Below are positions 1-63,014 of a DNA stretch of 63,014 nucleotides, piece after piece (positions within the stretch are counted from its first letter, which is position 1; the number at the start of each line of letters is the position of its first letter). The DNA lies in the NCBI GenBank assembly GCA_022821105.1, contig JAJEEH010000019.1, positions 1 through 63,014 on the forward strand, given 5' to 3'. Source of the DNA: Acidimicrobiia bacterium (GTDB lineage: Bacteria; Actinomycetota; Acidimicrobiia; Acidimicrobiales; Bin134). The notes below the pieces were generated by a model. The model had not been told where the DNA came from. It made no database searches and worked only from the letters and a program-made list of their open reading frames with translations. A program made the position numbers and the translations under genes.

Positions 1-1473
1 TCGGTCCTGGAGAACACGAGCTATTCGGTCAACATCAAGGAGCGGCTGGACTTCTCCTGTGCCATTTTCGACCCCGACGGCGAGCTGATCGCCAACGCCC
101 CCCACATGCCGGTCCACCTGGGCTCGATGGACATGGCGGTCAAGGCGGTCATCGCCCGCCATCCCGATATGGCGCCGGGCGACGCCTTCATCACCAACGC
201 CCCCTACAACGGCGGCACCCACTTGCCCGACGTAACCGTGGTAATGCCGGTATTCGACGCCGACGGCGATGAGATCTTGTTCTTCACCGCATCGCGTGGG
301 CACCACGCCGACATCGGCGGTACGGTCCCCGGCTCAGCCCCCGCCGACGCGTCGCACATCTCCGAGGAGGGGGTGCTGTTCGATGGCGACGTTTTGGCTC
401 GGGGCGGACGGTTCCAGGAGACAGACATCAGAGCCTCGCTCACCGGTGCGGAGTGGCCGGCCCGCAACCCCGACGTCAACATCGCCGATATCAAAGCCCA
501 ACTGGCCGCCTGCCAGAAGGGTGCTGTCTCTCTGGGCGAGGTGATCGACTACTACAGCTTGGAGACGGTGCATGCGTACATGGACCATGTGAGGGCCAAC
601 GCCGCCGACTCGGTCCGCCGCCTGATCGATCGCCTAGAAGACGCCACGTTTACCGTTGAATTCGACGACGGCTCCCGAGTGTCGGTGGCATTTCGCATAG
701 ATCGCGGCCAACAGAGGCTCACCGTCGACTTCACCGGAACCAGCGACCAGCACCCCGGGAACTTCAACGCCCCCCAGCCGGTGTGTCGAGCCGCGGTGCT
801 CTACGTGCTGCGCTGTCTGGTGGACGACAACATCCCGCTCAACAGCGGCTGTCTGGAACCGGTGGAGCTGATCATGCCTTCGCCCAGCATGATCAGCCCC
901 GTCGAGCCCGCCGCAGTGTTCGCCGGGAATGTGGAGACCTCCCAGCACATCGTGGACACCCTGTTCGGTGCGGTGGGCACGGTGGCCGCCTCTCAGGGGA
1001 CTATGAACAACGTGGTGTGGGGCAACCAGCGACACCAGTACTACGAGACGGTGTGCGGCGGTGCGGGGGCCACCGCCCGGCGGAACGGCTGCGATGCCGT
1101 CCACACTGGCATGACCAACGCCCGGCTCACCGACCCCGAGGTGCTGGAGCAGCGCCACCCGGTGGTAGTGGAGGACTTCTCCATCCGACTGGGCAGCGGC
1201 GGCGAGGGCCGCCATCGAGGGGGCGACGGGGTGGTTCGGCGCACTCGGTTCGAAGAGGCCATGAGCCTCAACGTGCTGTCCTCCCGACGGGACGTCGCCC
1301 CCTACGGCATCGAGGGCGGCTCGCCCGGCGCCGTAGGGATCAACCGCATTCTGCGGGCTGACGGCACTGTCGAGACCCATCCGGGTGTATTCCGCACCGA
1401 GGTGGAGCCCGGCGACTGTTTCGAAGTGTTCACCCCCGGCGGCGGAGGCTACGGACCGCCCGAGGAGCGCTGA
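1..1473 (+). CDS. Hydantoinase B/oxoprolinase (HyuB-type) family protein, 5' end cut by the window edge
   Basis: Frame 1 is open from base 1 (SVLENTSYSVNIKERLDFSCAIFD...) and runs into ORF 106..1473. The overall sequence pattern matches the HyuB/N-methylhydantoinase B family as I recall it. GC3 bias is strong. Confidence 0.75.
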   Translation, partial: SVLENTSYSVNIKERLDFSCAIFDPDGELIANAPHMPVHLGSMDMAVKAVIARHPDMAPGDAFITNAPYNGGTHLPDVTVVMPVFDADGDEILFFTASRGHHADIGGTVPGSAPADASHISEEGVLFDGDVLARGGRFQETDIRASLTGAEWPARNPDVNIADIKAQLAACQKGAVSLGEVIDYYSLETVHAYMDHVRANAADSVRRLIDRLEDATFTVEFDDGSRVSVAFRIDRGQQRLTVDFTGTSDQHPGNFNAPQPVCRAAVLYVLRCLVDDNIPLNSGCLEPVELIMPSPSMISPVEPAAVFAGNVETSQHIVDTLFGAVGTVAASQGTMNNVVWGNQRHQYYETVCGGAGATARRNGCDAVHTGMTNARLTDPEVLEQRHPVVVEDFSIRLGSGGEGRHRGGDGVVRRTRFEEAMSLNVLSSRRDVAPYGIEGGSPGAVGINRILRADGTVETHPGVFRTEVEPGDCFEVFTPGGGGYGPPEER

Positions 1474-1958
1474 GCGGCCAAGCGGACGCCCTCGACGATG
1501 CTGGTGTAGCCGGTGCAGCGGCACAGGGTGCCGGCCAGAAATTCCCGGATCTCAGCATCGCTCGGCTCGTCGGCATCAGCAGGCCGCTGGGCCAGCCACG
1601 CCACCGTGGACATGATGATGCCCGGTGTGCAGAAGCCGCACTGAAAGCTCATGGCATCGGCGAACGCCTGCTGGACCGGCCCCAACACCGGGTTGCCCGG
1701 ATCGGACGCATCCACCAATCCCTCGATGGTGGTCACCTCGCATCCGTCGGCCTGCACCGCCAACATCAGGCACGACCGCACCGCAGCGCTGTCCACCAGC
1801 ACCGTGCAGGTGCCACACACACCGTGCTCACACCCCAGATGGGTGCCGGTCAGTCCGCATTGGCGGCGCACGAAATCGGCCAGAGTGGTGCGGGTCTCTG
1901 TCTCGGCGGTGTAGTCCACCCCGTTGGCCTGAAGCTGAACAGTTCGGGTGGGGCTCAT
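1449..1958 (-). CDS. (2Fe-2S)-binding small subunit of the xanthine dehydrogenase/CO dehydrogenase family (CoxS-like, orphan)
   Basis: Cys motifs [19 protein letters not shown] and CRCTGY. ATG at 1958 (the ORF track starts at TTG 1967). The 3' end overlaps the hyuB-like gene convergently by 25 nt. Confidence 0.85.
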
Positions 1959-1967
1959 CGACGCCAA

Positions 1968-2768
1968 TTACCAGCCGATGCTCTGGCCCGCGTTGGCCCG
2001 AAGGATCTGGCCGGTCACATAGCGGGAAGCGTCGGAAGCCAGAAACCAGATGAGATTGGCCTGGTCAGACGCCTCGCATACCTCACCCAGCGGGGATCGG
2101 TCCCGCATCAGCTTGAGGTAGCTGTCCATCTCGGCGGGATCCACCTGGCCCTCGGCGTCCCGCAAGTGACCGCCCACGAAGTTGGTCAGCGTGAATCCGG
2201 GGGCGATGGTGTTGACCCGCACACCGATAGGTCCAGCCTCCACCGCCAGCGACTGGGTGAGCATGGCCACCGCCGCCTTGGTGGCTGCGTATACCGAAAG
2301 GCCTCCCACCGGGGTATTGATGGCGGTGGCCGACACGTTGATGATCGAGCCTGACCCTTGAGGGCCCATGACCCTCATGGCCGCCTGACAGCCGAAGAAC
2401 ACTCCTTTGAAGTTGATGGCCAAAACCCGGTCGAGCTCGGCCTCGGTCACGTCCACAACATCGCCATAGCTGCCCACCCCGGCCACGTTGGCCATCACAT
2501 CCAGCCGGCCGAACTCCTCTGTCGCCGCAGCCACCAGCGCTCCCACCTGATCCGACTGGGTGGTGTCAGAGGCCAGGGCCAACGCCCGACCGCCATTTCG
2601 CAGGATGCTGTCCCGGGTGCGGTCTGCCCCGTCGCCGTCGATGTCGCCCAACACCACCGCAGCCCCGGCTGCGGCCAGTGTCTCGGCGGCAGCCTCGCCG
2701 ATCCCACTAGCCGCCCCGGTGACGCAAGCCACCCGCCCGCTCAGGTCGAACACGCCGAGCCCGTCCAT
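1968..2768 (-). CDS. SDR family oxidoreductase
   Basis: ORF 1968..2936 trimmed to the internal ATG at 2768 (MDGLGVFDLSGRVACVTGAASGIGEA, Rossmann TGxxxGIG). The upstream part of the ORF overlaps the PAC2 gene region. Confidence 0.8.
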   Translation of the reverse strand: MDGLGVFDLSGRVACVTGAASGIGEAAAETLAAAGAAVVLGDIDGDGADRTRDSILRNGGRALALASDTTQSDQVGALVAAATEEFGRLDVMANVAGVGSYGDVVDVTEAELDRVLAINFKGVFFGCQAAMRVMGPQGSGSIINVSATAINTPVGGLSVYAATKAAVAMLTQSLAVEAGPIGVRVNTIAPGFTLTNFVGGHLRDAEGQVDPAEMDSYLKLMRDRSPLGEVCEASDQANLIWFLASDASRYVTGQILRANAGQSIGW

Positions 2769-2903
2769 CAAACCAGTCTGGCCCACTGTTGTTCGGTTTG
2801 CCGTATCTGGCTTGCCCCACCGCCGCGCCGGTGCGAATTGGCATGCACAACCGGCCAGATCAATCGGCTTGCCATCCCGGCCTGAGAATGTGAGTCTTGG
2901 GCC

Positions 2904-3761
2904 ATGGCGGTGGAGCTGGAATGGCTGGTGGACCAACCCACCCAGTCCAACCCGGTAATGGTGGTGGCATTAGAGGGTCTATTCGACGCGGCCGACGCGG
3001 CCACCACCGCAGTGCGGCTGATGAAAGAGAGCGCCAACGGCGTCGAGCCGCTGGCCCGCATCGACCCCGAAGAGTTCTTCAACTTCCAGGATCGCCGCCC
3101 TGAGGTCCGGCTAGACGACAACGGCCGGAGGGTCATCGACTGGCCGCTCACCAAGGTGCATGCGGTGGAGCGATACGGCGCCAAGCATCCCCTGGTGGTG
3201 GTAGACGGCGTGGAACCCCACCTGCGGTGGCGGACCTTCGCCGACTACCTGGTGGAGGTGGCCACCGAGTGCCGGGCTGGCCTGGTAGTGACCTTGGGCG
3301 CCATGGTCGGCCTGGCCCCCCACACTCGGCCGCTGGGGGTGGTGGGCAGTTCCACCAACGCCGAGCTGGCCCGCATGTTCGGGTTGGGCCGCCCCACCTA
3401 TGAGGGCCCCACCGGACTGGTGGGCGCGCTCCACGACGCCTTGGACCAGGCCCAAATTCCGGTCATCTCCCTGCGGGTGTCAGTACCCCACTATGTGCCC
3501 GGACCGCCCAACCCCGAGGCAACCCGGTCGCTGCTCAAGCGGTTCGAGCTGATCACCGGCATCATCACCGACCACGACGAGCTCGACGAGGCTGCCGCGG
3601 CATGGCGAGAGCGGGTGGACACTGCGGTGGCCGGCGACGACGACCTAAAGAACTACGTCGCCCAACTCGAGCGCCAGATCGACGAGGCCGACGACCTCCT
3701 CCCCACCGGCGACGACCTCGCCACCCAATTCGAAGCCTTCCTGCGCGACCCCTGGAAGTAG
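2904..3761 (+). CDS. PAC2 (proteasome assembly chaperone 2-like) family protein
   Basis: 285 aa. The N-terminus VMVVALEGLFDAADAATTAV resembles the FeGWnDAG region of actinobacterial PAC2 proteins (from memory). Confidence 0.55.
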   Translation: MAVELEWLVDQPTQSNPVMVVALEGLFDAADAATTAVRLMKESANGVEPLARIDPEEFFNFQDRRPEVRLDDNGRRVIDWPLTKVHAVERYGAKHPLVVVDGVEPHLRWRTFADYLVEVATECRAGLVVTLGAMVGLAPHTRPLGVVGSSTNAELARMFGLGRPTYEGPTGLVGALHDALDQAQIPVISLRVSVPHYVPGPPNPEATRSLLKRFELITGIITDHDELDEAAAAWRERVDTAVAGDDDLKNYVAQLERQIDEADDLLPTGDDLATQFEAFLRDPWK

Positions 3762-3781
3762 GGGCGGCAGGGCCCTACCGC

Positions 3782-4270
3782 CTACGCCGCGGTCAGGCGG
3801 GCGAGGGCTTCGTCGATGATGGTGGTGGCCAGTTTTTGCAGGGACTCGTCGTCGAGGGTGGAGACGGGGTGGGGGACGGTGACCGCCGGGTAGGTGGCCA
3901 TGCCCACGGTGGGGGCGAAGGATTCGACCACCGGCTCAAACGGCTCGGTGATCAGCAGCATTGAGGGGATTCCCCGGGATTCCATGTGGACGGCGTCGTG
4001 CAGACTGCACGCCGTGCAGGCCCCTCAATCGCCCAAGCCGGAGATGATGAGGTGGGAGCGGACGGCCAGCATCTCGGCGTCGTCGGCATCGATGGGCTTG
4101 CCGGCCGCCGACTTGGAGTGGACCACGATGTCGGCCACCGGGAGGCGGTCGCGCAGGCCCTCGGCCACATAGGTGAGCAGCTCCTTGGCGTTGTTCTTGG
4201 CGTTGTCGATCACCCCGATGACCACCGGCTCGGTGGGGGTGCGCCGGGGCGCCATGGCCACCTCGGCCAC
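3782..4270 (-). CDS. Candidate selenoprotein (UGSC-like, UxxC/CxxC redox motif), with in-frame TGA at 4025..4027 read as Sec
   Basis: ORFs 4025..4624(-) and 3782..3985(-) share a frame and are separated only by the TGA. Read-through gives ...ISGLGD-U-GACTACSLHDAVHMESRGIP.... GTG at 4270 is preceded by AGGAAG 5 nt upstream (alternative ATG at 4255). Total 162 codons. Confidence 0.55.
3992..4013 (-). promoter_or_regulatory. SECIS-like hairpin 12-33 nt downstream of the in-frame UGA
   Basis: mRNA GGCGUGCAGUCUGCACGACGCC. The core stem GUGCA/UGCAC closes a GUC loop, and an outer GGCG/CGCC stem is possible. Position and sequence resemble the E. coli fdhF SECIS apical hairpin as I remember it. Confidence 0.45.
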
Positions 4271-4332
4271 TTGGGCTTCCTCATATACCGGAGACAGGAC
4301 AGTTACTGACGACACAGGGATTCCTCCGCGAA

Positions 4333-5397
4333 CTACTGGGCCAAGGGTAGTCCATCGCCGGGAGCAGCCACCTTGCGGGTGACGGCCTCCGAGTGCACAA
4401 CCGGGGCCCAGTTGGGGATGTAGGCCGACCAGCCGGCCCCAGGGCTGCCTGCGGTGACCAGGAAAATGTCCTCCGGGCCCCGCACCGTGTTGAGCTTGCC
4501 GTCGGCGTCGGGGGTCATGTCGTTTTGGGCGGTGAACTCCTGCAAGACGCCGCCCGCGTTCAGGTGCTCGGGGGTAACCCTGCTGTGCTCGGCCAAGAAC
4601 TCCCGCACCATCTGCTTGGTCCAACCGGCTTCGGCCAGGATCTGGCGGTGCTCGTGGCCGATCACCAGCAGTACCTGGTGTTTCTTGGCCACGGCGTAGG
4701 TGGCCGGGTTGGTCATGGCGGCGGCGAAGGTCAACAAGATCCCCTCGGGGTCGCCGTTGAGGTGGTTGGCCACCTGATGGGGGCTCTCAGAGGGGAACAT
4801 GGTCACCGTGGTGTCGGCCTCGCCATAGCCCAACTCCACCCGCAGCGGCGGCCAACCCTCGGGCGGGGGCTCCTCGGCCACCAGCATGGTGAACTTGCCG
4901 GGATGGCCCAGCGACGATCCGTCGAGGGTGTCCGACCGAGCCCCCAGCACGTTCATGGCCACCAGCCGTAGAGCCCGCCCCACGGTGGCGTTGGCCCGGT
5001 AGCCCGGCCCGAGCGCATTGCGAGCCGTGTTGAACCCCAGCTCGGCCACCAGAGGGCCGCTCACCACTGCGCACAGCGCGGCCCCTCCGGTGCTGGTCAC
5101 CACGGTGTGGCACCCGAACCGGGGGTCGAACATGGCCGACAACCCGGCCAGCACCACCGGGAAGTACTCGGCTCGGCACCCGGCCATCACCGCGTTTACG
5201 GCCGCCTTCTCCGCGGTGACCTCCCGGGACCGCTCGGGCACGTTGCCCACGATGTCGCCCGGGGCCAAACCGGCGTGGTCGAGCATGGCCTGGACCCGTT
5301 CCGACGTGGGCGGCACCACCGGCAGCCCGTCGGTCCAGCCTCGGTCGAAGAACTCTTCTTGCACATCCCCCGCGTCGAGCACCAACTCCTGAGCCAT
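4333..5397 (-). CDS. Conserved hypothetical protein (354 aa), immediately upstream of and co-oriented with the candidate selenoprotein
   Basis: Long ORF with strong GC3 bias. N-terminal motif FFDRGWTDGLPVVPPT. I do not recognise a named family. Confidence 0.7.
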   Translation of the reverse strand: MAQELVLDAGDVQEEFFDRGWTDGLPVVPPTSERVQAMLDHAGLAPGDIVGNVPERSREVTAEKAAVNAVMAGCRAEYFPVVLAGLSAMFDPRFGCHTVVTSTGGAALCAVVSGPLVAELGFNTARNALGPGYRANATVGRALRLVAMNVLGARSDTLDGSSLGHPGKFTMLVAEEPPPEGWPPLRVELGYGEADTTVTMFPSESPHQVANHLNGDPEGILLTFAAAMTNPATYAVAKKHQVLLVIGHEHRQILAEAGWTKQMVREFLAEHSRVTPEHLNAGGVLQEFTAQNDMTPDADGKLNTVRGPEDIFLVTAGSPGAGWSAYIPNWAPVVHSEAVTRKVAAPGDGLPLAQ

Positions 5398-5424
5398 GCC
5401 GAGACGCTAGTAGGGTTCCCCGCC

Positions 5425-6219
5425 GTGACTGGAAGACTGACAGGCAAGAGGACCATCGTGACCGGGGCAGGCTCGGGCATCGGCAAGGCCGCGGCGCAAT
5501 TGTTCGCCGCCGAGGGCGCCCAGGTGATGTGCGCCGACATCAACGGCGACGCCGCCGCGGCCACCGCGGCTGAGATCGGAGATGCCGCCATCAGCATGCG
5601 GGTGGACGTGACCCAGCCCGACGACTGCCAGGCCATGACCAGCCAAGCCGTGGCCGCCTTCGGCGGCCTCGACGCGGTGTACTCCAACGCCGGGGTGGAC
5701 GGGACGGGCCGGGCCGGCGACCTCAGCTTGGAGGAGTGGGACCGGGTGATCGGGGTGAACCTCACCGGGAAATGGCTGTCGGTCAAGTACGCCATCCCCC
5801 ACCTCATCGAGGCCGGCGGTGGCTCGCTGGTGCTCCAGGCCAGCGTCGGCGGCGTGATCGGCGTGCCGGGCATCGCCGCCTATGCCGCGGCCAAGGCCGG
5901 GGTGATCGGCCTCACCCGCCAGATGGCGGTGGACTACGGCCCCGACAAGATCCGGGTCAACGCCATTTGCCCCGGAACAGTGCCCACCCCCCTGGTGCGG
6001 GCCACCTACGAGAAGCGGGGCGGGTTCTCGGCCACCGCCGCCGTGTCGGCCGACGCCACCGTCGATGAAATGATCGAAGCCGCCGTTATCCGCCACCCCA
6101 TCGGACGATTGGGCACCACTGAAGACATCGCCCAACTGGCCCTGCACCTGGCCTCCGACGAATCGTCGTGGACCACCGGCACCGCCATCGTCATCGACGG
6201 CGGCATGTCGGTGGCCTGA
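5425..6219 (+). CDS. SDR family oxidoreductase
   Basis: ORF 5107..6219 trimmed to GTG at 5425 (VTGRLTGKRTIVTGAGSGIGKAAA). Contains the NAG and YxxxK-type region (AAYAAAKAG). The upstream part is antisense to gene 4333..5397. Confidence 0.8.
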   Translation: MTGRLTGKRTIVTGAGSGIGKAAAQLFAAEGAQVMCADINGDAAAATAAEIGDAAISMRVDVTQPDDCQAMTSQAVAAFGGLDAVYSNAGVDGTGRAGDLSLEEWDRVIGVNLTGKWLSVKYAIPHLIEAGGGSLVLQASVGGVIGVPGIAAYAAAKAGVIGLTRQMAVDYGPDKIRVNAICPGTVPTPLVRATYEKRGGFSATAAVSADATVDEMIEAAVIRHPIGRLGTTEDIAQLALHLASDESSWTTGTAIVIDGGMSVA

Positions 6220-6232
6220 TCAAGCTCGCAGC

Positions 6233-6796
6233 TCAGCCGACCTCGGCGAAGAACTCCTGCCAGGTGTCGAGGCTCTCGGGGAGCTCCGAAGGGCCGACCG
6301 TGCCGAAATAGCGCTTGCGGTCTGACTCCGAAAGGCCGCCGTCCACCAGCGCGGCCATGTCCATGTAATAGATCATGGCCACCTTCCGCTCCACGAAGCG
6401 CCACTGCCCGTCTTCCACCCGGTACTCGTCGAAATAGCGGAGGGCGGTCATCAGCGTGCGTCCGTCGAGAGCCAGTTCGGCGTGGGCGTTGACCATGCCG
6501 GTGGCGCAGCCGGGGCGGTCGGGATCCAATTCGATTACGTGGCTGTGGGGGTAGTGGTAGGTGGGTCCGAACGCCGCCATGCGCTCGGTGTAGAAGTCGA
6601 TCACCGCCTGTCGGCCTTGGTTGGCCACCATGCCGTCGGCCAAAGCGAACTTGGCGTCAGAGGTGAACATATCGGCCAAGGCACTCACATCCCGGTCGTC
6701 CACCGCCATGCCGTAGCGGGCCACAAGCTCCCGGATTTCCTCCCGAGCCTCCAGTTGGGCAATGCGCTCGGCCAAGCCATCAGATGCGCCAGTCAT
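6233..6796 (-). CDS. SnoaL-like / NTF2 family protein
   Basis: ORF trimmed to ATG at 6796, preceded by GGAGAGGAAACGGT. AERIAQLEAREEIRELVARYGMAVDDRD is typical of SnoaL_4/DUF4440-like proteins (from memory). Confidence 0.6.
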   Translation of the reverse strand: MTGASDGLAERIAQLEAREEIRELVARYGMAVDDRDVSALADMFTSDAKFALADGMVANQGRQAVIDFYTERMAAFGPTYHYPHSHVIELDPDRPGCATGMVNAHAELALDGRTLMTALRYFDEYRVEDGQWRFVERKVAMIYYMDMAALVDGGLSESDRKRYFGTVGPSELPESLDTWQEFFAEVG

Positions 6797-6913
6797 ACCG
6801 TTTCCTCTCCGTTCGCGAAGTTCTGCTGCCCCAGCCTGGTTTGCTGACACCAGCCAGCGAAAACTACCGTCGCCCTCCGTCGGCCAGCAACGCCCGGTCA
6901 ACTTAGGGGGGCC

Positions 6914-7822
6914 ATGCTTCTAGCCTTTGGCAACTTCACAGCCGATCCAAGCGTCAACCTTCAGTTGTTGATCGGTGGTTTGGCCCTCGGTGCCATCTAT
7001 GCCGTGGTGGCTCTCGGCTTCGTGCTGGTCTACAAGAGCACCGACGTCTTGAACCTGGCCCACGGCGAGTTCCTGATGCTCGGGGCCTACTTCGCGTTGA
7101 CGTTCTTGATTTCCGAGAATCTCAATTTCTTCTTGGGCGTGTTCGTGCTGCTGCTGGTGATGCTGGTGTTCGGCTTGCTGGTCCACTACGGGATCATGCG
7201 ACGAATGGTGGGCCAGGGCTTTTTCGCCATTGTGCTGATAACCCTGGGCATCGCCACGATCATCCGCGCCCTTTTGCTGATCTTCTACGGCCCGACGGAA
7301 CGAGCTCGCCTCGACTTGTTGCCCCAGGGCAGCTTCGAAGTCGGCGGCGCCACCGTGAGGTATGTCGATTTGATCATTTTCGGTGTCGTGGCCGCGTGCG
7401 TGCTGCTGTTCTTCATCTTCTTCAAGTACACCCGGCTGGGGCTGCACATGCGGGCAGTGGCCGACGACATCGAGGCCGCCGCGGCCATGGGAATCGACCC
7501 CGACAAGGTGTACGCCATGACCTGGGCCGCGGCCATGGTCATGGCCGGCGTTGGGGGACTGCTGTTCGGCCACGTCACCGGCGCCATCGATCGCAGCATC
7601 GAGGCCATCGGACTGCGGGCCTTCCCCGCCGCGGTAGTCGGCGGACTCACGTCTCTGGGCGGCTCCATTGTGGGCGGCCTGGTTGTAGGGGTGATCGAGC
7701 AGTTCGCCAACGGCCACTTGGGAACCAAGTGGCGTGAGCCGGTGGCCTTCTCGGTGATGTTCGTGGTGCTGCTGGTGCGCCCGACTGGGCTTTGGGGCCG
7801 TAAGGACCTGGAGCGGGTATGA
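6914..7822 (+). CDS. livH: Branched-chain amino acid ABC transporter permease (LivH-like)
   Basis: 302 aa and polytopic. N-terminal LLIGGLALGAIYAVVALGFVLVYKSTDVLNLAHGEF is classic LivH. Confidence 0.85.
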   Translation: MLLAFGNFTADPSVNLQLLIGGLALGAIYAVVALGFVLVYKSTDVLNLAHGEFLMLGAYFALTFLISENLNFFLGVFVLLLVMLVFGLLVHYGIMRRMVGQGFFAIVLITLGIATIIRALLLIFYGPTERARLDLLPQGSFEVGGATVRYVDLIIFGVVAACVLLFFIFFKYTRLGLHMRAVADDIEAAAAMGIDPDKVYAMTWAAAMVMAGVGGLLFGHVTGAIDRSIEAIGLRAFPAAVVGGLTSLGGSIVGGLVVGVIEQFANGHLGTKWREPVAFSVMFVVLLVRPTGLWGRKDLERV

Positions 7823-7859
7823 GCCGAGGCTTGACTAGCGCATTCTTGCGGAGCGGACA

Positions 7860-9203
7860 ATGACGGCCGTCGAGAACCCCGCTCCCCAGCAAGAAGATTC
7901 CCCGACTTACCGCCCGTCGACCATCCAGCGGCTCCTCCCGTTCGCAGTCGCCGCGGTGGTGCCGTTCATCCTGGGCTCCACCACTGAAAATGTGAACTTC
8001 TGGTGGAAGGCGCTGATCACGGTAGTGGTCCTGGCCGTAGTCGCCCGGATGGCCTGGGTGTGGACCCCCAGAGGCGAGCTAACCCACCGCGAGGACATGC
8101 GGCTGTGGCGCACCCCCAGCGACCGGTCGTGGGCCGCGGTGACCACCTTTGGACTGCTGGTGCTGCCCTTCATTTTGGCCTCCGACTTCACCCCGCCCAT
8201 GGACTTCCCCTGGGCCACCTGGTTCGCGGTGGTCAACCTGGTGCTCATCTTCGCCATGGGTGCCGCGGCCTTCAACCTGCTGGTGGGCTACTCCGGCCAG
8301 ATCAGCCTGGCCCACGTGGCGTTTCTGGCATTGGGCAGCATCGTCGGCGGCATAGTCGGCGTGCAGTGGAGCGGCGGAAACATGTGGGTGGCCCTGCCCG
8401 CCGCGGCCTTGGCCGGAGCCGTCGTGGGTGCAATCTCCGGTCTGCCCGCCCTGCGACTCAAGCACCTCTACCTTCTGCTGGCCACCTTCGGATTCCACTT
8501 CGTGATGATGCTGGTGTGGCGGGAATACCTCCAGGAGTACTTCGGCTTCGTCGGCATCCGCTTCAAGGGTGAGAACTCCCCGAGGATCGCTTCGTGGCTG
8601 CACTGGCTGCCCGGCATCGACCCTGACGACAACGGCGAGTTCATCATCACCGGTCAATTCCGGTGGTACTGGGTGCTCATGCCCATCACGGTTCTGTCGA
8701 TTCTGTTCATGGTGAACGTGGTTCGAACCCGGGAGGGGCGAGCCTTCGCTGCGGTGCGCGACCGAGATGTGTCGGCGTCGCTGCTGGGCATCAACGTGGC
8801 CCGATCCAAGCTCTTGGCCTTTGCGCTATCTTCTGCGGTGGTGTCCATGTCTGGTGTGCTGGCCTCCTTCTACATCGGCTCTCGGGGAGAGGACAGCTTC
8901 AACGTCCAGACGGTGTTGAACTACGCCATCATCATCGTGGTCGGCGGCTTCTCCAGCATCCAGGGGGCCATCTTCGGCTCGGCGTTCTTCTGGTTCCTGC
9001 CCGAGTGGTTCAAGTGGGCCCGAGAGGAACTCTGGATCGTGAGGGATATCGACTTCCTCAGCGACTACCCCAGTGAGATCGACTTGGCCATCAAGGGGTT
9101 CTTGGTGGTGATCATCTTGATGTTCAAGCCCGATGGGCTGGCCGGGCTGTGGAAGGACGTCAAGGGCTGGATTGGCCGTTCGCTGGCGAGGAGAGGGCCA
9201 TGA
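7860..9203 (+). CDS. livM: Branched-chain amino acid ABC transporter permease (LivM-like)
   Basis: 447 aa and polytopic. Motif LLVGYSGQISLAHVAFLALG. The stop overlaps the next start (ATGA). Confidence 0.85.
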   Translation: MTAVENPAPQQEDSPTYRPSTIQRLLPFAVAAVVPFILGSTTENVNFWWKALITVVVLAVVARMAWVWTPRGELTHREDMRLWRTPSDRSWAAVTTFGLLVLPFILASDFTPPMDFPWATWFAVVNLVLIFAMGAAAFNLLVGYSGQISLAHVAFLALGSIVGGIVGVQWSGGNMWVALPAAALAGAVVGAISGLPALRLKHLYLLLATFGFHFVMMLVWREYLQEYFGFVGIRFKGENSPRIASWLHWLPGIDPDDNGEFIITGQFRWYWVLMPITVLSILFMVNVVRTREGRAFAAVRDRDVSASLLGINVARSKLLAFALSSAVVSMSGVLASFYIGSRGEDSFNVQTVLNYAIIIVVGGFSSIQGAIFGSAFFWFLPEWFKWAREELWIVRDIDFLSDYPSEIDLAIKGFLVVIILMFKPDGLAGLWKDVKGWIGRSLARRGP

Positions 9204-10030
9204 GCTCTGACGGACTCGACCTGCGGATCGAAGACCTCACCGTGGTGTACGGGGGCGTCACTGCGCTGGACAGCGTGAACATCACCGTGCCCCCCGGCGG
9301 GTTCGTCACCGTCTTGGGGGCCAACGGAGCGGGCAAAACCACCCTGGTCCGGTCGATCACCAGCCTGCTCTATCTCCACAAGGGCCGAGTGCGCCGAGGG
9401 AGCATCACGCTGGGGGGCGAGTCGATTCTGGCCAAGAAGAGCCCCGACATCGTGAAGGCCGGCGTGGCCCAAGTACCCGAGGGCCGCAAGCTGTTCCCCA
9501 ACCTAACGGTGAAGGAGAACCTGCTGTGCGGGGCGGCCAGTCGCTCCGACGTCGACGCCATCGACGATTCCCTGGAACAGAACCTGGAGCTGTTCCCCCA
9601 GCTTCGGCCGCTTTTGAACCAGACCGCTGGCTTGCTTTCGGGCGGCGAGCAGCAGATGGTGGCGGTGGGACGGGCGCTGATGTCGGATCCAGCCCTTTTG
9701 ATTTGCGACGAGCTGTCGCTGGGCCTGGCCCCCAAAATCGTGCATCGCCTGTTCGAGTTGCTCACCGAGATCAACGAGAGGCGGGGCACGTCGATTCTGG
9801 TGATCGAGCAGAACGCCAGCTTGGCACTACAGCACGCCGCCGATGCTTACGTGCTCGAACTGGGCCGGGTGCTGATCGAGGGCACCGCAGATGAGCTCCG
9901 GGGCAATCCCATGGTGCAGGAGCTGTACCTGGGCGGCGGCGGTGAGGCCCACACCTCCTACGCCGCTATCGAGCGGCCCAGTCGCCGACCGGAAGCCCAT
10001 GGCCGACGACCACCGGTATCAGAGTCATGA
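9200..10030 (+). CDS. livF: ABC transporter ATP-binding protein (LivF-type)
   Basis: ATG at 9200 overlaps the livM stop. Walker A GANGAGKTT, signature LSGGEQQMVAVGRAL, Walker B LLICDELSLGLAP. Confidence 0.85.
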   Translation: MSSDGLDLRIEDLTVVYGGVTALDSVNITVPPGGFVTVLGANGAGKTTLVRSITSLLYLHKGRVRRGSITLGGESILAKKSPDIVKAGVAQVPEGRKLFPNLTVKENLLCGAASRSDVDAIDDSLEQNLELFPQLRPLLNQTAGLLSGGEQQMVAVGRALMSDPALLICDELSLGLAPKIVHRLFELLTEINERRGTSILVIEQNASLALQHAADAYVLELGRVLIEGTADELRGNPMVQELYLGGGGEAHTSYAAIERPSRRPEAHGRRPPVSES

Positions 10031-10067
10031 GGAATTCCGCCCCCGGCATCGACCAGGACGCAGGGTC

Positions 10068-10865
10068 ATGAGCGACGAGATTCTGAGCTTCGAAAACCTC
10101 ACCGTGCAGTTCGGTGGCGTGCGGGCCTGCGACGCCATCGACGGCCACGTCAAGCGAGGCTCCCTGTTCGCCCTGATCGGGCCCAACGGAGCGGGCAAGA
10201 CCACCCTGGTCAACGCCATCTCCGGCGTCTACAAACCGCTGCCCGGCGCCCAGGTGCAATTCCATCCCGCGGGCAAGCCAACTGAGGATCTGCTGTCCTA
10301 CCGCCCCTTCCAGATCGCCCGGCTGGGGGTGGCCCGGACGTTCCAGAACCTGGGACTGTTCATGGGCGAGAACGTGCTCACCAACCTGCTCCTCGGCCGC
10401 TACATCCACGAGCACACCCGGCTTATCGAGGGCGGCCTGTTCACCCGAAGGGCAGTAAAGCGGGAACTGGCCGCCCGCCAGGCCATCGAACGAGTGGTGG
10501 ATTTGCTGGACCTGGGAGCGTTCAAACGAGAGCCGGTAGGCGACTTGCCCTACGGCGTGCAGAAGAGGGTCGAGTTCGGCCGAGTGCTGGCCATGGAGCC
10601 TGAGCTCTTGATGCTGGACGAGCCCATGGCCGGCATGAGCGTGGACGAGAAGCAGGACATGATCCGCTACATCTACGCCGCCCAAGACGAGCTTGATATG
10701 ACGGTGTTCCTCATCGAGCACGACATGAGCGTGGTGATGTCGATCGCCGACCATGTGATGGTCTTGGACTTCGGCCAAAAGATCGCAGAGGGTACCCCCG
10801 CGGAGATGCAGCAGGACGAGCGGGTGATCGCCGCCTACCTCGGCACCGAGATGGCCGAGAACTGA
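10068..10865 (+). CDS. livG: ABC transporter ATP-binding protein (LivG-type)
   Basis: ORF 9891.. trimmed to ATG at 10068 (MSDEILSFENLTVQFGGVRA). Walker A GPNGAGKTT, LPYGVQKRVEFGRVL, Walker B LLMLDEPMAGM. Confidence 0.85.
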   Translation: MSDEILSFENLTVQFGGVRACDAIDGHVKRGSLFALIGPNGAGKTTLVNAISGVYKPLPGAQVQFHPAGKPTEDLLSYRPFQIARLGVARTFQNLGLFMGENVLTNLLLGRYIHEHTRLIEGGLFTRRAVKRELAARQAIERVVDLLDLGAFKREPVGDLPYGVQKRVEFGRVLAMEPELLMLDEPMAGMSVDEKQDMIRYIYAAQDELDMTVFLIEHDMSVVMSIADHVMVLDFGQKIAEGTPAEMQQDERVIAAYLGTEMAEN

Positions 10866-11000
10866 GGATTCCGCAGACCTAGACCGCGACGCGCCAATTC
10901 GACTAGTTTGCGGCGCAGGAATACCGACTATTGGATTGCCAACAATCGGAAGACCAACTAGGTACGCCTAGCAAAACATCCAAAATATGAGGGGGAACCC

Positions 11001-12374
11001 ATGACTCGACGCTGGCTGAAGCTTGTTGCAGCCCTGTTCGCGTTCGCACTGATCGCGGCAGCCTGTGGCAACGATGATGACGACGGTGGTGCTGCTCCAG
11101 CGCCTGCGGAAGAGGAAGCACCCGCTCCGGCACCGACCGAAGCTGCTCCGGCGGCCACTGAGGCGCCCGCTCCAGCGGAAGAAGAGCCCATGGAGATGAC
11201 GGTTCCCGACAATCCGGACAACGGTGTGACATCCGACTCGATCAAGGTCGGCTGGATGGGAGACCTGACCGGTCCGACCGCTTCTTCGCAGTCGTTCAAC
11301 AGCCACGGCATCGAGGCCTATTTCGAGTGCGTTAACGAGGATGGCGGCGTCCTGGGACGGATGATCGACTATCTCCCCGAGGACGACCAGTTCAACGCCG
11401 ACAACGCCGCGATCAACTTCACCAAGCTCACCGAAGACGACAAGGTGATCGCCCTGCTCGGCTTGGGCGGCTCGCACATCAGCACCCAGCTCCAGCCCGA
11501 CGTCGAAGCCCTGAACCTGCCGGTGATCGGCCCACCCCAGACCATTGACATCCAGCTTGAGGGCGACCAGTACTTCAACAACCTGGCCCACTACGGCGAC
11601 CAGGCCGACCTGGCCGCCGGACACATTGCCGCCACCGTCGGCGGAATCGAAAACGCCGTGGTCATGGGCATCAGCCTTGAGGTGCCCTCCGGCACCGAGT
11701 TCGCCGCCTACGTAGAGCAGTCCGTACTCAAGGGTGGCGGCACCTACGTCAACACCCTGTACGTGGCACCGGGGGCCACAGAGGTCACCGCTCAGATGGT
11801 GGAACTGCAAGAAGGCATCGATAACCAGGGCGTGAACTACGTGACCCTCCACGGCTCGCCGGGCGCTGGCCTGGTGGTCATGCAGGGCATGGCCGACGTG
11901 GGAATAACCGACATTCCCATCATCGGCATCCACGGCATCGCGGCCAACTCGATCTGGACCGAGGGACCGGAGTCGGTCAGCGACCAGACCTTCGGCATGC
12001 ACTCCTTCATGACCGCCAACAACAACATCGCAGCCTCGGCTGAGATGGAGCGGTGTGCAACGCTGGCCGGCTACGACGGCGAGCACCTGAACCTGAACTT
12101 CTCCCACGGCTTCCTCAACGGGTACGTGTTCCACCAGGCCATTGAGCGGGCTGCGGAGACCGGTGAATTGAGCCGCGAGAGCCTGACCGAGGCTCTGAAG
12201 GGCACATTCGACACCATGGGCATCACCTGCCCGATCGACTGGAGCGCCAGCAACCACAGCCAGTGCGGCGCGGCGTTCTCGCTCGATCCCGCCTCCGGCG
12301 GCATGGTGCCGGCCAATCCGTTCAGCTTCTACGCCGACAGCTTCGACGGCGAGTACGGCATCGAGATCGGCTAG
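11001..12374 (+). CDS. ABC transporter substrate-binding lipoprotein (Leu/Ile/Val-binding-protein type)
   Basis: Signal peptide with lipobox LIAAAC, followed by an acidic Ala/Pro-rich linker. RBS GAGGGGGA lies before the ATG. It sits directly downstream of livHMFG. Confidence 0.8.
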   Translation: MTRRWLKLVAALFAFALIAAACGNDDDDGGAAPAPAEEEAPAPAPTEAAPAATEAPAPAEEEPMEMTVPDNPDNGVTSDSIKVGWMGDLTGPTASSQSFNSHGIEAYFECVNEDGGVLGRMIDYLPEDDQFNADNAAINFTKLTEDDKVIALLGLGGSHISTQLQPDVEALNLPVIGPPQTIDIQLEGDQYFNNLAHYGDQADLAAGHIAATVGGIENAVVMGISLEVPSGTEFAAYVEQSVLKGGGTYVNTLYVAPGATEVTAQMVELQEGIDNQGVNYVTLHGSPGAGLVVMQGMADVGITDIPIIGIHGIAANSIWTEGPESVSDQTFGMHSFMTANNNIAASAEMERCATLAGYDGEHLNLNFSHGFLNGYVFHQAIERAAETGELSRESLTEALKGTFDTMGITCPIDWSASNHSQCGAAFSLDPASGGMVPANPFSFYADSFDGEYGIEIG

Positions 12375-12403
12375 CCGAATCGACTAATCGAAAGGCCCCC
12401 ACG

Positions 12404-13636
12404 TTGTCGGACTCCAGTTCGGTCGCTGAAGAATTCACGGCCTATCTGGCCGACAACGTGGGGGCCGACCCCTATCCGGCCTTCCGCCGGATGCGGGAAG
12501 AGGCCCCGGTGGTGTGGGCTGAACCGCTTCAGGCCTGGGTGCTCACCCGGTGGGACGACATCACCGCCATGCTGGAGGACACCGAGAACTTCGGGGCGCT
12601 GATGAACCGGCCGGGCACGTCCAGCATCTTCGGTCGGGCCATCTTGCAGATGTCGGGCGATGAGCACCGCCGCAAGGACGCCATCTTGGCCAAACGACTG
12701 CGCGGCCCTCGCTACCTCGGTTCCACCATCGAGGAGATCGTGTCCGGGTTGGTCCACGAGTACGGCGACGAACTGCCGGTGGCCCCCGAGGTGGCCGACC
12801 TGCGCACCGGGCTCACCGAGCCGGTTCCGCTGGGGGCCATCGCCGAGCTGATGGACATGGGAGCGGCCAGCAACTTCCGGAACTGGTACAACGACATCGT
12901 CGCGGCAGGGACCTCCAACTTCGCCCAAGACCCAGAAGTCCACTCCCGGGGAGAGGCGGCCCGAGACGAGCTCTACGACTTCGTCACCCCCAGCATCGAG
13001 GAGCGCCGCGGTTGTCCCGGAGACGAGCTGCTGTCCGACTTGTGCTCCATGGAGTACGAGGGCGAGCGGCTGTCCGACGACGAAGTCCGCAGCTTTACCG
13101 CGTTCTTGCTATCGGCGGGTATCGAGACCACCGACCGAGCGCTGGCCAATCTGGTCAAACACCTCATCTTGCAGCCCGAGCAATGGCAGCGCCTGAAGGA
13201 CGATCCTTCGCTCGCCAGCTCGGCCGCTACCGAGATTCTCCGCTTCCGCCCCCCAGTGCAGGCCATTGTGCGTATGACCAAGCAAGACATGGAGGTCAGC
13301 GGCACGGTGATCCCCGCAGAGAACAAGCTCATGGGCTTCATCGCCAGCGCCAACCACGACCCCGACCGGTTCGAGAATCCCGGGGAGTTCGACGTGGGCC
13401 GCTTCGAGGGCGCCGAGCGGCCCAACTACACCCCCATCGGCCCGGTTCGGGCCTTCGGTGCCGGCCCCCACACTTGCACCGGCTCGCTGCTGGCCAAGCT
13501 GGAGATGGAACGCACCTTGGAGTACCTGATCGAGCGGTTCGACCACCTCGAATTTGCCGGCGACGTGCCCCCCGACACCGGCATCGTGCTGCGCTCTCCC
13601 GAGACCCTCGACGTAGTTCTCCACCCCGCCGCCTGA
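12404..13636 (+). CDS. Cytochrome P450
   Basis: Heme-binding motif FGAGPHTCTGSLLA, ExxR region, about 410 aa. ORF 12263.. trimmed to TTG at 12404 (AAAGG 8 nt upstream), so the start is uncertain. Confidence 0.85.
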   Translation: MSDSSSVAEEFTAYLADNVGADPYPAFRRMREEAPVVWAEPLQAWVLTRWDDITAMLEDTENFGALMNRPGTSSIFGRAILQMSGDEHRRKDAILAKRLRGPRYLGSTIEEIVSGLVHEYGDELPVAPEVADLRTGLTEPVPLGAIAELMDMGAASNFRNWYNDIVAAGTSNFAQDPEVHSRGEAARDELYDFVTPSIEERRGCPGDELLSDLCSMEYEGERLSDDEVRSFTAFLLSAGIETTDRALANLVKHLILQPEQWQRLKDDPSLASSAATEILRFRPPVQAIVRMTKQDMEVSGTVIPAENKLMGFIASANHDPDRFENPGEFDVGRFEGAERPNYTPIGPVRAFGAGPHTCTGSLLAKLEMERTLEYLIERFDHLEFAGDVPPDTGIVLRSPETLDVVLHPAA

Positions 13637-13657
13637 ACCGGCCCAAGCCGGGGCGGT

Positions 13658-14656
13658 CTAGGAGACAAACTCAGCGGGCTGGGCCTCAAAGCGCTGTTGG
13701 CAGCCGGGAGCGCAGAAGTAATAGGTGATGCCGCCGTGGATGGAGCGGTAGCGGGCGTCGGTCACCAGCACGGTCATGCCGCACACCGGGTCAACGGCCC
13801 CTTCTGGACGATCTTGGGACGCGGCCTCAGAGTCGGCCGCGAGGTGGCCCTCGGCCCGACGAGCCACCAGGTCGGCCATGATGGCAGCCGCGATCTCCCG
13901 GTTGGGAATGCGACCCAAGTTCAAGCCAGCCGGAGAGCAAATCCGGGCCAGATCGCCGTCACCGAACCCCTGGGTGCGGAGGTAGTCGTTCATGGCCTCG
14001 GCCCGCTTGGCCGATTCCACCAGGCCGATATAGCCGGCATCGGTGCCCAAGGCAGCCGCCAGCGCTACGTCGTCGTAGTGCCCCTGGGTGGCCACCACCA
14101 CTGCGGTGGCCTGGTCCACGGTCAGGCTGCTCAAGTCCAAGCTGGTGCGCACGAGCTCCGGGCGCTCATGGTCGTCGGGCTGCCCGCCGTCGTCGACGAC
14201 CACCGCATCCCAGCCGATGGCGGTAGCCACCGCGGCGATGGCGTCCACCGCCGGAGATCGCCCAATCACCACCACTTGGGGGGCGGGCAGGCTCGGCTCC
14301 AGATAGATCTCCATCGCTCCCTCCGAATCACACGCCATGGCAATCGAGCGCAACCCGTCGCTGTGCTCGTCGCTTTGACCAGTTCCCGCGCTCCGGTGGT
14401 GGTCCCGTCCGTCCGATGGACCCAGACACAGCAGCCGGGGTTCGCCATGGTCCAGGCAGGCCAGCGCCTCCACGATCACGGTGGGCTCAGCGCACGCCCC
14501 GCCCAGCCAACCTCTCACCGAGCCGTCGGGCAGAATCACCGCTTGCGACCCTTGCTGGCCCGATGACGGCGCTCGCCGCCATATCACCGAGGCCATCACG
14601 AACGGCTGGCGCTGCTGGCGCAACTCCACGGCCCGTGCCATGACGTCGACGTTCAC
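13658..14656 (-). CDS. XdhC/CoxF-like molybdoenzyme maturation protein with a C-terminal YHS (TRASH-type metal-binding) domain
   Basis: N-terminal XdhC_CoxI-like region (PFVMASVIWRRAPSSGQQGSQAVILPDGSVRGWLGGACAE), a Rossmann-like middle (VVVIGRSPAVDAIA), and C-terminal DPVCGMTV...YYFCAPGCQQRF. GTG at 14656 has AAGGTG upstream (alternative ATG at 14641). It begins 17 nt after the coxL stop. Confidence 0.75.
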   Translation of the reverse strand: MNVDVMARAVELRQQRQPFVMASVIWRRAPSSGQQGSQAVILPDGSVRGWLGGACAEPTVIVEALACLDHGEPRLLCLGPSDGRDHHRSAGTGQSDEHSDGLRSIAMACDSEGAMEIYLEPSLPAPQVVVIGRSPAVDAIAAVATAIGWDAVVVDDGGQPDDHERPELVRTSLDLSSLTVDQATAVVVATQGHYDDVALAAALGTDAGYIGLVESAKRAEAMNDYLRTQGFGDGDLARICSPAGLNLGRIPNREIAAAIMADLVARRAEGHLAADSEAASQDRPEGAVDPVCGMTVLVTDARYRSIHGGITYYFCAPGCQQRFEAQPAEFVS

Positions 14657-14673
14657 AACACGAGCACCTTTGG

Positions 14674-17025
<2,352 letters not shown>

Positions 17026-17034
17026 GATCGCTCC

Positions 17035-17514
17035 TCAGCTTCCGTTGGACGATTCGGCCACCCGAGCGGCCGCCGTCTGAATGGCCTTGACAATGTTGAT
17101 GTAGCCGGTACACCGGCACAGGTTGCCCGAGATGGCCCAGCGCACCTCGTCATCGGACGGATCAGGGTTCTCGGCAATGAGCGAAGCCCCCACCAGCATC
17201 ATGCCGGGGGTGCAGAACCCGCACTGGAGGCCATGGTCATCGGTGAACGCCGACTGGATGGGATGCAGGCCGTCGGCTCCCTTGAGGCCCTCCACGGTGG
17301 TGACCTCCGACCCGTCGGCCTGCGCAGCCAATACTGTGCAGGCCTTGACCGGCGTGCCGTCCATCAGCACGGTGCAGGCCCCGCAGCTGGTGGTGTCACA
17401 GCCCACGTGGGTGCCGGTGAGCCCGACCGTGCGGCGGATGTGGTCCACCAGCAGGGTGCGGGGCTCCACGTCGCTGGCGTGCTCGGAACCATTGATGGTG
17501 ATGTTGACTTCCAT
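17035..17514 (-). CDS. coxS: CO dehydrogenase small (2Fe-2S) subunit
   Basis: ORF trimmed to ATG at 17514 (MEVNITINGSEH...). Motifs [20 protein letters not shown] and CRCTGY. Confidence 0.85.
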   Translation of the reverse strand: MEVNITINGSEHASDVEPRTLLVDHIRRTVGLTGTHVGCDTTSCGACTVLMDGTPVKACTVLAAQADGSEVTTVEGLKGADGLHPIQSAFTDDHGLQCGFCTPGMMLVGASLIAENPDPSDDEVRWAISGNLCRCTGYINIVKAIQTAAARVAESSNGS

Positions 17515-17515
17515 G

Positions 17516-18379
17516 TCAGCTCCCCTCGGCCTGCTGAGCGGCGGCGGCCAGCCCCCGCTTGGTGTAAGTGCGGACCACCTGGCGCTTCCAGGCGGCAGTG
17601 CCCCGGACGTCGTCGCGGGGCTCAGCGGCCGCCGCGGCCAACTCGGCAGCCTCGGCAAACAGCTCCTCGGAGGGCTGCTGGCCCACTAGTAGAGCCTCGG
17701 CATCGGCCACCTTGGTGTTGATGGGATTGACCGAGGTGAGGGCCAGTCCGGCGGCGGCGATGGCCCCGGAGTCATCCAGTTCCAGATGGGAGGCCACTGC
17801 CACCGTGGCATAGTCGCCGATCTTGCGCTCCAGCTTGAGGTAAGCCCCACCGGAGCGGCCCGATGGGACGGGGATGCGAAGCCCAACCACCAGCTCGTCT
17901 TCGCCCAGCGTGGAGGTGAACGCCCCATCCACGAAGTCGGCAATGGAGATCGACCGCTCGCCGCTGGGCCCTTGGGCGATCACTTCAGCCCCGGTAGCCA
18001 ACAGCACCGAGTTCCAGTCGCCCTCCGGGTCGCAGTGAGCCACCGACCCGCACATCGTCCCTCGGTTCCTCACCAGAGGATCGGCCACCCACGGTGCAGC
18101 AGCGGCAACAGCTCCAAACGTGGCATCCGAAGCCACCACATCGGCATGGCGCACCAGCGCCCCCACCTGGAGGTGCCCGTTGGACCGCTCAATGGCATCC
18201 AGCCCAGCAATGCGGTTGATGTCAATCAGCGTCTCGGGAAACGCCACCCGCATCTTCATCATGGGGATGAGACTCTGGCCCCCGGCAAGGAACCGACCCC
18301 CCTCCCCCGCGTCCACCTTGGCCTCCACCGCCTCCGCGACGGTCTGGGCCACGACAAGGTCGAACCGAGACGGGAACAT
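17516..18379 (-). CDS. coxM: CO dehydrogenase medium (FAD-binding) subunit
   Basis: 287 aa FAD_binding_5-type sequence (FLAGGQSLIPMMKMR). Strong RBS GGGGAGGAGGG. It is contiguous with coxS. Confidence 0.8.
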   Translation of the reverse strand: MFPSRFDLVVAQTVAEAVEAKVDAGEGGRFLAGGQSLIPMMKMRVAFPETLIDINRIAGLDAIERSNGHLQVGALVRHADVVASDATFGAVAAAAPWVADPLVRNRGTMCGSVAHCDPEGDWNSVLLATGAEVIAQGPSGERSISIADFVDGAFTSTLGEDELVVGLRIPVPSGRSGGAYLKLERKIGDYATVAVASHLELDDSGAIAAAGLALTSVNPINTKVADAEALLVGQQPSEELFAEAAELAAAAAEPRDDVRGTAAWKRQVVRTYTKRGLAAAAQQAEGS

Positions 18380-18469
18380 AGGCCCTCCTCCCCTGGGCTT
18401 CAGTTGTCCCCGCCACCCTACCCCTCAGCCCAAATCCCCGCAGAGGAAGTGAGGGTGTTCATCTCCGGT

Positions 18470-18844
18470 TCACCCCAAGCGGCGGTCCAGCCGATCGCGA
18501 AACGCCCGGGCTCCTACTACTACGGCACCGTGCCGGCGGACTCGCCGCGCCAAGTCGCGGTCGGAGGTGACCACCGTGGCCGCCGACGGATCATCCATAG
18601 CAGCCACCTCATCGGCTATGCGGTCATCGGCCGCGTTGGGACCGCGGCGCGAGGCATAGGCCAGTTCGACTGGGCCGTGATGCCCGGAAGGCAAGCTGGG
18701 CACTGGTCGGCCATCGGCCACCACCAGCGCCGGCACACCGGCATCGGCAATGTCTTCAACCAGTCGGACCAGCGCGCCATCCCGATCAGCCCACCACCCA
18801 TCAGGCCGACACCCAATAACGTTCATAGCATCAACCACCAACAC
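18470..18844 (-). CDS. NYN/YacP-like (PIN-related) domain protein
   Basis: 124 aa. LVVDAMNVIGCRPDGWW...VVTSDRDLARRV matches the YacP-like NYN pattern as I recall it. GTG start. Confidence 0.55.
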   Translation of the reverse strand: MLVVDAMNVIGCRPDGWWADRDGALVRLVEDIADAGVPALVVADGRPVPSLPSGHHGPVELAYASRRGPNAADDRIADEVAAMDDPSAATVVTSDRDLARRVRRHGAVVVGARAFRDRLDRRLG

Positions 18845-18908
18845 TGCTATTCACCCCCAAGCAGCATGGCTGAGTCCACAGATGTCTCGACGGTAGGCGG
18901 GGTGGGGG

Positions 18909-18970
18909 GTGGCGCCGCAGGCGGACCTGGCCGCTCCGACGGCCAGGCCGCCGTAGGTGACAGGACCCGC
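18909..18970. repeat. 62-nt GC-rich hairpin repeat, copy 1 (REP-like or terminator-like)
   Basis: 60/62 nt identical to the reverse complement of 40100..40161. It contains the hairpin GGCGG-A-CCTGGCCG[CTCCGA]CGGCCAGG-CCGCC at 18920..18952. It is intergenic, just downstream of the DyP gene. Confidence 0.6.
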
Positions 18971-18993
18971 CTCCCCGCCGGTTGAAGCAACCG

Positions 18994-19914
18994 CTAAGCC
19001 AGGCTGGCGTCGAGGCACTCCACAGAAGGAGCGAAGTAGTAACTACCCGAAGCCGGGTTCGAAAAATCAGTAAGCATGTCGCGCACCTGGCCGTTGCGGC
19101 CATACATCGCATCCATGCGCTCCCGGAACGGGGCCTGGGTCTTGCAGAAGGCCATGAAGTACAGCCCCACGGTGCCATCGTGGAAGGCATACGGGGTGGA
19201 CCGACGAGCGATCTCATCCCGCTTGGGCTTGGAGTCATCTGCGGTATCGCCGTCGCGCAGCTCCACGTGGGAGAGGTGCGAATGCGGGGCCTGCTCGTCC
19301 AAACGGGTGGAGTCGGCCTTGGTCCGACCGAAGTTCACCTCCTGGGTGGGCACATCAAGCTGCTCCCAGGCCACCAGGTCGTGGACCCAGCGCTGGGCGA
19401 TGATGAAGCTGCCGCCCGCACCGGCCTCGCCGTCGGGGATGATGGCCACGGCGGGCTGATCCTCATCCTCCGGGTTGCCGGTGCCGTCGATGAAACCGGT
19501 CATGTCCAGGCTCTCGCCGTAGATGAAGGTGGGGGTCTCCCGGGCCACGCTCATCCCGCCGGCGATCAGGGCCATGCGGGCGTCCCATTGGGCTTTCCAC
19601 ACCAAGTCCTTCTCGTCGTGGGTCATCCACAGCAGCAGCTCCTCTTGGGTGCCCTTGGCCTCGCGGCCACTGCCGTCGATGGACTCCACCGTGTGATACG
19701 GCTGGAAGTCGCCGGGAACGTCGTCGGTAAGGTCGGCCAACAGAGTGGGGCCGAGCCCGATGACGAGGTTGATCCCCTGGGCGTCGCAGTTGCTGCGGCA
19801 ATCGGAAATAGCCGACTTGATAGCCCCCAAATCGGCGCCGTCACCGCGACTGAGGTGGACATACCATTGGTATTTGCCCATTTCGTTGAAAATTGCCGGC
19901 TGGCAGGTCGCCAT
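18994..19914 (-). CDS. Dye-decolorizing (DyP-type) peroxidase
   Basis: 306 aa. GFIDGTGNPE (the DyP GxxDG motif) and an N-terminal QPAIF-type start. Confidence 0.8.
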   Translation of the reverse strand: MATCQPAIFNEMGKYQWYVHLSRGDGADLGAIKSAISDCRSNCDAQGINLVIGLGPTLLADLTDDVPGDFQPYHTVESIDGSGREAKGTQEELLLWMTHDEKDLVWKAQWDARMALIAGGMSVARETPTFIYGESLDMTGFIDGTGNPEDEDQPAVAIIPDGEAGAGGSFIIAQRWVHDLVAWEQLDVPTQEVNFGRTKADSTRLDEQAPHSHLSHVELRDGDTADDSKPKRDEIARRSTPYAFHDGTVGLYFMAFCKTQAPFRERMDAMYGRNGQVRDMLTDFSNPASGSYYFAPSVECLDASLA

Positions 19915-19954
19915 TGCGCATCTCCTCCCTGAAAACGTTGGCTGCTAACGAAGT

Positions 19955-19970
19955 CTGGCACTATTGCCAG
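19955..19970. promoter_or_regulatory. Perfect palindrome CTGGCA-N4-TGCCAG in the divergent DyP / enoyl-CoA hydratase intergenic region (possible operator)
   Basis: Seen directly in the sequence. The 116-bp divergent promoter region has no regulator gene adjacent. Confidence 0.2.
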
Positions 19971-20030
19971 GCAGATTCACCTTGAAGCGCAAAATTCCAG
20001 AACCCATGCTGACAACCGCAGGAGGAGCCC

Positions 20031-20825
20031 ATGAATCCCGATGACTACGGCGCCTTGGAAGTGTCCACCGTCGATCGCATTACCACGGTGGTGCTCAATC
20101 GACCCGAGGCCCGCAACGCCATCAACGCGGTGCTCCACGACGACCTGTCCCGGGTGTTCACCGACCTGGATCGGGATCCCGACACCGACGTGGCCATCCT
20201 CACCGGGGCGGGCGGCGCCTTCTGCGCCGGCGGTGACATTCCCTGGCTGCGCAGCATGGCCGGGGATGTGTCGGCGGTGGAGCGGGTCATCCGGGCCGAT
20301 CGGCGCATCACCGAGTCGGCGCTCACCCTGGAGAAGCCCATCTTGGCCAGGGTGGACGGCCCCGCGGTGGGCCTGGGCTGCTCGCTGGCGCTGTACTGCG
20401 ATTTCGTCTACGCCTCCGAGCGGTCGGTATTCGGCGATCCTCACGTGTCGGTGGGCCTGGTAGCCGGCGACGGCGGCGCCCTGCTGTGGCCGCAATTGGT
20501 GGGCTACGCCCGGGCCCGGCGCTACCTGCTCACCGGCGACCTGATCAAGGCCCCCGAGGCGGCCGATATCGGTCTCATCACCGAATGCGTGCCCGGTGAT
20601 GAGCTCGATAACACCGTGCAGGCCATGGCCGAGCGGATGCGAGATGGCGCCCGCATGGCCATCAAATTCACCAAGGCGTCAATCAACGCCGGCCTGCGCC
20701 AGGTGGCCGATGCGGTGGTGGACCGGGCGGCATCCACCGAGGGCATGACCATGATGACCGAGGACTTCAAGATCGCTCTCGACGCCTTTCTGGCCAAAGA
20801 GCCCCCGAAGTTCATCGGCCGCTAG
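20031..20825 (+). CDS. Enoyl-CoA hydratase/isomerase (crotonase) family protein
   Basis: 264 aa. ITTVVLNRPEARNAI...LTGAGGAFCAGGDI. RBS GGAGGAG. Confidence 0.8.
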   Translation: MNPDDYGALEVSTVDRITTVVLNRPEARNAINAVLHDDLSRVFTDLDRDPDTDVAILTGAGGAFCAGGDIPWLRSMAGDVSAVERVIRADRRITESALTLEKPILARVDGPAVGLGCSLALYCDFVYASERSVFGDPHVSVGLVAGDGGALLWPQLVGYARARRYLLTGDLIKAPEAADIGLITECVPGDELDNTVQAMAERMRDGARMAIKFTKASINAGLRQVADAVVDRAASTEGMTMMTEDFKIALDAFLAKEPPKFIGR

Positions 20826-20897
20826 AACAAAGACCGTGGACTACCCCAAGGCCCTACAACACCTATCTCTAGGGCCACACCGATGCCAGGAGTTTTA

Positions 20898-22064
20898 GTG
20901 GACTACCCCCAAGAAGCCGAACACCACGGACTGTTGAGGGATACCGTCCGGCGCTTCGTTGAGACGGAAGTGCCCCGGGAGGTGGCCCGCCAGTGGGACA
21001 GGACCAACGAGATTGACCGGGGAGTGCTCTACAAGCTGGCCGACCTGGGGCTGTTCGGCATCACCATCCCCGAGCACTACGGCGGGTCGGGCCGGGACAT
21101 CACCGCCACCATGATCGTGATTGAGGAGCTGTGCCGCCGCAGCACCGCCCTGGGCAGCGGCTACATCTACGGCGCCTGCTACGCGGGCATGAACCTGGTG
21201 GAGACGGCCAGCGAGGCCCAGCGCCAAGCGTGGCTGCCCAAGGTGGCCCGAGGGGAGATGCTGTTCTCCTACGGACTCACCGAGCCCGATGTGGGCTCCG
21301 ATCTGGCCAGCGTCACCACCACCGCGGTGCGCGACGGCGATGTGGTGCGGATCAACGGGGCCAAGCGGTTCTGCTCGGGCACCACCTACACCGACTACAT
21401 CTACGCCCTGGTCAACTCGAACCCCTCCGGCGAGCGCTATCACAACCTGTCGTTCGTGCTGATTCCCCCCCGGCAGCCGGGGGTGACCATCGAGCCCCAG
21501 CACGCCATGGGTCTCAAGGGGTCGATGACCACCGACGTCACCTTCACCGATGTGGAGGTGCCCGCCGACAACATCGTGGGCGGCGACGAGGGCTGGAACC
21601 AGGGGTGGGCCAAGCTGGCCGGCCCGGGTTTGGACGTGGAGAAGATCGAGGTGGCCGCCATGGCCCTGGGCATCGCCACCGGAGCGGTCGAGGACGCCTG
21701 GACTTACGCCCAAGAGCGGGTGCAGTTCGGCAAGCCCATCAGCAGCCACCAGTCCATCCGCCACATGCTCTCCGAAGGCCGCACCCGGCTATTGGCCGCC
21801 CGCCTGATGACTTACCACGCCGCCCGACTGCTGGATGAAGACAAGCCGGCTTCAGTGGAGACCTCCATGGCCAAGCTGTTCGTTTGCGACACCGCCAAGG
21901 ACATCGTGTTGTCGATGCAGCAGGTGATGGGCGCCTACGGCTACGTGGAGGACTTCGACATGGAGCGCTACGTTCGCGACGTCCTGGTGATGCCCATCAT
22001 CGGCGGCTCCTCCGCCATCCAGCGAAACAACATTTCCAACCGTCTCAAACTGGCAAAGGAATAG
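20898..22064 (+). CDS. Acyl-CoA dehydrogenase
   Basis: ACAD pattern (LFGITIPEHYGGSG, YGLTEPDVGSDLAS, GGSSAIQRNNI). GTG at 20898 is preceded by AGGAG 5 nt upstream, while the ORF-track ATG at 20883 lacks an RBS. Confidence 0.85.
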   Translation: MDYPQEAEHHGLLRDTVRRFVETEVPREVARQWDRTNEIDRGVLYKLADLGLFGITIPEHYGGSGRDITATMIVIEELCRRSTALGSGYIYGACYAGMNLVETASEAQRQAWLPKVARGEMLFSYGLTEPDVGSDLASVTTTAVRDGDVVRINGAKRFCSGTTYTDYIYALVNSNPSGERYHNLSFVLIPPRQPGVTIEPQHAMGLKGSMTTDVTFTDVEVPADNIVGGDEGWNQGWAKLAGPGLDVEKIEVAAMALGIATGAVEDAWTYAQERVQFGKPISSHQSIRHMLSEGRTRLLAARLMTYHAARLLDEDKPASVETSMAKLFVCDTAKDIVLSMQQVMGAYGYVEDFDMERYVRDVLVMPIIGGSSAIQRNNISNRLKLAKE

Positions 22065-22070
22065 GTTGCA

Positions 22071-23435
22071 ATGACTGTTACCAAAGACCCAATAGACACT
22101 GATGCTGCTACCGAGAAGGTGGTGGCCTGGCTGGAGGGCAATCTGGGGGGCGCGGTCATCCATATCGAGCGTCAGGCCCGGTGGCGGCCGGTGTGGTTCG
22201 CCGACATGGAGCGCGACGGCGAGCGGCTGGAACTGTGCGTGCGGGGCGACCGCACCGATATGCCTCTGGTCTTCCCGCTTGACCACGAAATGCGACTGCA
22301 AAGGGTGCTCGGCGATCACGGGATTCCCGTGGCCCAAGTACACGGTTGGATCGACGACCCGACGGCCTACGTGATGGACCGGGTGCCCGGCGAGAACCAT
22401 TTCGAGAACTGCACTGACGCCGAGCGGGACGCGGTGGTGGACGACTACCTGCACATCCTGGCCCGAATGCACGCCCTGGACATCGGGCCGTTCGTCGAGG
22501 CCGGAATCATGCGAGCAGAGCGACCCGAGGAGTCGGGCTTGCTGGGTTTGCGGCGGTACGAGGCGCTGTACCGCAGCGTGAAGACGCTGCCCGACCCGTT
22601 CCTCGAGTTCTGCCTGGGCTGGCTGCGGCGCAATCCCCCGTTCTCCCGAGGCCGGGAGTCGGCCATCGTGTGGGACACCGGGCAATTCCACCATCAAGAC
22701 GGCCGGGTGGTGGCCGTCCTCGATGTAGAGATCGGTCATATTGGCGACCCGATGATGGACTTGGCCGCGTGGCGCCAGCGCGACACGGTGCTCGGTTTCG
22801 GCAACTTCGCCAAGCTCTACGACCGCTACGGCCAGTTGGCTGGCGAACCGGTGGACTTGGAGGCCATCCAGCGCCACCACTTCATGTTCACCCTCTCCAA
22901 CCAGCTCCCGTTCAGCGCCGCGCTGCGGGAGCCAGCCCCCGACTCCGACCTGATGACCAACCTCCAGTGGTGCTACGAGACCAACCTGTTCGCCACCGAG
23001 GCCCTGGCCGAGATTCTCGACGTGGAGTTGCCCACCGTGGAGATGCCCGAGCCCCGGGAGTCACGAGCCGAGGTGGTGCTAAACCATCTGGTGCGAAATC
23101 TGCGCACCGTGCAGATCGAAGATGAGTACCTGCGCTACAAGCTGCGCACCATGTTCCGCATGGCCCGCCACGCGGCCCGCATCGACGAGATCGGCGACGC
23201 CGTCTCGGCAGCTTATCTGGACGACCTCCACGAACTGCTCGGGCATCGGCCAGCGTCATGGCTGGAGGGAGAGGCCGAATTGGAGCAATTCGTCCTGGCC
23301 AACGGCGACACCGATCGATACAACGAAGACCTGGTGAAGCTGTTCCACAAGCGCAATCTGCGGGCGCAAATGCTCCTCGGCCCGGCCGGCTCAGCCATGG
23401 CCCGCCACCTGCGTATTCAGACGTTCAGCGACTAG
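22071..23435 (+). CDS. Phosphotransferase (APH/kinase-like fold) family protein
   Basis: 454 aa with LDVEIGHIGDPMMDLA (the Dxx..GDP..DL pattern of APH-like kinases). This family commonly sits next to an ACAD in actinobacteria. Confidence 0.6.
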   Translation: MTVTKDPIDTDAATEKVVAWLEGNLGGAVIHIERQARWRPVWFADMERDGERLELCVRGDRTDMPLVFPLDHEMRLQRVLGDHGIPVAQVHGWIDDPTAYVMDRVPGENHFENCTDAERDAVVDDYLHILARMHALDIGPFVEAGIMRAERPEESGLLGLRRYEALYRSVKTLPDPFLEFCLGWLRRNPPFSRGRESAIVWDTGQFHHQDGRVVAVLDVEIGHIGDPMMDLAAWRQRDTVLGFGNFAKLYDRYGQLAGEPVDLEAIQRHHFMFTLSNQLPFSAALREPAPDSDLMTNLQWCYETNLFATEALAEILDVELPTVEMPEPRESRAEVVLNHLVRNLRTVQIEDEYLRYKLRTMFRMARHAARIDEIGDAVSAAYLDDLHELLGHRPASWLEGEAELEQFVLANGDTDRYNEDLVKLFHKRNLRAQMLLGPAGSAMARHLRIQTFSD

Positions 23436-23486
23436 TGGTAGGGCAACAGTGGCTGAGAACGGGCGCAGCCCTCGCCCTCTGGCCGC

Positions 23487-24167
23487 TCAGCCGCCCAGGA
23501 CGCGGTAACTGTCGTCGAGAACCAGGCGAATGGAGGCGTACAGGCCTACCAGCGGGCACAGAACCCAAGGGGCGTTGGTACCCAGGATCAGCACATAGAA
23601 CTCGCCCTTTGGGATGTTTCGATGCCGCTTCGCGACGAAGAAGCTCATCCAGTACGCAGACGTCGCATAGGTCCATTGCCAAAACATCATGATCCCTACG
23701 ATTCCTGTCGTGACCGGCGACAGGAATTCCGTCGCAAGAGCTGCGTAGAGGATCACCGTAGGTATGGCCGTAACGAAACCGTTGGCGACGTCCACGTTGA
23801 ACCCGTAGGTACGACGATCAGCGAATGAACCGTCGGACACCGAGTACGTCGCCCATACGTCGGCCCACACAGTCGGTGAGAGAGCGGCCTTCAGCGGAAC
23901 CCTTGAGGTGAGGAACTCCGCTGCCGGGCTGCGGCCGGTCTCTTGTCGTCTCTCACGCCAATAGGTATTTCGAGACTCGATGTAGTCCCGCTTGAGGAAG
24001 AGGCAGATCTCCCAATAGCAGATCACGAGGTTGGTCGAGAGGAACAAGGCCAAGACCAGGTACATGAACCCGATATCGGGGTGCCAGTACTGGCGAAGTG
24101 CGATGCCCACGACCGCTAGCAGCGCGATCTTCAGTACCGCCAGCAGCCCGGCTGGCAACGTCGCCAT
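23487..24167 (-). CDS. Integral membrane protein, possibly EXPERA/EBP-like
   Basis: Polytopic. NLVICYWEICLF, WATYSVSDGSFADRRTYGFNV and FWQWTYATSAYW resemble the EBP/TMEM97 (EXPERA) patterns vIEGWf, WkEYskgDsRY and YFwfYF from memory. ATG at 24167 (the ORF track starts at 24203). Confidence 0.45.
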   Translation of the reverse strand: MATLPAGLLAVLKIALLAVVGIALRQYWHPDIGFMYLVLALFLSTNLVICYWEICLFLKRDYIESRNTYWRERRQETGRSPAAEFLTSRVPLKAALSPTVWADVWATYSVSDGSFADRRTYGFNVDVANGFVTAIPTVILYAALATEFLSPVTTGIVGIMMFWQWTYATSAYWMSFFVAKRHRNIPKGEFYVLILGTNAPWVLCPLVGLYASIRLVLDDSYRVLGG

Positions 24168-24272
24168 GCCGGTGAAGATACAAAACAGCCGCGTCGGGTA
24201 CAACGAACCAGCCGCCCACTCCCCGCCCGCTCACGTTGTGGAAACTTCGGGTGTTGGGCAGTGAGGGTTGGC

Positions 24273-25148
24273 TCAAACCTGCCATCGCCCAGCGACGGCC
24301 GCGGCACCGATCAGGCCGCCGTCAGAGCCGAGGGGGCTGGGGATGATGCGGGTGCCTTGGGAATGGACCAGACGGCAGATCCGGTCGATCTCGGCTTGAG
24401 CAGCGTCGAAGAAATCGCCGCCATAGCCCAGCGCTACCGAGCCGCCGACCACGGCCAATCGCAGATCCAGCAGGTTGGCCACCGAGCCCACGCCCCGCCC
24501 CACCAGCGTCCCTACCCGCCGTCGCATCTCTGTCGGCGCGTCGGCGGGGGCGACCCCGTTGAGCAGGTCGGCGATGGCGGTTCCCGAGGCCTGGCCTTCC
24601 AACAGCCCCACCGCTCCGGCAGCGTCGGCCCGACCGTCCTCGGCCACGAAGATATGGCCGATGTGGCCGGCGTTTCCGTCAGCGCCATCGAGCAGCCGGC
24701 CGTTCAGCACAATGCCGCCCCCAATCCCGGTGGACACCACCATGGCCAGATAATTGTCCTCCCCTACGGCTCCACCTACCCAGCCCTCAGCCAGAGCGAG
24801 GGCTTTGGCGTCATTGTCCACCGTTACCGGCAGGCCGAGCGCGTCTGACAGGCGTTCTCGCAACGGGAAATCCCGCCACACGGCGATGTTGAGGGGTGAC
24901 AGGAGCCGATGGTTGTCCCGTGACGGTCCGCCGCTGCCCACGCCGCAGGCACTTACCGGCTGGCCATGCTCTTCAAGAACCTCGCGGGCCAACTCCACTA
25001 CCAGGGCGAACAACGCCTCCTCGTCGGCGGCTTGCGATGGCCCTCGTCGCTGGCCCAGCACTCGCCCGCCAGGGTCAACCACGCCGACGGCCACCTTGGT
25101 GCCGCCGATGTCCACGGCCAGTACCGGGCGGTCAAGCACTATCTCCAC
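24273..25148 (-). CDS. ROK family sugar kinase (glucokinase-like)
   Basis: LAVDIGGTKVAVGVVD N-terminal ATP motif and a ROK-type middle region. 291 aa. Confidence 0.8.
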   Translation of the reverse strand: MEIVLDRPVLAVDIGGTKVAVGVVDPGGRVLGQRRGPSQAADEEALFALVVELAREVLEEHGQPVSACGVGSGGPSRDNHRLLSPLNIAVWRDFPLRERLSDALGLPVTVDNDAKALALAEGWVGGAVGEDNYLAMVVSTGIGGGIVLNGRLLDGADGNAGHIGHIFVAEDGRADAAGAVGLLEGQASGTAIADLLNGVAPADAPTEMRRRVGTLVGRGVGSVANLLDLRLAVVGGSVALGYGGDFFDAAQAEIDRICRLVHSQGTRIIPSPLGSDGGLIGAAAVAGRWQV

Positions 25149-25157
25149 AGTTTGAGG

Positions 25158-25838
25158 TTAGGAGACGGAATCCCCTGCTGGTTTGTCCTGGGGATACACA
25201 AACCGGATCAAAAGAACCGCGACCACCAGCCCGGCGATCTGCATCACGATGAACATGGGAGCCGACGACGGCTCGATGCCGGCGAAGGTGTCAGAGAACA
25301 TCCGTCCCACGGTCACCGCCGGGTTGGCGAAGCTGGTGGACGACGTGAAGTAGTAAGCCCCGCCGATGTAAGCCGCCACCCCGCCGGCCACATACCGGAC
25401 CCTTCCGGTGCGCACCAGCGCAAAGATCAGAGCCACCAGCCCAGCGGTGGCGATCACTTCGCCCAGCCACAGATGGCCGGCCGAGCGGTCCTTGGTGGAC
25501 CAGTCCACTGCGTTCAGGTCGAACATCAGGTTGGCCAGCATGGTCCCGACCACCGCACCGGCCACCTGGGCCGCGATGTAGGGGGCGATGTGGCGGCGGG
25601 GGAAGTCTCCCAGCGCCCAGTCGGCCAGCGTCACCGCCGGGTTGAAGTGGGCCCCCGACATCGGGCCGAACATCAAGATGATGGCGAACAGCACCGCCGC
25701 GGTGGCCGCCGCGTTCTGGAACAACTGCAACCCCACGTCGGTGGGCGACAGCCGCTCGGCCATGATGCCCGACCCCACCACGCCGATCAGCAGCATCGCC
25801 GTTCCCACGCCCTCGGCGACCAGCTTCCGAATCAGCAC
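25158..25838 (-). CDS. MIP/aquaporin family channel
   Basis: Two NPA boxes (GAHFNPAVT and FANPAVT). 226 aa with six predicted helices. Confidence 0.85.
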   Translation of the reverse strand: MLIRKLVAEGVGTAMLLIGVVGSGIMAERLSPTDVGLQLFQNAAATAAVLFAIILMFGPMSGAHFNPAVTLADWALGDFPRRHIAPYIAAQVAGAVVGTMLANLMFDLNAVDWSTKDRSAGHLWLGEVIATAGLVALIFALVRTGRVRYVAGGVAAYIGGAYYFTSSTSFANPAVTVGRMFSDTFAGIEPSSAPMFIVMQIAGLVVAVLLIRFVYPQDKPAGDSVS

Positions 25839-25865
25839 GCGAAAAAGCTAATACGCTCAGCGGCC

Positions 25866-28220
25866 ATGCGGTTCACCGGCGCCAGCGTCCCCCGACGGGA
25901 GGACCCGCGTCTTTTGGCCGGTGCCGGGCGATTTGTGGACGACATCGACCAGCCCTGCCTCTTGGAGGCGGCGTTCGTGCGCAGCCCGGTGGCCCACGGG
26001 CAACTGGTTTCCGTTGACGCTGAAGCTGCTTTGAGTACCCAGGGTGTGGTGGCGGTTCTCACCGCCGAGGATCTCGCCGACTGCTGCTCCCCCATGGGAT
26101 TGGGAATGTCCGGGCCGCTGATCGTGCCCGCCCATCTCCCCTTGGCCGACACGAAGGTTCGCTTCGCCGGCGATCCTGTGGCGGTGGTGATTGCCACCAG
26201 TCGGGCCGCCGCAGAAGACGGCGCCGATGCGGTGGAGGTGGACATCGAGCCGCTGCCCCCGGTGACCAGCGCCGCCGCGACGGGCGAACACGCCGCCGCT
26301 GTGTGGGATGAAGCCCCTGACAACGTGCTTTGGTCAGGCGAGGAAGTGTGGGGCGACCCCGACAAGGCCTTCGCGTCTGCGGCCCATGTCATCTCTGAGA
26401 CGCTCACCCAGCACCGCCACACCTGCGTCCCCCTGGAGACCCGGGGCGGAGTGGCCGAATACGACCCGTCCACCGGCAGCCTTCGCTACGAGGTCTCCCA
26501 CCAGAACCCCCATGCACTGAGGGTGCATCTGGCTGCGATCCTCGGGATGCCCGCCTCTCGGATTCGCATAATTTGCGACAGCATCGGCGGATCGTTCGGC
26601 CTCAAGTCCAACCCCACCCGGGAGGATGTGGTGGTGTGCGCCGCCTCCCTGCTGCTGGGCCAGGCGGTGCGGTGGGTGGAGGACCGGGCCGAGAACCTGG
26701 TGGCCGGCGGCCACGCCCGCGAGGAGCAGGTGAGCGTGGAGGCCGCGCTCGACGAGAGCGGGGTGGTGATCGGTCTGCGAGCCGATCTGGTGATGGACCA
26801 CGGCGCCTACCCGTTCCTCAACCTGCCGCTGTCGCTGTTCGCCAACATCATCAAGGTGCTGCTGCCCGGCACCCTGAGAGTGCGCCACTACCAATTCCGG
26901 GGATCGGTGGTGGCCACCACCAAGGCCTCCTTTGTGGCCTATCGGGGACCGTGGGAGATCGAGTGCTGGGTGCGGGAGCGGCTCATGGACCTCATCGCCC
27001 GCCGACTCGACCTTGATCCTCTGGAAGAGCGCCGCCGCAACTACATGGGCGACGACCAATTCCCCGGCGCCATGCTCACTGGCCCCACCCTGGACTTCAT
27101 GACCATCAACCAGACGCTGGAGCGGGCGGTGGAGCTGGCCGACTACCAGGGCTTTCGATCCGGCCAGGCCGAGGCCCGATCAGAGGGGCGGTACCTGGGC
27201 ATCGGGCTTTGTACCTACTTGGAACCCGGTCCCGGTCCCACCAACTACGGCCAGGCCCTGGGCTTCACCTACGAGCAGCGGTCCATGCAACGGGCTCGGG
27301 TGAAGCTGGAGCCCGACGGCTCGGTGACCGCGTTTACCAGCCAGCAGCCCCACGGTCAGAGCCACGAGACCACCCTGTCACAGGTGGTGGCCGACGAGCT
27401 GGGGGTGCCCATCGACAATGTGCGGGTGGTGGTCGGTGACACCGACCAGGTGCCGTTCAATATGGTGGGCACCGGCGGGAGCCGGGCAGCCACGCTGGGC
27501 GCCGGGGCGGCCCAGGGCGCGGCCCGAATCGTGCGCCACAAGCTGCTGGCGGTGGTGGCTACCCTTTTGGAGGCCAACCCCGACGATCTGGAGATCGTCG
27601 ACGGGGTGGTGGCCGTGAGGGGCTCGCCCGACCGATCCAAGACGGTGGCCGAGGTGGCCCGGCTGTCGTACATGGCCCCGTTCACCCTGGACGAGGCGCT
27701 GGGCGACGGTTTCGACGCATCATTTGACTTCGAGACCCCGGCTGGAGGCTGGACCCAGTCGACCCATGTGTGCTGGGTGGAGCTCGACCCCGGAACCGGA
27801 TTGGTGACCGTGCCCCGCTATCTGGTGGTGGAGGACTGCGGAGAGATGATCAACCCCTCGGTGGTGGAGGGCCAGATCCGGGGCGGGGTGGCCCAGGGAA
27901 TCGGCAGCGTGCTGCTCGAGCGCATCGTCTATGACGACAGCGGACAGTGCACCACGTCCACGTTCATGGACTACCTCCTGCCCACCGCGGCCGAAATCCC
28001 CCGCATCGACATCGAGCACATCGAGGGGCCCTCGCAGGGCGACGTCCCCTGGCGGGGCGTCGGCGAGGGCGGGGCCATCGGTTCCCCCGCCGCGGTGTGC
28101 AACGCCATCGAAGATGCCCTAGCCCCCTGGGGCGTGGAGATCACCGAGCAGCACCTCCCCCCCAGCCGCATCCTCGAGCTGATCGCTCCCACTTCTGAGC
28201 CTGCCGCAGGCGACCACTAG
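25866..28220 (+). CDS. Xanthine dehydrogenase family molybdopterin-binding subunit (orphan large subunit)
   Basis: ORF 24966.. trimmed to ATG at 25866 (MRFTGASVPRREDPRLL). 784 aa. The active-site region VAYRGPWE is neither form-I AYxCSFR nor form-II AYRGAGR. Confidence 0.85.
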   Translation: MRFTGASVPRREDPRLLAGAGRFVDDIDQPCLLEAAFVRSPVAHGQLVSVDAEAALSTQGVVAVLTAEDLADCCSPMGLGMSGPLIVPAHLPLADTKVRFAGDPVAVVIATSRAAAEDGADAVEVDIEPLPPVTSAAATGEHAAAVWDEAPDNVLWSGEEVWGDPDKAFASAAHVISETLTQHRHTCVPLETRGGVAEYDPSTGSLRYEVSHQNPHALRVHLAAILGMPASRIRIICDSIGGSFGLKSNPTREDVVVCAASLLLGQAVRWVEDRAENLVAGGHAREEQVSVEAALDESGVVIGLRADLVMDHGAYPFLNLPLSLFANIIKVLLPGTLRVRHYQFRGSVVATTKASFVAYRGPWEIECWVRERLMDLIARRLDLDPLEERRRNYMGDDQFPGAMLTGPTLDFMTINQTLERAVELADYQGFRSGQAEARSEGRYLGIGLCTYLEPGPGPTNYGQALGFTYEQRSMQRARVKLEPDGSVTAFTSQQPHGQSHETTLSQVVADELGVPIDNVRVVVGDTDQVPFNMVGTGGSRAATLGAGAAQGAARIVRHKLLAVVATLLEANPDDLEIVDGVVAVRGSPDRSKTVAEVARLSYMAPFTLDEALGDGFDASFDFETPAGGWTQSTHVCWVELDPGTGLVTVPRYLVVEDCGEMINPSVVEGQIRGGVAQGIGSVLLERIVYDDSGQCTTSTFMDYLLPTAAEIPRIDIEHIEGPSQGDVPWRGVGEGGAIGSPAAVCNAIEDALAPWGVEITEQHLPPSRILELIAPTSEPAAGDH

Positions 28221-28221
28221 C

Positions 28222-28704
28222 GTGGGAGCCGTGACCGACAACCCCATTGGCGAGCGGCAACCGATCCGCATAGCCGAGATCGAATGGGAGGACTACGCCG
28301 ATCCCGACGAGCCGGATCGGGCGCCGGGGCCGTTCGTGCGCTGGCTGGTAGATCCGGCGTCGGGCAACCGGGTCATGCACGTGAAGTCGTGGGCAGGGCG
28401 CAATGCAGAGGCCCACTGGCATCTGTCCGACACGGTGTATCTGGTGACCAAGGGCGAGTTCATTGTGGAGGGCGAGGAGCCCTACCGGGAGGGCGACCTG
28501 CGCTGGGTGCGGGGCGGGTTCGCCTACGGCCCGGAGCGGTCGGGCCCCGACGGCTGCGAGTACCTGTTCTTCAGCCTCGGCCCCTACGACAAGCTCGACC
28601 CCGATGAACACCCACCCCCGCTGGGCCGCTGGGACGACCCCTCTACTTGGGTGGAGGGCTACCCCCAGGTGGAGCGGGCCAAGCTGATGGACAGCCCCCG
28701 ATGA
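28222..28704 (+). CDS. Cupin-like domain protein
   Basis: 160 aa. HWHLSDTVYLVTKGEFIVEGE is a cupin-type beta-barrel motif. GTG start. The stop overlaps the next ATG (ATGA). Confidence 0.45.
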   Translation: MGAVTDNPIGERQPIRIAEIEWEDYADPDEPDRAPGPFVRWLVDPASGNRVMHVKSWAGRNAEAHWHLSDTVYLVTKGEFIVEGEEPYREGDLRWVRGGFAYGPERSGPDGCEYLFFSLGPYDKLDPDEHPPPLGRWDDPSTWVEGYPQVERAKLMDSPR

Positions 28705-29558
28705 GCCTGACCATCACCCCACTGGAAGCCCCCCTCGGCGCGGAGGTTGCCGGCTTCGACTTCGCCGCTCCACCGGATTCGGAGACGGCCGCCGAGCTGC
28801 TGGCCGCGGTGGACGAGCACCTGTTGCTGCTGTTCCGCAACCCCGAGCCGCCCTCTCCCGCCCAGGTGACCGACTTCTGCGAGTCGTTCGGGCCGCTGCG
28901 GCCCACATTGGCCGACAAATCCCGCCTTCCCGGCTTTCCCGGCATCAACCGGGTGTCCAACGTGGACGTCGATGGCGTGGTCGGCACCGGGGGCACCGAC
29001 GTGGTGACCTTCCACTCCGATCTCAGCTTCACTCCGCCCCTAATCGAGTTCCTGTATCTGGACGCGGTGGCGCTGCCATCGGAGGGTGGGACCACCAAGT
29101 GGTTGAACCTGGTGGCCGCCTACCAAGACCTCGACGACGGCTTCAAGGCCCGCATCGACGATGTAGGAGTGGTTTATCGGCTGCGCGACGGCTTGGACTT
29201 CGGCAGCTATTTCAAAGCCACCGATGGCGAGGCGCTATTGGCCGACCGCACCTGCATCTCCCTAGTGCAGACCAACCCCCGCAACGGCCGCCGCAGCGTG
29301 TGGCCCAACACCGGCCCTGATTTCGCCGCCGATGTGGAGGGCCACGGTCCCGACGAGGGTGCCGCCCTGCTAGCCGAGTTGTTCGACCACTGCACCCAAG
29401 ATCGCTACGTCTACGAGCACCACTGGACGGTTGGAGAATCCGTTTTCTGGCTCAACACCCAGACCATGCACCAGCGCGAGGCCTTCCCCCCCGACCAGGT
29501 GCGAGAGCTCCGCCACGTGAACATCCTGGGCCACACCGACCCCCGCCAAGCCGCCTGA
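28701..29558 (+). CDS. TauD/TfdA family Fe(II)/2-oxoglutarate dioxygenase
   Basis: ATG at 28701. TFHSDLSF (HxD motif) and a distal His near HRE. About 285 aa. Confidence 0.75.
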   Translation: MSLTITPLEAPLGAEVAGFDFAAPPDSETAAELLAAVDEHLLLLFRNPEPPSPAQVTDFCESFGPLRPTLADKSRLPGFPGINRVSNVDVDGVVGTGGTDVVTFHSDLSFTPPLIEFLYLDAVALPSEGGTTKWLNLVAAYQDLDDGFKARIDDVGVVYRLRDGLDFGSYFKATDGEALLADRTCISLVQTNPRNGRRSVWPNTGPDFAADVEGHGPDEGAALLAELFDHCTQDRYVYEHHWTVGESVFWLNTQTMHQREAFPPDQVRELRHVNILGHTDPRQAA

Positions 29559-29571
29559 GGGGACAAGGCCC

Positions 29572-30528
29572 ATGACCATTCGCCAGCGCTGGTTCCGCAT
29601 TGGGTCGTTGGCCGTGGCTGTCGCTCTTGCCCTTTCGATGGCTGGCTCCTCGGCCGGCGGACAGGCCCCCGATGAGCGGGATGCCCTGATTGCCCGTCAG
29701 CAGGCGCTGATCGACGAGCAGGAGACACTGATCACCGCCCAAGAGGCGCTGCTCAACGAGTACCGATGCCGGTTCGCCATCGACACCCAGCTGGTGCCCA
29801 ATGGCTGCCCTGAACAGGCCCGACCCACACCTACACCCACCGCCACGCCGACTCCGTCGGCATCGCCTACCGCTACTGCGTCCCCTACCCCGACAGCCAC
29901 CCCAACCCCGGCACCGACCACCTTGCCTGACCCGAACATCCCCGCAGGCACTACCGAGGAGCAGTGGGAGCAACTCCGCCAGTGCAATGCCAACGGCAAC
30001 TACCGGCACGCCAACTCCAATGGAATCCACTTCGGTGCCTACGAGTTCAGACAAACCAGCTGGGACGACCTAGCCCGCCGCCACTACCCCCGCCTGGTCG
30101 GCGTCAATCCCCGCGACGCCGCCCCCGCCGACCAGGATCGCATGGCCTACGCCCTCTACGAGGAGCGGGGTTGGGCGCCGTGGCCCAGCTGCGGGCCATC
30201 AACCCAGCCAGGAGACAACACCCCGACGGACCCAACTGGATTGCCGCCGATTCCGGCAGGCACCACCCAAGCCCAGTGGGATCACCTCATCTCATGCGAG
30301 TCGGGAGGCAACTACCGGGCTTACAACCCCGCAGGTCCGTACCTGGGCGCCTTCCAATTCAACCAGTCCACTTGGAACGGCGTGGCCGGCCGCCACTATC
30401 CCCGTCTGCAAGGGGTTGACCCCCGCGACGCCTCCCCCGCCGACCAGCACCGCATGGCCTACGCCCTCTACGAGGAGCGGGGTTGGCAGCCCTGGCCCGC
30501 CTGCGGCGCGCCATTCCGGTCGTCCTAA
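29572..30528 (+). CDS. Secreted protein with two tandem Rpf-like transglycosylase domains
   Basis: Signal peptide, a coiled-coil segment and a Pro/Thr linker (29824..29922). Two 104-aa repeats follow (29938..30249 and 30250..30507), each ending ...MAYALYEERGW.PWP.CG. The second repeat carries CESGGN. Confidence 0.7.
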   Translation: MTIRQRWFRIGSLAVAVALALSMAGSSAGGQAPDERDALIARQQALIDEQETLITAQEALLNEYRCRFAIDTQLVPNGCPEQARPTPTPTATPTPSASPTATASPTPTATPTPAPTTLPDPNIPAGTTEEQWEQLRQCNANGNYRHANSNGIHFGAYEFRQTSWDDLARRHYPRLVGVNPRDAAPADQDRMAYALYEERGWAPWPSCGPSTQPGDNTPTDPTGLPPIPAGTTQAQWDHLISCESGGNYRAYNPAGPYLGAFQFNQSTWNGVAGRHYPRLQGVDPRDASPADQHRMAYALYEERGWQPWPACGAPFRSS

Positions 30529-30607
30529 CGGTCGCTCTGCTGGCCTACTGTGGCACCGCTAGCACCCGATACCATCGTCCCGCTCGAACAGTTGAGGGAG
30601 ACCGCGG

Positions 30608-31555
30608 ATGCGAGGCATGAGAATTGGGGCGATGGCCGCCGAGGGCACCGGCGACCCGCCGGTGCCGGGGATGAGCGGGCCTCCCGGACTGGATGAGATA
30701 ACCGAGAACGCTCAGCGGTTCGAGGCGCTGGGGCTGGACACGGCGTGGATCGCCAACATCGAGATCGACGCCGTCACCGCATCGGCGGTGGTGGGCACCG
30801 CCACGAGCCACATCGAGATCGCTACCGGGGTGACTCCCACCCCCATGCGCCACCCCTTCGCCCTGGCCCAGCAGGCCGCCACCGCCCAAGCGGCCTGCGA
30901 CGGGCGGTTCACCCTGGGCATCGGCCTGTGCCACCAGGGGATGGTGGAGAACCTGATGGGTCTGTCCTACGCCCGGCCGGCCCGCCAGATGAAGGAGTAC
31001 CTGGAGATCGCCGGCCCCATGCTGCGAGGCGAGGGCATGAACTACGAGGGCGAGATCTACACCACCCGCTGGCGGGGCCTGTCGCATGCCCCTCCCACCG
31101 AGATCATCGTGGCCGCCATGGGGCCGATCATGTTGGGCCACGCCGGGCGGCTGGCCAGCGGCACCTTCGTGTGGGCCACAGGGCCCAACACGCTGGCCGA
31201 CTACGTGGTTCCCACCATCAGCGCCGCGGCCACAGATGCCGGGCGTCCCCAGCCGAGGGTGGCGGCCGGATTCCCCATCTCGGTGGTCGACGACGCCAGC
31301 GCCGGCTATGAGGCCGCGGCCCGCACCTTCGCCCACTACAAGGACATCCCCTCCTATCGAGGCATGCTGGACCGAGAGGGAATGCCAGGCGTGGAGGACC
31401 TGGCCATAACCGGTGACGAGGCCGCGGTGACTGCGCAACTGGAGCGAGTTCGCGACGCCGGCGTCACAGACCTGGTGGCCTTCATCTACGACACCGACGA
31501 CCGATCCCGAGGCCGCACCGAAGCCCTGCTGGGAGAACTGGCCGGCTCAGGCTGA
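30608..31555 (+). CDS. LLM-class (luciferase-like, probably F420-dependent) oxidoreductase
   Basis: 315 aa. A typical LLM pattern (LGLDTAWIANIE..., RFTLGIGLCHQGMVEN). Confidence 0.75.
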   Translation: MRGMRIGAMAAEGTGDPPVPGMSGPPGLDEITENAQRFEALGLDTAWIANIEIDAVTASAVVGTATSHIEIATGVTPTPMRHPFALAQQAATAQAACDGRFTLGIGLCHQGMVENLMGLSYARPARQMKEYLEIAGPMLRGEGMNYEGEIYTTRWRGLSHAPPTEIIVAAMGPIMLGHAGRLASGTFVWATGPNTLADYVVPTISAAATDAGRPQPRVAAGFPISVVDDASAGYEAAARTFAHYKDIPSYRGMLDREGMPGVEDLAITGDEAAVTAQLERVRDAGVTDLVAFIYDTDDRSRGRTEALLGELAGSG

Positions 31556-31819
31556 GCTGAGCAGAGTGATATAGGGCTCGGGGTTGCCGATCCAGCGCAG
31601 GGCCCGCAGCTCTTGGGCGCCGCGCTCTCCGGCCAGCACCGCATGGAGCTCATCTAAGGGCGCTTCGAGCGTGGCCGCGGGCGGCATCCGGTCGGCCACC
31701 CCCACGATCCGGGTCTCGTCGCCGAACCGCAGCACCAGGCCGCGCAACCCGGCGTCCACGATGCGCCGCCCCAGTTCGGCGGCCAGCGCTTCGAACTCCG
31801 GGCCTGCCGTAGCGGTCAA
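31547..31819 (-). CDS. Small hypothetical protein (90 aa)
   Basis: The C-terminal part of shadow ORF 31547..32974. TTG at 31819 overlaps the amidohydrolase stop (TTGA). GC3 is high and it fills an otherwise 260-bp gap. No family recognised. Confidence 0.35.
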   Translation of the reverse strand: MTATAGPEFEALAAELGRRIVDAGLRGLVLRFGDETRIVGVADRMPPAATLEAPLDELHAVLAGERGAQELRALRWIGNPEPYITLLSSA

Positions 31820-33057
31820 ACCGCTGCTCGGTCCCGCAGCTCGGCTGCGGTTGGGATATCCAAGCCCAGCATCCGGATGGCATTGTCCCGGCAGATGGCG
31901 TCCACCTCGGGCTGGGTCAGGTGCGCCATCTGCGAGGCCAGCAGCTCCTTGGAGTGCGGCCAAGTGGAGTCGGAGTGGGGGTAGTCGGTCTCGGTGGTGA
32001 TGGTCTCCAGTCCTATGGCGTCGATGTTGGCCAGACCCACCTTGTCGTCGAAGAAGCACACGAACACGTGATCCCGGTAGTAGGTGGACGGCGGCTCGGG
32101 CACCTTGTCGGCCACCCCGCCCCAGGCGGCGTTCTCCTTCCACACCACGTCCACCCGGTCCAAGATGTACGGCAGCCAGCCCATCTGCCCTTCGGAGTAG
32201 GCCACTTTGAGGCCGCCGAAGCGTACGAACACGCCCGACATCAGGAAGTCCACCAATGAGTAGGTGGCGTTGGAGTGAACTAGCGCCGAGCCCACCGCGC
32301 CGGGGGCATCGGGCGAGGTGGACACCATTTTCGAGGACGACCCGATGTGCATGCACACAACGGTGGCCGTCTCCTCGCAGGCCGCGAAGAACGGGTCCCA
32401 ATACCCGGAGTGGATCGACGGCAAGCCCAGGTTGGGCGGGATCTCCGAGAAGCACACCGCCCGCACCCCCCGCTCGGCGTTGCGCCGAACCTCGGCCGCG
32501 GCCAACTGCACGTCCCACAACGGGATGAGGCACAGCGGAATCAGCCGCCCATCGGAGGGGCCGCACCACTCCTCCACCATCCAGTCGTTGTAGGCCTGCA
32601 CGCACAAAAGGGCCAGATCCATGTCGGAGGCTTCGGCGAAGGCCTGCCCGCAGAACCGGGGGAACGACGGGAAGCACAGCGAGGCCTCCACGTAGCCGAT
32701 GTCCATGTCGGCCAGCCGGGGCGCCACCTGCCAGGCGCCGGGTTGCATCTCCTCGAAGGTGATGCCCACCATCTGGAGCTCGTCGCGGGGGAAGGTCACC
32801 GCCGAATGGGTGCGGACCATCGGATAGTGGAGGTCCTCGTAGTACCAGTACGAGGTGGGCCGGCCCACGCCCTCGGTCCACGAGAAGACGCCCCCCACGT
32901 AGGAGATCTCGCACGGGGCGGTCACCACCCGGGGGCCGATGTCGGCATAGCGAGCCGGCAGCCGGGACTGCCACACATGAGGCGGCTCGATTACGTGGTC
33001 GTCTACCGAGATGATGGGGGGAATCTCGATCCCCGACTCGGCAGCCGACGCAGCCAT
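31816..33057 (-). CDS. Amidohydrolase_2 (ACMSD-like metal-dependent hydrolase/decarboxylase) family protein
   Basis: IISVDDHVIEPPHVW N-terminal HxH-type motif. 413 aa. The ATG overlaps the upstream P450 stop (TAATG). Confidence 0.75.
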   Translation of the reverse strand: MAASAAESGIEIPPIISVDDHVIEPPHVWQSRLPARYADIGPRVVTAPCEISYVGGVFSWTEGVGRPTSYWYYEDLHYPMVRTHSAVTFPRDELQMVGITFEEMQPGAWQVAPRLADMDIGYVEASLCFPSFPRFCGQAFAEASDMDLALLCVQAYNDWMVEEWCGPSDGRLIPLCLIPLWDVQLAAAEVRRNAERGVRAVCFSEIPPNLGLPSIHSGYWDPFFAACEETATVVCMHIGSSSKMVSTSPDAPGAVGSALVHSNATYSLVDFLMSGVFVRFGGLKVAYSEGQMGWLPYILDRVDVVWKENAAWGGVADKVPEPPSTYYRDHVFVCFFDDKVGLANIDAIGLETITTETDYPHSDSTWPHSKELLASQMAHLTQPEVDAICRDNAIRMLGLDIPTAAELRDRAAV

Positions 33058-34292
33058 TACTGCACCGTGATGGGGAACATTCCCAAAGCGCCGTCGCCCT
33101 CGGGCTCGCTCTGGGTGAACTCCACGTTCAGCCCCTCCAGGCCCCGGGTGAACGCCCCAGGACGGTAGCGGGGAGCATAGAAGGGCTCCAGCCTCATGTC
33201 GGGCAACCGCCGGGTGAGCTCCTCGAACATGACCTTGAGCTGAAGCCGGGCCAACGACGCTCCCAAACAGAAGTGGGTGCCGAAACCGAAGGAGAGGTGG
33301 CTGCGGGCGTCGCGGCGCACATCCAGCGCCTCGGGGTTCTCAAACGCCTCGGGGTCGCGGTTGGCCGAGGCGTACATCAACAGCACCTGATCGCCCTCGT
33401 TGAGGGTCTTGCCGTGAAGCTCGTGGGTGGCCGTCACCGTGCGGCGCATGTTCAAGATGGGCGACACGAAGCGGATGAACTCCTCCACCGCGGTCTCGCC
33501 GATCACCTCGGGCTCATCGATGAGGATCTGGCGCTGGTCGGGACTCTCCATCAGCGCCAAACACGTGGTGCCGATCACCGTACGGGTGGTCTCGGCTCCG
33601 CCGTCGAGCACGAGGAGCACCTCGTGCATGATGTCGTCGTCGCTCAGCGGCTGGCCGTCCAGCTCTTTGTGGCACCACATGGAGATGAGGTCGTCTTGGG
33701 GATCGGCCTTGCGCTTCTGCACCAGCTCGTAGGTGGTGCCAGCCCACTCCTCGATGGCACGGTCTCCCTGCACGGTGTGGTAGCCCGGTCCGCCTCCGCC
33801 CTGCATGGTGGCCTCCGACCAGTGCATTACCCGGGGCCACATCTCGGCGGGATAGCCCAGCCGCTCGCCGATCATGTAGGCCGGCAGCGGTGCGGCCAGG
33901 TCGTACACCACGTCGCACCATCCCCGGGGGGCCACCCGGTCGATCAGCTCGGTTACCACCGCCCGGATCTTGTCTTCCTGCTTGCGGACCGCTCGGGGGG
34001 TGAATTCCCGGGCCACCAGCATCCGCTGGCGCTGGTGGTCGGGGTCGTCCATGTTGATCATGGAGTCCGACATCTCGATCTTGGGCCGGCTTCCCGAGGC
34101 CGAGCTGTACAGATCGGTGTCCTTCTCTACCGCCAGCAGGTCGGCATGGCGGGAGACGCCCCAGATCTCGTTCTTCTCGTCCCAGTACACCGGGTCGTTC
34201 TCCCGCAGCCATTCATAGACCGGGAAGGGATCTTGGGCGTACATGTACCCGTCTAGCAGATCAACGGGCTGGGTCACCTCAGCAGTCGCCAT
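33057..34292 (-). CDS. Cytochrome P450
   Basis: ORF trimmed to ATG at 34292 (MATAEVTQPVDLL). Heme motif FGFGTHFCLGASLA. 411 aa. Confidence 0.85.
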   Translation of the reverse strand: MATAEVTQPVDLLDGYMYAQDPFPVYEWLRENDPVYWDEKNEIWGVSRHADLLAVEKDTDLYSSASGSRPKIEMSDSMINMDDPDHQRQRMLVAREFTPRAVRKQEDKIRAVVTELIDRVAPRGWCDVVYDLAAPLPAYMIGERLGYPAEMWPRVMHWSEATMQGGGGPGYHTVQGDRAIEEWAGTTYELVQKRKADPQDDLISMWCHKELDGQPLSDDDIMHEVLLVLDGGAETTRTVIGTTCLALMESPDQRQILIDEPEVIGETAVEEFIRFVSPILNMRRTVTATHELHGKTLNEGDQVLLMYASANRDPEAFENPEALDVRRDARSHLSFGFGTHFCLGASLARLQLKVMFEELTRRLPDMRLEPFYAPRYRPGAFTRGLEGLNVEFTQSEPEGDGALGMFPITVQ

Positions 34293-34321
34293 AAGCGGCG
34301 ATGGTAGTGGGCGCGCTCCGG

Positions 34322-34906
34322 TCAGTCGGAAGCGAGGTTCTCGGCGGCGAACTCCCAGTTGATCAGGTGGTCCAAGACCGCCTCCACATAAGCGGCCCGG
34401 GCGTTCTGGTAGTCGAGGTAGTAGGCGTGCTCCCACACGTCCACCACCAGCAGAGCCCGGCGATCTTCCAGCAGGGGCAGATCGGCGTTGGAGGTCTGCA
34501 CGATGTCGAGCCTGCCGTTGTCGGCTACCAGCCAGGTCCAGCCGGAGCCGAACAACCCCACGGCCGCATCGGCGAACCGGCGGCGGAACTCGTCGGTGGA
34601 GCCGAATGACTCCTCAATGGCCGCCCGAACGGGCCCCGAAGGAGCCCCACCCCCGTCTGGGCTCATCGAATGCCAGTAGAAGGTGTGGTTCCAAATCTGG
34701 GCTGCGTTGTTGAAGATCGCACCCTCGGCCCCCAAAACCACCTTCTCGAGTTCGGCGCCCTCCCACTGGGTGCCGCTGGTCAGGCGGTTCAGGTTGGCCA
34801 CATAGCCGGCGTGGTGCCGCTCATAGTGGAAGCTCACGGTCTCAGCGCTCACATACGGTTCGAGCGCGCTTTGCGGGTATGGAAGGGGAGGAAGCTCAAA
34901 CGCCAT
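34322..34906 (-). CDS. Fe/Mn superoxide dismutase
   Basis: MAFELPPLPY...HYERHHAGYV...DVWEHAYYLDYQN is canonical Fe/Mn-SOD. The start overlaps the upstream amidohydrolase gene by 11 nt. Confidence 0.9.
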   Translation of the reverse strand: MAFELPPLPYPQSALEPYVSAETVSFHYERHHAGYVANLNRLTSGTQWEGAELEKVVLGAEGAIFNNAAQIWNHTFYWHSMSPDGGGAPSGPVRAAIEESFGSTDEFRRRFADAAVGLFGSGWTWLVADNGRLDIVQTSNADLPLLEDRRALLVVDVWEHAYYLDYQNARAAYVEAVLDHLINWEFAAENLASD

Positions 34907-36305
34907 AACGGGCTATTACGGTACCGGCAAAAAAATCGGGATTGATAGCCGTATACATCCGATACGGGTTGTCGAACACAAACGCCCGGAAATCGGCGTC
35001 GGTGATCAGCCCCTCTTCCACCAGACCGTGGGCCTCCTCCATAATCGAGCTGACATCGGTCACGTCCCAGTGGCCGATGTCGGAGGAGAAAACCGCGTTG
35101 AGCTTCACACCGCAGGGGTTGGCCGGGCCGAAGGCCACATGCACCCCCCGGTCGTCGGCTTCGCACCCGAAGTAGAGAGAAGACGCGAACGACTGGGCGA
35201 TTTCCTCGTCGGAGCCCACTCCCAGACGGGTCCACTCGTCGGGCTCTTCAGGCGTTCCCCCGTGGATGGGCATGCCGTGGGCATATGAGGCCAGGTCGTC
35301 ACCGAGGATCTCCCGGAAATCCCCGCCGTAGCGCTCGAAGTACCGGCCCAGCTCATCAAGGTCGAGCAGAGCGGGGTCGAAGTTGCGCTGGATGGCCTCC
35401 CAGCTGCGCTTCTCCCAGTGCTCGATGATGTCGCACAACAGCTGGGTGCCCCACGACACGCCGCACTCCAAGAACACGAACGGCAGCTCGGGAATGCGCC
35501 GGGTGACCCCGCCCAAGAACAAGGCCTTGCACAGCTCATACATAAGGGCTTGGAACTGGCCGATGTGATTGGCGGTATAGCTGGACACGAAGGTGTGGAT
35601 GCCGGGGCGGAAGGCCAAGCCGCCGTGGAAGGTGGCGGCAAAGCCGAGCTCTACGCAGCGGCGCCACACCGGGTCGTAGTCGTAGGCCGAGTCGAGGCCA
35701 TAGCAGTCGAACCAGTGGTGCTGGCCGGGCCACAGCCACCCCGACCGGGTCTGCTGGTCGGGCTCGTCGATGGGCCGCATCACTCCCTCGGCGAACACCA
35801 CCACCTTCAGGCCCAGCGCAGCGCAGTGCTCCAGCTCGGCAATGGCCTCGTCGGGGGTGTGGGCGGGGATGATCCCGGCCATAGCCATGCGATCGGAGTA
35901 GGGGTTGTAGACGTCGGCGTAGAACTCGTTGAAGGCCCGGCACAGGCCGGTGCGGTAGCCGGTGTCTTCCACCGCGCAGCTGGTGAGGGTGTTGGTGGGG
36001 TACAGCACCGAATAGTCGATGCCCACCTCGGGCAGACGCTCATAGAGCAGGGCGGGAAGCATGGCGGTGGCCCGGTCCAGCACATTGGCGGTGTGGGTGC
36101 CCCACCAAGCCCCCTGCGGCGAGCGGTTTCGGCGGCGCTCATCAAGGCTGCGGGCCTTCTGCGAGTTGCGCATGGGAAGACCCTCCGACAGGTATCGCCC
36201 ATACAAATCGGCCCCCAGCACTCGCTCGAGGTGGGGCTGTTGGGCCGCAGTTATCTCCAGCACATGGCCATCGGCATCGATCACCGGGTGGCCGAACCGG
36301 CTCAC
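34896..36305 (-). CDS. Amidohydrolase family protein (469 aa)
   Basis: N-terminal PVIDADGHVLE metal-binding-type motif. A long paralogue of the neighbouring amidohydrolase_2 genes. Confidence 0.7.
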   Translation of the reverse strand: MSRFGHPVIDADGHVLEITAAQQPHLERVLGADLYGRYLSEGLPMRNSQKARSLDERRRNRSPQGAWWGTHTANVLDRATAMLPALLYERLPEVGIDYSVLYPTNTLTSCAVEDTGYRTGLCRAFNEFYADVYNPYSDRMAMAGIIPAHTPDEAIAELEHCAALGLKVVVFAEGVMRPIDEPDQQTRSGWLWPGQHHWFDCYGLDSAYDYDPVWRRCVELGFAATFHGGLAFRPGIHTFVSSYTANHIGQFQALMYELCKALFLGGVTRRIPELPFVFLECGVSWGTQLLCDIIEHWEKRSWEAIQRNFDPALLDLDELGRYFERYGGDFREILGDDLASYAHGMPIHGGTPEEPDEWTRLGVGSDEEIAQSFASSLYFGCEADDRGVHVAFGPANPCGVKLNAVFSSDIGHWDVTDVSSIMEEAHGLVEEGLITDADFRAFVFDNPYRMYTAINPDFFAGTVIARYGV

Positions 36306-36352
36306 CGCAGTCTCCGCGTCACGTCAAGCAGTGAGCCGCAACCGATCTTGGT

Positions 36353-37573
36353 CTACGGGAGGCAGACGTCGGGCAGCGGGTGGCGGAACAGGCGAGCCGC
36401 GTTCTCATGGGTGAGCTTGCGGATCACGTCGTCGCTCAAATGCCCCAGCTTCGACTCCAGAGTGTCCTGGCAATTGGGCCATGTGGAGTCGGCGTGGGGG
36501 TAGTCGGTTTCCACCATGGTGTGGTCGAGGTTCATCGCGATCACCGCGTCGATGGAAGACGGGTCGTTGATGGTGCAGTAGTAGAAGTTGCGCATCAGTA
36601 CTTCGTGGGGGCCGATGTCGGTGCCGCCGGGCCACAAGCTTCGACCGTGGCCGGAGATCTCGATCTGGTGCTTGAGCCGGTCGTACATGATGGGCACCCA
36701 GCCGCATCCTCCCTCCGACATGGCGATCTTGATGTTGGGATAGCGCACCGGGATTCCCGACCACACCCAGTCGGCCGCGGCCGCATAGGCGTGCATCTGG
36801 AACATGGTGGCCCCAACACCAATGGGCGGTCCACCGGGGTCTGTGGGCATGACGTGTCCCGACGACGCCACATGCAGGCAGATCACGGTGTCGGTCTCCT
36901 CGCACGCCCTCCACACCGGCTCCCACCATTCGCTGTGGATGGACGGCAGATCGATGTTGTGGGGAATCTCCGGCAGCGTGACGGCCACGAAACCCCGCTC
37001 GGCGTTGCGGCGGATCTCGGCGGCGGCCAGATCGGCATCCTTCAGCCAGGTGATGCCCATGGGGATGATGCGCTCCGGGTACGAGCCCCACCACTCCTCA
37101 TAAATCCAGTCGTTGAACGCCCGGGTCACCGCCAAGCCCAGCTCTGGATCGGAGCAGTCGGAATAGACCCGGCCGCAAAAGCCGGTGATCTGGCTGGGAA
37201 AGCAGATCGATGCCCAGATGCCGCCCAGGTCCATGTCATGGATGCGGGCCTTGATGTCCCAGGAGCCCCGCCGCATGTCGGAGAAGCGAGCGGGCTCCAT
37301 GGTGAAGTCGTTGCGGTCGGCCCTCCCCACCAGGGCGTTCAGGCCGAGCTGAGCGTAGATCTCGCCGTCGAATTCCCAGTGCTGGCCCCCGTCACCGCTC
37401 TCGACAACCTTCGGCGCCCGATCGGCGAACCGGGCGGGCAGCCGACCCTCGAACAGCCAGGGGGGCTCCACCAGGTGGTCGTCAACCGAGATGAGCGTGT
37501 ACCGGATGCGCTGGGCCTCGGGGTCGGGAAGCAGCAGTTCGCTGGGCTTCTCGTGGATATCGACGATGGTCAT
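36353..37573 (-). CDS. Amidohydrolase_2 family protein
   Basis: LISVDDHLVEPPWLFEGRLPARFADRAPKVV closely parallels gene 31816..33057. 406 aa. Confidence 0.75.
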   Translation of the reverse strand: MTIVDIHEKPSELLLPDPEAQRIRYTLISVDDHLVEPPWLFEGRLPARFADRAPKVVESGDGGQHWEFDGEIYAQLGLNALVGRADRNDFTMEPARFSDMRRGSWDIKARIHDMDLGGIWASICFPSQITGFCGRVYSDCSDPELGLAVTRAFNDWIYEEWWGSYPERIIPMGITWLKDADLAAAEIRRNAERGFVAVTLPEIPHNIDLPSIHSEWWEPVWRACEETDTVICLHVASSGHVMPTDPGGPPIGVGATMFQMHAYAAAADWVWSGIPVRYPNIKIAMSEGGCGWVPIMYDRLKHQIEISGHGRSLWPGGTDIGPHEVLMRNFYYCTINDPSSIDAVIAMNLDHTMVETDYPHADSTWPNCQDTLESKLGHLSDDVIRKLTHENAARLFRHPLPDVCLP

Positions 37574-37651
37574 GGCAGCAGCCTACGGGCCTGGAGGCGA
37601 CCTGCGCTATAAGCCAGCTCCCTTTGGTTCGGATTCCGTGGTCTCGGCGAG

Positions 37652-38029
37652 TCAGTCCAACCCGGCGGCCCTGAATGCCCGGCTGAGCAACGGTGGAACC
37701 TCCCCCACCGCGGCGTCTTCCATGTCCTCCACCATCGCCTCCTCCATATCGGGAAGCCTGAAGGCCCTCGGAGATTCGGAAGAGGCGTCGTCCACCAGCA
37801 CTAGCTCGGGCTCGAAATCGGACTCATCGAATGGGGTCCGCAAGTCCGCCAGGGTCCAGCCCAACGGCACCACAACCGCATCCGCATGATGACGGCACAG
37901 CGGCACACCGGCGATACCGGTGTCGTCTTGGATGTCGATCAACTGCGCCGACAAGTCTCGGGCGTTGATCAACAGGATTGCCGAAGCATGTTCGCCGCAT
38001 GTCGATCGCGCACAAAACCTTGGCGACAT
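37652..38029 (-). CDS. DUF3499 domain protein
   Basis: CARSTCGEHASAIL...PLCRHHAD pattern. A conserved actinobacterial small protein usually found near phosphomannomutase (from memory). Confidence 0.6.
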   Translation of the reverse strand: MSPRFCARSTCGEHASAILLINARDLSAQLIDIQDDTGIAGVPLCRHHADAVVVPLGWTLADLRTPFDESDFEPELVLVDDASSESPRAFRLPDMEEAMVEDMEDAAVGEVPPLLSRAFRAAGLD

Positions 38030-38114
38030 ACTCAGAAAATACTCCCGCCCAAACCAGAATTAACGGATACCCCGGTTGCACCGCATCGCTGGGCGGCAGT
38101 AGATAGGTGAAGAG

Positions 38115-39119
38115 ATGAGATCAAATTCAGCCAACCGCCGAGCAGTTGATGTCTTGGCCCGCCAGTTGGAGCTGTGCCGGGCCGCACCCGGGCGCCCAGC
38201 AATGGTGCTGTCCGACGGGGCCACTGACCCTGCACTGGTTGACGCCGCAATCCATGCCTTAGACCAAATCGGGGCCCAGGCCGAATCGGTGTTTGTCGAC
38301 GATCAGTCGTCTAACGAAGAGAATGCTGAGCCGACAATGCCCGACATCGTCGTCAACCTGCTCGACGGCTACTCGGATGCGGCTGAAACCCTGGTCTCTC
38401 ACAACGCCCGAGTGCTGTCGGTGGTTGCCCACACCACCGGCGAACTGCACGGAGTGGTACCCCATGTCGGATTGAGCCGTCGGGTCAAACGGGGATTGGA
38501 CCTGCTGGAAGCCGGACAGGAACTGCACGTAGGCGATGACAAGGGCACAAACTTGCGGATCGGTTTGAGAGGTGCCCGCCGGTGGATGCACGACGGCCTG
38601 GTCACCGTGCCCGGCACGGTCGCCGAGTGGCCCCGGGGGATGATCGGGTCTTCCCCGGCTGAAGAAACTGCCAAGGGAACCGTGGTCATGTCGCCCGGCG
38701 ACATTTGGCTGCCGATGGGCTGGTACGCCCGTTCCTCGGTGGCTTTGACCTTTGAGGGCGGGCGGATGGTGCGCATCGAGGGGCCGCGGAGCGAGACCGA
38801 TGCCATCCGGGCTCATCTGGCATCGGTGGGCTCTCCCTCGGCCTACCGGCTCGATGCGGTGGAGATCGGCCTGCTGTGGATTGACCGACCCAAGCGGCCA
38901 GCTCTTTTCGAGCCGGGGTTCGCCGATTCATTCGGAGTTGCCGACCGCTATGGCCATGTGGTGATAGCTACCGGCGACTACCCCACCGTGGGGATCGCCT
39001 GCTGTTTAAGAAGTGCCACAGTGGCGGTGGATGAGGTGGCTGCCGTGCGTTCGGGGCGGCCCCAGGGAGACCTCGCTCCCGACGTCTACGAACAGGCCGC
39101 CCACCGCTTCCCGCTGTAG
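38115..39119 (+). CDS. Hypothetical protein, possibly NicX / M29 aminopeptidase-like fold
   Basis: 334 aa. The segment TVVMSPGDIWLPMGWYARSSVALTFEGGRMVRIEGP resembles the NicX region TLVLDVGDIILPF...ITLEIEKGFITGIHGG from memory. The family assignment is weak. Confidence 0.5.
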   Translation: MRSNSANRRAVDVLARQLELCRAAPGRPAMVLSDGATDPALVDAAIHALDQIGAQAESVFVDDQSSNEENAEPTMPDIVVNLLDGYSDAAETLVSHNARVLSVVAHTTGELHGVVPHVGLSRRVKRGLDLLEAGQELHVGDDKGTNLRIGLRGARRWMHDGLVTVPGTVAEWPRGMIGSSPAEETAKGTVVMSPGDIWLPMGWYARSSVALTFEGGRMVRIEGPRSETDAIRAHLASVGSPSAYRLDAVEIGLLWIDRPKRPALFEPGFADSFGVADRYGHVVIATGDYPTVGIACCLRSATVAVDEVAAVRSGRPQGDLAPDVYEQAAHRFPL

Positions 39120-39130
39120 TGTCCCAGCGC

Positions 39131-40063
39131 ATGGAGATGCGCAGCATTGGAAGCTTGTCGGCCTCGGTTATCGGGCTGGGGTGCAACAACTTCGGCATGA
39201 CCATCGACGCCGATGCCACTCAGACGGTTGTCGACGCCGCTATGGACGCCGGGATCAACTACTTCGACACCGCCGACCTGTATGGCCGGGGCAAGTCTGA
39301 GGAGTTCCTCGGCGCCGCGTTGGGCGGCCGGCGCGACCAGGTGATTGTGGCCACCAAGTTCGGCCATCCGGGCGCCCTGCCCGAAGGCCAGAAGGGCGGC
39401 GACCCGGCCTGGATTCGCCAAGCCGTGGAGGCCAGCCTCACCCGGCTGAACACCGACCGCATCGACCACTACCAGCTCCACATGCCCGACACCGATACCC
39501 CGCAGGCCGAGACGTTGGGGGCGCTTCAAGAGCTGGTGGACGAGGGCAAGGTACTGGAGATCGGCTGTTCCAACTTCAGCGCCGAGCAGATCGACGAAGC
39601 GACTCGCGCCGCGGTGCAGGCGGAAGCGGGCAACTACGCCAGCGTGCAAAACCACTACTCGGTGCTAACCCGCAGCGTGGAGGATGAGGGCGTGGCAGAC
39701 GCCTGCGAGCGCACGGGGATGATGGTGGTCCCCTATTTCCCTTTGGAGTCCGGACTGCTCACCGGCAAGTACTCGGGGATGACGCCTCCCGAGGGATCGC
39801 GCCTGTCGATGTGGAAGGGCGAGATGCGCGACATGTTCCTCAGTGAGGACAACTTGGCCGCAGTGGACCGGCTTACCGACTATGCCGCCGACTCGGGCCA
39901 CAGCATTCTTGAGCTGGCCATCGGGTGGCTGGTGTCCAATCCGGCGGTGGCTACCGTCATCTGCGGCGCCACCAAGCCCTCCCAGGTGGCCTCCAACGTG
40001 GCGGCGGCCGACTGGGCAATGTCTCCTGCTCAGCGGTCCGAGATCGCTGCGCTGGCCTCCTAG
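39131..40063 (+). CDS. Aldo/keto reductase
   Basis: IGLGCNNFG, FDTADLYG and DHYQLH motifs. ATG at 39131 (the ORF track starts at GTG 39119). Confidence 0.8.
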   Translation: MEMRSIGSLSASVIGLGCNNFGMTIDADATQTVVDAAMDAGINYFDTADLYGRGKSEEFLGAALGGRRDQVIVATKFGHPGALPEGQKGGDPAWIRQAVEASLTRLNTDRIDHYQLHMPDTDTPQAETLGALQELVDEGKVLEIGCSNFSAEQIDEATRAAVQAEAGNYASVQNHYSVLTRSVEDEGVADACERTGMMVVPYFPLESGLLTGKYSGMTPPEGSRLSMWKGEMRDMFLSEDNLAAVDRLTDYAADSGHSILELAIGWLVSNPAVATVICGATKPSQVASNVAAADWAMSPAQRSEIAALAS

Positions 40064-40099
40064 GACATTCTTCGCACGCGCTCAGCGCTCGTCCGGGCT

Positions 40100-40161
40100 G
40101 CGGGTCCTGTCACCTACGGCGGCCTGTCCGGCGGAGCGGCCAGGTCCGCCTGCGGCGCCAC
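40100..40161. repeat. 62-nt GC-rich hairpin repeat, copy 2 (inverted relative to copy 1)
   Basis: Its reverse complement matches 18909..18970 at 60/62 positions. It lies between the convergent AKR and phosphomannomutase 3' ends. Confidence 0.6.
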
Positions 40162-40179
40162 CCACAGCCCTCACGGGGC

Positions 40180-41841
40180 TCATCTGCGACCAGAGCTCTC
40201 TGCCCTGTCAATCAGCTCTCGGACCGCCTCGCTCAAAGTTTGGAGCGGGTCGGGGAACTGGATGTCGCCGACTACCTCGATGTAGCCCTTGATCTGGGGT
40301 TCGGTCCCGCTGGGACGCAGGGACACCCGATTTCCGTCGGCAAGGTCGAACCGGAGCACATCCGCGGGGTACAGACCACTGGCACCTTCTTTGAAGTCGG
40401 TGGTCTCGGTTACCGCCACGCCTCCGAATTGACTAGGCAGGTTGGCTCGAACAGCTTCCATGATCTCTGTCCCAGGACGTCTGCCCAGTTCCACGCTCAC
40501 CTGATCCGTGCGATGGAGGCCGAACTCGTCCATCAGCTCGGCAAGCCGTTCAATGGGGGTCCGGCCGTCCTCGTAGGCCAGATGTCTGCACATCATGGTG
40601 AAATGGACCGCCGCGCTGATGCCGTCTTTGTCCCTCACCCTGTTGTTGCAGGCAAAGCCCAACGCCTCTTCGTAGCCGAACACGAACCTCCAAGGCAGGT
40701 GACCGGGCCGGGGTTTGAGGTTGTCGGCTGCCCGGGCGATCCATTTGAAGCCGGTCAGTGTTTCCACATGGGTAGCGCCCCGGGCCTCAGCGATGCGGCC
40801 GACCAGTCGGCCCGAGACGATGCTGGAGGCCACCACACGCTCGTCTCCACCTGACTCGACTCCCAATCCCAGAATCCAGTCGCAAAGCAGCGCTCCGATC
40901 TCATCGCCGGTCAATACGCGCCACTCGTTCTGGTAAGCCCACACCACGGCCGCCATCCGGTCGGCGTCTGGGTCGTTGGCTATGGCCAAGGGGGTGTCGA
41001 TCTGCTCGGCTCGCTTGATCACCTTGGCCAGGGTGTCGTGGTTCTCGGGATTGGGCGAGACAACGTTGCGGAATAGGGGATCGGGCTCGGCTTCGTCTTC
41101 CACTACAAAGGGTTCGCCATTGTCCAACTGTGTCAGCGCGAAGTTTACATAGTGCAGCCCCACCCCTTGAAGAGGGGTGTAAGCCAGCGGGTGGAACGAG
41201 TAGAGGCGGGGAACATTGGCCAAGATGGCCGCTATGTAATCCACCTCTACTGAGACCTTTTGCGGCCACTCCGGATCGGAACCTCGATCGGGCAGGTCCA
41301 AGGGAGGCAGCGGCTGGGCTGCCATAATCGCTTCGATGGCCTGATCGTGGGGCGGGATGACCTGGGCGCCGTCAGCCAGGTACAGCTTGAAACCGTTGTC
41401 GCCGACGGGATTATGACTGGCGGTGACCATGACACCTGCCGCGCACGTGAGTTTGGTGACGGCGAAGGCCAAGACGGGGGTGGGCGAATTGGGGGGCAGC
41501 GTCACGGGCCAGCAGCCAGCCCCGGCCAGGATCTCGGCGATGTCGGCGGCAAAAATGTCGGAGTTTTGGCGGGCGTCGTGGGCTATCACCACCCCGCCAC
41601 TGCCACCGAGCCACCCGGCCAGCGCGGCGGAGAACTGGCGCGCCACCACCCGGTTTATGCGGTTGGGGCCGGCGCCCATAGGGCCCCGAATTCCGGCAGT
41701 GCCGAACCGAAGGCGGTCGCCGAATCGGTCGTCTATTCCCGCTTGGTCGCCCGCGTCGATCAACTGCTGCAGCTCAGTTCGTGTGACTGGGTCAGGGTCA
41801 GCAGCCAGCCACTCTTCGGGCGTTGGGGCCTGGAAACTCAC
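40180..41841 (-). CDS. Phosphomannomutase/phosphoglucomutase family (alpha-D-phosphohexomutase)
   Basis: Active-site [17 protein letters not shown] and the Mg loop DPDADR. 553 aa. The GTG start overlaps the PNP stop (GTGA). Confidence 0.85.
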
Positions 41842-42646
41842 AGCACTCTGATCACGGTGCTCAGCACGTCGGTGACCCGGCTCTGGGCGGCCTGGCCGGC
41901 ATCCAGCACTTCTTGGTGATCCAGCGCCTCTCCCATGCCGGCGGCCGCGTTGGTAACCAGCGACACCCCGGCCACCTCAGCCCCCAGATGGCGAACGGCG
42001 ATGGCCTCCAGCACGGTGGACATGCCCACCAGGTCGGCGCCCATGCGGGCCAGCATGGTGATCTCCGCCGGGGTTTCGAAGTGCGGCCCCACCAGCCCGG
42101 CGTACACCCCCTCGCCCACCGTCGGGTCGATGCGACGCACGGCCTCGCGGATGCGGGACGAGTAAGATCGGTCAGGTCGGTGAACCGGATGGCGTAGCCC
42201 TCGGGCGGGGCTGGGCCGAACAGCGGGGACTGGCCGGTGAGGTTGATGTGATCGCTGATCAGCACCGGCTGGCCCACTCCGAAGGCAGGGTTCATGCAAC
42301 CGGCCGCGTTGGTGAGCACCACCGTGGAGCATCCCGCCGCCACCGCGGCCCGAACACCGTGGACCACGTCGGCCGGAGGATGGCCCTCGTAGAGATGGAC
42401 CCTCCCGGCCATCACCAGCACCCGCCGGTCGTCAACGGTCACCGATCGGAGGGTCCCGCCATGGCCAGGCACCGACGGGGGGTGGAATCCGGTGATGGTC
42501 TCGGCCGCGACCACTGCTTCGGCTGCGCCCAACCCTTCGGCGACCTCGGCCCAGCCCGAGCCCAGCACCACGGCAGCGTCAAAGCGGCCTCCCAACTGCT
42601 CGACCAGCTCTGCTCCGGCCAGCTCGGCCCGCTCGAATGGGTTCAT
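41838..42646 (-). pseudogene. punA: Purine nucleoside phosphorylase (trimeric PunA type) with a 1-nt frameshift near 42165
   Basis: The N-terminal 160 aa are in the frame of ORF 41861..42646, up to ...AIRFTDLTD. The C-terminal 108 aa (YSSRIREAV...HFETPAE...GMSTV...VTN) are in the frame of ORF 41838..42332. Only 2 nt lie between the GAT (42167..42169) and TAC (42162..42164) codons. After the shift, the first frame turns into W/R/P-rich nonsense. Confidence 0.75.
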
Positions 42647-42700
42647 GCCCTGATGGTAGAAGGCGTCGACGACACTTCCCGCACCGCGTTCGGCGGGGAG

Positions 42701-43681
42701 CTACTGGGCCAAATGGGCCAGCGAGCCTGAGGGGCGGGCGCCGAACTGGCTGATGGTCGTGGTGGCAGCCAAAGAGCCCAGCCTTCCGCACTGGGCCAGG
42801 TCCATACCCCGAGTCCAGCCGTAGAGGAAGCCGGAGGCGTACAGGTCGCCCGCTCCTGTGGTGTCCACCACTTCAGCCGCCGGTGCGGCCGGCACCTCGA
42901 TGATCTCGGTGGGAGTGACCAACACCGATCCCCGCTCGCTCCGGGTCAGCGCGGCCACCTGGCACCGCCCCTGTACCGCGGCCACCGCGGCCTCGAAGTC
43001 GTCGCCGGTCTCATACAGCGTGCAGATCTCGTGCTCGTTGCCGAACAGCAGGTCGATGGGGCCGTCCACCAAGTCGAGCCACTCCTGGTGGTGGCGCTCC
43101 ACGCAGAAACTGTCCGACAGTGTGAACGAGATGGTGCCCCCGGCGGCCGAGCAGATCGAGATGGCCTTGCGGATGGCCTCCTTGGTGATGTCCACGTCCC
43201 AGATGTAGCCCTCGCAGTACAGCACCTGGGCTGCCCCCACCAGGTCGGGATCGATGTCGTCGGGGTGCAATTCGGTACTGGCCCCCAAGTAGGTGTTCAT
43301 GGTGCGGGCCGCGTCGGGAGTCACAATGATGAGGCACCGGGCGGTGGGCGGCCCGTCGGCGGCCGGAGCCACCTAGAAGCGCACCCCCAGCGCCCCGATG
43401 TCGTGGGCAAACACCTCGCCGAGCTGGTCGTCGCGCACCTTTCCTATGTAGCCCACCTGTCCGCCGAACGACGCCACCCCGGCCACCGTGTTGGCCGCCG
43501 ACCCTCCCGACGTCTCGATGGCCGGCGCCATGGCGCCGTACAACTCCTCAGCCCGCTCGGCGTCGATCAGCGTCATCGCCCCCTTCACCAGGCCATGAGC
43601 CTCGATGAACTCGTGATCTTCAGTGCTGATCACATCGACAATGGCGTTGCCGATCCCCACCACGTCTAACGCCCCACTCAT
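42701..43681 (-). pseudogene. PfkB-family (adenosine kinase-like) carbohydrate kinase interrupted by an in-frame TAG at 43373..43375
   Basis: ORFs 43373..43681 and 42701..43372 share one frame: ...GALGVRF-TAG-VAPAADGPPTARCLIIVTPDAARTMNTYLGA.... The two halves together form one PfkB kinase (N-terminal GIGNAIVDV, C-terminal DTTGAGDLYASGF). Confidence 0.65.
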
Positions 43682-43793
43682 AGCGAACCGAGGCTACCGA
43701 GCACCCCGGCAACAGAACCAAGACGGGCAATTCAACCCGTCTCGCCATGACATCTGCCCGTGAATCTAAGGTTGAATCGGTGAGGCCGAGCCT

Positions 43794-44612
43794 ATGAGCG
43801 ACCGGATCGACGGGGACGAGTACCGGGTTTCCGATGAGGAGAAGGCGTACTTCGCGGAACACGGCTATGTGCATTTGCGGGGGGTGCTGACCAACGACGA
43901 GGTGGGCGAGCTCGAGGCTGTCTACGACCGGTTCCTCCGCCGCGAGATAGAGGTGCCGGGCAAGGACTACTGCGACATGGCCGGCGACTACGGCCGAGAC
44001 CCCGAAGACTTCTCAATCATCAACGTGATGCTGCCCCGGCGCTACTACCCGGCGTGGCAGGGCAACGTCTACGAGCGCCGAACGGCCTCAGCCGCCCGCC
44101 AACTGTGCGGCGACGGGATGACCATCGACTACGACCAGATCCTGGCCAAACAACCATTCAAGCTCGATGCGGTGTTCGCCTGGCACCAGGACATGGCCTA
44201 CTGGCCCGATACCCCCGACACCCGCACGGCCACCTTCTGGCTGGCCATCGACGACTCCACCATCGAGAACGGCTGCATGCGCTTCGTGCCGGCCACCAAT
44301 CGGGAACCGGAGCTGCGCCCCCACACCCCCCAGTACGGTGACCGGGGCGAGTCTCACGCCCTGGGCACCGAATTGCAGGAGGGCGACGAGCCGGTTCCCG
44401 TGCCCATCGCCCGGGGCGACGTGACCGTGCACAACGAGCGGGTGATGCACGGCTCGGGCGGCAACTCCACCGCCGGTTTCCGCCGGGCCTACGTGATCGC
44501 CTATCGATCCGAGGACACGGTGGCCATCGAGCGCCAGCTCGGTTTCACCCACAGCCACAACGACAGCGGCGATGTGCTCGACCAAGTGGGCGTGGAGGGC
44601 CAGACCCGCTAG
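43794..44612 (+). CDS. Phytanoyl-CoA dioxygenase (PhyH) family protein
   Basis: 272 aa. FAEHGYVHLRGVL N-terminus and WHQDMAYW (HxD) motif. Confidence 0.7.
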   Translation: MSDRIDGDEYRVSDEEKAYFAEHGYVHLRGVLTNDEVGELEAVYDRFLRREIEVPGKDYCDMAGDYGRDPEDFSIINVMLPRRYYPAWQGNVYERRTASAARQLCGDGMTIDYDQILAKQPFKLDAVFAWHQDMAYWPDTPDTRTATFWLAIDDSTIENGCMRFVPATNREPELRPHTPQYGDRGESHALGTELQEGDEPVPVPIARGDVTVHNERVMHGSGGNSTAGFRRAYVIAYRSEDTVAIERQLGFTHSHNDSGDVLDQVGVEGQTR

Positions 44613-44617
44613 GGCAG

Positions 44618-45586
44618 CTAGCCCGAGAAGACGTAGTCGACCTCTTCGGCGGACAGCTCTGCCCTCTCCGCCGCGGTGCTCTGCTCCACTTCCTCCACCG
44701 AGGCGTTGCCCACGATCACCAGCGGCTCGAAGTCGGCGTGGAGCGCCCAGGCCAGCGCCACCTGGCTCAGGCTCAATCCATGCTGGCGGCCCACCTCGGC
44801 GGCCCGCTCCCGCCGCGCCCAATTGACCTCATTGAGATAGCACCGGGCGGTGTCGGCCAGATGCCCCTCGGTGGCCGACTCCAGCTCGTCGCGGCCGATC
44901 CGCTCGCTCAGAAATCCCCCGGCCAGCGGCGACCAGGCGACAACCCTCACCCCCCGTTCCTGGTGCCAGGCCCGGTCGGCCGCCCGCCCCGCACCGGTGA
45001 GCGTGACCACGTCGTCCCACGGCTCGTCAAGCTGGTCGACAAGGCTCCAATGGGCGCTGTTGGCCACCGGTCCCCGCAGGTCGTGAGCGTCGGCGTATTC
45101 CACGGCCGCCTCCACCCGGGCCTTCGTCCAATTCGACACCCCCCACGCTCCGATGTGGCCCCGGTCGATGGCGGCGTTGACCGTCTCAACCAGAGTTCCG
45201 ATGTCCATGGCGGGATCGTCGCGGTGGAACATCCATAGATCGAGCTCGTCCACGCCGATCTGGCGTCGCGACAGTTCCATGTCCGCAGCTATGGCCTCAG
45301 GGGTCACCCGGGGACTCCAGTCGGGAAGCTCGGGGTGGCACCCCTTGGCAAAGAAGACGATGCCGTCCCGACCTCCCCGGTGGCGGACCCACCGGCCGAG
45401 GATGGCATCCACCCCGTCGTCGCCGAAGGCGTAGTTCACCGCGGTGTCGAACGTGTTGATCCCCGCATCAACGGCGGCATCGAGCATGGCGAAGCGACCT
45501 GGGTCGTCCAATGCGAACAGGCCAATGGCCCCTTGAACCACCCGGCTCACCGGGGTGGCGACTCCGGGAAACTCCACGTACTCCAC
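44618..45586 (-). CDS. Aldo/keto reductase
   Basis: 322 aa. AVDAGINTFDTAVNY and DLWMFHRDD motifs. GTG start. Confidence 0.8.
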   Translation of the reverse strand: MEYVEFPGVATPVSRVVQGAIGLFALDDPGRFAMLDAAVDAGINTFDTAVNYAFGDDGVDAILGRWVRHRGGRDGIVFFAKGCHPELPDWSPRVTPEAIAADMELSRRQIGVDELDLWMFHRDDPAMDIGTLVETVNAAIDRGHIGAWGVSNWTKARVEAAVEYADAHDLRGPVANSAHWSLVDQLDEPWDDVVTLTGAGRAADRAWHQERGVRVVAWSPLAGGFLSERIGRDELESATEGHLADTARCYLNEVNWARRERAAEVGRQHGLSLSQVALAWALHADFEPLVIVGNASVEEVEQSTAAERAELSAEEVDYVFSG

Positions 45587-46575
45587 TACTGCCCCATTTC
45601 GGTTTCGAAGGGGTACACCACCCCGATGCGGGCTCGAATCTCATCGCACAGTCCGGCCATCTCCAACGTTGACGACAGCGGCATGCGCTCGCTTTCGGTG
45701 CGCCCGTTCCGAACGCAGTCCACCACCTCTTGGATCTCGTATTCGAACCCGTTGGCCGGATGGGGAATCGCCTCGGTCTCCTCTTGGCCCCCGGCTCGGA
45801 GAATGGCCCGGTCGGCGGCCCAAAAGACAGGTATCTCGATCGACCCTTCGGTCCCGGAGATCACCGCGCTCGATTCCAGTTCGGCCACCACCGCAGAGCC
45901 GAGCTGGGCCAAACCGCCCCCCGGATACGACGCCGAAATGGAGACGATCTCATCCACATCGGTCTCGCCCACCCGGGCCACCACCCCGTAGTCCACCGGC
46001 GGTGCGCCGTACAGCCACCGGGCCAAGTGCAGCGGGTAGACCCCAACATCGAGCAGGCTCCCCCCGGCCAGGTCTGGATTGAACAGCCGGTGCTCGGGCA
46101 TCACGGGAGCGGCAAAGCCGAACGAGGCCGACAACTGCCGCACATCGCCGATGCGCCCCTCGTCTATCCAGCTCCGCACCACCTCATAGATGGGCAAGAA
46201 CCGAGTCCACATCGCCTCCATGGCGAAAACCCCGGCGTTCTGGGCGGCCTCCACGATGCGAGTCGCCCCCTCCAGGTTGGGCGCGATGGGCTTTTCCACC
46301 AGCACCGCCACCCCGGCGTCAATGCAGGCAACGGCCGCCTCGGCATGGGACGGATGAGGCGGGCAGATGTACACCGCGTCGAGTTCCTCGCCCTGAAGCA
46401 TCTCCCCCACCGACCCATAACTCGCCGCAATGCCGTTCTGCCGGGCAAACGCACCGGCCCGGCCCGCGTCCCTCCCCGCCACCGCAGCAACGAATGCCCC
46501 CTCCACAACCTCCATCGCCCCCAGAAACTGACCGGTGATGTGGCCGTGCCCAACCATCCCAAAACGAAAATCCAT
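45586..46575 (-). CDS. Gfo/Idh/MocA family oxidoreductase
   Basis: MDFRFGMVGHGHITGQF Rossmann start and the EKP motif (VLVEKPIA). ATG at 46575. Confidence 0.8.
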   Translation of the reverse strand: MDFRFGMVGHGHITGQFLGAMEVVEGAFVAAVAGRDAGRAGAFARQNGIAASYGSVGEMLQGEELDAVYICPPHPSHAEAAVACIDAGVAVLVEKPIAPNLEGATRIVEAAQNAGVFAMEAMWTRFLPIYEVVRSWIDEGRIGDVRQLSASFGFAAPVMPEHRLFNPDLAGGSLLDVGVYPLHLARWLYGAPPVDYGVVARVGETDVDEIVSISASYPGGGLAQLGSAVVAELESSAVISGTEGSIEIPVFWAADRAILRAGGQEETEAIPHPANGFEYEIQEVVDCVRNGRTESERMPLSSTLEMAGLCDEIRARIGVVYPFETEMGQ

Positions 46576-46584
46576 ATCCCCCAC

Positions 46585-48993
46585 TCATACCACCCGCGAC
46601 GGGGTGGTGAACGAAGTGCGGTGGTCGAGCTTGAGACTGTGGGTTAGCTCGAGATTGGCCCTGAGGGGGAGATCGGTCGACGACTGCCCCACCATCACCT
46701 CGATGTCGCCCTCCTCCACCACCAATTCGAAGTCGCGGTTCAAAAAGGCGAGCTGGCTGGTGTCGAATTCAAACTCGACACGGCAGCTCTCGCCGGGATC
46801 AAGCGACACCCGATGGAATCCGGCCAGTTGTCGGACGGGACGGGTAACCGAGCCCACCACATCACGCACATAGAGCTGCACTGCCTCGTCGCCGGCGCGG
46901 TCGCCGGTGTTCTTCACCCCACAGCCGACCACAACCACATCGCCAGCGGGGGCGCTGGTGTCCGACAGGGTGAGATCGCTGATCTCGAATGTGGTGTAGG
47001 AGCGACCGTGGCCGAAGGCCCAGATTGGAGTACTGGGGCCGTCCACGTAGGCCCGGTCGGATGAGAATCCGCTGCCGTGCTTGTGGCCGTGATACGTGGG
47101 CGATGCCCCCACACCCGCCGGGAACGAAACGGGAAGCTTGCCCCCGGGGTTCAGCTCGCCGAACAGGGCCGAGGCGATCGCCTTCGGGCCCTCAGGGCCG
47201 GGATGCCAAACCTGGAGGATGGCCTTGGCATCGGCCAGATCTTCGGCGATGTCAAGCGGACGACCGCTGACCACCACCGCAACCGTGGGCACACCGGACG
47301 CGATCACTCGACGAACCAACTCGGGCTGGGCACCGGGAAGCTCAAGCGTCTTCCGATCTCGCCCCTCTCCCCCGGTGGCGTCGCCCACCCAGCCGGTCTT
47401 CTCGCCCACGGCCAGAACCACCACATCCGCAGCTCGGGCCGCGGCCACCGCTTCGTCGATGCCGTCTTCGTCGGGTCGGGTCCAGTCACAGCCCTTCGTA
47501 CTCGTGACCGGGGTGTGTTGGGCGATGGCATCGGCAATGGTGCCCATATTGGGGTAGATGTCCCCAACCGCCTGGTCGAGCTCGACCGGGTCGATGATGG
47601 CCCCGGTGCTGTGGAAAATCTTGGTGACCGCGTCGAGAGTTGCATCGGGAGAGCTCGAGTCGTCGCCATCTTCAGAGGCCGCGAAGAGCCCGGCCATCGA
47701 CCCCTCGAGACCGCGGGACATCGCCATACCGAGCTCAACGGCCGCGGCCGGGGTGTACGCCGCGAACAAGCCTCGCAGCGTGTCGGCCATCGGCCCGATC
47801 ACCGCCACCGTTCCGACATCGCGGCGGAGGGGAAGGATGCCGTCGTTCTCCAGCAGGACCAGCGACGCGTCGGTGATGGTTCGGGCCAACTCCAACGCCT
47901 CGGGCTGGTTGAACGCCTCCGCGGCCCGGTCGGGATCCACGGTGGGAGAGTCCATGAGGCCGACCTGGAAGCGCTGGGTGAGGGCCCGCTCCACGGCCAG
48001 GTCAAGCACCGATTCGTCGAGGTCCCCGTTGCGGACCGCATCGGGCAGCGAGGGATAGCCGATTCCTGTGGGGAGCTCGATGTCGAGTCCGGCTGACAGG
48101 GCCAATATTCCCGCCTCGGCATCGGTGGCGACCACCGCGTGGGGCTTGCGGAGCCGGGTCACCGCCGAGTAGTCGGCCACCACGCAGCCCCCGAACCCGA
48201 GTTGGCCGCGAAGCAGGTCGGTGAGGATCTCTGAAGAAGCGGCCACTGGCACCCCGTCGATCTCAGAATACGAGTTCATCACCGAGGCCAGCCCGGCGTC
48301 GCGGATGGCGCCCTCAAAGGGCAGGGCATAAACCTCGTGAACGGCACGCGGCCCCATGGGGCTGGCCGTCTGGTTGAGGGCGCCCTCGGTGTAGGAGTAG
48401 CCCAGGAAGTGCTTGCCGGTGGCCACCGTGCCGGCAGCAAGATCATCGGTCTGCATGCCGCGCACGAAGGCGATCCCCATCGCGGTACACAAGAAGGGGT
48501 CCTCGCCGTAGGTCTCGTGGACTCGGCCCCATCGGGCGTCGCGGTTCACGTCCAGCACGGGAGAGAGCACGTGATTGATGCCGACAGCTCGAGCCTCGCG
48601 GCTGGCCACTGCGGCCATCTGCTCGATGAGTTGCGGTTGGAAGGTGGCCGCCAAGCCGATGGCGGTGGGAAAGGCAGTGGCCGAGTCTTGGGCCAAGCCG
48701 CACAGCGACTCGTTGTGGACCATGGCGGGAATACCGAGCCGGGTGTTGTCCCTCAACCACTCCTGGATTGCGTTGAGAACCACGGCCAAATCCCGGGGCT
48801 GGCGGGCCAGACCCCCGCCCATGCAGAGGTGGCCCACTCCGTGGGGAATCATCTGGCTCATCCTGTCGGGGTCGGGCCCGGTTGGCCCCATGAACGCCGC
48901 GGGGAAGACGCCCACAATCTGGGCGGCCTTTTCCTCCAAAGTCATGCGAGATAGGAGGTCAGCCACCCGCTCGGGGATGGGCAACTCGGGCAT
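46585..48993 (-). CDS. Glycoside hydrolase family 3 (beta-glucosidase-like)
   Basis: 802 aa. MTLEEKAAQ and the nucleophile region GFGGCVVADY (the GFxGxVVSDW type). A C-terminal Fn3-like tail is present. Confidence 0.85.
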   Translation of the reverse strand: MPELPIPERVADLLSRMTLEEKAAQIVGVFPAAFMGPTGPDPDRMSQMIPHGVGHLCMGGGLARQPRDLAVVLNAIQEWLRDNTRLGIPAMVHNESLCGLAQDSATAFPTAIGLAATFQPQLIEQMAAVASREARAVGINHVLSPVLDVNRDARWGRVHETYGEDPFLCTAMGIAFVRGMQTDDLAAGTVATGKHFLGYSYTEGALNQTASPMGPRAVHEVYALPFEGAIRDAGLASVMNSYSEIDGVPVAASSEILTDLLRGQLGFGGCVVADYSAVTRLRKPHAVVATDAEAGILALSAGLDIELPTGIGYPSLPDAVRNGDLDESVLDLAVERALTQRFQVGLMDSPTVDPDRAAEAFNQPEALELARTITDASLVLLENDGILPLRRDVGTVAVIGPMADTLRGLFAAYTPAAAVELGMAMSRGLEGSMAGLFAASEDGDDSSSPDATLDAVTKIFHSTGAIIDPVELDQAVGDIYPNMGTIADAIAQHTPVTSTKGCDWTRPDEDGIDEAVAAARAADVVVLAVGEKTGWVGDATGGEGRDRKTLELPGAQPELVRRVIASGVPTVAVVVSGRPLDIAEDLADAKAILQVWHPGPEGPKAIASALFGELNPGGKLPVSFPAGVGASPTYHGHKHGSGFSSDRAYVDGPSTPIWAFGHGRSYTTFEISDLTLSDTSAPAGDVVVVGCGVKNTGDRAGDEAVQLYVRDVVGSVTRPVRQLAGFHRVSLDPGESCRVEFEFDTSQLAFLNRDFELVVEEGDIEVMVGQSSTDLPLRANLELTHSLKLDHRTSFTTPSRVV

Positions 48994-48996
48994 GGA

Positions 48997-50439
48997 TTAG
49001 TTCAAGGGGACGAAGGCGTCGGAGGGTGGATCGAAGACAAGGAGAATCGGGGCCCCATCGCTGATGTCGAACTTGCCGGCGGCGACCGATGCCGCCGAAT
49101 TGGCGGTCACGTCAAGACTGAGACCACTCTCAGCGGCGGCCCGGAACGAATCATTGGTTAGATCGGCTCCGGCGGCCGTGGCGATCTGGGTGAATATCTC
49201 CACTCCTTGGCACGCCCAGACTGTGGTGTTCAGGTTCACCACTTCGCCAGGCTCGGGGCTGATGATCACCGTCTCGCCTGATGCCGCCTCAAAGCGCTCA
49301 ACGCAAGCGGCAATGCTTGGGTCACCCGCCAAGGCCAAATCCTCGAATCCCAGCGAGCCGAGTGCGATTGCCCCTTCGAGGGGATCGACGGAATAGCCGA
49401 GATCGCGATAAAGCTGAGCATCGAGACCGATGGGGCCTACGAACACTATCGCCGGGCGGTAGGGACTCCGATCTAGACCGGGAACGATATCGAGGACCGC
49501 TCCCGACCCCACTCCAAATATGATTTCGGCACCGTCGGCCTGCCACCGCTGGGCAAATGCCTGCATTTCGGCTTCAGTTGCGGCGACGTCGCCTCCGGTG
49601 TCTGTGGCGACGGTCTCGGACACGACCTCGATTCCCGCGGCAACAAGCGCGTCCACGTAATGATCGCGCTCCGATCCAGTGTCGGCAGCGACATGAACCG
49701 CCACCGGCCCATCGAAGGCCCCAGCCCGCACCAGCGCCTCAACGCCGAGTGCCGCGCCCCGAGCGGGGAGCGCGCCCGAACCGATAGCGACGGCCTTTGA
49801 ACGGTCGAACTCCTCTTGGCTGACTGGTCCGGAGTTGATAAAGATCGTGTCGTTCACGTCGGTGAAGCAGTTCAGATTGGTCAGCAGGAGTCCCATGGCG
49901 GCGAACACTTGTTCGTCCTGGGTCAGCTTCACGCAGGCGGCTTCGGTTTCGACTGCGCCCAGCGGCGAATAAGCCACGAATACCGGCTCGAGCCGACGGC
50001 CGAGCACTCCCCCGCTGGCGTTGACATCGTCGATGACGGCCTGCCACTTCGCCTCGACGTCACCATTGGATCGCCCGATCACGGAGACGTCGACGATGAC
50101 AATCCCAATCTTGATTGCTTCGGCGGTGACGCCTCGGAACGAGTCGGTGAGCACGATCGGCGTGGGCTCGGGGGTGGGCTCCGACGCTTCGGGCTCCGGC
50201 GCCTCTTCGGTGGACTCAGAAGTCTCGGCCGCCGACGGCGTGGCCTCAGAAGCGGCCTCTTCCGGCTCGGCATCGCTCTCCGGTGCATCTGTTGGCGACG
50301 GCTCAGCCCCCTCCTCTTGGACCGGTTGAGTCTCCGGCTCCTGAGCACCGTCGTCGGCTGCCGGTTCGGAATCCCCGCCGCCGCACGCCGATGCCAAGAG
50401 CAACAGGACAGCGATTGCCCCAATGATTCGTAAGCGCAT
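48997..50439 (-). CDS. ABC transporter substrate-binding lipoprotein (LIVBP-like)
   Basis: Lipobox LLASAC, a roughly 90-aa acidic Pro/Glu/Ala/Ser-rich linker, then a type-1 periplasmic binding fold pattern (IKIGIVIV...GGVLGRRLEPV). Confidence 0.75.
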   Translation of the reverse strand: MRLRIIGAIAVLLLLASACGGGDSEPAADDGAQEPETQPVQEEGAEPSPTDAPESDAEPEEAASEATPSAAETSESTEEAPEPEASEPTPEPTPIVLTDSFRGVTAEAIKIGIVIVDVSVIGRSNGDVEAKWQAVIDDVNASGGVLGRRLEPVFVAYSPLGAVETEAACVKLTQDEQVFAAMGLLLTNLNCFTDVNDTIFINSGPVSQEEFDRSKAVAIGSGALPARGAALGVEALVRAGAFDGPVAVHVAADTGSERDHYVDALVAAGIEVVSETVATDTGGDVAATEAEMQAFAQRWQADGAEIIFGVGSGAVLDIVPGLDRSPYRPAIVFVGPIGLDAQLYRDLGYSVDPLEGAIALGSLGFEDLALAGDPSIAACVERFEAASGETVIISPEPGEVVNLNTTVWACQGVEIFTQIATAAGADLTNDSFRAAAESGLSLDVTANSAASVAAGKFDISDGAPILLVFDPPSDAFVPLN

Positions 50440-50495
50440 GGTTCCGTCCCCCCGTAGAGATCTGACCCATTACGTTTTCACATTAGGTTGGGGCC

Positions 50496-51530
50496 ATGCG
50501 ACGGGACTCCGACAGATTGCAGATCACTGTCCAGCCCCCTGACCGTTCCCTCGAACCAGTTGACTTCGGCGCTCCGTTCGAGCCTCCCGCCGGTCGGGTG
50601 CTGCACTGCTGGGGCCAGCTCGGAGTCGAGGACCGGCCCCACCTCGTGGAAGACGGCGAGCTCTCGGAATACGAGGCCACCATCGAACCCCAGCCGGGCG
50701 TGGTGAGCACCTATGCCCACGTCCACGACACCAGCGATGGAATCCTCGACGCCTTCTGCCAGGGTGCCGGAAACCTGTTGGCCAAGCGTCCCCAGACCCC
50801 GCTGATCGTGGGGCTTCACGTTCGCCCAGTTGAGAAGGTGGTGGCCAGCGGCGCGTGCAATGAGTCGCTGCGCCGCATGGCGCGGTGCCTGCGCGAGCTG
50901 GATATTCCGGTGTGGCTGCGGATCGGCTACGAGTTCAACCTCAGCTTCGACCCCCACGACACTGAGGCCTACAAGGACCTCTTTCCCCACATCGTCGAAC
51001 TCTTCCGCAAAGAGGAGGCTCACAACGTGGCCGCCACCTGGTGCTCGGCAGCGGGCTCGTTCCAGTTCCGAGACCCGTTCGACTGGTGGCCCGGCAACGA
51101 GTACGTCGACTGGGCGGCCATGGACGTGTTCGCCCCCATTGGTTTCGAGCGCACCGAGACCACCGCCTTCCTCGACCGGTGCCGGGAAGAGAAAAAGCCG
51201 GTGATGATCCCCGAATCCTGCCCGTTCTTCTTCGACTGGAACCTGGTCGACCCTGATCGCCCGGAGTCGTTTCGCGACGGGCTGCTTGAGATCGGCGACA
51301 TCGAGGATCAATGGGCTTGGTACGAAGCCATGTTCGAACTGGTCCGGCGCCGGCCCGAGATCAAGGCCCTTACGGTGATCGCCACCGATTGGCGAGACGG
51401 CATGTTCCCGTTCTACGGGGACACCAGAATCGGCTCTTGGGATGGACTGCCCCCGCGCTATGTCGCCGCGCTGTCCGACCCGCGCTTCATGCACCGACAA
51501 GAGGCCCAAGAGCTCTTCCAGAACCGTTAA
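50496..51530 (+). CDS. Hypothetical protein, possibly GH26-like glycoside hydrolase
   Basis: 344 aa. VWLRIGYEFN and WWPGNEYVDWAAMDVF resemble the GH26 motifs (YYPGDxYVDWvG.D.Y) from memory. No signal peptide is evident. Confidence 0.4.
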   Translation: MRRDSDRLQITVQPPDRSLEPVDFGAPFEPPAGRVLHCWGQLGVEDRPHLVEDGELSEYEATIEPQPGVVSTYAHVHDTSDGILDAFCQGAGNLLAKRPQTPLIVGLHVRPVEKVVASGACNESLRRMARCLRELDIPVWLRIGYEFNLSFDPHDTEAYKDLFPHIVELFRKEEAHNVAATWCSAAGSFQFRDPFDWWPGNEYVDWAAMDVFAPIGFERTETTAFLDRCREEKKPVMIPESCPFFFDWNLVDPDRPESFRDGLLEIGDIEDQWAWYEAMFELVRRRPEIKALTVIATDWRDGMFPFYGDTRIGSWDGLPPRYVAALSDPRFMHRQEAQELFQNR

Positions 51531-51554
51531 CCACGCTGCCGGAAAGGGGGACAG

Positions 51555-53732
51555 ATGACTGACGCGGCCAATGATGACGCGGGTGCCCTGTCCCGCCGGG
51601 TGCTCGACAGCCAAACGGATCAAACCGACGCAGACGATGAGGTGCTGTTCCCCGACGACGTGCTGCCCGGTGTGGGCAGCGAGGAGATGTCGCTGCGGGA
51701 AGGTCTGGCCAAGGGAGGTGTGGCCACCTTTGTCGTGTTGTTGATCCTCAACAGCCTCGACGAGCTTGAAGCGGCGGCGCTTTCCGTCCTCGCTCCCGAA
51801 ATCCGCGACAGCTTCGGAGTCGGCGACGGGGTCATCGTCTTCTTGGGGGCCGCCTCGGTGTCGTTTGTGTTCCTAGGGGCATTGCCCATGGGCTGGCTCG
51901 CCGACCGATTTCGCCGGGGACCGGTCATCGGGGCGGCCAGCCTCGCCTTTGGCTTCTTCTCGCTGCTGTCCGGTCTGGCCCGCAATGTGGCGGTGTTCTT
52001 CTTTGCCCGGCTCGGAACCGGGATCGCCAAGTCCAACACCCTGCCAGTCCACAATTCGCTCATCGCCGACCAGTACCCCATCGGGGTGCGGGGCCGCATC
52101 GCGTCGCTCACCATCATGTCCGGACGCACGGTGAGCATCGTCAGCCCCGTGCTGGTGGGGGGCATTGCCGCCGTCGTCAGCTGGCGTTGGACCTACTACA
52201 CCCTTTGGATCCCGGTGGCCGTGGTGGCCGTGTTGGCCTTCCGGCTCCCTGAGCCGGTGCGAGGCCAGTGGGAGAAGACCGACGTCTTGGGCAAAGCTGG
52301 CGACGCTGTCGACCCGGCCCCCATCTCGCTTGAAGCGGCGTTCGCCCGGCTCAACAAGGTGGCCACCCTGCGCACGGTGCTCCTCGGGTTCGCCGCACTG
52401 GGTTTCGGGCTGTTCAGCCGACCGGTGCTCACCTCGTTGTTCCTCGAGGACGAGTATGGCCTGGGGCCTCTGGGCCGCGGCACCCTAACCACCGCGTCCG
52501 GGGTCGGGGTCATCGCCATCATGCCGTTAGTCGGGCGGCGGTTCGACCGCCTCTACCGCCAGAGCCCCACTCGGGCGATGGCGCTGATCGGCGCGCTAAT
52601 CCTGCCCTCCGCGCTGTTGCTGCCCATCCAGTTCAACATGCCCAACCCGTGGCTTTTCGCCGTGTTGGACGTTCCCGGCACGCTGATGATGTTCGCCGCG
52701 TTCGCCATGGTCGGGCCCCTGATGCAGGCCGTCGTCCCCTACCGGCTTCGGGGCATCGGCTCGGCGCTGTCCACGCTGTACATCTTCTTCATCGGCGCGG
52801 CGGGCGGCGGGCTGCTGTCGGCCATGGTGGTCGATGCCAGCGGCCCCAAGACCACCATCCTGGTGCTGGGCCTGCCCTCCACCATCGTCGGTGGGGCATT
52901 CATGTTGAACGGCGCCCGCCACATCCGGCGGGACCTGTCGCGCAACGTGGCCGAGATACTCGAGGAGCAGGCCGAAAGCAATCGCCAACGGGAGAACCCC
53001 GAGCACATTCCCGCCCTGCAATTGGCCGATATCGACTTCAGCTACGGCAACGTGCAGGTTCTCTTCGACGTGGGCTTTGAAGTCCGCAAGGGCGAGACCC
53101 TGGCCCTGCTGGGCACCAACGGGGCCGGTAAATCGACCATTTTGCGGATCATCGCCGGGCTCGGCACCCCCGAACGGGGAGTGGTGCGCTTGGGCGGCCG
53201 CACCATCACCTTCTCGACCCCCGAGCAGCGAACGGATATGGGAATCCAGACCCTGCTGGGGGGAAGCGGCGTGTGGGCACCGCTCAGCGTTCGCCACAAC
53301 TTGGAAATGGGGGCCTACCAGCTTCGAGACGACAAGGCCGAGCGACAGCGTCGCATCGAGCATGTCCTTGAGCTGTTTCCCGAGCTTCGCTCCCGCCTCG
53401 ACGACCGGGCCGACTCCTTGTCGGGCGGCCAACAGCAGATGCTGGCATTGGCCCGAACGCTGTTGTGCCCGCCCGAAGTCCTCCTCATCGACGAGCTGTC
53501 CCTCGGCTTGGCTCCCACTGCGGTGGCCGAGCTCATAGGCCACATCGAGCGCCTCCAATCCACCGGGCAGACCATCGTCATCGTCGAGCAGTCGCTCAAC
53601 ATCGCCCTCGAATTGGCCGACCGAGCCGTGTTCATCGAGAAGGGCCAAGTGCGGTTTGAAGGGCCGGTCTCTGAACTCGCCGAGCGAGATGACCTGGTCA
53701 GGGCCGTTTTCTTGGGGGATGAGGGGGGCTGA
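51555..53732 (+). CDS. Fusion protein: N-terminal MFS-like 12-TM domain plus C-terminal LivF-type ABC ATPase
   Basis: aa ~50-455 are polytopic and carry MFS motif A (GWLADRFRRGPV). aa ~487-725 carry Walker A GTNGAGKST, signature LSGGQQQMLALA and Walker B LLIDELSLGLAP. It is a single uninterrupted ORF with RBS GGAAAGGGGGA. Confidence 0.8.
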   Translation: MTDAANDDAGALSRRVLDSQTDQTDADDEVLFPDDVLPGVGSEEMSLREGLAKGGVATFVVLLILNSLDELEAAALSVLAPEIRDSFGVGDGVIVFLGAASVSFVFLGALPMGWLADRFRRGPVIGAASLAFGFFSLLSGLARNVAVFFFARLGTGIAKSNTLPVHNSLIADQYPIGVRGRIASLTIMSGRTVSIVSPVLVGGIAAVVSWRWTYYTLWIPVAVVAVLAFRLPEPVRGQWEKTDVLGKAGDAVDPAPISLEAAFARLNKVATLRTVLLGFAALGFGLFSRPVLTSLFLEDEYGLGPLGRGTLTTASGVGVIAIMPLVGRRFDRLYRQSPTRAMALIGALILPSALLLPIQFNMPNPWLFAVLDVPGTLMMFAAFAMVGPLMQAVVPYRLRGIGSALSTLYIFFIGAAGGGLLSAMVVDASGPKTTILVLGLPSTIVGGAFMLNGARHIRRDLSRNVAEILEEQAESNRQRENPEHIPALQLADIDFSYGNVQVLFDVGFEVRKGETLALLGTNGAGKSTILRIIAGLGTPERGVVRLGGRTITFSTPEQRTDMGIQTLLGGSGVWAPLSVRHNLEMGAYQLRDDKAERQRRIEHVLELFPELRSRLDDRADSLSGGQQQMLALARTLLCPPEVLLIDELSLGLAPTAVAELIGHIERLQSTGQTIVIVEQSLNIALELADRAVFIEKGQVRFEGPVSELAERDDLVRAVFLGDEGG

Positions 53733-56566
53733 TGCCGCTGGGGTTCCTCGAGGCCAATCGCCAGCTCATCTTCGACGGGGTGGTGAATGGACTGGTGTAC
53801 GGGATGCTGGCAATGGGAATCGTCCTGGTGTTCCGCTCCTCCCGGGTCATCAATTTCGCGGCCGGAAATCTGGGTTTGCCCGGTGCCGGTCTCTTGGCCC
53901 TATTGGCACTGCGCTGGGACGTCCCCCTCTGGGCCGCGGTACTCACCGCCATTTCGGTGGGCGCCATCTTCGCCGCCATGGTGGAAGCCGGGGTGGTACG
54001 CCGGTTGTTCACCGCGCCGAGAGTGATCCTGCTGGTGGCCACGATCGGAGTCGCCCAGCTAGCTCAGGGCATCCTCTTGGCCTATCCCGAGGTCGGCGGG
54101 GGCATCGGCGTCCGCTATCCCATCATCGTCGACACAACCCTGACCGATGTGGCCGGACTCTTCATCACCGGCCCCCAGCTCAGCGTGCTGATCGTCGCCC
54201 CTCTGGTCGCCATTGCCCTCGGCCTGCTGCTCGACCGCACGCCCTTCGGTCGAACGGTTCAGGCCACCTCGGCTAACCCCGACTTGTCTCGAGTCTCGGG
54301 CATCAACCCGAAGCGGGTCTCGTTCACCATCTGGGTGATTGCCGGGGTGGTGTCCACCATCGCGGTGATCCTGCTGTCGGCCGACCGCAGTGTGAGCGGC
54401 CTTGAGACCGTCGGACTCACCACCATGGCCAATTCCCTGGCTGCCGCAGTCATCGCCCGGATGCGGTCGTTTCCCCTCTCGCTGGTCGGAGGTGTGGTGG
54501 TTGGCGTCACGTTCTCGCTGGTCAAGTTCAACTACCCGGTGGAGGGCGGGCTCTTTGAGTTCGTCCTGCTGATAGGTGTATTAGTGGCGGTGGCGATACA
54601 GCGCCGCCAAGACGACGACTCCCCGGGGCGTTACTCGTTTGCCCCCAGAATCCGCTCCATTCCCCAGCACCTGCTGTCTATCTGGTGGGTTCGGCACCTG
54701 GGCAAGATCGCTCTTGGCCTTGCTGGGGCAATTGCGGTGCTGCTGCCCATTGTCGTTTCCACCCCGTCACGACAGATCACCTACGCCAGCATCCTGGCCT
54801 TTGGGATCTGCGCGGTGTCGGTGGCCATCATCACAGGATGGGCCGGTCAGCTTTCGTTAGGCCAGATGGCCCTTGCCGGAATCGGCGCCGTCTCAGCAGC
54901 CTCTTTCCAGCGGGGCATTCAACTGGACATCGGCTGGGGCGATAATCGGCTGATCGACTTCGAATCCAGCGGCATTCCCTTCGCGGCTGCGGTTGTTCTC
55001 GGAGCGGTGACTGCCGCCGGGTTCGCCGGGCTGGTGGGCGTGGGCGCACTGCGAGTGCGCGGCCTGCTGCTGGCTGTGGCCACGTTTGTTCTCGCCCTGG
55101 CCACCGAGGAATACCTGTTCCGCCGACCCATTTTCAGCGGCGGAAACACCGACTCAGTCTCCTTCCGCCGGGGGCAGCTATTTGGTCTCGACCTCGACAA
55201 TCAGCGCACTTACTACTGGCTGCTGCTCGGGGTCTTGGCTGTGGTGCTAATTGCGGTGGCCCGCATCCACCGCAGCAGTTTTGGACGGGCTATCCGAGCT
55301 CTCCGGGACAACGCCGATGCCTCGGCGGCCTATGGCATTCGCCCGGCGCGAACCAAGCTGCGAGCCTTCGTCTTGGCCGGTGCGGTTGCCGGACTGGGCG
55401 GCGGCCTGCTGGCCGGAGTGATACATCAGGTCCCCCTGACGGGTCGCTTCTTTGGAACCGGGGAATCGCTGCGGCTGATCTCCATGGCCATCATCGGCGG
55501 CATCGGTGCCACCATCGGGCCAGTTTTCGGTGCCCTGTGGGTGATCGGCCTTCCCGCCTTCGCTCCCACCAACCGACTGATCCCCCTGTTCACCTCGGGA
55601 GTCGGCTTGCTGATTCTTCTTTTGTACTTTCCCAGCGGCCTTGTGCAGATCGCCTACTCGGCCCGCGACCGGATCATCACCTGGTTGGAGGTCCGCCGAC
55701 CACCGCCGGTGGCCAAGCAAACCCACACTGTGCCCGCCGCGCTCCCAGCACCGGCCCCAGTTCCCAAGACTTCTGCTCCGGCCCTGGCAGCCACTGAGAT
55801 CTCCGTGCGTTTTGGCGGCCGGCTGGCGGTTGACAACGCCCATATCGAAGTAGCCCCCGGTGAGATTGTGGGACTGATCGGCACCAACGGCGCCGGCAAA
55901 TCGACCCTGATGAACGCCATCGGCGGATTCGTCCCGTCCAAGGGCCGCGTCGAACTCTACGGTGTGCCGATCCACCGCTTCAGGCCCGCCGAGAGATCCC
56001 GGCGAGGACTCGGCCGCACCTTCCAAGCCGCAACCCTGTTTCCCGAGCTCACCGTGCGAGAGACCGTTTTGGTGGCGGCCTCGTCGGCCCCGTCCCACGG
56101 TTCCAGAGGGCCCATGACCACGAGTCGGACAAGGCGAGTCAAGCGCTCCGCCCAGACCCAGGTAAGCGATCTGATCGACTTTCTGGGGCTGGGCCGCTAC
56201 GCCGACCGCCAGATCGCCGACCTCTCCACCGGCACCCGCCGGATCGTAGAGCTGGCCGGCCTCCTCGCCCTCAACGCCCAGATGTTGTGTCTCGACGAGC
56301 CCACCGCCGGAGTGGCCCAGCGAGAGGCCGAGGCCTTCGGACCGCTCATCGTCGAAATCCGCCGCCACCTCAACGCCGCCATGCTCATCGTCGAGCACGA
56401 CATGCCCCTCATCATGTCGATCAGCGACCGCGTCTACTGCCTAGAAGCCGGCTCCATCATCGCTCAAGGCACACCCGAAGAAGTCCGTACCAACCCCGCC
56501 GTCATTACCAGCTACCTAGGCCTGGACACCCGAGCCATCCACCGCAGCGACGCAACCCCCAACTAG
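53732..56566 (+). CDS. Triple fusion: LivH-like permease, LivM-like permease and LivG-type ABC ATPase
   Basis: aa 1-292 are LivH-like (GLVYGMLAMGIVLVFRSSRVINFAAG). aa ~305-655 are LivM-like (GWAGQLSLGQMALAGIGA). aa ~686-944 are the ATPase (GTNGAGKST, LSTGTRRIVELAG, LCLDEPTAGV). The start overlaps the previous stop (TGATG). Confidence 0.8.
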   Translation: MPLGFLEANRQLIFDGVVNGLVYGMLAMGIVLVFRSSRVINFAAGNLGLPGAGLLALLALRWDVPLWAAVLTAISVGAIFAAMVEAGVVRRLFTAPRVILLVATIGVAQLAQGILLAYPEVGGGIGVRYPIIVDTTLTDVAGLFITGPQLSVLIVAPLVAIALGLLLDRTPFGRTVQATSANPDLSRVSGINPKRVSFTIWVIAGVVSTIAVILLSADRSVSGLETVGLTTMANSLAAAVIARMRSFPLSLVGGVVVGVTFSLVKFNYPVEGGLFEFVLLIGVLVAVAIQRRQDDDSPGRYSFAPRIRSIPQHLLSIWWVRHLGKIALGLAGAIAVLLPIVVSTPSRQITYASILAFGICAVSVAIITGWAGQLSLGQMALAGIGAVSAASFQRGIQLDIGWGDNRLIDFESSGIPFAAAVVLGAVTAAGFAGLVGVGALRVRGLLLAVATFVLALATEEYLFRRPIFSGGNTDSVSFRRGQLFGLDLDNQRTYYWLLLGVLAVVLIAVARIHRSSFGRAIRALRDNADASAAYGIRPARTKLRAFVLAGAVAGLGGGLLAGVIHQVPLTGRFFGTGESLRLISMAIIGGIGATIGPVFGALWVIGLPAFAPTNRLIPLFTSGVGLLILLLYFPSGLVQIAYSARDRIITWLEVRRPPPVAKQTHTVPAALPAPAPVPKTSAPALAATEISVRFGGRLAVDNAHIEVAPGEIVGLIGTNGAGKSTLMNAIGGFVPSKGRVELYGVPIHRFRPAERSRRGLGRTFQAATLFPELTVRETVLVAASSAPSHGSRGPMTTSRTRRVKRSAQTQVSDLIDFLGLGRYADRQIADLSTGTRRIVELAGLLALNAQMLCLDEPTAGVAQREAEAFGPLIVEIRRHLNAAMLIVEHDMPLIMSISDRVYCLEAGSIIAQGTPEEVRTNPAVITSYLGLDTRAIHRSDATPN

Positions 56567-56624
56567 AAGACGGCGAAGCCCAATTCGGCAGAGGAAGCTG
56601 CAGCCGCCCGCAGAGATCCCTGGA

Positions 56625-57023
56625 TTATTGAGGCGGGACAACCACTTCGCATTGGATGCCGCTGGCTTTGCTGAGCTTGCGATCCAGCGTGAACAGGGGA
56701 TTGTCGAGCGCCTCGGCGAGCGCCACATACCAAGCGTCGTAGCTGGTCACATTGGCTCGGAGCTCCCAGATGCGCTCGGCCAGCGGACTGAACGGATACA
56801 GCTCGACATCGAGACGCAGCAGGTCGCGAAAGGATGCGGTGGCCTCCAGCCTTGAGACCTGGCCGGACTGCTCCATGCGACGCAAGATGTTGGTCGCTTC
56901 AGCCATTGCCATTTCCGGCGCGGCCAACTGGCCTTGCGCGATAGCCGCTTCGGACCACGGGCCGTCTTGGTCAGAATCGACCAGCGCCGCCACTAATACC
57001 GACGCATCAACGACCGCGGTCAT
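56625..57023 (-). CDS. vapC: Type II toxin VapC (PIN domain ribonuclease)
   Basis: 132 aa. The acidic PIN residues sit in VVDASVLV, ...AEAT..., SYDAWYVALA and FTLD. There is a 4-nt overlap with the upstream antitoxin gene. Confidence 0.8.
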   Translation of the reverse strand: MTAVVDASVLVAALVDSDQDGPWSEAAIAQGQLAAPEMAMAEATNILRRMEQSGQVSRLEATASFRDLLRLDVELYPFSPLAERIWELRANVTSYDAWYVALAEALDNPLFTLDRKLSKASGIQCEVVVPPQ

Positions 57024-57256
57024 CGACGGTCGGCGTCCCGAGCATCAAGGATTTCTGAGGTGGCGATACTGGTACCGGCAGCGTCTTTTCGGCGGCGAAC
57101 CTCATCCAGCCACGAATCCAACGTGGGTCTCTCCGCCATACGTACGAGCTCTGCCCGCAAGTACTCCTGCATCGACTGGCGTTTCAGCGCGGCCCGAGCC
57201 GCCAACGTATCCCGGACTTCCTCGGGAACCCCTCGAATGGTGATTTGCACCGGCAT
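57020..57256 (-). CDS. Ribbon-helix-helix antitoxin (FitA/VapB-like)
   Basis: 78 aa. MPVQITIRGVPEEVRDTLAARAALKRQSMQEYLR is a typical RHH (Arc/MetJ) antitoxin N-terminus. Confidence 0.7.
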   Translation of the reverse strand: MPVQITIRGVPEEVRDTLAARAALKRQSMQEYLRAELVRMAERPTLDSWLDEVRRRKDAAGTSIATSEILDARDADRR

Positions 57257-57262
57257 GACATC

Positions 57263-57268
57263 ATTATG
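57263..57268 (-). promoter_or_regulatory. -10-like hexamer CATAAT, 6 nt upstream of the antitoxin ATG (suggests a leaderless transcript)
   Basis: The minus strand reads ...GCTGTCATAATGATGTC-ATG. There is no Shine-Dalgarno sequence. TGTCAT occurs twice and may be an operator. Confidence 0.25.
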
Positions 57269-57343
57269 ACAGCATCACCAGCAGATTGCATGCAGAGTTC
57301 ACAGCCCTTGCCGATACCTGGGTGCTGATCGGGACACTCGGTC

Positions 57344-57826
57344 TCAGAAGGCGGTGACGACGAAGAAGTCCACTTTGGTGTCGCCGGGTTTGACCGGAAA
57401 ACTGGTGTCGGTCCAGAAAAGGAGTTCCCCGTCGTCTCCATAGATGGTCGCGGTCACGTCGTACATGGACTCGGGGTCCAACTCTCCCGTCCACGACAGC
57501 TCATATTGCAGCGGGAGCGTGGTCACGCCGGTATGAACCTGCTCGGCAAGGACCACCGACGGGGCGTCGAGCAAGGAGACATCCTCAAGCCGCACCACCA
57601 CCCGAGACGACGGAATATGCGACAGCTCAAAAGCGCCCTCGATGGTGATGTCGCCCGTCAGCGTGCTTATGACGGGAACAGCCGTTGGCGCCGCTGACTC
57701 GTCGCCATTCCCGGTTGATGGATCATCGTCGTTGCCGCAGGCGCTTGCCAGAACGGCCAGAGCAATCCCTAAGACGAGGAGAACGCGGGCTGCCGCGGGA
57801 TACCTGATTCGGAGTTGCATTCTCAT
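57344..57826 (-). CDS. Lipoprotein, possibly YbaY-like
   Basis: Signal peptide with lipobox LASAC and strong RBS AAAGGAG. The mature part (RVVVRLEDVSLLDAPSVVLAEQ...LPLQYEL...YDVTATIY) resembles YbaY-type lipoproteins from memory. Confidence 0.5.
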   Translation of the reverse strand: MRMQLRIRYPAAARVLLVLGIALAVLASACGNDDDPSTGNGDESAAPTAVPVISTLTGDITIEGAFELSHIPSSRVVVRLEDVSLLDAPSVVLAEQVHTGVTTLPLQYELSWTGELDPESMYDVTATIYGDDGELLFWTDTSFPVKPGDTKVDFFVVTAF

Positions 57827-57880
57827 TGGTTGCTCCTTTACATCTCTCTTGACTGTGAATTAGACGCTGCTCTTGTCCGT

Positions 57881-58576
57881 CTAGTTCCCGAGGTGCGAAA
57901 CGCTCAACAGCAAATCGGCCAGTTCTTGGGGGCGGGAGGCGAAGGCGCTGTGGCCGGCGTCGAGGGTGACGATCTCGTCGGCTTGGGCGGTGCGGGCCTG
58001 TTCTCGCTGGTAGGCGGGCGGGAGGGCCTCGTCTTTCTCCAGCAGGATGTAGGTGGAAGGGACGCCAGGGGGTCCGGTGGCCACCGTTACCTTCTCGGCC
58101 ATCGGGCCGGGGGGCTCAGGACCGAGGCGGGACAGAAGCCAAGCTGAGGCCTCGGCATCGAGGTCGTTGCAGAACATAGATTCGAAGTCCACTTCCCGGG
58201 AGATGGGCGACAGCGGGTCGTTCATTCGGTCTTCCACCGACTGCCCCACCGGTGGGTTTGTGGTGGACAAATACACCAGCCGCCGCAACCGACTCACCAG
58301 TGGGTGGGCAGCCGAAGGAAGCGTGATCCCGGCCAATGAATGCCCCACCAGCACCACATCGTGCAGATCGCGGCTCTCGATCTCCCGAACCACGTCGTAG
58401 GCGTAATCGTCCAGACAGACCTCATCAAGGGGCTTCTCATCCAATCGAGCCCCATGCCCAACCAAGTCAATCGCCACCACGTGTTCAACTTGAGGACTCG
58501 CCTCGAGAATCGGAACCACCTGCTCCCAACACCAAGCCCCATGAGCCGCCCCGTGAACCAACACAAAATTCGCCAC
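57881..58576 (-). CDS. Alpha/beta hydrolase (esterase-like)
   Basis: 231 aa. FVLVHGAAHGAWCW and the nucleophile elbow GHSLAG. Confidence 0.75.
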   Translation of the reverse strand: MANFVLVHGAAHGAWCWEQVVPILEASPQVEHVVAIDLVGHGARLDEKPLDEVCLDDYAYDVVREIESRDLHDVVLVGHSLAGITLPSAAHPLVSRLRRLVYLSTTNPPVGQSVEDRMNDPLSPISREVDFESMFCNDLDAEASAWLLSRLGPEPPGPMAEKVTVATGPPGVPSTYILLEKDEALPPAYQREQARTAQADEIVTLDAGHSAFASRPQELADLLLSVSHLGN

Positions 58577-58675
58577 CCCCCGGTTCTAGCAAATGCCAGA
58601 TGAGCACCCGCTGCCACTCCGAACAAGATGGGTTGCTAGTTGCCTAGGGAAACACGGGGCTACGCTCGCCAATCG

Positions 58676-61600
58676 ATGGGCCGGTTGGAAGATCTCACCA
58701 AGGGCGCACGAGTCGCAGGCGTTGCCCCGATAGGGGTGGTCACGGTGATCGACGCCGAATGGATCGGTTCGGATGCGGTGAACCTCACCTACGAAGACGA
58801 CAGCGGCAACGTCCAGCGAGAAATCGTCTACCGAGCGAAGGAACAGGAACTTTCCCTCGAAGACGACGGCCGACCTTGGTCTTTCGACGCCGATCCTGAG
58901 CTGTTCACCCTGGTGGCCGAAGCCAAGCGGATCAGTTTGGCCCACCTGTTCGACCCCTATCTGGCCACCTACACCAGCGACGTCGATCCGCTCCCCCATC
59001 AGATCGAAGCGGTCTATACCGAAATGCTCCCCCGTCGCCCGCTCAGATTCTTGCTGGCCGACGACCCCGGCGCGGGCAAGACCATCATGGCTGGACTGTT
59101 AATTAAGGAGCTGATCGTTCGGGGAGACCTAGACAGGTGCCTCATCGTGGTCCCCGGCGGGTTAGCCGAACAGTGGCAAGATGAGCTGGGCGAAAAATTT
59201 GGCCTCGAGTTCGAACTGTTCACCCGAGCCATGGTGGAGGACACCCGCTCCGGCAATCCTCTGGCTGAACGCCCCCGGCTCATCGCCCGCCTCGACATGC
59301 TGGCCCGAGACGAGGACCTCCAAGCCCAACTCGACCGCACCGACTGGGATCTCGTGGTGGTGGACGAGGCCCACAAGATGTCGGCCACATACCGGGGCGA
59401 CGACGTCGAACAGACCAAGCGCTACAAGCTCGGCCGACGCCTTGAGGCCGTGGCCCGCCACTTCCTTTTGATGACGGCCACGCCGCACAACGGCAAGCCC
59501 GAGGACTTCCAGTTGTTCATGGCGCTCTTGGACGGGGACATGTTCGCCGGCAAGTACCGCCGGGGCGCCCACAGCGACAAGCCGGCGAAAGACCTGATGC
59601 GCCGCCGCATCAAAGAAGACCTGCTCCGCTTCGACGGCACCCGGCTGTTCCCCGAGCGGGAGGCCACCACTGCCAAATACACGCTGAGCCCGGCCGAGCT
59701 CGACTTGTACGAGCATGTCACCGAGTACGTCCGCAACGGGATGAACCGGGCCGAGCAGCTCCGAAAAGAAGGCCAGGGCCGACGCTCGGCTGTGGTCGGC
59801 TTTGCCCTCACCATCTTGCAGCGGCGACTGGCGTCATCGCCTCGGGCCATCCTTCGATCTCTGGAACGACGGCGCGAGCGCCTGTCAGCCCGCCTGGCCG
59901 AGGCTGAACAAGCCCGAACTGAGCCAGCCTCAAACATCAATGACGACATCGAGATGCTGGGTGAGGTTCCAGAGGGCTACCGCCCGTCTGACTTCGACGA
60001 CTTCGACCCCGATGAGCTGTTGGCCAGCGAGACCGAGGAGTTCGAAGACCAGATTCAGGTTGAGGCCACACCCGCCCGCACCATCGCCGAGCTGAAGGCC
60101 GAGATCAGCGACCTCGACGGCCTCGTCAAAAGAGCCCAGGTCGTCTACCAGCGAGGTGACGACCGCAAGTGGGACGAACTAGCCAAACTCCTGCAAGGCA
60201 CGCCCGAAATGCTCGATAACAACGGCCGCATCAAGAAGCTGATCATCTTCACCGAACACCGGGACACCCTCGACTATCTGGTCGAGCGGCTTGGCCGCCT
60301 CCGGGGCCGAATCGACGAGGTTGTCGCCATCCACGGCGGAGTTCGCCGCGAGGAACGACGCCGAGTGCAGGATCAGTTCACCCAAGACGACCAAGTGCGC
60401 ATCTTGGTGGCCACCGACGCCGCCGGAGAGGGCCTCAACCTCCAGCGGGCCCACCTGATGGTGAACTACGACCTGCCCTGGAACCCCAATCGAATCGAGC
60501 AGCGGTTCGGGCGCATCCACCGCATCGGACAGACAGAGGTATGCCGACTGTGGAACATGGTGGCCGAGGACACCCGAGAAGGCCAGGTGTTCGAGCGGTT
60601 GTTGGAAAAGTTGGACGAGCAGCGAGACGCCTTGGGCGGCAAGGTGTTCGATGTGCTCGGAGAAGCCTTCTCCGACAAATCGCTGCGCGAGCTGCTCATC
60701 GAGGCGATCACCGCCGAAGAACCCGCCATCCAACAACTCCGCATGACCGCGGTGATCGACGCCACGGTGGGAGACCGGATGAGGGAGCTGATCGAAGAGC
60801 AGTCCCTTCTGTCTGATGTGCTGAGCGATGCTCGAATCGACGGCATACGCGACCAAATGGAACGGGCCCAGGCCATGCGCTTGCAGCCCAGCTTCATCCG
60901 CCGGTTCTTCTTCGGGGCATTCGGCCTGCTCAATGGAAAGGTCACCAGGCGGGAGGCGAGTCGCTGCCAGATCTCCCGAGTGCCGCCATCCTTGCGGAAC
61001 TGGGACACCGCCCAAGGCCGCGGCCGGCTGTTAGCCAGCTACGAGCGAATCTGCTTCGAGCGGGAGCAGATCACTGTTCCCGGTCGGCCCATGGCCGATC
61101 TGGTATCGCCCGGCCATCCCCTGCTCGACGCCACCATCGGCGCTCTGTTGGAACGCCACGGCTCGCTGCTCCAGCAAGGCAGCATCCTCATCGACCCCGA
61201 TTCCACCAGCGAGCAGCGCAAGGTGCTGGTGCTTCTGGAACACGAGATCGTCGACGGCACTGCCGTCGACCGCGGCCAGCGCCGAGTGGTGTCCAAGCAA
61301 TTCGAATACGTGGAGATCACGGAGGGCGGCGAGATCGCCGACGCCGGTGAACACCCCTACTTGGACTGCCGCTCCCCAGAGCCCGACGAGCTTGAACTCG
61401 TGACCCCGTTGGCCACCGCCGACTGGGTGCGGGACACGCTCACCACCAAGGCGCTCAATCACGCAATAGCCCACAACGTCCCCCAACATCTCGCGGAGGT
61501 TGAGGCCCGAATCCACTCCCAGGTTGACCGGACCCTCGATGCAGTTCGACAACGCCTCAAAGAAGAGATCAAGCACTGGGACGCCCGAGTGCTGCGGCTC

Positions 61601-62209
61601 AAGAACGACGAGTTGGCCGGCAAGCCCAACGCCCGTATCAACTCAGCCAAAGCCCGCCAGCGAGCCGAAGAAGCCGAAGAACGCCTGGACCGACGAGAAG
61701 AAGAACTGGCCCGCCAGCGCAAACTCTCACCCTTGGCTCCCCGAATAGTCGGTGCAGCCTTTATCATTCCCGAACATCTGTTGGCCGCACTTGCTGGCAC
61801 CCCACCCCCCTCACACGCCATCGACACCACCCGTTCCGACCGCCTAGCCATCGACGCCGTGCTCGCCGCCGAACGATCCCTAGGCCGAGACCCCATCGAG
61901 ATGCCCCACAACAACAAGGGCTTCGATATCGAGACCCGCAACCACGACGGCCACATCCTGACCATCGAGGTCAAAGGCCGCGTCGCCGGGGCAACCGACT
62001 TCTCCATCACCCCCTCCGAGATCCTGTGCGCCCTCAACAAAGCCGACCGCCACATCCTCGCCCTCGTCGAAGTCTCCGACGATGACACCACCGAAGTCCG
62101 CTACCTTTACGACCCCTTCACCAACCGAGAACCCGAACCCAGCCCCGCCGAACACAAACGCACCCTCGACTGGCAAACCTACTGGGAGCTTGCTGAACCG
62201 CCGAGGTGA
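58676..62209 (+). CDS. SNF2-family helicase fused to a C-terminal DUF3883 / PD-(D/E)xK nuclease-like domain
   Basis: Motif I ADDPGAGKT (GAGKT codons at 59069..59083), motif II VVVDEAHKM, TATPHNG and motif VI QRFGRIHRIGQ. A coiled-coil segment follows, then C-terminal GFDIETRNHDGHILTIEVKG (D at 61925, E-V-K at 61967..61975). ATG at 58676 (the ORF track starts at TTG 58640). Confidence 0.8.
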   Translation: MGRLEDLTKGARVAGVAPIGVVTVIDAEWIGSDAVNLTYEDDSGNVQREIVYRAKEQELSLEDDGRPWSFDADPELFTLVAEAKRISLAHLFDPYLATYTSDVDPLPHQIEAVYTEMLPRRPLRFLLADDPGAGKTIMAGLLIKELIVRGDLDRCLIVVPGGLAEQWQDELGEKFGLEFELFTRAMVEDTRSGNPLAERPRLIARLDMLARDEDLQAQLDRTDWDLVVVDEAHKMSATYRGDDVEQTKRYKLGRRLEAVARHFLLMTATPHNGKPEDFQLFMALLDGDMFAGKYRRGAHSDKPAKDLMRRRIKEDLLRFDGTRLFPEREATTAKYTLSPAELDLYEHVTEYVRNGMNRAEQLRKEGQGRRSAVVGFALTILQRRLASSPRAILRSLERRRERLSARLAEAEQARTEPASNINDDIEMLGEVPEGYRPSDFDDFDPDELLASETEEFEDQIQVEATPARTIAELKAEISDLDGLVKRAQVVYQRGDDRKWDELAKLLQGTPEMLDNNGRIKKLIIFTEHRDTLDYLVERLGRLRGRIDEVVAIHGGVRREERRRVQDQFTQDDQVRILVATDAAGEGLNLQRAHLMVNYDLPWNPNRIEQRFGRIHRIGQTEVCRLWNMVAEDTREGQVFERLLEKLDEQRDALGGKVFDVLGEAFSDKSLRELLIEAITAEEPAIQQLRMTAVIDATVGDRMRELIEEQSLLSDVLSDARIDGIRDQMERAQAMRLQPSFIRRFFFGAFGLLNGKVTRREASRCQISRVPPSLRNWDTAQGRGRLLASYERICFEREQITVPGRPMADLVSPGHPLLDATIGALLERHGSLLQQGSILIDPDSTSEQRKVLVLLEHEIVDGTAVDRGQRRVVSKQFEYVEITEGGEIADAGEHPYLDCRSPEPDELELVTPLATADWVRDTLTTKALNHAIAHNVPQHLAEVEARIHSQVDRTLDAVRQRLKEEIKHWDARVLRLKNDELAGKPNARINSAKARQRAEEAEERLDRREEELARQRKLSPLAPRIVGAAFIIPEHLLAALAGTPPPSHAIDTTRSDRLAIDAVLAAERSLGRDPIEMPHNNKGFDIETRNHDGHILTIEVKGRVAGATDFSITPSEILCALNKADRHILALVEVSDDDTTEVRYLYDPFTNREPEPSPAEHKRTLDWQTYWELAEPPR

Positions 62210-62395
62210 CGGCCCGCGCCCTCCCACCTAATGCTCCAGGCAAGCAAATCGACATCACTTCAGCAGTTCGGCTGCGGATGCCACGCGGCCGACACAGCCA
62301 AGCAGTTCGCCGGATTGCTCTGGCAGACCAAGCTCGTGGTCTGCGAAGATGGTTCGTCCTACTGGCACTATGGATGCGAGACAGGAACCTGATCA

Positions 62396-62872
62396 GTGGC
62401 AACTAGCAGGCACTATAGCGACGAGGAGCTTGCCGGGCTTCGGTCAGCACCAAAGCAGGTGACCAACCCGCGTGCACGCTGGACGAAAAAGCCTGGGCAT
62501 CGCCAGCGCAACTTCCAAGCACGCGACCAGCAAGACGAATCAGTTCGCTTCTCGATCTACCAACGACAGAGTCTCCACGACGACAACGACTTCTCATGTG
62601 GGATCGAATTCATCCCCAGGGTCGGGGCACGTCTGACTCTGGCGCGCTACAACGGACCAAGCCACCGGCATGGTGAGATTGTCTATCGCCCGCACATCCA
62701 CCGCGCCACAGCCAGAGCGATCGCGGCAGGCAAGAAGCCTGAGTCAGAGGCAGACGAGACCGACCGATATACCAACCTAGAGGGTGCCTTGAGATGCTTG
62801 GTTGAAGACTTCCACTTAGACGGGCTCAGCATCTCGAACGACAATCAGACGAGACTCTTCAATGGCGCTTGA
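62396..62872 (+). CDS. Hypothetical protein (158 aa), unknown family
   Basis: GTG start with AGGAA 8 nt upstream and no internal Met. His-rich core ARYNGPSHRHGEIVYRPHIHRAT. Codon third positions are clearly less G/C-biased than in the bulk of the window. Confidence 0.5.
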   Translation: MATSRHYSDEELAGLRSAPKQVTNPRARWTKKPGHRQRNFQARDQQDESVRFSIYQRQSLHDDNDFSCGIEFIPRVGARLTLARYNGPSHRHGEIVYRPHIHRATARAIAAGKKPESEADETDRYTNLEGALRCLVEDFHLDGLSISNDNQTRLFNGA

Positions 62873-63014
62873 TACAGACTCCCTTAGAAAGCTCCTGTGC
62901 GAGCGCCTCTGCCAAGAGGTGGACGTCGAGAAGCGACCCGACGGTGAACTCATGCTGCGCACTCACTTCGAGTTCCCCGACGGAGATAGCTACCCCTTCT
63001 ATTTGTCGGAAGCA
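62862..63014 (+). CDS. Hypothetical protein, 3' end cut by the window edge
   Basis: ATG at 62862 overlaps the previous gene by 11 nt. It is open to the end of the window (MALDTDSLRKLLCERLCQEVDVEKRPDGELMLRTHFEFPDGDSYPFYLSEA). It is faintly reminiscent of DUF1828-type N-termini (low-confidence recollection). Confidence 0.4.
   Translation, partial: MALDTDSLRKLLCERLCQEVDVEKRPDGELMLRTHFEFPDGDSYPFYLSEA

Follow-up and report, generated by a model that had tools for sequence, protein, structure and literature searches.

The window, i.e. the whole 63,014-nt stretch of DNA that was analysed, carries near one end two closely spaced, co-oriented genes on its minus strand: a gene that we assign to the UGSC family of selenoproteins, whose reading frame contains an in-frame TGA, and directly upstream of it a gene for a 354-aa protein, referred to here as the partner (table 1). 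An earlier note on this DNA had proposed that the TGA joins two open reading frames into one selenoprotein gene, and translation bears out the arrangement on which this proposal was built. ORFs 4025..4624(-) and 3782..3985(-) lie in one frame, the TGA is the sole stop between them, and translating 3782..4270(-) reproduces exactly the peptide quoted at the time, ...RSHLIISGLGD-stop-GACTACSLHDAVHMESRGIPSMLLITEPFEP..., with a single stop symbol. On the minus strand, the sequence around this codon is ...GGC GAT TGA GGG GCC TGC ACG GCG TGC AGT CTG CAC..., and read-through with selenocysteine (Sec, U) yields ...SGLGD-U-GACTACSLHDAV..., with a predicted tryptic peptide across the Sec of ...SHLIISGLGD-U-GACTACSLHDAVHMESR and the motif U97-G-A-C100-T-A-C103. 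The coding signal does continue across the stop, as had been claimed, with GC3 values of 0.95 and 0.85 for the 40 codons on each side of the TGA. A six-frame scan of the 63-kb window found no other in-frame TGA with a convincing two-sided coding signal; the TGAs at 31547(-) and 48094(+) also passed the filter, with a much weaker signal (GC3 0.78-0.80), and were judged by their appearance to be antisense artefacts. Scanning the window and the related loci for in-frame TGAs brought up no credible further selenoprotein gene.

Table 1. Features of the UGSC locus and the observations on which each is based (positions in the window).
Feature	Position	Strand	Basis
UGSC-family selenoprotein gene (probable start)	3782..4315	-	translation, PF24696 match, homologue N-termini
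Stop codon TAG	3784..3782	-	end of the UGSC gene
Core SECIS-like hairpin, nt +17..+31	3997..4011	-	pairing, compensatory changes, frozen synonymous sites
In-frame TGA, proposed Sec codon 97	4025..4027	-	TGA in 53/57 related genomes, TGT/TGC in 3
Shine-Dalgarno-like GGAGGA	4322..4327	-	6-nt spacer to GTG 4315, read from the sequence
Partner gene, 354 aa	4333..5397	-	directly upstream, co-oriented, 17-nt gap to the UGSC start

The beginning of the gene had to be revised. It had been placed at GTG 4270, giving 162 codons, whereas the start is more likely, and to judge from the sequence comparison probably, GTG 4315..4313, which would give 177 codons including that for Sec. The upstream start is favoured because database homologues begin with M-SSVTVLSPVYEE, 15 codons upstream of GTG 4270, because residue P9 in this N-terminal stretch is invariant in 22 diverse members of the family, and because the Pfam profile PF24696 is covered more fully, i.e. 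over positions 2-171 of 172 from the 4315 start as against 15-171 from the 4270 start. The Shine-Dalgarno-like element in front of GTG 4315 sits inside the 17-nt spacer that follows the TAG (4335..4333) of the partner gene.

The history of the TGA codon can be read from related loci, of which a scan in which each GTDB species was represented by one genome produced 57 (numbered here with the prefix L). In 53 of these 57 genomes the same codon is TGA, at protein identities from 99% down to 31%, and because of this recurrence the in-frame TGA is far above chance. Three loci (L051, L052 and L055) have a Cys codon, TGT or TGC, at this position, and one (L057) is frameshifted. The closest loci come from sponge-associated Acidimicrobiia labelled 'Candidatus Poriferisocius' (L001 being 99% identical), near-identical loci being present in closed chromosomes such as NZ_OZ241977.1, OZ242356.1 and OZ242341.1. 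The TGA-bearing set, which stems from different studies and includes closed chromosomes as well as an isolate, spans Euzebyaceae, Ilumatobacteraceae, a MAG from the deltaproteobacteria and the cultured species Solirubrobacter soli DSM 22325 (L050). An alignment of full-length homologues, which the earlier note had called for, does place Cys opposite the TGA (GLGD-C-GACSSCS). The full-length proteins recovered by protein search comprise four with Cys at this position and one with Trp, the latter probably reflecting a gene call in which TGA was read as Trp (code 4). Most database homologues are shorter: 75 of 81 measure only 94-127 aa, 96 aa being the usual length, and each of the ten that were aligned breaks off exactly after ...SGLGD. 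These fragments are gene-caller truncations at the same TGA, just as had been anticipated for standard gene callers. Beyond the TGA, the 80 residues at issue are kept in frame in all loci except L057 and are under purifying selection, with pairwise dN/dS values after the UGA of 0.03-0.44, similar to those of the upstream half.

Comparison between sequences also reveals a SECIS-like hairpin 3' of the UGA, the kind of element for which a search had been suggested. Counting the U of the UGA as 1, its predicted stem is formed by nt 17-22 and 26-31, i.e. by the six base pairs of CGUGCA/UGCACG (C17-G31, G18-C30, U19-A29, G20-C28, C21-G27 and A22-U26), which enclose the apical loop G23 U24 C25 (4005..4003; G23-U24-Y25 in the family), and in the window sequence a lower stem can lengthen the hairpin to about 3990..4015. 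None of the 39 distinct sequences breaks any of the six core pairs. Pair 18-30 has changed from G-C to A-U in L046 and pair 21-27 from C-G to G-C in L056, both changes being compensatory, and these pairs appear as G-U in L050 and as U-G in six marine genomes, respectively. Out of 500 column shuffles, one matched the observed number of pairs changed on both sides and one matched the observed covariation score; when the register was slid, at most one pair was changed on both sides (against three) and covariation reached at most 0.062 (against 0.084). Most members have a 6-bp stem; in those from Solirubrobacterales and the deltaproteobacterium it grows to 8-9 bp.

Codon choice tells a similar story, since synonymous sites are nearly frozen at codons +5 to +9 after the UGA. 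Ala +5 is GCG in 48 of 49 sequences, a codon that accounts for 20% of the Ala codons in the window, and Ser +7 is AGT in all 52, although AGT is the rarest Ser codon of the window (3.3%); the Cys, Leu and His codons of the hairpin are TGC (46/52), YTG (52/52) and CAC (50/52). At the same positions, the Cys-form genes have GCC and TCT/TCG instead. The codon just before the UGA is likewise biased, being GAT in 48 of 52 sequences, though GAC makes up 79% of the Asp codons in the window. Because the peptide C-S-L-H by itself dictates much of the stem, it is this codon choice, together with the two compensatory lineages, that constitutes the independent evidence for the hairpin. The minimum free energy fold of the 74-nt stretch alone is no better than that of shuffled sequences (z = -0.88), and an Rfam scan of the window returned nothing at the gathering threshold; the hairpin is recognisable only through sequence comparison, not through single-sequence folding.

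In the SECIS element of E. coli fdhF, the minimal element spans nt 15-31, with G23 and U24 conserved in the apical loop, and SelB binds at G23 and at the bulged U17 (PMC8659212). The window hairpin shares with this element the location just 3' of the UGA within the coding sequence, loop nucleotides G23 and U24 at matching positions and an upper stem that extends from around nt 15/17 to 31/33. It differs in having a 3-nt loop, in lacking the bulged U17 and in being only 6 bp long. The window hairpin may be expected to recruit SelB for Sec insertion.

The earlier note had named the family UGSC (seleno)protein, and profile searches, in which Cys was put in place of the Sec or stop, agree with this. 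Pfam PF24696 ('UGSC family') is matched with 155.3 bits at a gathering score of 25, residues 6-175 being aligned to the profile (149.6 bits from the 4270 start), and by far the best NCBIfam match is NF041046 ('UGSC family (seleno)protein') with 122.9-123.2 bits, i.e. about 2 bits below the curated equivalog cut-off of 125 bits, which the Cys homologues P0017 and P0028 clear with 130.3 and 128.4 bits. The window protein further shares with the family the single domain of about 150-180 aa and the U/C-G-x-C column; in the 22 diverse members no variation is seen at L94, G95, D96, [U/C]97, G98 and C100, and hardly any at C103, the second Cys, which is W in L056. A 'UGSC-containing protein' was named in the Sargasso Sea and GOS selenoproteome surveys (PMC2398784, PMC13188914), and in the GOS metagenomes UGSC is among the most abundant selenoprotein families, 255 Sec forms having been counted against 21 Cys forms (PMC2398784), a preponderance of Sec that recurs among the loci studied here. 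The 'Unknown_1' domain of GOS has been reported as a fusion partner of UGSC, and reviews of 2022 and 2026 list UGSC as a selenoprotein of unknown function (PMC9312934, PMC13188914). Differences from the family as described are the motif of the window protein, U-G-A-C-T-A-C rather than U-G-S-C, its score just under the NCBIfam cut-off and its host, which belongs to the sponge-associated acidimicrobial clade 'Ca. Poriferisocius'. Overall, the window gene is almost certainly an ordinary member of the known UGSC selenoprotein family that has been shortened in public annotation. In the public data, dozens of Acidimicrobiia genomes carry this mis-annotation, listing either a hypothetical protein of 96 aa or a pair of ORFs, and the shortfall of 2 bits could be the reason why the NCBI pipeline leaves the gene unrescued.

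With respect to structure, a confident AF2 model of the 177-aa protein (pLDDT 89.1) shows a single (beta-alpha)5 domain, in which Sec97 sits where strand 3 ends and helix 3 begins. The top 50 Foldseek matches in the PDB include azoreductase, NQO1, TIR, PTS-IIB, LMW-PTP, PurE and REC domains, with TM scores of 0.44-0.52, and none of these 50 has a thioredoxin fold. In the survey literature, UGSC was described as having a 'likely Trx-like fold' (PMC2398784); in contrast to this assumption, the fold predicted for the window protein is flavodoxin-like and not thioredoxin-like, and, again in the predicted structure only, the redox motif stands at helix 3, whereas thioredoxin-fold oxidoreductases carry theirs at the start of helix 1. 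A search of UGSC against PDB sequences gave only one match under E = 0.01, a weak one to the P-loop region of ArsA1 (E ~0.001-0.003).

A different resemblance emerges from the active-site motif, as UxxCxxC is documented for GrdB (PMC13188914). Among the 22 diverse UGSC members, 10 weakly match the GrdB model TIGR01917, 9 match GrdF and 7 a general selenoprotein B model, and no other family recurs as often. In the window protein, residues 95-175 align with positions 344-421 of the 431 in TIGR01917, i.e. from the Sec to the C-terminus. These GrdB-model matches are weak (E ~0.002-0.01, 16 bits), the scores for TIGR01917 and TIGR01918 being 16.2 and 14.6 at cut-offs of 602 and 65, and they cover only the last ~80 residues. 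Apart from the shared motif, the window protein is unlike the selenoprotein B proteins GrdB, GrdF, GrdH and PrdB (TIGR01917, TIGR01918) in having ~177 instead of ~430 aa, so that nothing in it corresponds to the first 340 residues of GrdB, and most UGSC hosts are aerobic Actinomycetota, not Stickland-fermenting anaerobes. No grdA, grdC, grdE, prdA, other grd or prd genes or trx genes were found adjacent to the UGSC gene. Since length, score and operon context all fail to agree, the protein is not a member of the selenoprotein B family; the profile alignments nevertheless suggest that the C-terminal half of UGSC may be distantly related to the Sec-bearing module of selenoprotein B.

A far more constant companion of UGSC is the partner gene. 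In each of the 59 relatives that were examined, a homologue of it adjoins the UGSC gene; these are the 57 loci and the metagenome contigs L060 and L061. In the 57 loci it is positioned upstream in 56 and downstream only in the deltaproteobacterial L056; only part of it is matched in the frameshifted L057, and it is also adjacent in the three Cys-type loci. The partner in L060 and L061 has an extra C-terminal extension with a CxxC motif, and in these contigs UGSC itself has been split by the gene caller into ORFs of 97 and 77 aa, both of which match PF24696. The module of partner and UGSC spans Actinomycetota, Alphaproteobacteria and a deltaproteobacterium.

Database searching placed more than 6,600 proteins in the partner family; among the matches listed, the few that are named are called 'hypothetical protein' and none carries a Pfam domain, and neither the partner in the window nor any of 26 members scanned one by one matched a Pfam or NCBIfam model. 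Its invariant residues are W21-T-D-G-L-P26, C74, T101-S-T-G-G105 and G322-W-S324. A search against PDB sequences found no relative of the partner. The AF2 model is confident, with a pLDDT of 84.8 and a pTM of 0.88, and Foldseek matched it in the PDB only to the folds of class I fumarase and cyanuric acid hydrolase ('Toblerone'), at TM scores of at most 0.31, which we do not regard as homology.

If the UGA is decoded as Sec, the machinery for this has to be encoded somewhere in the genome. Within the 63-kb window, neither selA, selB and selD nor a tRNA-Sec was detected (ARAGORN, Rfam and tblastn with E. coli SelA, SelB and SelD), and no Sec machinery was present in the ~20-kb flanks of the UGSC loci of close relatives; ARAGORN found no tRNA of any kind in the window or in 12 related loci. 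Across the 57 loci, tblastn with the three E. coli proteins detected only SelD, and this only in five marine loci; weak matches to 'SelB' proved to be TypA. In these five marine Acidimicrobiales (L037, L038, L040, L041 and L043), whose UGSC proteins are 63-66% identical to that of the window, selD precedes the UGSC gene at a distance of 4-5 kb. This selD is itself of the Sec type (LTQFSHGAG-U-GCKL), and in four of these five loci the sequence that follows its UGA is predicted to fold into a structure with a hairpin whose apical loop is GUC. Because the marine selD is thus itself a selenoprotein gene, the Sec trait exists in Acidimicrobiales. When the protein database was queried with the marine Acidimicrobiales SelD, all 120 matches listed came from marine relatives. 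For the sponge-symbiont clade 'Ca. Poriferisocius', the use of selenocysteine is most likely.

An important question is whether these observations could be accounted for without selenocysteine. Translation might simply end at the TGA, leaving a 96-aa protein and, further downstream, either nothing or an independent 67-aa ORF from ATG 3985; this is how public gene callers annotate the locus, and the ATG is indeed there. However, protein-level conservation extends over the 13 codons that separate the TGA from this ATG (GACTACSLHDAVH), and within the Poriferisocius clade all differences in them are synonymous (GGG/GGC/GGT/GGA, GCC/GCT/GCG, TGC/TGT and ACG/ACC). Because of this combination of protein-level conservation and purely synonymous change, an independent downstream gene, which according to the earlier note would have undone its reading, is excluded. 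Moreover, the Cys-form homologues are continuous single proteins, one Pfam domain covers both halves, and a stop at the TGA would cut the single (beta-alpha)5 domain of the AF2 model after strand 3, all of which makes termination at this codon extremely unlikely. The locus might also be a pseudogene, or TGC or TGT, each only one base away, might have been turned into TGA by a fault in sequencing or assembly, and L057 does look like a frameshifted relative. Yet 53 genomes that were assembled independently, closed chromosomes and an isolate among them, agree on this TGA, and the dN/dS values before and after it are well below 1, so that we assign to decay or error an almost negligible probability.

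This leaves the source of the residue that is inserted. A clade that has lost its Sec machinery could read through the UGA with a near-cognate Trp or Cys tRNA or by other recoding, which would yield a full-length product free of selenium. The lack of Sec machinery genes in the window and in the flanks of close relatives would be in line with such a loss, as would the restriction of selD near UGSC to the more distant marine relatives. However, the constraints on AGT, GCG, YTG and CAC are also found in all Poriferisocius-clade sequences, where they are hard to explain without SelB, and in a lineage lacking Sec one would expect TGC or TGT to have become fixed, as happened in L051, L052 and L055. 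Read-through as a general feature is also contradicted by the role of TGA elsewhere in the window, where it is a normal stop codon that terminates 15 of 33 confident ORFs; for the same reason a reassigned genetic code, with TGA specifying Trp or Gly, is ruled out. Altogether, selenium-free read-through seems very unlikely to us. The conserved UGA, Cys in some orthologues, the hairpin and the coding selection downstream all support the selenoprotein reading put forward earlier, and we conclude that 3782..4315(-) is very probably one gene of the UGSC family that decodes its UGA as Sec. This degree of confidence applies to the core claim only, the functional statements below being less certain. 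The UGA recoding is of the textbook kind, and these findings on the UGSC gene do not overturn current understanding.

For this Sec-decoding gene, a sequence of events can be envisaged in which the ribosome would not stop at the UGA, because the mRNA hairpin 13 nt downstream of it would recruit the complex of SelB, GTP and Sec-tRNASec, such that selenocysteine would be inserted at residue 97 in a SelB-dependent manner. In the finished protein, Sec97 and Cys100, which form the invariant UxxC, would most likely cycle between the selenol/thiol and the selenenylsulfide state at the N-terminus of a helix. The UGSC protein would then most likely serve as a redox or catalytic subunit for the 354-aa partner protein, with which we infer it to be coupled both physically and functionally. 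One may speculate that the pair acts as a small reductase-type selenoenzyme with chemistry of the GrdB type. The more specific idea that UGSC and its partner make up a previously undescribed two-subunit selenoenzyme, in which UGSC is a free-standing, flavodoxin-like relative of the GrdB module, is tentative and on balance rather unlikely. If it were true, GrdB-type selenium chemistry would reach beyond Stickland-fermenting anaerobes to abundant aerobic Actinomycetota of marine, freshwater, soil and sponge-symbiotic habitats. Irrespective of this, the obligate partner gene, the prediction of a non-thioredoxin fold and the GrdB-like motif provide handles on the function of UGSC.

Besides the partner, the neighbours of the UGSC gene in the window include PAC2 and short-chain dehydrogenase-like ORFs, which are not conserved beyond the Poriferisocius clade, and in relatives the UGSC gene has CoA-transferases or a taurine dioxygenase homologue as its neighbours.

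The protein encoded directly upstream of the UGSC selenoprotein gene, referred to here as the partner, belongs to a family of more than 6,600 members with neither a Pfam or NCBIfam model nor a relative in the PDB, i.e. a 'dark' family for which a model of its own seems warranted. Some of its proteins, such as P0316 and P0320 from the protein database and those encoded on the metagenome contigs L060 and L061, are extended at the C-terminus by a further domain, some 90 amino acids long, that has a CxxC motif (SQACADCVMP). By eye this domain looks NifU-like; its sole match was non-significant (E = 0.22). The UGSC gene is still found 3' of these extended partner genes, where the gene caller made two ORFs of it (97 and 77 amino acids), each of which matches the family model PF24696.

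Coordinates of partner, selD and other genes in the window and in related loci
Feature	Location	Strand	Remark
Partner	window 4336..5397	-	
PfkB-family kinase gene	window 42701..43693	-	in-frame TAG at 43373..43375
XdhC/CoxI-like accessory gene	window 13658..about 14660	-	putative, by eye
Molybdenum hydroxylase, large subunit	window 14674..17025	-	putative, by eye; adjoins XdhC/CoxI-like gene
CxxC-extended partner	L060 1887..3790		
UGSC homologue, frameshifted	L057 10001..10426		
selD	L037 5199..6230		

In the marine Acidimicrobiales, selD itself encodes a selenoprotein (HGAG-U-GCKL; in L037 and in the corresponding stretches of L038, L040, L041 and L043), which is cut to 316 amino acids in public protein sets. 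The gene is located 4-5 kb upstream of the partner and UGSC genes. For four of these five loci, the fold predicted 3' of its UGA contains a hairpin whose apical loop is GUC, some 37 nucleotides past the UGA.

In one Solirubrobacteraceae MAG (L057), the UGSC homologue is frameshifted around the Sec region, because the copy is decaying or because the assembly is wrong there. On contig L048 (CAMAWR010000001.1), whose record is titled 'MAG: Bifidobacterium breve', the partner-UGSC pair is closest to those of the Ilumatobacteraceae MAGs (compare the related locus L046). The title is probably wrong, or the bin contaminated.

Within the window, the product of the putative XdhC/CoxI-like gene ends in a YHS-type motif (YYFCAPGC). 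Proteins with a YHS domain form another of the listed selenoprotein families; no in-frame TGA is present in this gene. A sugar/nucleoside kinase gene of the PfkB family is interrupted by TAG (...GALGVRF*VAPAADG...), with GC3 values of 0.90 and 0.88 on either side and NCBIfam kinase models spanning the stop (residues 57-318 aligned); the interruption may reflect loss of function as a pseudogene, an error in sequencing or read-through.

What the first reader, a model, noticed from the sequence alone, without database searches (positions are those of the whole stretch)
58676..62209. A stand-alone SNF2 helicase with a DUF3883/PD-(D/E)xK nuclease-like tail is a candidate single-protein or core defence gene
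The 1177-aa protein contains, in order:
- a ~120-aa unknown N-domain;
- a complete SNF2/SF2 core (ADDPGAGKT, DEAH, TATPHNG, QRFGRIHRIGQ);
- ~400 aa of unassigned helical and coiled-coil sequence;
- a C-terminal block GFDIETRN...ILTIEVKG...ILALVEV that fits a D...(D/E)xK restriction-endonuclease-fold signature (DUF3883 as I remember it).

No methyltransferase, specificity subunit or other known partner (DISARM, BREX, Dpd) lies upstream in the window. The neighbours are a vapBC pair and small unknown ORFs, and codon usage looks foreign.

Helicase-nuclease fusions of this general kind have been shown to give abortive-infection-type phage resistance. Hna is the example I recall, but I cannot verify homology here.
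Basis: partly seen in the sequence, partly recalled or inferred. Interest (0 to 1): 0.65.

Follow-up and report, generated by a model that had tools for sequence, protein, structure and literature searches.

The report
HmaA helicase-nuclease of an Hma system
The gene is an intact copy of HmaA, a published anti-phage helicase-nuclease; it looks "stand-alone" only because the contig ends 805 bases after it, where related genomes carry its methylase and ATPase partners.

Summary
Window 58676..62209 (+) encodes a 1177-aa protein with a Swi2/Snf2 core and a C-terminal NOV_C/DUF3883 PD-(D/E)xK domain.

It is not new. It matches PADLOC's HmaA profile end to end (1440 bits; the next best, DrmD, scores 421). 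HmaA is the helicase of the Hma (helicase-methylase-ATPase) system, also called Type-1 BREX-related. The SNF2-DUF3883 architecture was described in 2013. In 2024 Halomonas meridiana HmaA alone was shown to protect E. coli from T4, and that protection needs the nickase residues D1084/E1104/K1106/E1121. These correspond here to D1084/E1098/K1100/E1115, which are conserved across the family.

"Stand-alone" is not established. The window ends 805 nt downstream, inside an embedded two-gene cassette (orf158 plus a DUF1828 gene). A syntenic relative that aligns to the last window base continues into hmaB (DUF1156 methylase) and hmaC (HEPN-DUF499 ATPase).

The gene is accessory. Among 17 related Acidimicrobiales genomes (several labelled Ca. 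Poriferisocius), four carry it intact at this site, four carry remnants and nine lack it. The closest relative by flanking DNA has an empty site.

Hna, DrmD and RapA are not the right families. Verdict: already known, low interest.

The parts
58596..58675 (+). Left junction of the Hma island and the 5' untranslated/promoter region of hmaA
   Evidence: Homology to the closest relative without the island (L007, 96 % nt upstream) stops at window 58595. Homology to Hma-bearing relatives resumes at 58614-58657.
58676..62209 (+). hmaA coding sequence (1177 aa), the Swi2/Snf2 helicase - PD-(D/E)xK nuclease of the Hma / Type-1 BR defence system
   Evidence: ORF. PADLOC HmaA PDLC00659: 1440 bits, query 1-1156 against profile 1-1154/1176. 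Pfam SNF2-rel_dom, Helicase_C and NOV_C.
58676..58855 (+). N-terminal small beta-barrel (aa ~1-60), reported as a Tudor domain in this helicase family
   Evidence: The AlphaFold model has strands 12-14, 21-30, 34-40 and 46-52, with pLDDT 71-84. The Tudor assignment comes from PMC12839542 and was not tested on its own here.
59069..59083 (+). Walker A / motif I, GAGKT (aa 132-136)
   Evidence: Invariant in 29 homologues. K135 and T136 are each kept in 92 of 93 divergent members. T136 corresponds to the mutated T136 of H. meridiana HmaA.
59363..59374 (+). Motif II, DEAH (aa 230-233)
   Evidence: Invariant; 92-93 of 93.
60191..60529 (+). Helicase_C lobe (aa 506-618), with motif VI QRFGRIHRIGQ (aa 609-619) at its end
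   Evidence: Pfam Helicase_C, E 1.3e-24. R610 is kept in 93 of 93. The R610A mutation abolishes defence in H. meridiana HmaA.
60593..61726 (+). Middle region (aa ~640-1017): helical and mixed alpha/beta modules plus a long coiled coil (aa 922-1015)
   Evidence: It matches only the HmaA profile in PADLOC (284 bits for aa 709-1018). PMC12839542 describes it as an inactive REase plus an alpha+beta domain; this was not tested here.
61841..62104 (+). NOV_C / DUF3883 PD-(D/E)xK nuclease domain (aa 1056-1143). Catalytic residues: D1084 (61925-61927), E1098-V-K1100 (61967-61975), E1115 (62018-62020)
   Evidence: Pfam NOV_C, E 5.8e-15. Residue conservation. The domain model (pLDDT 85) matches SPARDA DREN nucleases, Hjc resolvases and the NhoI restriction enzyme.
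62396..62872 (+). orf158, first gene of a two-gene cassette embedded downstream of hmaA; function unknown
   Evidence: No Pfam, PADLOC or NCBIfam hit. It has 711 homologues. In four independent contexts it is followed by a 259-aa DUF1828 gene.
62862..63014 (+). First 51 codons of the DUF1828 gene, second gene of the cassette, cut by the end of the window
   Evidence: The gene is called on the ENA copy of the contig. It aligns with L004 14186..14965, a 259-aa protein with Pfam DUF1828 (E 4e-17) and PADLOC PDC-M24B (E 1e-10).

Best explanation
**What it is.** The gene is hmaA, the helicase-nuclease effector of an Hma defence system (helicase-methylase-ATPase, also called a Type-1 BREX-related system). 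It sits in a variable chromosomal hotspot of a marine Acidimicrobiales bacterium; its closest relatives include genomes labelled Ca. Poriferisocius.

**Shown here.**
- The protein is intact.
- It is a full-length family member.
- It keeps every ATPase and nuclease residue that was shown to matter in the Halomonas meridiana orthologue.
- It is accessory: present, decayed or absent at the same site in close relatives.

**Shown in the literature for the family.**
- HmaA alone reduces T4 propagation about 100-fold in E. coli.
- Helicase motif VI is required for that defence.
- Full defence needs the C-terminal domain, a Mn2+-dependent nickase of supercoiled DNA.
- Infected cells stop growing rather than lyse.

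**Inferred mechanism.** The Snf2 motor loads on or translocates along invading or replicating DNA. ATP binding or hydrolysis then licenses the PD-(D/E)xK domain to nick that DNA. In the complete system the DUF1156 N6-adenine methylase (HmaB) would mark self DNA. The HEPN-DUF499 AAA+ ATPase (HmaC) would act as a sensor or scaffold and possibly as a back-up RNase.

**Inferred for this genome.** hmaB and hmaC most likely lie beyond the contig end, after the embedded orf158-DUF1828 cassette. This is the arrangement in the syntenic relative L004/L020.
For: **Family membership.**
- PADLOC HmaA: 1440 bits end to end, against 421 for the best DrmD model.
- The N-terminal, middle and C-terminal pieces each hit HmaA best.
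- Pfam finds SNF2-rel_dom, Helicase_C and NOV_C.

**Catalytic residues.**
- Conserved in 29 close members and 93 divergent members.
- The spacing K+15 to E, then E+14 to A and E+16 to V, equals that of the published E1121, A1135 and V1137.

**Nuclease fold.** The C-terminal model (pLDDT 85) matches Hjc, SPARDA DREN and NhoI, all PD-(D/E)xK enzymes. This reproduces the Hjc similarity reported in PMC11232893.

**Context in relatives.**
- L004/L005/L020 have the same upstream genes and the same orf158 and DUF1828 genes. They then carry hmaB (PADLOC 1148 bits) and HEPN-DUF499 hmaC (419 bits on its first 486 aa).
- L021 and L022, whose HmaA is 97 % identical in protein, also carry a full hmaB.

**Accessory status.**
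- Of 17 relatives found through the neighbouring ABC gene, 4 have intact hmaA, 4 have 85-149-aa remnants and 9 have none.
- The flanking genes ABC944 and PepM1 are directly adjacent in L008, L016 and L018.
- L007, 96 % identical in the flank, has the empty site.

**Literature.** PMC8565338, PMC11232893, bioRxiv 10.1101/2024.01.29.577857, PMC12839542, PMC3710099.
Against: - hmaB and hmaC are not visible. The window and the only public copy of this contig both end inside the DUF1828 gene, so a complete system in this genome is an inference.
- Relatives show that the alternative is real. L006 has an intact hmaA (89 % identical, all catalytic residues kept) with no hmaB or hmaC before the right-hand flanking gene.
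- L010 has the same orf158-DUF1828 tail as the window, but a shattered hmaA and only a 33-aa hmaC remnant.
- The role of HmaB as a self-marking methylase is unproven. The only test reported (T4 grown on an HmaB-expressing host) showed no effect.
- No experiment exists for this orthologue or for any actinobacterial HmaA.
Confidence: 0.88

Rival explanations
1. This genome carries a truly solitary HmaA. hmaB and hmaC have been lost, and the gene works as a single-protein, methylation-independent, abortive-infection-like nickase.
For: - H. meridiana HmaA alone defends E. coli against T4 and is not toxic without HmaB.
- About 15-19 % of hmaA loci lack hmaB or hmaC.
- Relative L006 has an intact hmaA with all catalytic residues, followed by small genes and then the conserved right flank, with no hmaB or hmaC.
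Against: - The only relatives with an intact hmaA and the same orf158-DUF1828 tail (L004/L005/L020) have hmaB and hmaC.
- The two closest HmaA sequences (97 % identical, L021 and L022) are followed by a full hmaB.
- The absence of partners in the window says nothing either way, because the sequence stops.
Confidence: 0.27
2. It is a decaying or inactive remnant of a former Hma system and no longer has a function.
For: Four of 17 relatives carry only hmaA fragments at this site (L010, L013, L015, L023). hmaB is interrupted by an IS481-family transposase in L002/L009. Erosion of this island is therefore common.
Against: - The reading frame is uninterrupted over 1177 codons.
- All ATPase and nuclease residues are intact.
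- The protein is 97 % identical to those of L021 and L022.
Confidence: 0.04
3. It is a housekeeping RapA-like Swi2/Snf2 factor that recycles RNA polymerase, or another core chromatin or transcription factor.
For: RapA is the closest solved structure by sequence (E 1.8e-33 over aa 77-291) and by fold (E 3e-29). Both proteins have an N-terminal beta-barrel region ahead of the Snf2 core.
Against: - The NCBIfam RapA equivalog scores 161.6 bits against a cut-off of 576.
- RapA similarity covers only the motor, and the whole-model TM-score is 0.28-0.38.
- RapA has no NOV_C nuclease domain.
- The gene is absent from 9 of 17 close relatives and decayed in 4 more, so it is not a syntenic core gene.
Confidence: 0.01
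4. It is the DrmD helicase of a DISARM system, or the BrxHII helicase of a type-3 BREX system.
For: These are the next-best PADLOC hits (DrmD 421 bits, BrxHI/II 343 and 332 bits). They belong to the same Swi2/Snf2 clade, and PMC12839542 derives the Hma helicase from BrxHII-like ancestors.
Against: - The NCBIfam DrmD equivalog scores 387 bits against a cut-off of 610.
- HmaA scores about 1000 bits higher than either.
- DrmD and ZorD lack NOV_C.
- No DrmA, DrmB, DrmC, PglZ or BrxC gene is present in the window's neighbourhood or in the syntenic loci.
Confidence: 0.01

Closest known systems
HmaA of Halomonas meridiana SCSIO 43005 (Hma system; Liu et al. 2024, PMC11232893; system named by Payne et al. 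2021, PMC8565338)
   Same: - The same Pfam domains (SNF2-rel_dom, Helicase_C, NOV_C) and nearly the same length (1177 aa here; about 1183 aa computed from the published coordinates).
- T136, R610 and D1084 even carry the same residue numbers.
- The ExK and fourth-glutamate motifs and the downstream A/V positions have the same spacing.
- The nuclease domain resembles the Hjc resolvase in both.
- Other genes are embedded between hmaA and hmaB in both.
   Different: - The host is an actinobacterium, not a gammaproteobacterium.
- The loop between D1084 and ExK is 6 residues shorter here.
- The embedded cargo is orf158-DUF1828 here, Septu there.
- hmaB and hmaC cannot be seen here because the contig ends.
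- I could not align the Halomonas sequence directly, as it was not in hand. The correspondence rests on the PADLOC HmaA profile and the published residue numbers.
Type-1 BREX-related (BR) system helicase-REase (Rakesh & Krishnan 2026, PMC12839542); first noted as an SNF2-DUF3883 REase in R-M-like operons with HEPN-DUF499 (Anantharaman et al. 2013, PMC3710099)
   Same: - The architecture is an N-terminal small barrel, a Swi2/Snf2 core, a middle region and a C-terminal active PD-(D/E)xK domain.
- The syntenic relative has the HEPN-fused DUF499 ATPase and the DUF1156 methylase that define the type.
   Different: Nothing contradicts membership. The Tudor and inactive-REase assignments of the N-terminal and middle regions were not verified independently here.
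DrmD (DISARM) and BrxHII (type-3 BREX) Swi2/Snf2 helicases
   Same: A homologous motor and part of the middle region. PADLOC DrmD aligns aa 99-1016 and BrxHII aligns aa 73-786.
   Different: Neither has a C-terminal NOV_C nuclease. Their partner genes differ. The NCBIfam DrmD score is below its cut-off.
Hna and Nhi, single-protein helicase-nuclease defences
   Same: The functional logic is the same: one polypeptide combines a helicase 'sensor' with a nuclease 'effector', and the phenotype is abortive-infection-like.
   Different: - The helicase families differ. Hna is ResIII/Helicase_C_2 and about 840 aa; Nhi is SF1 DUF2075 and about 610 aa (PMC11232893, Table 2).
- No PADLOC hit to either appeared among the hits shown.
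- The relationship is analogy, not homology beyond the SF2 level.
RapA (E. coli RNA-polymerase recycling Swi2/Snf2 ATPase)
   Same: The closest solved structure for the motor and for the overall N-terminal layout.
   Different: RapA is a housekeeping protein with no nuclease domain. Its equivalog score is far below the cut-off. The gene here is accessory.

Membership tests
HmaA (Hma / Type-1 BR helicase-nuclease) | Full-length match to the family profile | tested here: met
   PADLOC PDLC00659: E = 0, 1440 bits, query 1-1156 against profile 1-1154 of 1176. The N-terminal, middle and C-terminal pieces each hit HmaA best.
HmaA (Hma / Type-1 BR helicase-nuclease) | Swi2/Snf2 core with intact motifs I (GxGKT), II (DEAH) and VI (QRxGRxxRxGQ) | tested here: met
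   Pfam SNF2-rel_dom and Helicase_C. K135, T136, D230, E231, H233, R610, R613 and R616 are present and conserved.
HmaA (Hma / Type-1 BR helicase-nuclease) | C-terminal NOV_C/DUF3883 domain with the PD-(D/E)xK fold and the D...ExK...E residues | tested here: met
   Pfam NOV_C, E 5.8e-15. D1084, E1098, K1100 and E1115 are conserved. The domain model (pLDDT 85) matches Hjc, SPARDA DREN and NhoI.
HmaA (Hma / Type-1 BR helicase-nuclease) | N-terminal Tudor domain and an inactive REase plus alpha+beta middle modules (PMC12839542) | tested here: inconclusive
   The model shows a four-strand barrel at aa 12-52 and mixed alpha/beta elements at aa 755-890. The whole-protein fold search returned only Snf2 motors, and these domains were not searched separately.
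Hma system (three genes) | Linked hmaB (DUF1156 N6-adenine methyltransferase) on the same strand | not testable with these tools
   The window and its public contig end 805 nt after hmaA. hmaB is present in syntenic relatives L004/L020 (1148 bits), L021 and L022 (1098 bits). It is truncated by an IS in L002 and absent in L006.
Hma system (three genes) | Linked hmaC (DUF499 AAA+ ATPase, often HEPN-fused) | not testable with these tools
   It would lie beyond the window end. It is present in L004/L005 as HEPN_Swt1+DUF499, 1114 aa, with PADLOC HmaC at 419 bits on its first 486 aa.
Hma system (three genes) | Anti-phage activity that depends on the helicase and nuclease residues | not testable with these tools
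   Shown only for the H. meridiana orthologue against T4.
DISARM DrmD | Score above the NCBIfam equivalog cut-off, and neighbouring drmA/drmB/drmC or methylase genes | tested here: not met
   NF038317 scores 387.4 bits against a cut-off of 610. No Drm partner is present in the window neighbourhood or in syntenic loci.
RapA | Score above the equivalog cut-off, and a syntenic core gene in relatives | tested here: not met
   NF003426 scores 161.6 bits against a cut-off of 576. The gene is absent from 9 and decayed in 4 of 17 close relatives.
Hna | ResIII plus Helicase_C_2 SF2 helicase of about 840 aa with its own C-terminal nuclease (as tabulated in PMC11232893) | tested here: not met
   Pfam finds Helicase_C, not Helicase_C_2, in a 1177-aa protein with a Snf2 core. 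No Hna model is among the hits listed (top 25 of 60). I did not verify that the library holds an Hna model, and no direct alignment to an Hna sequence was made.
Type-3 BREX BrxHII | Best match to the BrxHII profile, no nuclease fusion, and linkage to PglZ and BrxC | tested here: not met
   BrxHII scores 332 bits against 1440 for HmaA. A NOV_C nuclease is present. No PglZ or BrxC gene is seen in the syntenic loci.

The most novel reading that the evidence does not exclude
The interesting part may be what is embedded behind hmaA. The pair orf158 (62396..62872) plus the DUF1828 gene (from 62862) may be an autonomous, uncharacterised two-gene defence or toxin-antitoxin-like module.

- It travels independently of Hma.
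- It is found next to HNH and Eco29kI-type nucleases, a terminase remnant and AddAB-like genes in other genomes (the only named source is Chloroflexota).
- It survives intact where hmaA has been shattered (L010).

In that reading, the ABC944|PepM1 intergenic site in these marine Acidimicrobiales genomes is a fast-turnover defence hotspot, and this genome may run a solitary HmaA alongside the cassette.
Probability: 0.3. Interest if true: 0.4.

Novelty: already known. Interest (0 to 1): 0.15.

Why it matters
For annotation, it turns a 'DUF3883 domain-containing / helicase-related protein' into a named defence gene.

It also gives a caution for window-based scans. 'No partner genes' was an edge effect here, because the partners of this system lie downstream of a contig break.

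Biologically it adds little to what is published on Hma. The modest extra value has two parts. It documents gain, decay and loss of an Hma island at one chromosomal site across 17 related Acidimicrobiales genomes. It also flags an embedded two-gene cassette as a testable defence candidate.

Tried and rejected
1. **Longer copy of the contig.** I looked up the window protein in public assemblies to get past the window end. The only copy (ENA KELL22-1 scaffold_2161) ends about 22 nt beyond the window, so the downstream genes of this genome could not be read.
2. **Whole-protein fold search.** Only Snf2 motors came back (RapA best, TM 0.28-0.38). This said nothing about the N-terminal and middle domains. 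I therefore modelled the C-terminal 160 aa separately, which worked.
3. **PDB sequence search.** There is no solved HmaA. Only the motor matches.
4. **orf158.** Pfam, PADLOC and NCBIfam gave nothing. Its PADLOC partner model (PDC-M24A) was not hit. Only the DUF1828 gene weakly matches PDC-M24B.
5. **'Foreign' composition.** GC3 of hmaA is within one standard deviation of the window's long ORFs. I rejected it as evidence and used presence/absence instead.
6. **Mobility markers.** There are no tRNA genes in 50000..63014 and no integrase next to the island in the loci read. The way the island moves remains unknown.
7. **Families considered and rejected on scores and context.** DrmD, BrxHII, DpdE, ZorD and RapA.
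8. **Hna.** Rejected on domain composition only; no Hna sequence was available for a direct alignment.

Full report
**1. Observation**

The reading frame is real and sits at the stated coordinates: ATG 58676 to stop 62209 on the + strand, 1177 aa. A TTG at 58640 would add 12 residues, but homologues begin at MGRLEDL/MARLEDL, so 58676 is the start.

- ADDPGAGKT, aa 128-136
- DEAH, aa 230-233
- TATPHNG, aa 267-273
- QRFGRIHRIGQ, aa 609-619
- the GFDIE...IEVKG...ILALVEV block, aa 1082-1133

Pfam places SNF2-rel_dom at aa 125-291, Helicase_C at aa 506-618 and NOV_C (PF13020, the former DUF3883) at aa 1056-1143 with E 5.8e-15.

The upstream neighbours are:
- an alpha/beta hydrolase, 57881..58576 (-)
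- a YscW-like lipoprotein, 57344..57826 (-)
- a FitA-like RHH antitoxin, 57020..57256 (-)
- a PIN toxin, 56625..57023 (-)

The one exception is 'foreign codon usage'. GC3 of the gene is 0.786, against 0.82 +/- 0.05 for the window's long ORFs.

**2. What it is**

Against PADLOC-DB the protein matches HmaA (PDLC00659) from residue 1 to 1156, covering profile positions 1-1154 of 1176, at 1440 bits. The next families are far behind:
- DrmD, 421 bits
- BrxHI, 343 bits; BrxHII, 332 bits
- DrmA, 232 bits
- DpdE, 136 bits
- ZorD, 88 bits

The N-terminal 100 aa, the middle 310 aa and the C-terminal 160 aa each hit HmaA best when scanned alone. The nuclease tail otherwise matches only Tiamat TmtA and PDC-S36.

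The NCBIfam equivalogs for DrmD (387 bits, cut-off 610) and RapA (162 bits, cut-off 576) are both sub-threshold.

The family is large. There are 4712 clusters at 50 % identity with E <= 1e-30, and most of the 150 best-scoring clusters listed align over nearly the whole length.

**3. What is already known about the family**

- Anantharaman et al. [quoted passage not shown]
- Payne et al. (2021) named the three-gene operon Hma (helicase HmaA, methylase HmaB, ATPase HmaC). They found 1,638 instances in 26 phyla (PMC8565338).
- Liu et al. (2024) worked on H. meridiana HmaA (PMC11232893):
  - HmaA alone protects E. coli from T4.
  - R610A (motif VI) abolishes defence, and T136A enhances it.
  - The NOV_C domain is a Mn2+-dependent nickase of supercoiled DNA.
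  - The quadruple mutant D1084A/E1104A/K1106A/E1121A loses defence.
  - The phenotype is abortive-infection-like without lysis.
  - About 85 % of hmaA loci have hmaB and about 81 % have hmaC.
- Payne et al. (2024) showed that 62.7 % of Hma systems carry other genes embedded between the hma genes, and that many of these are defence systems (bioRxiv 10.1101/2024.01.29.577857).
- Rakesh & Krishnan (2026) reclassified Hma as the 'Type-1 BREX-related system'. They described the helicase as Tudor + Swi2/Snf2 + inactive REase + alpha+beta domain + C-terminal active PD-(D/E)xK REase (PMC12839542).

**4. Catalytic residues**

In 29 homologues at 55-90 % identity, K135, T136, D230-E231-A232-H233, Q609-R610, R613, R616, D1084, E1098, K1100 and E1115 are invariant.

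| Residue | Kept in 93 divergent full-length members (33-66 % identity) |
|---|---|
| R610 | 93 |
| K135 | 92 |
| D230 | 92 |
| E231 | 92 |
| D1084 | 88 |
| K1100 | 87 |
| E1115 | 83 (8 more have Q) |
| E1098 | 82 |

The numbering T136, R610 and D1084 coincides with the Halomonas protein. The spacings K+15 to E, E+14 to A and E+16 to V reproduce its E1121, A1135 and V1137. Only the loop between D and ExK is 6 residues shorter.

**5. Structure**

The full-length AlphaFold model is of medium quality (pLDDT 73.5, pTM 0.49). It shows:
- an N-terminal four-strand barrel, aa 12-52
- the two RecA-like lobes
- a long coiled coil, aa 922-1015
- a compact C-terminal alpha/beta domain

Its fold matches are Snf2 motors, with RapA best (E 3e-29, TM 0.28-0.38). 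RapA is also the best match by sequence in the PDB. No HmaA structure has been solved.

The C-terminal 160 aa were modelled separately (pLDDT 85, pTM 0.75). This model has the alpha-beta-beta-beta-alpha-beta core, with D1084 just before the first core strand, E1098-x-K1100 in the next strand and E1115 in the following helix. It matches the following, all PD-(D/E)xK enzymes:
- SPARDA DREN nucleases
- archaeal Hjc Holliday-junction resolvases (E about 1e-4, target TM about 0.6)
- the NhoI restriction enzyme

This independently reproduces the published similarity to Hjc.

**6. 'Stand-alone' is an edge effect, or at least unproven**

The window ends 805 nt after the stop codon. The only public copy of the contig ends about 22 nt later.

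Two genes lie downstream in the window. One is a 158-aa ORF (62396..62872) with no family match. The other is the first 51 codons of an ORF starting at 62862.

The relative L004/L005 (JGI and ENA contigs; HmaA 88 % identical) has the same upstream genes. It aligns with the window at 85.6 % DNA identity from 58614 to 63013, the last-but-one base. It then continues with:
- the same 158-aa gene
- a 259-aa DUF1828 protein (PADLOC PDC-M24B, E 1e-10)
- a DUF4238 gene
- hmaB (DUF1156, 921 aa, PADLOC 1148 bits)
- four small genes, including one with DUF6338
- hmaC (HEPN_Swt1+DUF499, 1114 aa, PADLOC 419 bits on its first 486 aa)

The two closest HmaA sequences (97 % identical, L021 and L022) are also followed by a complete hmaB.

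Two relatives show that a solitary hmaA is possible:
- L006 has an intact hmaA with all catalytic residues, followed by three small genes and then the conserved right-hand flank, without hmaB or hmaC.
- L010 has the window's orf158-DUF1828 tail, but a shattered hmaA and only a 33-aa hmaC remnant.

I put the chance that this genome has hmaB and hmaC at about two in three.

**7. Core or accessory?**

I used the neighbouring ABC-transporter gene (53732..56566) as an anchor. This recovered 17 closely related genomes, all Acidimicrobiales MAGs, several labelled Ca. Poriferisocius and one 'marine group Sva0996'.

The conserved flanks are this ABC gene on the left and an M1 aminopeptidase gene, followed by hopanoid-synthesis genes, on the right. 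The contents between the flanks vary:

| State at this site | Loci |
|---|---|
| Intact hmaA | L009, L020, L021, L022 |
| hmaA fragments of 85-149 aa | L010, L013, L015, L023 |
| No hmaA | L007, L008, L011, L012, L014, L016, L017, L018, L019 |

- L019 is only 63 % identical in the ABC protein and is the most distant of the 17.
- In L008, L016 and L018 the two flanking genes are less than 100 bp apart.
- L007 is the closest relative by flanking DNA (96 % over 13 kb). It carries the vapBC pair and the hydrolase and then runs straight into the aminopeptidase gene. Homology with the window stops at 58595.
- hmaA is 94 % identical in DNA to that of L021, while the flanks are 88 % identical. This points to exchange between lineages.

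The gene is accessory.

**8. Mechanism**

*Shown for the family:* motor-dependent and nickase-dependent inhibition of T4, with growth arrest rather than lysis.

*Inferred:*
- The Snf2 motor engages phage or replicating DNA.
- Its nucleotide state licenses the PD-(D/E)xK domain to nick that DNA.
- In complete systems the DUF1156 N6-adenine methylase marks self DNA.
- The HEPN-DUF499 ATPase senses or scaffolds, and may act as a last-resort RNase.

The self-marking role of HmaB is not demonstrated. The single published test was negative.

**9. Verdict**

This is an intact, ordinary member of a named and experimentally characterised defence family, sitting in a variable hotspot.
- Novelty: already known.
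- Interest: low.
- Residual interest lies in the embedded orf158-DUF1828 cassette. It is a conserved pair found in unrelated contexts without Hma, and it outlives hmaA in L010.

Noticed in passing
window 62396..62872 and 62862..63014; L004 13720..14965; L080, L081, L082 and L083 around 8001..9256: orf158 has no family match, yet it has 711 homologues at 60-70 % identity, the only named ones being Chloroflexota. It is followed by an overlapping 259-aa DUF1828 gene (weak PADLOC PDC-M24B hit) in every context inspected. In three of those contexts no Hma genes lie within the 8 kb read on either side; the neighbours there are HNH_2, RE_Eco29kI, a terminase remnant and UvrD/PDDEXK genes. It looks like an autonomous mobile two-gene module and a candidate defence or TA-like system.
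   Followed up: partly
between window 56566 (end of the ABC gene) and beyond the window end; L007-L023: The intergenic site between the ABC-transporter gene and an M1 aminopeptidase gene is a variable hotspot in these Acidimicrobiales genomes. It is empty (<100 bp) in L008, L016 and L018. Elsewhere it holds different combinations of vapBC, a YscW-like lipoprotein, a hydrolase, PhyH and the Hma island. No tRNA gene or integrase was seen next to it.
   Followed up: partly
L010 15308..17651; L013 14327..14689; L015 13630..14076; L023 14317..14571: Four relatives keep only 85-149-aa fragments of hmaA at the same site. In L010 the gene is broken into four alignable pieces while the downstream orf158-DUF1828 pair stays intact. 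This suggests repeated decay of the Hma system in this lineage.
   Followed up: partly
window 58657..62210 vs L021 13611..17164, and flanks 44001..56553 vs L021 989..13544: hmaA is more similar to the L021 copy (94.1 % nt) than the flanking core genes are (88.4 %). The relative with the most similar flanks (L007, 96 %) lacks the gene. This incongruence suggests recombination or horizontal exchange of the island.
   Followed up: no
L002 16684..18870 (the same genome as L009): In the 90 %-identical relative, hmaB (DUF1156) is truncated to 420 aa by an IS481-family transposase. A second hmaB-like piece follows the insertion.
   Followed up: no
L022 17134..18654; L002 20678..22174; L002 13602..14228; L006 12537..13073: Other cargo sits inside or next to the Hma island in relatives: a Ser/Thr kinase matching PADLOC mad6/PD-T4-6 (E 1e-50), an NYN-domain protein weakly matching HEC-09, a SocA_Panacea antitoxin-like gene, and DUF6338 and DUF4238 genes. 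This fits the published 'embedding' of defence genes in Hma.
   Followed up: partly
window 56625..57256 (-) and 57344..57826 (-): The vapBC-type pair (PIN toxin plus FitA-like RHH antitoxin) is itself variable. It is present in L007, L010, L012 and L014, replaced by a distant PIN gene in several others, and absent in L004. The YscW-like lipoprotein gene (about window 57314..57880) is missing from L007, the closest relative.
   Followed up: partly
window 50496..51530 (+): A conserved 344-aa ORF with no precomputed Pfam hit in the contig gene tables lies between the periplasmic-binding-protein gene and the two fused permease/ATPase ABC genes. It is syntenic in all close relatives.
   Followed up: no
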